Shown here one piece after another: positions 1-18,965 of a stretch of DNA of 18,965 bases. The position numbers were made by a program, and so were the translations under genes. Each line of letters starts with the position of its first letter. Position 1 is the stretch's first letter. The DNA lies in NCBI GenBank assembly GCA_049424145.1, contig JBMSSC010000043.1, positions 1 to 18,965 of the forward strand, in the 5' to 3' direction. A model generated the notes under the pieces. That model made no database searches, was not told the DNA's origin, and saw only the letters and a program-made list of their open reading frames with translations. Source of the DNA: Bdellovibrionia bacterium (GTDB taxonomy: Bacteria > Bdellovibrionota > UBA1018).

Positions 1-1467
1 TATCACGATATTGTCCGAAAAATGCAGCAGACGAATTTACTGGAGACCTTGGCGCGCTTAAAAAAACCCACCGGAGTCGTGGCCAAAGCAGCAGGCCTAG
101 CTGGGGCTCCTTCGGGGGGTGGCGCAGATGTGGGGAGAGAAGGAGGTTCTGGGCCTAATGCCAGAAGCTCGTCTGCGCCCATGGATGCATGGACGGCGAT
201 GAAGCTTAGGATTCATAAAGCGTTAGTTGAGCAGATGGACCTCAAGAAGATGAACGTGGACACCAGTGATCAGAAGCAAAAGGGGATTTTAAGGGAGAAA
301 ACCCAAAAAGCCGTCTTAGATGTTTTGCAGAAAGAAGATACAGCCTCCCTTCTGCCTACTCGTGAGCTGAAGGCTCAGATTTTAAAAGAGATCCTAGATG
401 AGGCCTTAGGGCTCGGTCCTCTGGAGGATCTGCTGGCCGATGATGCCGTCACTGAGATCATGGTCAATGCCCGCGATCAAATTTACATTGAAAAAGCCGG
501 TAAGCCTCAGCTCTCTAAGGTGAATTTCTCTAGCGAATCCCAGATGATGAACGTCATTGAGCGAATCGTGACCCCTTTGGGTCGAAGAGTGGATGAGAAG
601 GTCCCCTATGTGGATGCTCGACTCGCCGATGGCTCGCGTGTTCATGTGATCATTCCGCCGCTTGCCTTAAGAGGGCCTACGATTACCATTAGAAAGTTTC
701 CAAAGAAGCGAGTTGAATATAAGGATCTCGTGGCCTTTGGTTCGATGACCGAGGAGATCGCCGATTTTCTCAGGTGCTGTGTGGAGGCCAAGTTGAATAT
801 TGTCGTCTCCGGGGGAACGGGTTCAGGAAAAACCACCCTATTGAATGTGCTCTCTAACTTCATTCCGGCAACTGAGCGAATCATTACGGTGGAGGACTCA
901 GCTGAGCTTCAGCTGGGTCAAGAGCATGTGGTGAGGCTTGAGGCGCGTCCAAAGAACATTGAGGGTGAAGGGGAAGTGAGTATCCGGGACCTGATCAAAT
1001 GCTGCCTGCGAATGCGTCCTGACCGAATTGTGGTGGGAGAGTGTCGAAGCGGAGAGGCCCTCGATATGCTACAGGCGATGAACACTGGGCATTCAGGTTC
1101 GCTCACCACGCTGCATGCCAATAATCCGCGCGAATGCATTGCGAGATTGGAGACTCTGGTGATGATGGCAGGTCTGGGGCTACCTGCAAAGGCGATTAAA
1201 GAAAATATCGCCTCTGCAGTCGGTTTGATTATTCAGCAAACCCGTCTCAGTGATGGCTCAAGGAAAGTCACTTACATTACAGAAGTGGTTGGGATGCAGG
1301 GTGAGGTCGTGAGTTTACAAGACATCTTTGTTTACAAACAAGAGGGCCTCGATAAGAAGAGAAAAATCATCGGTCGCTTTGTGCCAACTGGATTTATCCC
1401 GAAGTTCGTTGAGGAAATGGAGGCGAAAGGGATGAAGATTTCAAGAGGGCTGTTTGCAGCAAAATAG
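1..1467 (+). CDS. tadA: Tad/Flp pilus assembly ATPase TadA/CpaF, probably 5'-partial
   Basis: Walker A GGTGSGKT, Asp box TVEDSAEL, Walker B RPDRIVVGE, His box MNTGHSGSLTTLHAN, and CpaF-typical GLGPLEDLLADDAVTEIMVN and DARLADGSRV. The frame is open from base 1 (YHDIVRK before ATG 22), so the real start is probably upstream. Confidence 0.95.
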   Translation, partial: YHDIVRKMQQTNLLETLARLKKPTGVVAKAAGLAGAPSGGGADVGREGGSGPNARSSSAPMDAWTAMKLRIHKALVEQMDLKKMNVDTSDQKQKGILREKTQKAVLDVLQKEDTASLLPTRELKAQILKEILDEALGLGPLEDLLADDAVTEIMVNARDQIYIEKAGKPQLSKVNFSSESQMMNVIERIVTPLGRRVDEKVPYVDARLADGSRVHVIIPPLALRGPTITIRKFPKKRVEYKDLVAFGSMTEEIADFLRCCVEAKLNIVVSGGTGSGKTTLLNVLSNFIPATERIITVEDSAELQLGQEHVVRLEARPKNIEGEGEVSIRDLIKCCLRMRPDRIVVGECRSGEALDMLQAMNTGHSGSLTTLHANNPRECIARLETLVMMAGLGLPAKAIKENIASAVGLIIQQTRLSDGSRKVTYITEVVGMQGEVVSLQDIFVYKQEGLDKKRKIIGRFVPTGFIPKFVEEMEAKGMKISRGLFAAK

Positions 1468-1488
1468 CTGAAAGGAGCATGGGAGCCT

Positions 1489-2355
1489 ATGGGGTTGAAG
1501 TACCTGGGACTTTTCCTTCTTGGATTGGCTTTTTTCATCGGAGCCTATGTCTATAGTAATCGTTTCTTGGATTGGCTGCGTTTTCAGTCTCTAGGCACTC
1601 GAGATTACATCGTTGAGCGACTCGGAATGATGTTTATTGAAATTCCTCCTCAGAAGATTCTCCTGGGTCTATTTTTAATGAGCTTTGGGTTTGGTACCGT
1701 GGTGTTTCTGGCCTTCCTGCCTCATCTATTTCCAGGAATCCCTCTGGCCATACTCGCCACAGTGGTTGGGTGGAAGATTCCAAAACCCATTGTCAATTAC
1801 ATGTACAATCGGCGTGTGACGCTTTTTGTGACTCAGATGGTGGATGCGTTATCGTTGATGTCCAATGGAATGAAATCGGGATTATCAATTGTTCAGTCCT
1901 TAGGTTTGGTGACGCAAGAGATGCCAAATCCCATTCAGCAGGAGTTCAATCTTGTTTTAAGTGAGAACCGATTAGGGGTATCGCTTGAGGAGTCCTTTGG
2001 AAATCTAGCTAAGCGAATTAAGAGCGAAGATGTGGAGATGTTTGTCACATCAATCAATATTCTGAAGGAAACCGGAGGAAATCTGGCTGAGACTTTTGAT
2101 ACGATTGTTTTGACGATTCGAGAGAGAATTCGAGTGGAAAATAAAATTGGTGCTCTGACTGCCCAGGGTTACTATCAAGGTGTATTCGTGATGTGTATTC
2201 CGCCTGCATTGGCTCTCATTTTTTCACAAACAGATCCTGATTTTATGAAGCCACTTTTTACCACTCCTTTGGGGTGGGGTCTTATTTTTATTATATTTTT
2301 ACTCGAATTGGTCGGGTTTTTTGTGATTATGAAAATCGTTAAAATTGATGTTTAA
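1489..2355 (+). CDS. tadB: Tad pilus inner-membrane platform protein TadB (T2SS-F family)
   Basis: Several hydrophobic segments; TadB-type motifs DALSLMSNGMKSGLS, ETGGNLAETF and C-terminal KIVKIDV; directly downstream of tadA with GGGAG before the ATG. Confidence 0.92.
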   Translation: MGLKYLGLFLLGLAFFIGAYVYSNRFLDWLRFQSLGTRDYIVERLGMMFIEIPPQKILLGLFLMSFGFGTVVFLAFLPHLFPGIPLAILATVVGWKIPKPIVNYMYNRRVTLFVTQMVDALSLMSNGMKSGLSIVQSLGLVTQEMPNPIQQEFNLVLSENRLGVSLEESFGNLAKRIKSEDVEMFVTSINILKETGGNLAETFDTIVLTIRERIRVENKIGALTAQGYYQGVFVMCIPPALALIFSQTDPDFMKPLFTTPLGWGLIFIIFLLELVGFFVIMKIVKIDV

Positions 2356-2363
2356 AAAAAATC

Positions 2364-2393
2364 TTCACAACTCCCTATTTTATCGCTTATCAT
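2364..2393 (+). promoter_or_regulatory. Possible sigma70-type promoter for the RHS and small-protein genes
   Basis: TTCACA (2364-2369), 18-nt spacer, TATCAT (2388-2393) in the AT-rich gap after tadB. Confidence 0.3.
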
Positions 2394-2447
2394 AAAGTAT
2401 AGAAAAAATTAAGGGTGGCAGTCCGTTTGAATCAGGGGGATAAGAAG

Positions 2448-4130
2448 ATGATCTCGAGAAAATTTTATCAATCGCTGGTGTTAGGAGGGCTAGTCCTTTT
2501 GAGTTCATTGGATCCAGCTTTAGCCAATGTGAGCTTAAAGAACGGAAACTTCTTCATCGGATATACGGATCTTTTTTATTCCAATGGTTTGCAGCCTAAG
2601 ATTGAGCGTGTTTATAACTCGAAAACCCCGTATCGTGGCGCTTTTGGTTGGGGATGGGGTAATGAGTATGAAGTCTATCTCTCCGTTTCAGCCGACGGGA
2701 GCGTTGTGGTTCATGAGTACGGAGGAGGAGCAGAAAATCGATTTCTTCCTCTCTCCATGAGTGAGGCGGAACTGGATCGAGCCGTGGATGAGATTGCCAA
2801 AGTGGCTCAAAGCACGGGCGTGGCAGGAACTGGAGATCAGGTCACTGCCTATCGTAAGAAGCTCAAAAACGATGCCACCTTTAGAAATGACGAGTGGGAG
2901 AAGTTCCGCGCTCAAGGGAAGCTGAAGGTCCGTGAAATCCCGGTGAACACGCAGCTGAAATCCAATCGTTTTAGCTATCAGTACATCACTAAGGTGAAAG
3001 ACGGCTACCTTCGATCCTTTGATTCCGGTAAGACTCAGCGCTTTGATTCCAATGGTCGGCTGATTCAAGTGTCCGACAAGAATGGAAATTTCATAAAGAT
3101 TGTCAACAAGCCTGGTTTTAAACAACTCGTTGACAACTTCAATCATAAGATCGTCCTGAACTACAACAATCGAGGCCTCATCACCGAAGTTCAGGGAATG
3201 AATCAGGCGTCTGCAAAATACACCTATAACAACTTAGATGAGCTCGTGAAGAGCGTGGATGTGGATGGTCATGCCTTCACCTATAAGTATGACTCTCAAG
3301 GAAGGCATAACCTTCTTGAGATTGGCTATTCAGATAATACCAAAATGACCGTGGCCTATTATCCCATGGCTCAATTGGAGAGTGTGAAGAGCGTCAAAGA
3401 CCGAGATGGAACGATCACTGAGTACGAGTATCCCAGTGATTCCTCCGACAAGGAGCGCTACACGGTTCAGTTTAAAGTGAAGGGCACGGATGGAAAAGTG
3501 ATCTCACAGGGTAAGTACGATTACTTTAACAAGCGCAAAGCCGATGGTGAGGAGTGGACTCAGCGGCTGAGAACAGAGATTGATCAAGAGGTGACGGATA
3601 CTGTCTATAATGCAGCTTGTGGTTTGCCCGATTCCATTGAACAGGGAGGAGAGAAGACCTCTTTTAAATATGACTTAAAGTGCCATGTGACTGAAAAGTC
3701 CTCGCCCAAGGAAGTCACTGAGCTGGCATACGACTCGGCAGTGGATAAGGTGTCTTACGTCAAGAAGACCTCGCGTGAGAACCCAAAGCGTGAGCTCTGG
3801 TCGAAGTTTGTCTATGACACGAAGGGAAATCTCGTGAGCGCGAAGAATTCGGAGGGAAAATCCTCCCGCCTCGTGTATGACTCCGAGGGTCGAATTCGGA
3901 CGATCGCAGATGAAGCAGGGCACCAGGTTTCCTTTAAGTACGACGAGAACTCCAAGCCGGTGGAGATCTCTGATCCAAAACTGGGTACCATCACGGTGAC
4001 CTACACCAACTCGGGAGAGATTAAAAAGGTCGATAGCACGGCAGGAAAAGAAGTGGCTGCTCGAGTGACCCAGGAGTTCCAAGAGCTTTTGGATATTATC
4101 CGTCCTGCAGGTGTGAGCTTATCTTTCTAA
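2448..4130 (+). CDS. Secreted YD/RHS-repeat protein (560 aa), Bd0109-like
   Basis: ATG 2448 follows the SD AGGGGGA. Signal peptide ends ...DPALA. N-terminus of the RHS-associated type (KNGNF...ERVYNS...FGWGW). Many YD/YN repeats (YDSQGR, YDTKGNL, YDSEGRI, YDENSK). No PxxxxDPxG cleavage motif or toxin domain. Confidence 0.88.
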   Translation: MISRKFYQSLVLGGLVLLSSLDPALANVSLKNGNFFIGYTDLFYSNGLQPKIERVYNSKTPYRGAFGWGWGNEYEVYLSVSADGSVVVHEYGGGAENRFLPLSMSEAELDRAVDEIAKVAQSTGVAGTGDQVTAYRKKLKNDATFRNDEWEKFRAQGKLKVREIPVNTQLKSNRFSYQYITKVKDGYLRSFDSGKTQRFDSNGRLIQVSDKNGNFIKIVNKPGFKQLVDNFNHKIVLNYNNRGLITEVQGMNQASAKYTYNNLDELVKSVDVDGHAFTYKYDSQGRHNLLEIGYSDNTKMTVAYYPMAQLESVKSVKDRDGTITEYEYPSDSSDKERYTVQFKVKGTDGKVISQGKYDYFNKRKADGEEWTQRLRTEIDQEVTDTVYNAACGLPDSIEQGGEKTSFKYDLKCHVTEKSSPKEVTELAYDSAVDKVSYVKKTSRENPKRELWSKFVYDTKGNLVSAKNSEGKSSRLVYDSEGRIRTIADEAGHQVSFKYDENSKPVEISDPKLGTITVTYTNSGEIKKVDSTAGKEVAARVTQEFQELLDIIRPAGVSLSF

Positions 4131-4156
4131 TAGATGGAGTAAAACAGGAGAACAAG

Positions 4157-4414
4157 ATGAAAAAAGCAAGCTTAAGCAGTGGGATGATTCTGATGGCGTT
4201 GGTCCTTAGCATGGTGAGCGGAGGAACCGTGGTTTTCGCTAAAAGTACGACAACGAGTTCCGTGGGCGAATCCGAAACAAGGACAGGAGAGCACTCCGAC
4301 GGTCCAGCATGCTCCGCTGTGGCCGGGCGTCAGCTGAAGCCTAGCAGTGTTGAGAAGGGTACCACTTCCTCCACCAAGCAGGGTGAAATCGAAAAATCTG
4401 GCGTAGGCCGTTAG
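4157..4414 (+). CDS. Small secreted, probably disordered protein; positional equivalent of Bdellovibrio Bd0108 (hit)
   Basis: SD AGGAG at 4146-4150; signal peptide ending VVFA; 57-aa mature part rich in S/T/G/E/K with no F/W/Y; starts 26 nt after the RHS gene. Confidence 0.75.
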   Translation: MKKASLSSGMILMALVLSMVSGGTVVFAKSTTTSSVGESETRTGEHSDGPACSAVAGRQLKPSSVEKGTTSSTKQGEIEKSGVGR

Positions 4415-4495
4415 TTTTTTCTTCAGCCTGGGGCTTGAAGCTTCAGCAGGCATTCTGTCGTGGACTTTTTGGGGCGATTTTAGGTATCCAGCAAG

Positions 4496-4522
4496 AGGAT
4501 GACTAGGATGACTAGGATGACT
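4496..4522. repeat. Perfect 9-bp tandem repeat (AGGATGACT)x3
   Basis: Copies at 4496, 4505 and 4514. Confidence 0.85.
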
Positions 4523-4546
4523 CTTGTGACAACACCCCGTGAGAAG

Positions 4547-4566
4547 GGCTGGCTCAGGCTGGCTCA
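4547..4566. repeat. 10-bp tandem duplication (GGCTGGCTCA)x2
   Basis: Copies at 4547 and 4557. Confidence 0.7.
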
Positions 4567-4630
4567 GTTAAAAAAGCCCGGTTTTTTTAGAAAGCGGACC
4601 CTTAATTTTTGGAAGGTCTTGGGGCCTTGG

Positions 4631-5248
4631 ATGCACCCGAACTTCAGGCGGAGTTTACCGTGGATCTCAGCTGGGGTGATTTTACTGCTGGGGCAGCCGA
4701 CTTGGGCAAGAACCCCTCCCGCAATGAAACGAGCGATCCAAGAAGTCAGTCGAGCCGTGGAAGCGCTGACGATTCAGGCACCTCGGGACCAGGAAGTCTG
4801 CTTCAGTCCTGACGAGCCCTGCGATCTGAAGTTGATCAAGTTCATTCAAAGTGCACAGAAGTCTTTGGATATCGCCATTTACGATATCAATCTGGATCAA
4901 TTGGTTCACCATGTGATTCTCAAGTCAAAGACCATCCCGGTCCGTGTGATTGCGGACCGCAGGCAATCCAAGGGCGATCATAGTCTGGTTCCACTTTTAA
5001 TTCGCTCGGGGGTGAACCTTCGGTTTGGTAAGCAGCGGGGAATTTTTCACAATAAATTTGCAATCGTGGATGGCCTGATGCTGGAGACAGGAAGCTTTAA
5101 CTACACCAATCACGCGGCCCGCGCCAATAGTGAGAATCAGATCTACTTGCGTCAGCCTGAAATTGTGAACAAGTACCAAGATTTTTTTGAGCGATCCTGG
5201 AATCGAGCCACGCCTGCGGCCTCTGTTTCCTCTCGCCCGTCCCCATGA
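4631..5248 (+). CDS. Single-HKD phospholipase D-family protein, Nuc-like endonuclease, probably exported
   Basis: HNKFAIVD followed by ETGSFNYT...NSEN, plus FSP and SLDIAIY motifs. ATG 4631 gives a signal-peptide-like N-terminus (MHPNFRRSLPWISAGVILLLGQPTWA). The frame is also open from 4499, so the start is uncertain. Confidence 0.85.
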   Translation: MHPNFRRSLPWISAGVILLLGQPTWARTPPAMKRAIQEVSRAVEALTIQAPRDQEVCFSPDEPCDLKLIKFIQSAQKSLDIAIYDINLDQLVHHVILKSKTIPVRVIADRRQSKGDHSLVPLLIRSGVNLRFGKQRGIFHNKFAIVDGLMLETGSFNYTNHAARANSENQIYLRQPEIVNKYQDFFERSWNRATPAASVSSRPSP

Positions 5249-5298
5249 TTGTGTTTGAAGCGGGGGAAGCGTTTGCTTTTTTTTCGGGCTTTCTTTCC

Positions 5299-6906
5299 TT
5301 ACATTCGAAACACCCCAAACTGCGTGGACTCGATGGGAGCCCGGTGAATCGTGCTTAACGCTTGGGCTAAAACTTCTCTTGTTTTCCAGGGCAGTAGGAT
5401 ACCGTCGTCCCAGAGGCGAGCGGTGCTCGTGTAAGGGCTTCCTTCCGCTTCGTATTGCTCTCGGATGGGTTTTTCGATTTTTTCGATCTCACTGGGGCTT
5501 AATTTTTTCCCTGAGCTCTCCCATTGATCCCGTTTGACTTGGGAGAGCACGTTTGCCGCCTGATCTCCACCCATGACTGAGATTCTGGCATTGGGCCACA
5601 TCCAAAGGAATCGGGGTTGGTAAGCCCGACCGCACATTCCATAGTTTCCTGCCCCGAAGCTTCCCCCGACAATCACGGTGAGCTTTGGGACTTTCGCATT
5701 GGCCACGGCGGTGACCATTTTGGCGCCATCGCGTGCGATTCCACCGGACTCATAGCTTTTACCCACCATAAAGCCCGTGATGTTTTGGAGGAAGAGAAGC
5801 GGGATTTTCCTCTGCGCACAAAGTTCAATGAAGTGAGTGGCCTTCAGTGCGCTTTCGCTCAGCAGGATCCCGTTGTTCCCTAAAATTCCAATGGGGTATC
5901 CCCAGATGTGGGCAAACCCACAGACTAACGTTGTTCCATAAAGGGCTTTAAACTCCTGAAAGCGTGAGCCGTCGACGATTCGAGCAATTACTTCGCGAAT
6001 ATCAAAGGGGGTCTTTAAGTTTTCCGGGAGAATCCCGGCCAGCTCATGAGCTGGGTAAAGCGGCTCCTCAATCGGAGCTCGGTGGAGGGGGGGCAGAGGG
6101 CTCGGGTTCAGATGCTGGAGGATGTCTCGAGTGATCTGCAAGGCGTGCTCATCGTTTTGAGCCATGTGATCGGCGACTCCGGAGCTTCGGCAGTGAACGT
6201 CGGCTCCTCCGAGTTCCTCTGCGGTCACGACTTCACCGGTTGCAGCCTTCACTAAGGGAGGGCCCCCTAAAAAGATGGTCCCCTGGTTACGGACAATCAC
6301 AGTTTCCTCGGACATGGCCGGTACATAGGCTCCTCCCGCAGTGCAGGAGCCTAGGACCACTGCAATTTGGGGTATGCCCTGCGAGGACATCTGCGCTTGG
6401 TTGTAAAAGATACGCCCAAAATGATCTCGATCGGGAAACACTTCAGCTTGAAGGGGTAAAAAGGCCCCTCCTGAATCCACTAAGTACACACAAGGGAGTC
6501 GATTCTCTTGAGCAATTTCCTGGGCACGGAGGTGCTTTTTAACCGTCATCGGGAAGTAGGTTCCTCCCTTCACGGTGGCGTCGTTGGCGATGATCATCAC
6601 CTCTCGGCCATGGACCACGCCAATTCCGGTGACAATCCCGGCTGCGGGGGCTGCTTGGTCATAGAGTCCCCAGGCAGCCAGAGCAGAGAGCTCGAGAAAC
6701 TGGGATCCCGGGTCAATTAAGGCTTCAATTCGGCTTCGAACAAAGAGCTTGCCTCGTTTCTCATGGCGCAGTCGGGCGTCAGGACCTCCTCCTTGATGCA
6801 CTTGCTTGAGTCGCTCCTCGAGCTCTTGGGCTAAGGCGTGGTTTTTTTTTGCGTTGGCTTGGAAGAGCGGAGATCCCGGATCAATTGCAGATTTCAGTTG
6901 CGGCAT
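5299..6906 (-). CDS. liuB: 3-methylcrotonyl-CoA carboxylase beta (carboxyltransferase) subunit
   Basis: [43 protein letters not shown]-terminal FGVFRM. SD AGGAAGG precedes ATG 6906 (MPQLKS). Confidence 0.93.
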
Positions 6907-7165
6907 GATGATTTTCCTTCCTACGCTCGGGTTCAGCTCAAGGGAGAGGGATGGGTGAATCGTGACTCTCTTGCGCATGGATCGATTGGAGCGCTTGGAC
7001 TAGGCTTAGTTTTAAATCGGGAAAGCTCGCTTGGGAAGCCCTTGTGTGGAATTCTTTTTTTCTCCTTCCGTCTGAGGTGGGGTAGAATTTCAGGTATTCC
7101 GTTTGTTTTCTGTGGAGACTCGGAGCATATAGGAATGAAAAACCAAACTCAAAACGGGGGTTCCC

Positions 7166-7966
7166 ATGACCAAATCAACTATTGAGCTGACGCAGGATTC
7201 TCGGGGGGTTCTTTTTGTCTGCTTGAATCGGCCCGAGGTCCGCAATGCGTTTAATGAACGGATGATTGAGGAGCTATCGGAGGTGTTCTCCACCCGAGCC
7301 AAATCTCCAGACGTCCGAGTGGTGGTCCTCCGTGGCCAGGGATCTGTATTCTGTGCAGGAGGGGATTTAAACTGGATGAAAAAATCCGTTGAGGTCTCCG
7401 TTCAAGAAAACTTCAAAGACACCCAGAGGCTCACTCAGATGTTTAAGACGATTCAGGAATGTCCCAAGCCTGTGGTGGGAGTGGTTCACAAGGCTGCCAT
7501 TGGAGGGGGCGTGGGATTAGTCAGCGTTTGTGATTGGGTTTTAGCTTCAGCTCAAACGGAGTTCAGTCTGAGCGAAGTGCGGCTGGGCATTGTTCCTGCT
7601 TGCATTGGTCCCTTTGTGATTTCTAAGATTGGGGCCTCTCAAGCACGGGCACTCTTTATTACTGCTCAGCGGTTTTTAGCTCAGCGAGCCTATGAGATTG
7701 GGTTGGTGCATCAGGTGATCCCAGAGGAGGACCAGCTGGATTCAGCCTTGGAGATGCTGTTAAAAACCATGCTTCAATGTGGTCCGCAAGCAATTGAAGT
7801 AGCAAAGAAGTTGGTTTTAGATTTATCCTGGCCCGAGAGGCGAGCGGAGATTACGGATTGCTATGATTATGTCGCTCAGGTGCTGGCTGATCTCAGGGTG
7901 ACGCCTGAGGCGCAGGAAGGAGTTCGGGCATTTTTGGAGAAGCGAAAGCCCCGTTGGCTCGCTTAG
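7166..7966 (+). CDS. liuC: Enoyl-CoA hydratase family protein, probably methylglutaconyl-CoA hydratase
   Basis: LNRPEVRNAFN, FCAGGDLNWM, AIGGGVGLV, SEVRLGIVPA, EGVRAFLEKRKPRW; liu gene context. Confidence 0.88.
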   Translation: MTKSTIELTQDSRGVLFVCLNRPEVRNAFNERMIEELSEVFSTRAKSPDVRVVVLRGQGSVFCAGGDLNWMKKSVEVSVQENFKDTQRLTQMFKTIQECPKPVVGVVHKAAIGGGVGLVSVCDWVLASAQTEFSLSEVRLGIVPACIGPFVISKIGASQARALFITAQRFLAQRAYEIGLVHQVIPEEDQLDSALEMLLKTMLQCGPQAIEVAKKLVLDLSWPERRAEITDCYDYVAQVLADLRVTPEAQEGVRAFLEKRKPRWLA

Positions 7967-8041
7967 GTCTCAGGATAGAAACTCCGGTCAGCAGCAGACT
8001 GCTGAGGCGGAAAATGAGCGATGAAAGAAAGAGAGTGGTTC

Positions 8042-9523
8042 ATGAGGGCGCAGAAAAAATCCCCGAAGCTGCTAGTGGCAAATCGGTCTGAGATTGCATG
8101 TCGAATTTTTCAGACGTGTCGAGAGATGGGGATTCCTACAGTTGGCATTTTCGCACCCGGCGATGAGCAATCCCGGCATGTGACTTATGCTGACGAGGTG
8201 GTGGAGGTGGGCGGTTACCTGGACATTCACTCCATTCTTCAGGCCGCAAAACAGACGCAATCCACTTTGATTCATCCGGGGTATGGTTTTTTATCAGAGC
8301 GACCGGCTTTTGCCCAGGCCGTCGAGGAGGCGGGGCTTACGTTTGTGGGGCCTCGTGCTGAGACGATGCGCCTGATGGGGGATAAGATTGCAGCTAAGGA
8401 CTTAGCCCAGGCCCATCAAGTCCCCACTCTGCCTTGGGCTAAGATTCCCTTGGGCAGTGATCTATTTGAAGCCGCTCGGACGGTAGGTTACCCCTTGCTC
8501 CTGAAAGCAGCAGCAGGGGGAGGGGGGAAGGGAATGCGCTTGGTTCGTCAAGAGCAGGACCTTCAGCAAGCGGCTGAAAGTGCACGTGCGGAGGCTCTAG
8601 CGGCGTTTGGAGATGGAACTTTATTTTTTGAGCACTATGTGGAATCTCCGCGGCACATTGAGGTTCAAGTCTTTGGCGATGGCCAAGGCGGAGGGGTTCA
8701 CCTGAGGGAGCGGGAGTGTTCGCTTCAAAGGCGGCACCAAAAGATTTGGGAGGAGGCCCCGGCGGTACACCTCGGGGATGAGACCCGAGAGGCCCTTTAT
8801 GAGGCGGCCATGCGCTTGGTGGCAGCCACTTCTTATCTCAGCGCCGGGACGTTGGAGTTTTTAGTGGACTCCCGTGAGCGGTTTTATTTTCTTGAGATGA
8901 ACACGAGGCTTCAAGTGGAGCATCCGGTGACGGAATTGATTACGGGCGTGGATTTAGTTTGGGCACAGATTGCTCTGGCGCTGAATCCGGATCGGTTTCC
9001 CCTAAAGCAGCCTCCGGTCAGTCGGGGGCACGCCATTGAAGTTCGTCTCTACGCCGAGGATCCGGCTCAAGGCTTTATCCCGACTCCTGGAAGGATTGAA
9101 AAGCTCAAGTGGCCAACGGGTCATGGGATTCGAATTGAAAGTGGAATTGAAGAAGGTCAGAGCATCGGAGTGCAGTTTGACTCCATGTTAGGTAAGCTCA
9201 TTGTACTGGGAGAGAGTCGGGAGCAAGCCTTAGCGCGGCTTCGGTTTGCTCTGGAGGAGACGGTGATTCTCGGCTCTGGAACGAATCAAAATTATCTCAT
9301 GCGAGTGGCGGAGCATCCTCGAGTGGTTCAGGGAAAAGTGCATACCCATTTTTTAGAAAAAGAGTTTGCACCATTTGAGCCCAAGCCTTCGGATGAAGAG
9401 TTGGAGTTGTTTTTGGCCCTCAAGCGGAAGGCCGTAGGACGCTCCATTGGGTTTTCAGGGGGTTCGTCCATCGGTGAGGAGCAGGCCTTGTTTCCTTCTC
9501 CTTGGTTTGTGGCGAGGAAATGA
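8042..9523 (+). CDS. liuD: Biotin carboxylase, N-terminal part of the methylcrotonyl-CoA carboxylase alpha subunit
   Basis: LLVANRSEIA, IHPGYGFLSE, KAAAGGGGKGMR, RECSLQRRHQK, EMNTRLQVEHPVTE; no biotinyl domain. Alternative start at 8021. Confidence 0.92.
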   Translation: MRAQKKSPKLLVANRSEIACRIFQTCREMGIPTVGIFAPGDEQSRHVTYADEVVEVGGYLDIHSILQAAKQTQSTLIHPGYGFLSERPAFAQAVEEAGLTFVGPRAETMRLMGDKIAAKDLAQAHQVPTLPWAKIPLGSDLFEAARTVGYPLLLKAAAGGGGKGMRLVRQEQDLQQAAESARAEALAAFGDGTLFFEHYVESPRHIEVQVFGDGQGGGVHLRERECSLQRRHQKIWEEAPAVHLGDETREALYEAAMRLVAATSYLSAGTLEFLVDSRERFYFLEMNTRLQVEHPVTELITGVDLVWAQIALALNPDRFPLKQPPVSRGHAIEVRLYAEDPAQGFIPTPGRIEKLKWPTGHGIRIESGIEEGQSIGVQFDSMLGKLIVLGESREQALARLRFALEETVILGSGTNQNYLMRVAEHPRVVQGKVHTHFLEKEFAPFEPKPSDEELELFLALKRKAVGRSIGFSGGSSIGEEQALFPSPWFVARK

Positions 9524-9534
9524 GGTGTCCGTCC

Positions 9535-10032
9535 ATGAGTGTCACGTTTAAAATTTCAGGCCAAAAGATTCAAGTCCAAGGCAGTCCCTCACGGCAGTGG
9601 GAGTTTACAATCCGTCCGGGAGGATGGGTGATTGCGGAAGCTTCCTGTGTGAATGACAAAGGGGAAACCGTTCGACTCAGGCGTCGGTTGATGGTGCATG
9701 AGGTGAGCAATCGGCTGAGTCTTCAATTGGGGCAAAGTGCCTGGTGGGCAGAGTGTCTCCAGGAGTCAGTTGGGCTGTCTCAGGAGATGGCAAGGGATCT
9801 ACAGTCCGAGTTGACGGCTCAGTTTCCAGGAAAGATCAGGAAAATCCGCGTGGAGGTCAATCAGCCCGTGGAGTCAGGCGAAGTCCTTCTTTTGGTCGAG
9901 GCCATGAAGATGGAGTTTTCAATTCGGGCTCCCTCTGCAGGCAGGGTTCGCAAGTACCTTGTCGTCGAAGGTGAGTCAGTGGTTCCTGGCACTCAGTTTT
10001 TAGAGTGGGAGGAGAGCTCAAGTGAGCCGTGA
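9535..10032 (+). CDS. Biotin carboxyl carrier protein, C-terminal part of the MCC alpha subunit
   Basis: EAMKME biotinylation motif; SD GAGGT at 9522-9526 before ATG 9535. An alternative ATG at 9520 overlaps the upstream TGA. Confidence 0.88.
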   Translation: MSVTFKISGQKIQVQGSPSRQWEFTIRPGGWVIAEASCVNDKGETVRLRRRLMVHEVSNRLSLQLGQSAWWAECLQESVGLSQEMARDLQSELTAQFPGKIRKIRVEVNQPVESGEVLLLVEAMKMEFSIRAPSAGRVRKYLVVEGESVVPGTQFLEWEESSSEP

Positions 10033-10942
10033 TCGGGTACGAATTTTTGAAGTGGGGCCTCGGGATGGACTTCAAAACGAGCCCCGGCGGCTTGGACTCG
10101 AAAAAAAAGTCCGCTTCATTCACCAGTTGATGGATGCCGGGTTACGCGACATTGAACTCGGGGCCTTTGTCAAGTCCGAGCGAGTGCCTCAAATGGCGGA
10201 TACGGATCAGCTGGTCGCTCAAGTTCGTAGTCGGTTTTTAAAGACGCGCATGGCTCGGGCATGGTGTTTAGTTCCCAATCGACGAGCCTTGCATCGAGCC
10301 TTGGAAGTGGGGGTCTCTCAAATTGCTCTTTTTACAGCGGCAACGGAAAGCTTCACTCAAAACAACATTGGCATGTCGATTCGTGAGTCCTTAGGTGAGT
10401 TTAGAGCGGTGATTGAAGAGGGACGAAGGGTTTTGGGTAAGTCGTTTCAAGTTCGAGGCTATGTTTCAACGGTATTTGGGTGCCCTTTTGAAGGATCCGT
10501 TCAGCCTGCGCAAGCCTTGCGCGTGATCGAAAAGATGAGAGCTCTTGGGGTGGATCAGCTTTCCGTGGGGGACACAATTGGAGTGGCTACTCCCAGGCAA
10601 GTGGACCGAGTGATCCCATCGGCATTGGCAAGTTGGGGAGTGGATCGCATGGCGGTTCATTTTCATGACACTCGAGGAACGGCTTTAGCCAATGTGCTTC
10701 GAGCCCTTGAGCATGGGGTTAGGATTGTGGATAGTTCTGCAGGGGGCCTAGGGGGTTGTCCTTTTGCTCCGGGAGCGGCAGGAAATTTAGCGACTGAGGA
10801 CTTAGTTTACATGCTCGAGGGGATGGGTCTTGTCACTGGAGTTGATCTGAATCGGCTATGCGAGGCGAGTCTTGAGATGGCTCGAGCGCTCAGGCGACCT
10901 TTGACGAGTCGGTACTTGCAGTCGTATTACACTAAAAAATAG
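10022..10942 (+). CDS. liuE: Hydroxymethylglutaryl-CoA lyase
   Basis: EVGPRDGLQNE, HFHDT, GLGGCPFAPGAAGNLATED; GTG start with GGAGGAG SD; overlaps the BCCP gene by 11 nt. Confidence 0.95.
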   Translation: MSRDRVRIFEVGPRDGLQNEPRRLGLEKKVRFIHQLMDAGLRDIELGAFVKSERVPQMADTDQLVAQVRSRFLKTRMARAWCLVPNRRALHRALEVGVSQIALFTAATESFTQNNIGMSIRESLGEFRAVIEEGRRVLGKSFQVRGYVSTVFGCPFEGSVQPAQALRVIEKMRALGVDQLSVGDTIGVATPRQVDRVIPSALASWGVDRMAVHFHDTRGTALANVLRALEHGVRIVDSSAGGLGGCPFAPGAAGNLATEDLVYMLEGMGLVTGVDLNRLCEASLEMARALRRPLTSRYLQSYYTKK

Positions 10943-11027
10943 AAAATGAATTCACTCTAAAAACACGGGTAAGCGCCTTTCTGCTGAGCATCGAGTGCAC
11001 TTGAGCAGGTTAGTTTTTATTTTTTTG

Positions 11028-11043
11028 TGGAATAGAATTAGCA
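11028..11043 (+). promoter_or_regulatory. Candidate sigma54 (-24/-12) promoter for the DksA/TraR gene
   Basis: TGGAAT-AGAAT-TAGCA (GG 11029-30, GC 11041-42). Predicted +1 about 11054, just before the SD at 11061. Weaker match, and the internal TAGAAT could instead be a sigma70 -10. Confidence 0.4.
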
Positions 11044-11075
11044 GAGTTCAGACCTCTTTAAAGGAGGGATTCTCT

Positions 11076-11474
11076 ATGGATGGAAAAACGGCTCAGGAAG
11101 TGAAAGAAGCCCTGCTTGCTCGCTGGAAGCGAATTGCACGTAAATTTCCCGATCGCCTTCAGGAGTCGGCTTCAGAGGACTACAGTGGATCTCAAGCGGC
11201 TGAGATTATCGATATGGCTCAAGCTTTAGAGCAGATTGGTCGAGACGCCTCATTGCAAGAGGCCGAACGGCGGGAGTTGTTAGCCATTGAGCGGGCTTTG
11301 GCCAAGATGGCCACGGGGAGTTATGGGGTGTGTGAGGACTGTTTGGATGAAATTCCACTTAAGCGCCTTTTGGCTTTACCGGAGGCCAGGCTTTGTGCTC
11401 AGTGCCAGGCCTTTGAAGAAAAGCAAAACACCCGGAGCCGTTGGTCTGGAAATTGGATTCGAGGATCAGCATGA
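11076..11474 (+). CDS. TraR/DksA family C4 zinc-finger transcription factor
   Basis: SD AAGGAGG at 11061-11067; coiled coil with EIIDMA tip; ALAKMATGSYGVCEDC-x17-CAQC zinc finger. Confidence 0.92.
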   Translation: MDGKTAQEVKEALLARWKRIARKFPDRLQESASEDYSGSQAAEIIDMAQALEQIGRDASLQEAERRELLAIERALAKMATGSYGVCEDCLDEIPLKRLLALPEARLCAQCQAFEEKQNTRSRWSGNWIRGSA

Positions 11475-11547
11475 ATGAAGCTGCTGAGGCGCAATCGAAA
11501 TCCCGTGTAGCGAGCGAAGAGGGGATGAGGCAGGGATGATCTAGCTT

Positions 11548-11563
11548 AGGCCTAGAATTTGCT
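11548..11563 (+). promoter_or_regulatory. Candidate sigma54 promoter for the 62-aa ORF
   Basis: AGGCCT-AGAAT-TTGCT (GG 11549-50, GC 11561-62). Predicted +1 about 11574, directly before AGGAG 11575-79. Confidence 0.55.
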
Positions 11564-11591
11564 TAAGTCTTCTTAGGAGTGAATCAGTGCC

Positions 11592-11780
11592 ATGGCTTTT
11601 GCTAATTCCTGGAGACGGGTAGGTCATTTTCTTTTTCTTGTACTGACTGCTTTAGGTTGGATTGTTCCTTGGACTGTTCCTCATGCCTTTGAAAAAGAAT
11701 CGATGGAGTTCAAGAATTCGTTGCGGCAGCCGGTTATCGCTTTCCAGTGGGTAACGCAGGACCAACCTTTTTCGGATTAG
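11592..11780 (+). CDS. Putative small single-pass membrane protein (62 aa), unknown function
   Basis: AGGAG upstream (spacer 12 nt, rather long); basic WRR followed by hydrophobic FLFLVLTALGWIVPW; promoter motif upstream. Confidence 0.45.
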   Translation: MAFANSWRRVGHFLFLVLTALGWIVPWTVPHAFEKESMEFKNSLRQPVIAFQWVTQDQPFSD

Positions 11781-12012
11781 TTCTCTTTTCTAAGGTGAAG
11801 GATGAGAGCTCGCCTGATTCCCTAAACTGTTGGAGATGAAGCGAGTTGAGGGATTGCAAGATGCATCGTTCAAATAGCAAGTGTGGATCGAGATTGCACT
11901 CGCTTCGCTGCACGTTCTGGGTTCTTGAGGTCGTTTCGATTCGTCTGGGAAAAGCCTCCAGTAGGCTTGGGTTGGCTGCTTTTTTGGGGAGTCCAATTCA
12001 GGATTCAGATTT

Positions 12013-12028
12013 TGGCATCTGAATTGCT
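12013..12028 (+). promoter_or_regulatory. Sigma54 (-24/-12) promoter, near consensus
   Basis: TGGCAT-CTGAA-TTGCT versus consensus TGGCAC-N5-TTGCW; GG 12014-15, GC 12026-27; predicted +1 about 12039. Confidence 0.7.
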
Positions 12029-12038
12029 TTGAGGCGGG

Positions 12039-12318
12039 AGACTCATTTGAGTTTCGGGTTGAGAAGGTTGAGTCCGAACTTTTGTTCAGGAATCAGGCAC
12101 GCGATGAGGAACCAAGATGAAGGATGAAAGTTGAGGTACGAGGTGAGGCAATCAGGCTCGTATTTGGTTCTAACGGTCATCAATAGTCTAGGTAATGGGG
12201 ATATGAAATTTCTGCGCCCATCAAAGAGAAGGCGTTCGTCAGATCCATCAAGCGGAGGAACTCGTTTGATCTGAATGGAGAGAGTGATTGGGTGAGCGAA
12301 CCGAAAGGTTCTTTTTTT
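12039..12318 (+). ncRNA. Putative sigma54-dependent small RNA (~280 nt); no family recognised
   Basis: Bounded by the sigma54 motif and a terminator. Hairpins at 12038-12055, 12076-12087, 12214-12235 and 12239-12274. The ATG-initiated + strand ORFs I found are at most 23 codons. Confidence 0.4.
12298..12318 (+). terminator. Intrinsic terminator
   Basis: GAACC-GAAA-GGTTC followed by T7; the stem is short (5 bp) with a GNRA loop. Confidence 0.55.
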
Positions 12319-12443
12319 GAATGATTTGAAGAGAATGAGTTGAAGTGACTGCGATTTGACTGAGAAGTAGTAAAAGAGAAGTAAATGATATGAAGAGAAG
12401 AGTTAAAAAAATAGACGATAAAAAATAAAATTTCCGAATCAAG

Positions 12444-12470
12444 AAAAAACAGAAGAGTTCATCTTCTGTT
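12444..12470 (-). terminator. Hairpin that may terminate minus-strand transcription
   Basis: AACAGAAGA (12448-56) / TCTTCTGTT (12462-70), perfect 9-bp stem with 5-nt loop; the adjacent + strand A-run gives a U-tail on the minus strand. Confidence 0.4.
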
Positions 12471-13049
12471 CTGAATTAAAGAGGTCATCAGGTTGAGAGT
12501 CAAAAGAGCTCTTGGTCTGATTTTTTTATTTTCTCAACCCCTGACTCTAAAGTTTAATTTTTAAAGATAAAAAAATCTAAAATCTCTGAATCTCTTCAGA
12601 TGGTTCGAGATTTTTGTGTTATCCCTAGTTTTGTTTTGAACATGCTGACATCTTGGGCTAGGCAAAAAAAAGAGTTTTTACGCTTTGATTCTTTTTCTAA
12701 AAAAATCGAATTCAAAAGCTTAGAGATTTTTTCTTCTCCGGTGGTTGAACAAACTTTCTGGATTTTGAGTTTTCCTTTCGTGCGTTTAAAAAATACTGAT
12801 TTTAGATTCAATCAGAAAGTTGGCTTTTTTGATTTACAACTTCACGAGTTGAATTTATTAGTCTGTTTTTTGGACTTAAGGTTGGGTTTTCGATGGTTCA
12901 CACGGAGGAGTCCTTGTTCTCAGCTTGGGTTAAAAGAGTGGGTTTCTAGTTTTTTATTTTCTGGGTTCAGAGGAGTCATTTTGGTCTTCTTTCAAAAGCA
13001 TTTCAATTCCAGTTGGTTCAAAAGGTTAAAAAAACAAGGCCTCCAGTTC

Positions 13050-14264
13050 ATGCAAGTGCTACGGCAGAAGGATCCAGGAAAGTCGAAACAGCCTGGGGTT
13101 CAAGGACTATTAAGAGATAAGCAAATTGCGGACCTGGTCTCCGATCTCCTATTGGATGGAATTGTCTTGCTGCGTTCGGATCGGATCGTTTATTTCAATC
13201 GCCGCGGAGCTCAGATTCTAGGACTCCCGCCCAGAGCTTTGCCTCAGGACCTGAGCCTCGCTTTGGTCGGGGAGCAATATTCTCAAGAAGCAGAGCAGGT
13301 GATTCGATCGGCTCTGTCCCATGGGACACCGATGAAGTTTGAGCTCAAAACCGAGCAAGGGAGTTTTTACTTTCTCGTTCACGCCTTTACCTTCAGAGAG
13401 GATCGCTACCCTCACCTCGTTTTGGATCGTCCTGAACTCGGTTCGTTCATGTCCGATGGGGATTCCGTCGCAGACGCTTTAGTTTTGGCTCAAGATATTA
13501 CTTTAGTTGAGGAGTCAAAAGCAGCTAAAGAGAAGTTTCTTGGGGATTTGTCTCATGAGATTAAGACCCCATTGACCAGTCTGACGCTAGCGACGCGATT
13601 ATTGAGAAGGAGCTTGGAATCTCAAAATCCTTCGGATCAGCTGCAGCTCATCGCGACCTGCATTGAAAGTGTGGATCGACTGAGAGTCCTAATTGATGAG
13701 CTTTTGACCACCTCGCGGTTTGATGGGTTGACCTATCACCCGTTGCTTCAGTGGGTCGACGCATTGAAGTTGGTGCAAAATGGGGTGCACTCATTTTTGA
13801 AAGAATTCCGTGCAAAAGGAGTTCTCTTGAGTTTTCAAGGGAGCTTTGAGGCCGGAGCAGTGCGCCCCCTTCAGGCTCAAGTGGATCCCTCTCAGCTGAC
13901 CTGGGTACTCTCCATTTTTTTGTCTCAGGCTTTAAGGGGATCAGAAAAAGGAGATTCGGTAAAAGTGGAGTGCAGGGGCTCCCCCCAATCGTTTTCGGTT
14001 CAGATTTCTACTCCTCCTTCGGTCATTGAATCCCTGAGTCAAGAGTTAGCTTTGGATTCAACGGGGTCCGCTGATCCTCTGAGGTGCCATTCGTTCGATT
14101 CTCGGGGCGTCGGGCTTTCGATTGCAAAGAAGATCATCGTGGCTCACGGGGGCTGTATTTCACTCACCCAACCAACTCAGCAGGGAGGGCTGATTTATTT
14201 TATCATTCCGATTCAAAGTGGAGGAGAGAGGATCAGGACTTCCAGTTTTGATGGGGCATCTTAG
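13050..14264 (+). CDS. Cytoplasmic PAS-HisKA-HATPase sensor protein (KinB-like) with degenerate ATP-binding boxes
   Basis: PAS-like LLLDGIVLLRSDRIVYFNRRGAQILG...QDIT; H-box LSHEIKTPLTS; G2-like GVGLSIAKKIIVAHGG. Start set at ATG 13050 because the 150 upstream codons lie in T-rich, intergenic-looking DNA. Confidence 0.82.
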   Translation: MQVLRQKDPGKSKQPGVQGLLRDKQIADLVSDLLLDGIVLLRSDRIVYFNRRGAQILGLPPRALPQDLSLALVGEQYSQEAEQVIRSALSHGTPMKFELKTEQGSFYFLVHAFTFREDRYPHLVLDRPELGSFMSDGDSVADALVLAQDITLVEESKAAKEKFLGDLSHEIKTPLTSLTLATRLLRRSLESQNPSDQLQLIATCIESVDRLRVLIDELLTTSRFDGLTYHPLLQWVDALKLVQNGVHSFLKEFRAKGVLLSFQGSFEAGAVRPLQAQVDPSQLTWVLSIFLSQALRGSEKGDSVKVECRGSPQSFSVQISTPPSVIESLSQELALDSTGSADPLRCHSFDSRGVGLSIAKKIIVAHGGCISLTQPTQQGGLIYFIIPIQSGGERIRTSSFDGAS

Positions 14265-14331
14265 GGTTTATTCAACGCATTCATGGAGTTAACACAGCAC
14301 AATGGTATTGAGATTGAGAAAGGGGTTCTGA

Positions 14332-15702
14332 TTGGCACGCATTTTAGTGGTCGATGATGAGAAAAGTATTTGCAGCATGATTGAGGCAACGTTAAAGAGT
14401 GCAGGCCATGGGGTGGAAACCTCAGATAGTGGGGAGTTGGCTCTGGCAATGATGCGTAAGACGCTCCCGGATCTTCTGATTACGGATTTAAGAATGGATG
14501 GGATGAGTGGCCTGGAGCTTTTAGGAAAGGTTCGAGAGTACTTTCCCACGGTTACGGTGGTGCTGATGACCGCCTATGGCACGATCGATACGGCCGTGGC
14601 TGCTATGCGCAATGGTGCCTATGATTATTTACTGAAACCCTTTACCCCGGAGCAACTTGAGCACTGGGTGGAGAAGATTGAGGAGTTTCGCAGGCTTCGG
14701 GATGAGAACACCCGGCTTAAGGATCAGGTCGATGCCCTCTCGGAGCCCTCCACGATTGTGACGGCCAATCCGAAGATGCAAAAACTTCTGGATACTTCCA
14801 AGAAAGTGGCGGTCACGGATTCTACAATTCTCATTACGGGTGAAAGTGGGACCGGAAAAACACTGCTGGCCAAACTCATTCACGATGGGAGTGCACGAAG
14901 CAAAGGTCCTTTTGCCGTGGTCAACTGCGCAACGCTTTCGGAAAATTTATTAGAAAGTGAGTTGTTTGGCCATGTTCGAGGAGCCTTCACAGGCGCAGTC
15001 AAAGACAAAATGGGGCGACTCCAAGTGGCCGATGGGGGAACGGTGTTCTTGGATGAAATTGGAGAGATTTCCCCAAGTCTTCAGACGAAGCTCTTGCGGT
15101 TCCTCCAGGAGCGCGAGTTTGAACGAGTGGGCGACACGAAAACGATTCGAGTGGATGTAAGAATCATTGCTGCCACCAACAAGGACTTGGATCGCGAAGT
15201 CAAAGCCGCCCGTTTCCGGGAGGATCTGTATTTTCGGCTCAATGTTATTGAGCTTCATATGCCAACTCTGAGACAGAGGCCTGAGGATTTGCTCACCCTG
15301 GCTGAGCAGCTGTTGATGCGATCGTTTCTCTCTACGGGTAGAAAGCCCAGACCTCTGGATGAAGGAGCGAAGAAGGCGATTTTAAGCTATGGATGGCCTG
15401 GCAATATTCGGGAGCTGAAGAATGCTCTGGAAAGAGCAGCCATTCTTTGCGCCGGAGATCAGGTGACCGTTGAGGATCTCCCGGATCGCATTTTGGAGTC
15501 CATTCATCTTTCCCAGTTGGGCACGCAGGCTCTTCCACCTTTAGCCGCCTTAACCCCCTCCGATGTGAGTTTAGAGGACCTTGAAAAACAGCACATTAGG
15601 CAGGTTCTGGCCACAGCCTCCACATTGGAGGAAGCAGCCAGTATTTTAGGGATTAATTTGAGTACGCTTTGGAGAAAGCGAAGGCGTTACGGATTGGACT
15701 AA
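14332..15702 (+). CDS. Sigma54-dependent response regulator (REC-AAA+-Fis HTH; NtrC/AtoC family, AlgB-like C-terminus)
   Basis: ILVVDDE, LITDLRM phospho-site, GESGTGKT, ESELFGH, GAFTGA, FLDEIGE, RFREDLYFRLNV, WPGNIRELKN, AASILGINLSTLWRK. TTG start with AAGGGG SD. Confidence 0.96.
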   Translation: MARILVVDDEKSICSMIEATLKSAGHGVETSDSGELALAMMRKTLPDLLITDLRMDGMSGLELLGKVREYFPTVTVVLMTAYGTIDTAVAAMRNGAYDYLLKPFTPEQLEHWVEKIEEFRRLRDENTRLKDQVDALSEPSTIVTANPKMQKLLDTSKKVAVTDSTILITGESGTGKTLLAKLIHDGSARSKGPFAVVNCATLSENLLESELFGHVRGAFTGAVKDKMGRLQVADGGTVFLDEIGEISPSLQTKLLRFLQEREFERVGDTKTIRVDVRIIAATNKDLDREVKAARFREDLYFRLNVIELHMPTLRQRPEDLLTLAEQLLMRSFLSTGRKPRPLDEGAKKAILSYGWPGNIRELKNALERAAILCAGDQVTVEDLPDRILESIHLSQLGTQALPPLAALTPSDVSLEDLEKQHIRQVLATASTLEEAASILGINLSTLWRKRRRYGLD

Positions 15703-15776
15703 GACTGTGGACGGATGAAGGAGTGGGGAGCCATGGACACACCCTGTGGACTTTCTTCAGCTGTTGTTTCAGGCTT

Positions 15777-15834
15777 GATGCCGAGTCTGACACGATCCCA
15801 AGCCTCCGCTTCGGGTTTTGTCAGACTCGGCATC
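15777..15834. terminator. Long inverted repeat between convergent genes (probable bidirectional terminator or 3' stability hairpin)
   Basis: GATGCCGAGTCTGACA / TGTCAGACTCGGCATC perfect 16-bp arms; inner AAGC-CTCC-GCTT; no U-tail. Confidence 0.6.
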
Positions 15835-15843
15835 GTGATGTCC

Positions 15844-16401
15844 TTAAGATCCCCAGCCGTGAGGGCAATCCTCTTGGTCCGCCAATTCAATGACCTGGTG
15901 GATGGCGGTGAGAAGCTGACTGGCTGTTTGGGAATTCGATAGGATTCCACAGATCTCCGCTCCCCTGAGCTCAAAGAGGGTCATGGTTTTTCCGTCCTTG
16001 AGTTTCAGCTGAACACTCCCGTCTAAATAGCGGGGCGTTTCAGGGACGGGAAAACAGAGTCCCTCTTGAAGGTGCGACGCAGTGGCTGCAGCATTCGCGC
16101 CTAAGGCGAGAGGGTTCCAGGTGTTCAGTGCGATGGCGCCATAGGCCTCTCTGCCACAGGCATTTCGAGAGGTTGCAAAGTGCGCGGCGGGAGAGACGCG
16201 AGTTTTAGCCGAGTTCGCAAGAATCACCATTTCGTCCCAACCTGAAGCGTAAGTAAGAGGAGGGGAGCTCGGTGTGACCGCAGGGAGGGGTTCTGAGGGC
16301 TGTGCCGTTTGAGGAGAGTCTTCAATCTTGGGGTCCCGGATGGTGAGAAAACAACCTGAAGTAAAGAGGGTGAATGCAAGCGCAATCCAAACGTTGAACA
16401 T
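15844..16401 (-). CDS. Hypothetical lipoprotein (185 aa)
   Basis: AAGGTGG SD before ATG 16401; MFNVWIALAFTLFTSGC lipoprotein-type signal; Pro/Ser-rich tether after the Cys. Confidence 0.75.
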   Translation of the reverse strand: MFNVWIALAFTLFTSGCFLTIRDPKIEDSPQTAQPSEPLPAVTPSSPPLTYASGWDEMVILANSAKTRVSPAAHFATSRNACGREAYGAIALNTWNPLALGANAAATASHLQEGLCFPVPETPRYLDGSVQLKLKDGKTMTLFELRGAEICGILSNSQTASQLLTAIHQVIELADQEDCPHGWGS

Positions 16402-16450
16402 AGATTCCACCTTGTTGGCTCAGGTTTTTTCAGCTGGGTTCCCATGAAAT

Positions 16451-16466
16451 TGCAAGTCGAGTGCCT
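16451..16466 (-). promoter_or_regulatory. Sigma54 promoter for the 185-aa lipoprotein
   Basis: Minus strand AGGCAC-TCGAC-TTGCA; predicted +1 about 16440, 39 nt before the ATG. Confidence 0.72.
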
Positions 16467-16501
16467 GGTTCGGATCCTCTGGTTCGGGTCCGATGAGTCG
16501 G

Positions 16502-16543
16502 GGAAGAAGGAGTTCCGGATGGCTTCCCTTCGCTCCTTCTTCC
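16502..16543. repeat. Inverted repeat between the two lipoprotein genes
   Basis: GGAAGAAGGAG / CTCCTTCTTCC perfect 11-bp arms with a 20-nt loop, about 40 nt past the upstream stop codon. Confidence 0.6.
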
Positions 16544-16582
16544 TGATGACTGGGGCTCTGAATTGTGATTTTTGTCTCACCC

Positions 16583-17470
16583 CTACTGAACAGCACCTGC
16601 GGGAGCTTGGCAGACGCCGAGAGCGCAAACAGGAGCGCGATTATTGGGCTGAAACCCGAGCTGCTGAGTGCAGTCGGCACGCATCCATCGATCGGCACAA
16701 TTCGTCCGTAGTTCTTGGATGGACTCTAGGATTTGATCGGCTTGTTTTTTCACCGAAGATAAATTGCCCACGGCCAAGGGGCGTAGCACGCTACAGTCAT
16801 CAGTAATGACGTACTCCGAGCTCTGGTTGGCAATTGGATTTAATGTGGCATCCAAGTAAATACAATCAGAGTCCGTAGCGCAGCTTTGAGCGGAGCTTAG
16901 GAGCTTTTGCACGAGCGGAGCGCCATCGAGACAGGAATCGGGAAACGGCAGAGCGTAGTATTTGAGTGCTAATTTTCGGATGATCTGATGAATGCTCTTG
17001 GCTTCCTCAGAGGAGACATTTTGAAAGTAAAAATCAGCTCCTGCCGTTTTCAGAAGCACGGCCTGCGTGTTGGCGCGGGTGAAGGTCACTGTGTCATCAC
17101 TTTCTCCTGCCGTGATGCTTTCATGTTTTTCCTCTGAAGCGCTCACTCCCGCTAACATCGTGCTTAACGCCTGATTGACTGAGGCCAATTCTTCGGCATT
17201 TAAAGATCCAGTTCGGATTTCATTCTTAGGTCCGGGACCCATTTGATAAGTTCCATCCGGCATCACTGCAAATCCAAACTCTCCGACACAATTTTCATGG
17301 TTCACCGCTTCGGGACATTGGGACTGAAGTTTCAGTTCCCATTTTGAATTCAGCCCCGAGTCCTGTGCGGGCGGACCCACAGGACTCGTATTCTTCTCTG
17401 AATTGGAATTACAGCCCGCAAAAACGCTTCCGACACAAAGCGCAGTGAGGAGCGCAAGTGTGTTTCTCAT
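16583..17470 (-). CDS. Hypothetical lipoprotein (295 aa) with Cys-rich C-terminal domain
   Basis: AGGAGG SD; MRNTLALLTALCVGSVFAGC lipobox; C-terminal CATDSDC...DDC...NC...DC...PVCALGVC. Confidence 0.85.
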   Translation of the reverse strand: MRNTLALLTALCVGSVFAGCNSNSEKNTSPVGPPAQDSGLNSKWELKLQSQCPEAVNHENCVGEFGFAVMPDGTYQMGPGPKNEIRTGSLNAEELASVNQALSTMLAGVSASEEKHESITAGESDDTVTFTRANTQAVLLKTAGADFYFQNVSSEEAKSIHQIIRKLALKYYALPFPDSCLDGAPLVQKLLSSAQSCATDSDCIYLDATLNPIANQSSEYVITDDCSVLRPLAVGNLSSVKKQADQILESIQELRTNCADRWMRADCTQQLGFQPNNRAPVCALGVCQAPAGAVQ

Positions 17471-17539
17471 AAAAACCTCCTAGGTGAGAAAAAAATTAAG
17501 CGGCTCTCGGGATCAGCCGCATGAATCGGCGCGGAATTG

Positions 17540-17555
17540 TGCAAACGACATGCCT
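17540..17555 (-). promoter_or_regulatory. Sigma54 promoter for the 295-aa lipoprotein
   Basis: Minus strand AGGCAT-GTCGT-TTGCA; predicted +1 about 17529. Confidence 0.7.
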
Positions 17556-17571
17556 GGCTTATACTGGATCG

Positions 17572-18303
17572 ATGACGAGAAAAATTTGGAGTCAGGTTCT
17601 CAGTGGGGTGTTCATGGGTCTTGCTTTTCTCAATGCGTGTGCCATCGCTCAAAAATCAGAGACGCATTCGGTGAAATCGCTTTTGTTGTATCCGTTGAGG
17701 GTGAGGCAACTCCTCGCCCAGGACTCAGGGCGATCTGAGTCTTTTTTTGAAAGCCCTTATCCGGTTTTAGACCCCCAGTGCCTGCCCCTGTCCACGTGGT
17801 TTCAGTCTGTTTCTCTTTCCGCACTTCGCCAATGCCTGGAGGAGACGCAACAGAACGAGGAGTTTCCTAAACTGACTTATGTACTGAAGACGCTGAAGCC
17901 GCCTATGGGCCGTGGGGAATCCGTTTTTGAGCTGGATACTTCTCAGCCTATTTCTGAGTGCATGCGCAAGGAGTTACCCTTTTTCTCCTTGCCCCAAGAG
18001 ATGATTTTTCAGGCGCGTGATGGGGTGGGACGCCTTCAGTGCTATTCGGCTCGTCTTTCTGGAGTTCAAGAGGGGTTTTTGTTTTCCTCAAGAACTCAGC
18101 TGAGCGTGAGCTTTCCCCTTTCTCCTTTTCCTGAGGGAGATCCCCAAATGCTTCAGCTCTTGGGCAGTTGGATTGCTTCCGCTTTTTTCAACCTGGAGGG
18201 ACGGATTGAGTCCTCGCTCCTACCCGAGCGGGAGTGTCAGCGGTGTTTAGGGGAGAAGAACCTCTTTTCCCCCTTGGATCCCCTGCCTCCATTTTGGCCA
18301 TAG
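17572..18303 (+). CDS. Hypothetical protein, possible lipoprotein with several Cys
   Basis: Long ORF divergent from the lipoprotein pair. ATG 17572 gives MTRKIWSQVLSGVFMGLAFLNAC (lipobox-like) and avoids overlapping the divergent promoter. The SD is weak. Confidence 0.65.
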   Translation: MTRKIWSQVLSGVFMGLAFLNACAIAQKSETHSVKSLLLYPLRVRQLLAQDSGRSESFFESPYPVLDPQCLPLSTWFQSVSLSALRQCLEETQQNEEFPKLTYVLKTLKPPMGRGESVFELDTSQPISECMRKELPFFSLPQEMIFQARDGVGRLQCYSARLSGVQEGFLFSSRTQLSVSFPLSPFPEGDPQMLQLLGSWIASAFFNLEGRIESSLLPERECQRCLGEKNLFSPLDPLPPFWP

Positions 18304-18335
18304 CATTGGATTAGAAGCTGAGGTAAGCTCCGCGC

Positions 18336-18617
18336 ATGTCGACTTGGATGATTGTTAGTTGGGTATTTGTGATTCTTTTAACGGGAATTAATATTTTTGT
18401 TTTTCTGAAGCTCAAGGACGCCAGTGAGCAAATGATGAAGATGGCGTTTCCAGGGGCAAAAAATATGAATGAAGCCATGGCTCGAATGCAATCCATGATG
18501 CAAGGGATGAATCGCGGTCCTCAAAGAGGAGGCGGGGGAGGAAGACCGCAGATGGATGCCCAACTGAAAGCAGCCATGGACATGCTTCAAAAGATGCAGA
18601 AGCCTGGGAAGCGCTAA
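18336..18617 (+). CDS. Small membrane-anchored Met/Gln/Gly-rich protein (93 aa)
   Basis: N-terminal TM segment WMIVSWVFVILLTGINIFVFL; 15 Met in 93 aa; GAGG upstream; followed by a strong hairpin. Confidence 0.75.
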   Translation: MSTWMIVSWVFVILLTGINIFVFLKLKDASEQMMKMAFPGAKNMNEAMARMQSMMQGMNRGPQRGGGGGRPQMDAQLKAAMDMLQKMQKPGKR

Positions 18618-18625
18618 GCTTTCCC

Positions 18626-18664
18626 TCATCCTAGGCAAAACGCATGGCATTTTGCCTAGGATGA
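18626..18664. terminator. Perfect 15-bp hairpin between convergent genes (probable bidirectional terminator)
   Basis: TCATCCTAGGCAAAA-CGCATGGCA-TTTTGCCTAGGATGA. Confidence 0.7.
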
Positions 18665-18681
18665 ATGAGTGGGTCAGTGGA

Positions 18682-18965
18682 TCAACGATTTTTGTAGTTG
18701 GCTAAAAGGTGGGAGAAAAGCTGGTTCAACTCCTGCTCGGTTTCTTGAGGTTCACCTAAGGCCACAAGAGACATTCCAATGGCCTCTAATGTGGAGAGGC
18801 ACTCCCGGCGAGGCTCTTTTCTCAGTTCGCGGTAGAGGGATCGGGTTTGAGGAACAAGAACGGCCCGCTTGAGTTTCAAAAGCCAGGGGTTTCTCCACCA
18901 CAGGGTTTTTGCCTGGCTCCAGGTTCCATCTAAAACCACCAGCCCTTCGAGTTCTTCAGGGGGGT
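18682..18965 (-). CDS. DTW-domain protein (tRNA-uridine aminocarboxypropyltransferase, TapT-like), 5'-partial
   Basis: VVLDGTWSQAK (DXTW motif) and LRKEPRRECLSTLEA; the frame is open to the window edge. Confidence 0.88.
   Translation of the reverse strand, partial: PPEELEGLVVLDGTWSQAKTLWWRNPWLLKLKRAVLVPQTRSLYRELRKEPRRECLSTLEAIGMSLVALGEPQETEQELNQLFSHLLANYKNR

Follow-up and report, generated by a model that had tools for sequence, protein, structure and literature searches.

The window, a stretch of 18,965 nucleotides from the start of contig C43 of a Bdellovibrionota genome, begins with four open reading frames that lie in the same direction on the plus strand within positions 1-4414. The first (1..1467), which is open at its 5' end, covers the 3'-terminal two-thirds of a fused cpaE-cpaF (tadZ-tadA) gene, which encodes the Tad pilus ATPase and corresponds to Bd0111 in Bdellovibrio bacteriovorus (PF00437, E = 2.6e-65). 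The second, tadB (1489..2355), encodes an inner-membrane platform protein (PF00482, T2SSF, E = 2e-16) that corresponds to Bd0110 and aligns at 46% over 268 aa with the protein of B. bacteriovorus strain YOA24. The third (2448..4130) encodes the orthologue of Bd0109, a YD protein of 560 aa from the ATG at position 2448, with DUF6531 (E = 1.6e-9) and RHS repeats (E = 2.2e-18), and the fourth (4157..4414) lies in the position of bd0108 and encodes a peptide of 85 aa with a predicted signal peptide, one cysteine and a low-complexity tail. The spacers measure 92 nt between tadB and the YD gene and 26 nt between the YD gene and the small gene. In the window, tadC does not directly follow tadB, and the succession of tadB, a YD protein and a small protein is as an earlier sequence-only reading had described it. 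A possible sigma-70-type promoter (2364..2393, plus strand; TTCACA-18-TATCAT, 10/12) lies in the AT-rich spacer upstream of the YD gene, and a consensus scan placed a terminator-like stem with a T run where the small gene ends (4398..4424, plus strand). The region contains three sigma-70-type sites versus 2.8 in shuffled sequences, so that the promoter is not above chance and is a weak lead, and with five terminator-like sites versus 3.5 in shuffles the terminator is likewise a lead only.

The first gene had previously been taken for tadA. It does encode a T2SSE ATPase, but not a stand-alone one: it aligns with residues 237-703 of the 739-aa fusion protein of B. bacteriovorus YOA24 at 55% identity, while residues 8-213 of the same protein match another contig of the genome, C129, where the 5' part of cpaE-cpaF (6392-7027) reaches the contig end. 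In all four same-family relatives checked, cpaE-cpaF is a single ORF of 720-725 aa. Judged by these alignments, the first gene is a CpaE(TadZ)-CpaF(TadA) fusion that has lost its N-terminal third to truncation by the contig start. In 4/4 of these relatives, flp through the YD gene form one uninterrupted operon, which implies a gap of about 66 unassembled nt between C129 and the window. No bridge was found at the window start among the contig pieces listed, and the join therefore rests on homology to the relatives.

Besides the 5' part of cpaE-cpaF, contig C129 carries flp, tadV, cpaB and cpaC, with matches to Flp1_like (E = 6.5e-9), Peptidase_A24 (the tadV prepilin peptidase, at 2418-2957), RcpC (E = 3e-24), Secretin (E = 1e-14) and a ParA/CbiA-type CpaE. 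The Tad/flp cluster that had been expected is present in the genome, on C129. A T2SSF-type tadC, which had been anticipated elsewhere in the genome, was located on contig C86 together with three FHA genes. Flp pilin, CpaB, CpaC secretin, CpaE, CpaF, TadB and TadC are all encoded in the genome; the TadE match was weak (E = 0.022). The genome also contains seven flagellin-family matches and two PilT matches. It is highly probable that the four genes form the end of a Bdellovibrionota Tad (Kil-type) pilus operon.

As a reference for Bd0109 we used the locus of B. bacteriovorus strain YOA24 (L053) and not HD100 itself. The signal cut of its YD protein (AFA-LV) and its 101-aa neighbour (ASA-DE) agree with the published description (PMC3818213), and the neighbour scores 102 bits on the NCBIfam model hit_Bd0108 (NF053838, cut-off 40 bits), which confirms L053 as the hit locus. 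The YD protein of the window and that of YOA24 are reciprocal best matches, with 33% over 543-545 aa (pairwise E = 4e-85), so that the full-length similarity to Bd0109 set beforehand as a test was indeed observed. The YOA24 protein retrieved only C43 2517-4121 from the genome (E = 3.6e-81; next match 0.13), and the reverse search with the YD protein of the window retrieved one locus, in a genome with a protein 99% identical to that of L053. DUF6531 and RHS_repeat are present in both proteins. The YD locus is almost certainly orthologous to the hit locus of Bdellovibrio.

The gene order of the bd0108-bd0119 hit/TAD locus, flp-(tadE-like)-cpaB-cpaC-cpaE/cpaF-tadB-YD-small secreted peptide, matches that of C129 and the window as joined through the relatives, and the order flp-cpaB-cpaC-cpaE/F-tadB-YD-small is common to L053 and 4/4 same-family relatives. 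In B. bacteriovorus, too, tadC lies elsewhere, beside FHA genes. The operon studied here includes tadV, which is missing from Bdellovibrio but present in Bacteriovoracaceae (PMC5430801), and the small gene is followed by a PLD-family gene rather than by a second small, Bd0103-like gene as in Bdellovibrio. The Kil system of Myxococcus xanthus, a Tad-like apparatus for contact-dependent killing that was compared by description, also consists of a Tad machine spread over two clusters and FHA-domain proteins. Conservation of Kil has been reported across predatory lineages, class UBA1018 among them (PMC8460266, PMC13200544). An FHA domain forms the N-terminus of KilF (PMC8460266), but the ATPase of the window is fused to CpaE. 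We found no mention of a YD protein in the Kil literature passages available to us.

We searched for the YD protein in 401 sampled Bdellovibrionota genomes and obtained matches in 392; the Atlas clusters nearest to it are also mostly from Bdellovibrionota. Synteny of bd0109-bd0113 across cultured predators has been published (PMC5430801). In our sample, tadB is located directly upstream of the YD gene in 75 of the 78 genomes with room to tell, and a small ORF with a signal-peptide-like start lies downstream in 66/75 genomes, as compared to 45 of 660 long ORFs of the window's genome that were scored with the same heuristic as a control; the gene order is not due to chance. At least one cysteine is present in 64/66 of these ORFs, and a peptide that combines a signal peptide, a cysteine and a disorder-rich composition occupies the slot in 62/75 genomes versus 12/660 controls; no small gene was found downstream of the YD gene in 9/75. 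Counted by family, the gene order is kept in 33 of the 35 families sampled and the slot is filled by such a peptide in 28. The link to the tad genes is not universal, since the YD gene lies away from them in two genomes of one family (f23) and is inverted in one genome of another (f16). A second YD copy outside the tad operon (L160) retains its own small Cys-bearing partner.

The module had been proposed to be orthologous. This holds for Bd0109, by reciprocal match, and for the Tad operon; the small peptide corresponds to Bd0108 by position only. It belongs to no Pfam or NCBIfam family. Standard annotation would indeed overlook the locus. Neither the peptide nor any other protein of the genome matched NF053838 at E = 0.01; scores above the cut-off of that model occur in 22 of the 401 genomes of the phylum, all from one genus, with L053 as the positive control. 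In a pairwise comparison with Bd0108, 134/2000 shuffles scored equally high, and the profile-profile comparison (hhalign) gave a probability of 0.09%. An HMM built from 43 Bdellovibrionaceae-type peptides did not recover the peptide among the 369 ORFs listed at E = 200, and no match was found in the PDB. Sequence homology to Bd0108 was rejected on the negative outcome of the shuffles, the HMM, hhalign, NCBIfam and the PDB search. The peptide also differs from the 101-aa Bd0108, which has a CxxC motif, in its length and its one cysteine, and CxxC was found in 0/26 same-family peptides; it also lacks the conserved N-terminal residues 32-40 of the Bd0108 family and any NPGxDP-like stretch at its N-terminus. 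Both contain 86% disorder-promoting residues, and the disorder of the peptide is deduced from this composition. An HMM of 34 positional counterparts, from which the window peptide was excluded, ranked it first among 14,337 small ORFs of the genome (E = 0.086), and its frame is intact in the contig of a variant strain, where the 15 listed differences comprise 7 synonymous and 8 non-synonymous changes. By these sequence comparisons the peptide is Bd0108-like in position and make-up only, with no detected sequence homology. Small Bd0108-like genes have been published for uncultured Bdellovibrionales (PMC10469934); we found no passage on Bd0108 or Bd0109 in the available parts of PMC11656739 and PMC12827227. 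No sigma-54-like or sigma-28-like site for the small gene was identified in positions 1-4500, and a looser sigma-28 pattern matched 10 times in 53 upstream regions, which is not above shuffles (mean 6.8, maximum 14).

The YD protein consists of a predicted signal peptide, DUF6531, a helical insert (106-155), YD/RHS beta-hairpins and, at the C-terminus, an amphipathic helix that is conserved, and its AlphaFold model has a pLDDT of 91.7 and a pTM of 0.85. Its cysteines include a pair at 390/391 in its own order, whereas the distant rows of the alignment have cysteines at four other positions. The suggestion that the YD protein and the peptide are secreted agrees with their predicted signal peptides, which were recognized by eye and with a hydrophobicity heuristic rather than with SignalP, and which would be cut near ALA-NV and VFA-KS, respectively. 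No solved member of the Bd0109 family was found in the PDB by sequence and fold searches. In Foldseek, the model matched Rhs shells with a query TM of at best 0.54 and E-values down to 3e-22.

In B. bacteriovorus, Bd0108 and Bd0109 both have signal peptides and bind each other in a fuzzy complex with a Kd of 45 uM, bd0108-bd0111 are co-transcribed pairwise, and bd0108 mutants are altered in piliation and tend towards growth without prey, while bd0109 resisted deletion (PMC3818213, PMC4267844). The pili affected by bd0108 are the type IVa PilA pili and not the Tad pili (PMC3818213), so that the module may have another target than the Tad pilus. The reading that we prefer, to which we assign a probability of roughly 80%, is that the locus combines the end of a Tad operon with a Bd0109-type accessory protein and a pilus-tuning peptide. 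The CpaE-CpaF ATPase fusion and TadB would then assemble the pilus, and the toxin-less YD protein would be an exported accessory of the machine. Its sheet amounts to roughly half an Rhs shell and is therefore presumably open, so that it may form a groove for binding and not a cage for a toxin. The peptide, which is small and likely secreted and disordered, would probably bind weakly in this groove and tune the activity of the pilus, as in Bdellovibrio, and the machine would act in contact with prey. We consider the chances of a Bd0108-like regulatory role for the peptide to be about even.

The domain content of the YD protein might instead indicate an Rhs polymorphic toxin with an immunity gene, inserted after tadB. 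It shares the DUF6531 N-terminus and the YD beta-hairpin sheet with T6SS Rhs effectors and Tc BC shells (PDB 8qja, 7q97, 4igl), to which its fold was matched, and a small gene lies downstream. However, the alignment to 8qja covers 539 columns versus 1020 residues (query TM 0.54), about half the length of a shell, and the RHS_core score is 32 bits versus a cut-off of 2000. In contrast to the Rhs effectors, the protein has a predicted Sec signal and no PAAR or VgrG, and neither a core protease, a toxin tip nor a DPxG motif was found in it. Its C-terminus is conserved and not variable, the gene tree agrees with taxonomy, and the small protein combines a predicted signal peptide with a likely disordered tail. 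The protein has neither a closed shell (above 1000 aa) nor a PxxxxDPxG core nor a variable toxin tip, and the toxin-immunity explanation is largely refuted and highly improbable. A less remote, though still unlikely, alternative gives the YD protein a structural place in the Tad system, in the periplasm or the outer membrane, such as that of a secretin partner or a cell-wall anchor, and treats the peptide as an unrelated lineage-specific secreted micro-protein that plays no part in a switch. A structural role is the second model put forward for Bd0109 (PMC3818213) and would suit a YD gene that is nearly universal and tied to tadB, next to a peptide that shares no sequence with Bd0108 and was not found in 9/75 genomes; moreover, in 15/31 long spacers the small gene is preceded by a sigma-54-like site of its own. 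On the other hand, the filled slot in 62/75 genomes, far above chance, and the small partner retained by the L160 copy argue for a coupled pair of YD protein and peptide, as in the preferred reading. We tentatively suggest, at somewhat less than even odds, that the hit switch, far from being confined to Bdellovibrio, is ancestral to predatory Bdellovibrionota and pairs a toxin-less half-Rhs protein with a disordered, secreted peptide that carries Cys and is hypervariable, and to which many lineages gave its own sigma-54 promoter. If so, breaking the small gene could give prey-independent growth and a route to culturing predators such as those of UBA1018.

A quick gene tree of the YD protein with SH-aLRT support recovered the order of the window's organism (100) and a 16-row clade with B. 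bacteriovorus (100). The tree follows taxonomy, as expected of vertical descent, and by this gene sequence the organism groups with class UBA1018 of the Bdellovibrionota, outside Bdellovibrionia, in line with the divergent lineage that had been suspected. To our knowledge, the class has no cultured representative, and none of its members has been observed preying. Tad pili are general adhesins, and the operon might serve for adhesion or for forming biofilms in an organism that is facultative or not a predator at all, to which the label of a predation locus could not be transferred. Given how common the module is across the phylum, its presence carries no specific information on this genome, and chorismate synthase, which counts against a predatory reading, is retained. 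PMC13200544 describes UBA1018 cells as predator-like in appearance and equipped with a Kil/Tad system, but possibly not dependent on predation only; according to the same paper, the non-predatory Oligoflexia were removed from the phylum in GTDB R226. Against the use in adhesion, every member of the neighbouring classes that has been cultured is a predator with the same synteny (PMC5430801, PMC13200544), and the layout of the tadC-FHA cluster is similar to that of Bd0470-Bd0474, a cluster required for killing (PMC6561027); tadC and flp mutants of B. bacteriovorus cannot predate (PMC6561027, PMC5430801). A requirement of such pilus systems for attaching to or killing prey is published for B. bacteriovorus and M. 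xanthus. The genome encodes HMG-CoA reductase, and HisD was not found at 95% completeness. This combination is typical of predators. We therefore regard adhesion or biofilm formation as improbable, and a predatory use of the machine as likely by analogy with the cultured relatives.

The locus is a further example of a known system, in an uncultured relative of Bdellovibrio, and is ordinary by itself because nearly all sampled genomes of the phylum carry the YD gene. It extends the published locus to one more uncultured lineage; the pair of YD and small genes is not named for class UBA1018 in the main text of PMC13200544, although the supplement may show it. The divergent pair, with one cysteine, no CxxC and no Bd0108-like N-terminus in the peptide, can be used in comparisons that ask which features of Bd0108 matter, and the analysis also supplies a confident predicted model of a Bd0109 orthologue.

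The window is one entire contig (C43) of a source genome of 2.69 Mb that is 95% complete, and its bases 1-4414 contain four ORFs, all on the plus strand. These encode an ATPase of the T2SSE family (1-1467, 5' end open), TadB (1489-2355) and a 560-aa protein with DUF6531 and RHS repeats (P0001; 2448-4130), each identified by a family match, followed by an 85-aa ORF without any family match (4157-4414). The sequence-only reading, in which tadB is followed by a YD protein and a tiny ORF in a co-directional set of four, was thus correct on gene order. The hit-type locus is real, was rightly recognized and is ordinary for the phylum. Conserved gene order of bd0109-bd0113 among cultured Bdellovibrionaceae and Bacteriovoracaceae has already been published (PMC5430801). 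Small signal-peptide genes are known beside Bd0109 homologs in Halobacteriovorax (PMC4267844), and of 21 Bdellovibrionales bins from sludge, 20 have such a gene (PMC10469934). In the part of the literature covered, which includes the main text of PMC13200544, we found neither a YD-small gene pair named for the class UBA1018 nor a report of a sigma-54 promoter for such a pair.

We compared P0001 to the hit locus of B. bacteriovorus strain YOA24 (L053), which is a valid stand-in for the published locus since its small neighbor scores 102 bits on the NCBIfam model hit_Bd0108 (NF053838) and both of its signal cuts agree with the published ones (PMC3818213). P0001 aligns at 33% over 545 columns with the 550-aa YD protein of this locus. 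The P0001 gene is the sole significant match of the L053 protein in the genome of the window (E-value 3.6e-81; next 0.13), and in the reverse direction P0001 found a single match in a genome encoding a protein 99% identical to that of L053; the two are each other's best match and, judged by sequence, P0001 is the Bd0109 ortholog. An AlphaFold2 model of P0001 built from 134 sequences (pLDDT 91.7, pTM 0.85) contains 39 strands, a helical insert (106-155) and an amphipathic C-terminal helix (533-554), which lies within one of the best conserved parts of the protein. Foldseek ranks Rhs, teneurin and Tc shells highest, with a best query TM of 0.54 over 539 columns to a 1020-residue shell, and the DPxG core motif is absent. 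We infer that P0001 forms an open half-shell that lacks both a protease and a cargo, the same absence that has been remarked for Bd0109 (PMC4267844).

The first gene had been read as tadA; its ATPase is of the T2SSE family, but it is not a stand-alone protein. In the 739-aa CpaE-CpaF fusion of L053, residues 8-213 match another contig of the source genome, C129, and residues 237-703 match the window. All four same-family genomes compared over a longer region have an unbroken operon, in which the two matches are separated by 66 nt within one ORF of 720-725 aa. On these split matches, the window starts inside a predicted cpaE-cpaF fusion gene, and C43 most likely continues directly from C129, a join that we infer since no contig bridging the gap was found. 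C129 carries, in this order, an flp pilin, a second flp-like ORF, an A24 prepilin peptidase, two TadE-like ORFs, cpaB (the single RcpC/CpaB match in the genome), a BON/secretin-type cpaC and a CpaE-type ORF truncated by the end of the contig, and thereby supplies the expected Tad/flp cluster. The tadC gene, expected elsewhere, was found on contig C86 (1-5259, minus strand), followed by genes for DUF192, an FHA-PAS membrane protein, an FHA-TPR protein and a double-FHA protein, a cluster with the same layout as the predation-essential Bd0470-Bd0474 (PMC6561027), to which it is likened by gene order alone. Three further CpaF/TadA-like ATPases, on C136, C137 and C180 (35-50% to the B. bacteriovorus CpaF domain), along with two pilC-type and two pilT genes, point to several pilus systems.

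P0001 was searched against a sample of 401 genomes of the phylum and matched 392 of them (333 of the 336 of good quality); some weak matches may represent other RHS proteins. Gene context was compared in 81 genomes (29 best matches, 10 by handle and 42 at one or two per matching family), a kin-rich sample and not a random draw. One genome, G252, fell below the script threshold and was dropped though tadB is located just 5' of its match, leaving 80 genomes from 35 families. The tadB gene directly precedes the YD gene in 75 of the 78 genomes with upstream room; the three exceptions (L157, 14660-19637 in G002; L158, 14184-15974 in G059; L159, 13809-15569 in G010) are one f16 genome and two f23 genomes. 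In the f16 genome, the YD gene and its small partner are inverted and converge on tadB; in the f23 genomes the YD gene neighbors an lgt-like gene, and a stretch of about 20 kb contains no tad gene. G024 has a second, diverged YD gene (L160, 9559-11541, minus strand) that lies away from the tad operon and has its own small signal-peptide partner with a CxxC motif, while the small gene of the tad-linked copy is without Cys; this second pair suggests that the two genes travel as a unit. In a quick tree of 63 proteins the order of the window was grouped (SH-aLRT 100), with the window nested in a 10-row clade (SH-aLRT 97) that includes proteins named FG-1, FG-2 and GWB1_55_8 at NCBI. FG-1 and FG-2 belong to the family and class UBA1018 (proposed Bdellonasia), the sister of Bacteriovoracia (PMC13200544), in agreement with the divergent Bdellovibrionota lineage proposed earlier. 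A Kil system is reported for 81% of the good genomes within the phylum (PMC13200544).

The 85-aa small gene is probably real. An HMM of 34 same-order positional counterparts, with the window peptide left out, ranked this peptide first among 14,337 small ORFs of the genome, at an E-value of only 0.086. Among 75 genomes with enough sequence 3' of the YD gene, 66 (28 families) have a small ORF there with a heuristically identified signal peptide, as compared to 45 of 660 for long ORFs of the window's genome; if a disorder-rich tail was also required, the counts were 62 of 75 versus 12 of 660. Cys is present in 64 of the 66, of which at least one (L109) looks spurious and another (L027) is located 483 nt away. 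The reading frame is kept in a variant-strain contig, where 7 of the 15 differences listed are synonymous and 8 are non-synonymous; at least 15 differences fall in the 258-nt gene (17 listed in 596 nt, with 16 further ones in the stretch beyond those listed). A contig within the YD gene, which need not derive from the same strain, has 1 difference in 835 nt. The small peptide may evolve fast even between strains.

By sequence the small peptide does not belong to the Bd0108 family: 134 of 2000 shuffles score as well in the pairwise comparison with Bd0108, hhalign gives a probability of 0.09%, NF053838 does not match, and CxxC occurs in none of 26 same-family peptides, 22 of which have one Cys. 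Only 22 of the 401 genomes contain a protein that scores above the NF053838 cut-off, and these belong to a single genus. The proposed orthologous hit module therefore holds for the Bd0109 ortholog after tadB, but its small protein appears Bd0108-like by position and make-up, not by sequence.

Among YD-small spacers of at least 70 nt in relatives, a sigma-54-type site (TGGCAC-N5-TTGC) occurs in 15 of 31 (e.g., L006, L007, L008, L011, L017, L018, L025, L107, L108, L113, L117, L144, L148, L149), against a shuffle mean of 0.05 (maximum 2) and a background of 11 in 1073 upstream regions. Two of the 31 (L004, L005) have a sigma-28-type site. Neither type was found in the window or in any of 36 loci with short spacers. 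It seems that in relatives the peptide gene has repeatedly acquired a promoter of its own.

In B. bacteriovorus, bd0108-bd0111 are co-transcribed pairwise, bd0109 could not be deleted, and bd0108 mutations alter piliation and favor prey-independent growth (PMC3818213). Bd0108 binds Bd0109 weakly via its N-terminal part (PMC4267844), and predation needs Flp pilins and tadC (PMC5430801, PMC6561027). By orthology, the genes of the window would form the same pilus; the YD protein would be a putative exported accessory of the machine, and the small peptide its probable modulator.

Whether the organism is a predator, as had been suggested, was assessed from gene content. Seven flagellin-family matches, two PilT matches, an HMG-CoA reductase and the failure to find HisD in the 95% complete genome indirectly support predation; presence of HMG-CoA reductase and absence of HisD fit predators. 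The presence of chorismate synthase counts against it, as does the doubt that class UBA1018 relies on predation only (PMC13200544).

Directly 3' of the small gene is a PLD-family gene (NucT-like, below cut-off; 4499-5248, plus strand) with a possible signal peptide after an internal Met, which is not kept at that position in the relatives looked at; no second small gene was seen there in the window. It is followed by a leucine-degradation-type cluster (5299-10942) with a carboxyltransferase (minus strand), enoyl-CoA hydratase, biotin carboxylase, biotin carrier and HMG-CoA lyase-like gene. Region 10995-15702 contains a DksA/TraR zinc-finger gene, an AT-rich stretch (GC 0.37 at 12001-13000) and a histidine kinase with an NtrC-family sigma-54 activator. 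Two neighboring ORFs of 188 and 295 aa without Pfam match (15844-17470, minus strand) are Cys-rich and lipoprotein-like.

Follow-up and report, generated by a model that had tools for sequence, protein, structure and literature searches.

We consider it somewhat probable (about 0.55) that the sigma54 promoter at 12013-12028 is the own promoter of a kinase/regulator operon, and that it is followed by a lineage-specific, partly terminating leader in front of a histidine kinase without ATP-binding motifs. The DNA analysed here (hereafter the window, 18,965 nucleotides) is contig C43 of genome G000, which is 2.69 Mb in size, 95% complete and the sole member of its genus. The source organism is an uncultured member of Bdellovibrionota. 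A previous sequence-only reading proposed that the region encodes an unannotated sRNA of about 280 nt, analogous to several known sigma54-dependent sRNAs. One part of this proposal has good support, namely a sigma54-dependent transcript predicted to start near 12038-12039 ahead of the kinase/NtrC-type pair, in a layout resembling that of glmY. The other part, a discrete functional sRNA, is not supported: the corresponding promoter in relatives is predicted to drive the operon mRNA, the stretch has neither a homologue nor an Rfam match, and its structure is at the background level.

According to the preferred reading, an activated sigma54 activator would bind a conserved box at 11855-11879. This activator would probably be the adjacent NtrC-type regulator, in which case the operon would be under positive autoregulation. 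The activator would open the promoter, and transcription would start near 12038-12039. The spacer between the start and the kinase appears to be lineage-specific: it would be about 560 nt long, compared with at most 150 nt to a coding sequence in relatives. Transcription may in part end at a weak terminator-like hairpin, T1 (about 280 nt), or at a stronger one, T2 (about 490 nt); any transcripts left over may read through into the kinase and regulator genes. A prematurely ended leader would lower the output of the feedback loop, with no conserved trans-acting sRNA involved. If transcripts partly end at 12318 and 12527, the 280-nt RNA would be a terminated leader rather than a conserved sRNA. 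Computation establishes the motifs, the synteny, the short leaders of relatives and the loss of kinase motifs, whereas transcription, the identity of the activator, termination and read-through are inferences. An opposing point is that T1 and T2 together could stop most transcripts; in this case the promoter would no longer serve the operon, and the short RNA would be its main product.

The result is modest. A sigma54 promoter with a putative enhancer is mapped across an uncultured family of Bdellovibrionota. One lineage of this family has a lengthened leader and a kinase deprived of its ATP motifs, with the regulator about 80% identical. The enhancer motif is a testable binding site predicted for the adjacent regulator. 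If a discrete RNA were demonstrated, the locus would illustrate how an operon leader can give rise to an sRNA and would bear on the origin of GlmY-like and Pxr-like genes.

Table 1. Features of the locus in window coordinates, with the basis of each assignment (SD, Shine-Dalgarno-like pairing)
Feature	Position	Strand	Basis and remarks
dksA/traR-type zinc-finger gene, conserved upstream neighbour	11076-11474	+	PF01258; synteny
Weaker sigma54-like site ahead of the 62-aa gene	11548-11563	+	9/11 positions
Gene of a small hydrophobic protein (62 aa)	11592-11780	+	SD -8.1; tblastn
Enhancer-like box TGCA-N3-TGCA-N10-TGCA, 1 mismatch	11855-11879		Conserved in syntenic loci
Further copy of the box, degenerate (2 mismatches)	11888-11912		4/8 variant-contig changes inside
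Sigma54 -24/-12 promoter (probable)	12013-12028	+	11/11; genome enrichment; rpoN; counterparts in relatives
Putative 280-nt transcript, or initial portion of the leader	12038-12318	+	Predicted folds; hairpins 12038-12055, 12068-12096, 12108-12171, 12247-12270
20-codon ORF (MKVEV...)	12124-12186	+	Codon score -0.088 (typical gap ORF); SD -3.3
43-codon GTG ORF including MKFLR	12143-12274	+	SD -7.0; probably no gene
Weak terminator-like hairpin T1	12298-12318	+	Fold; 5 bp, GAAA loop, T7, -6.9 kcal/mol; at about +275-280
Terminator-like hairpin	12446-12472	-	Fold; -11.7 kcal/mol
Stronger terminator-like hairpin T2	12487-12527	+	Fold; 14 bp with G-U pairs, T7, -12.3 kcal/mol; at about +485-490
Histidine kinase gene	12600-14264	+	HisKA, weak HATPase_c; start uncertain (ATG 12600, TTG 12981 or ATG 13050)
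NtrC-family response regulator gene	14332-15702	+	Domain matches: receiver, sigma54 activator, HTH_8

The promoter and the enhancer-like box

Sigma54 sites were scored with the model YGGYAY-N5-TTGCD, a consensus that we take from general knowledge. The near-consensus promoter reported from the sequence alone (TGGCATCTGAATTGCT) is present and agrees with the model at all 11 positions, with correctly spaced -24 GG and -12 GC elements. Among the 32 sites with the score 11/11 in the whole genome, 18 fall into gaps, which make up 9.4% of bases; gaps are regions without an ATG ORF of at least 100 codons according to our own mask, so small genes count as gap. The genome encodes rpoN and contains 19 matches to the activator domain PF00158, 13 of them with E <1e-55. 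The element is probably a real sigma54 promoter, with the predicted +1 at 12038-12039. Among the motifs of the sequence-only reading, the promoter alone exceeds chance.

The box upstream of this promoter was overlooked by that reading. It is a putative binding site of a sigma54 activator. When one mismatch is allowed, 18 of 39 syntenic loci contain the box and none of 117 shuffles does; the motif was set by eye from the same loci, which makes the former count partly circular. There are ten matches at this threshold in the own genome. In relatives, sigma54 sites located downstream of the regulator gene are preceded by the box (at most one mismatch) in only 2 of 23 cases, and thus it does not mark that regulon in general.

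Two traits distinguish the promoter from its counterparts. The box lies 158 nt from the promoter, whereas the distance is 86-89 nt in 18 of the 21 relatives that have a box with at most two mismatches, and 100, 107 and 111 nt in the remaining three. The promoter letters are TGGCAT..TTGCT here and CGGTAT..TTGCG in most relatives, and thus the promoter may be newly gained. An ancestral promoter at the usual spacing of 88 nt was also considered and rejected: there is no GG-N10-GC site between 11850 and 12013. No IHF site with at most two mismatches to the consensus, which we take from general knowledge, was found between the box and the promoter.

Contigs of an independent DNA run (X2) repeat 11486-12230 without a differing letter and 12214-12379 with one, so the locus is not an assembly artefact. 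Run X1, a possible source of this DNA, was set aside in the comparison. Among the sequencing runs listed as containing this DNA none was of RNA, which has no bearing on expression. Contigs of diverged strains, which in run X3 are about 80-96% identical to the flanks, cover parts of the locus other than 12037-12310. In one variant contig the promoter and the box are unchanged over 11830-12036; this sparing is compatible with selection and could be due to chance, given 8 changes in 207 nt. Half of these changes (4/8) hit the second copy of the box, which is thus probably not under selection.

Two other sites of the same genome deserve mention. At C37:9643-9783 (+), between convergent genes, a copy of the box (one mismatch) is separated by 125 nt from a sigma54 site scoring 10/11, and no ORF other than one of 69 codons follows downstream. 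Another 11/11 site, C51:12328 (-), is followed by a structured stretch of 110 nt and a T run, after which no clear gene is seen for about 500 nt. It is a candidate for a second sRNA or a long leader and has no sequence kinship to 12038-12318; the gene before it is presumably typA/bipA-like. Long spacers also occur elsewhere in this genome: 32 of 607 gaps are at least 1000 nt long, and the C51:12328 site is about 500 nt away from its gene.

The operon in the family

For comparison, 40 regions of the family were fetched via the best kinase matches, and a broader set of 74 family genomes was used. One region (L064, whose contig begins within the kinase gene) was omitted, which leaves 39 GTDB loci. 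The gene order dksA, kinase, NtrC-type regulator is kept across the 40 fetched regions within the reach of their contigs, and the dksA/traR-type gene is present in 39 of the 74 genomes. A metagenome scan with the kinase as the query confirmed 0 of 528 stretches; a scan with DksA gave six loci at 56-66%, none of them near.

A sigma54 site precedes the kinase gene, or a helical-protein gene upstream of it, in 23 of 39 GTDB loci and in three of five metagenome loci. These sites have a score of 10 or 11 and were hand-picked as nearest to the operon. The box and the sigma54 site occupy the same slot in the window and in relatives; the element at 12013 is thus the positional counterpart of the operon promoter. 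In all 26 relatives an ORF of at least 130 aa begins within 150 nt of the predicted +1, and in 22 of them within 50 nt. Judged from these leaders, the relatives' promoter in this slot is the predicted start of the kinase/regulator mRNA in 26/26 cases. A terminator-like hairpin occurs in the leader of 2 of the 26 relatives, and the leader studied here, 562 nt from +1 to the kinase, has three.

The kinase itself has diverged. Its H box is intact; in the alignment (window 13902-14030) Gln replaces the Asn of the N box and TPP replaces the DxG of the G1 box. Relatives have the N-box Asn in 29 of 36 and the G1 Asp in 28 of 34 kinases, truncated rows excluded. The N-box Asn and the G1 DxG bind ATP and magnesium. 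Because of their loss, autophosphorylation has probably been lost too. The median identity of the kinase to relatives is 34%, compared with 45% among relatives, and the best non-self match in a protein search has 39% identity. Among the possible starts, TTG 12981 has the best SD (-8.5). The frame is open from 12558, i.e., for 141 codons before 12981 (0 of 3000 shuffles). The N-terminus has codon use like that of non-coding DNA, many non-synonymous differences between strains and no similarity to the sensor regions of relatives. In the variant contig X3, according to hand reading, the stop that bounds the kinase frame is changed, and the frame may run further upstream there.

A similar loss of ATP motifs is seen in L067, L069, L070, L072, L077 and L082, most of which have no good sigma54 site before the kinase; as far as these alignments can tell, kinases may possibly have decayed to pseudokinases repeatedly in the family.

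The orthologues of the regulator in the family are 70-86% identical (about 80%). With each of the 25 NCBIfam models shown, GlrR and LuxO among them, its score stays under the cut-off; the best model is AtoC. Among relatives (L044-L082), 23 of 32 loci have a strong sigma54 site behind the regulator gene. In most cases this site leads to a gene of a secreted protein of 170-250 aa, which is likely the target operon of the two-component system. Seven queries for this gene gave no match in G000. Since the kinase has neither a sensor N-terminus like those of most relatives nor the ATP motifs, and the secreted-protein gene was not found, the locus looks to be under rewiring.

Additional genes were noticed around the promoter slot. 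In 11 loci (L044, L047, L054, L060, L066, L067, L069, L070, L072, L080, L085) a gene of a membrane-anchored helical protein of 180-350 aa lies between the promoter and the kinase. Its position recalls qseG/yfhG, and it was not found in G000. The 62-aa protein of the window has tblastn matches at the same slot in L078 (E 2e-11) and L060 (E 6e-4). It belongs to an unannotated hydrophobic family of 58-80 aa located after dksA, often behind a sigma54 site (the window, L078, L060, L053, L056, L046, L052), with the motif W-x-x-P-W/x-x-T/V-P-R/H and no NCBIfam match. A sigma54-driven protein of 60-90 aa with a hydrophobic tail resembling LALAALAVGLAAG follows dksA in L047, L060, L065, L080, L053, L052 and L090. 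Its G000 counterpart is on another contig (C6:16210, +), also behind a sigma54 site. We take this family to be DUF883/ElaB-like.

The 280-nt stretch and alternative explanations

Several structural elements reported from the sequence alone are indeed present: a hairpin at the predicted +1 (7 bp with one G-U pair, -6.9 kcal/mol), a further stem at 12247-12270 with the loop GAGGAACT, and a GAAA-loop hairpin at 12298-12311 followed by T7 at 12312-12318. T2 was overlooked. As a whole, the folding, the GGA count and the terminator of 12038-12318 are at the background level. The folding of the 283-nt stretch has z -1.55, and 12 of 200 shuffles fold equally well. The best 120-nt window of the plus strand has z -2.25, and 14.5% of 275 random gap windows are below -2. 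By the same rule, 41 of 150 gap stretches of 300 nt drawn at random contain a terminator of the T1 type, and 19 of the 150 contain one with T6 or more.

Searches for a related RNA gave the following. The Rfam search that the sequence-only reading had suggested yielded only matches far under the gathering score, both for the whole window (to E 5) and for 11780-12620 (to E 10). DNA searches with 11500-13000 in 40 relatives found only scattered matches of 21-35 nt, and with 12000-12330 in the 74 family genomes the best were again 21-35 nt (E 0.003 or weaker). With blastn and nhmmer, the 45 syntenic loci and the own genome gave no meaningful match and no paralogue; phages and plasmids gave no match either. 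G000 is alone in its genus, so non-conservation holds at the family distance only. The sRNAs described for Bdellovibrio bacteriovorus (see below) likewise had no outside homologues, which tempers this argument against a young sRNA. It had been argued that an sRNA would be refuted by a lack of conservation of the promoter and the terminator in relatives. The promoter is conserved; the RNA body and the terminator are not at the family level. As for 6S RNA, the RF00013 copy of G000 is at C4:40592-40761 and there is none in the window.

The strongest rival to the operon-leader reading is a trans-acting sRNA that would be young and confined to the genus. It would be about 280 nt long and GlmY-like, end at T1 and pair without Hfq or act as a protein decoy, with the kinase and regulator genes using another promoter. 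A real promoter, the +1 hairpin, four local stems and a plausible length up to the GAAA hairpin and its T7 fit such an RNA, as do a GC content of 47% versus 30-33% immediately downstream and a sigma70-like site at 12403-12431, the latter at chance frequency. In E. coli, glmY shares this layout and has its own terminator and a separate promoter for the kinase, according to PMC8745638 and PMC4152352. The background-level folding, the weak and commonplace T1, the lack of a homologue in the 74 family genomes and the syntenic loci and of an Rfam match, and the use of the promoter for mRNA predicted in 26/26 relatives speak against it. We regard this sRNA as unlikely; the two terminators, the altered box spacing and the altered promoter letters are the reasons why we keep it well above negligible. 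A bolder version, to which we give slightly less credence still, is that a newborn sigma54-dependent, Hfq-independent sRNA has taken over the enhancer and the promoter of the operon while the kinase decays to a pseudokinase. If true, the locus would be a snapshot of a GlmY-like layout arising from an operon leader.

Alternatively, the promoter could be a relic or barely used, and 12038-12600 would be drifting DNA, maybe a remnant of the kinase sensor or of the upstream helical gene. The kinase is degenerate, the stretch is purine-rich with a G skew of 0.36, like a coding strand, and one variant contig has three indels in 12355-12520. The idea of a decayed gene was rejected after profiles of 37 kinases, 25 N-termini, 16 first-helix motifs and 10 upstream helical proteins had found nothing in any frame. 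The one pairwise match (L045 versus 12475-12564, E 0.25, among 81 comparisons) was judged to be chance. Besides this absence of a homologous frame, the promoter still scores 11/11 and the box is intact in the variant contig too, a weak point since 8 changes in 207 nt could miss both. We hold the relic explanation to be quite improbable.

Still less probable, in our view, is an mRNA of a small protein. The sequence-only reading saw no long ORF and named two possible peptides, starting with MKVEV (12124) and MKFLR (12203). The latter frame reaches the upstream GTG 12143 behind an SD-like GAGGT, which gives 43 codons and a stop 24 nt before T1. This tidy arrangement of promoter, ORF and terminator is the best case for a small gene; four other sigma54 sites of G000 precede proteins of 85-100 aa, and relatives have sigma54-driven small genes in the intergenic slot. 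The codon score of the 43-codon ORF, at -0.225 bits per codon, argues otherwise, since the four small sigma54 genes of G000 range from -0.056 to +0.119. Of 1000 random gap stretches, 316 contain an ORF of this length, and no homologue was found in the 74 family genomes or in NCBIfam. The MKVEV ORF has no homologue in the fetched loci. From codon scores and homology, both are probably no genes.

A CsrA-sequestering RNA of the CsrB/RsmY kind, raised earlier as a speculative role in view of about eight GGA triplets, is very improbable: csrA is present and one GGA lies in a hairpin loop (12257), but only two of eight are mostly unpaired, unlike the many exposed GGA in short loops of CsrB, RsmY and RsmZ, and the gene immediately after csrA, which belongs to a flagellar cluster, is fliW. 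The number itself was about right (seven in 12038-12318, eight with 12037) and is at chance: mononucleotide shuffles have a mean of 7.25 (P=0.62), and 31% of 18,972 genome windows contain at least seven. According to PMC7366521, FliW and sRNA mimicry are mutually exclusive kinds of CsrA antagonism.

Three minor points concern the region between the stretch and the kinase. The opposed terminator-like hairpins in 12446-12527 mean that transcripts from the two strands would overlap at their 3' ends. Hand reading of the variant contig X3 (depth 3.6) gives an extra T in the T2 run, in the 12520-12556 region. A pairing of 12046-12065 with 12531-12550 (-22.1 kcal/mol) was taken as likely chance.

Comparison with known systems

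On sequence and partners, the predicted transcript fails to qualify as a member of the GlmY, Pxr, Qrr or CsrB/Rsm families. The closest layout is that of glmY-glrK(qseE)-yfhG(qseG)-glrR(qseF) in Enterobacteriaceae. There, too, a sigma54 promoter with activator sites located over 100 bp upstream is followed by a non-coding stretch and then by the kinase and NtrC-type genes on the same strand (PMC8745638, PMC4152352). The operon of Proteus mirabilis is likewise transcribed from the glmY promoter (PMC8745638, PMC4152352), and this is the arrangement proposed here. The differences are several. GlmY and GlmZ have no match to E 5 in the window or to E 10 in 11780-12620, RapZ (PF03668) was not found in the 95% complete genome, and the regulator scores 342 against the GlrR cut-off of 763. 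GlmY is conserved across its family, whereas our stretch is absent from all relatives tested, and the box of glmY is TGTC-N10-GACA, compared with TGCA-N3-TGCA-N10-TGCA here.

The Pxr RNA of Myxococcales likewise has a sigma54 promoter adjoining an NtrC-type regulator gene in a host without Hfq (PMC5568312); Hfq was not found in the 95% complete G000 genome. Pxr is 108 nt long, located downstream of nla19, conserved and built of stable stems (PMC5568312), in contrast to 280 nt upstream of the kinase, with no conservation and no Rfam match, here. In relatives, the Pxr-like position after the regulator is taken, in 23 of 32 loci, by a sigma54 site, behind which the secreted-protein gene mostly lies.

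Qrr1 of Vibrionaceae shares the sigma54 promoter near an NtrC-type gene. It is divergent to luxO and depends on Hfq. Neither Hfq nor an Rfam match was found here, and our regulator reaches 360 with the LuxO model against a cut-off of 800.

Autoregulated sigma54 operons such as NtrB/NtrC, AtoS/AtoC and KinB/AlgB have the same order of an enhancer and a -24/-12 promoter before a kinase/activator pair. They differ from the studied locus, where the leader is 560 nt long and contains terminator-like hairpins, and where the kinase has neither the N-box Asn nor the G1 DxG. We assume that the pair is AlgB/KinB-like; one kinase match of 26% is named KinB.

Within the same phylum, Bdellovibrio bacteriovorus has attack-phase sRNAs and merRNA, which are intergenic RNAs of 98-655 nt and, like the stretch studied here, have no homologues elsewhere (PMC3627812). 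They were demonstrated by RNA-seq, three have FliA promoters, and merRNA has a c-di-GMP riboswitch (PMC3627812). The Rfam search gave no riboswitch match in our stretch. A search of the literature, mainly of its open-access part, found no report of a sigma54-dependent sRNA in Bdellovibrionota.

Elsewhere in the window, long near-perfect hairpins at 15969-16075 and 18622-18673 give weak matches to miRNA models; the first lies within a minus-strand ORF. The regions 2415-4130 and 4499-5248, which directly follow ATPase and membrane genes that we take to be Tad-pilus-like, encode an RHS/YD-repeat protein (DUF6531) and a PLD-like protein.
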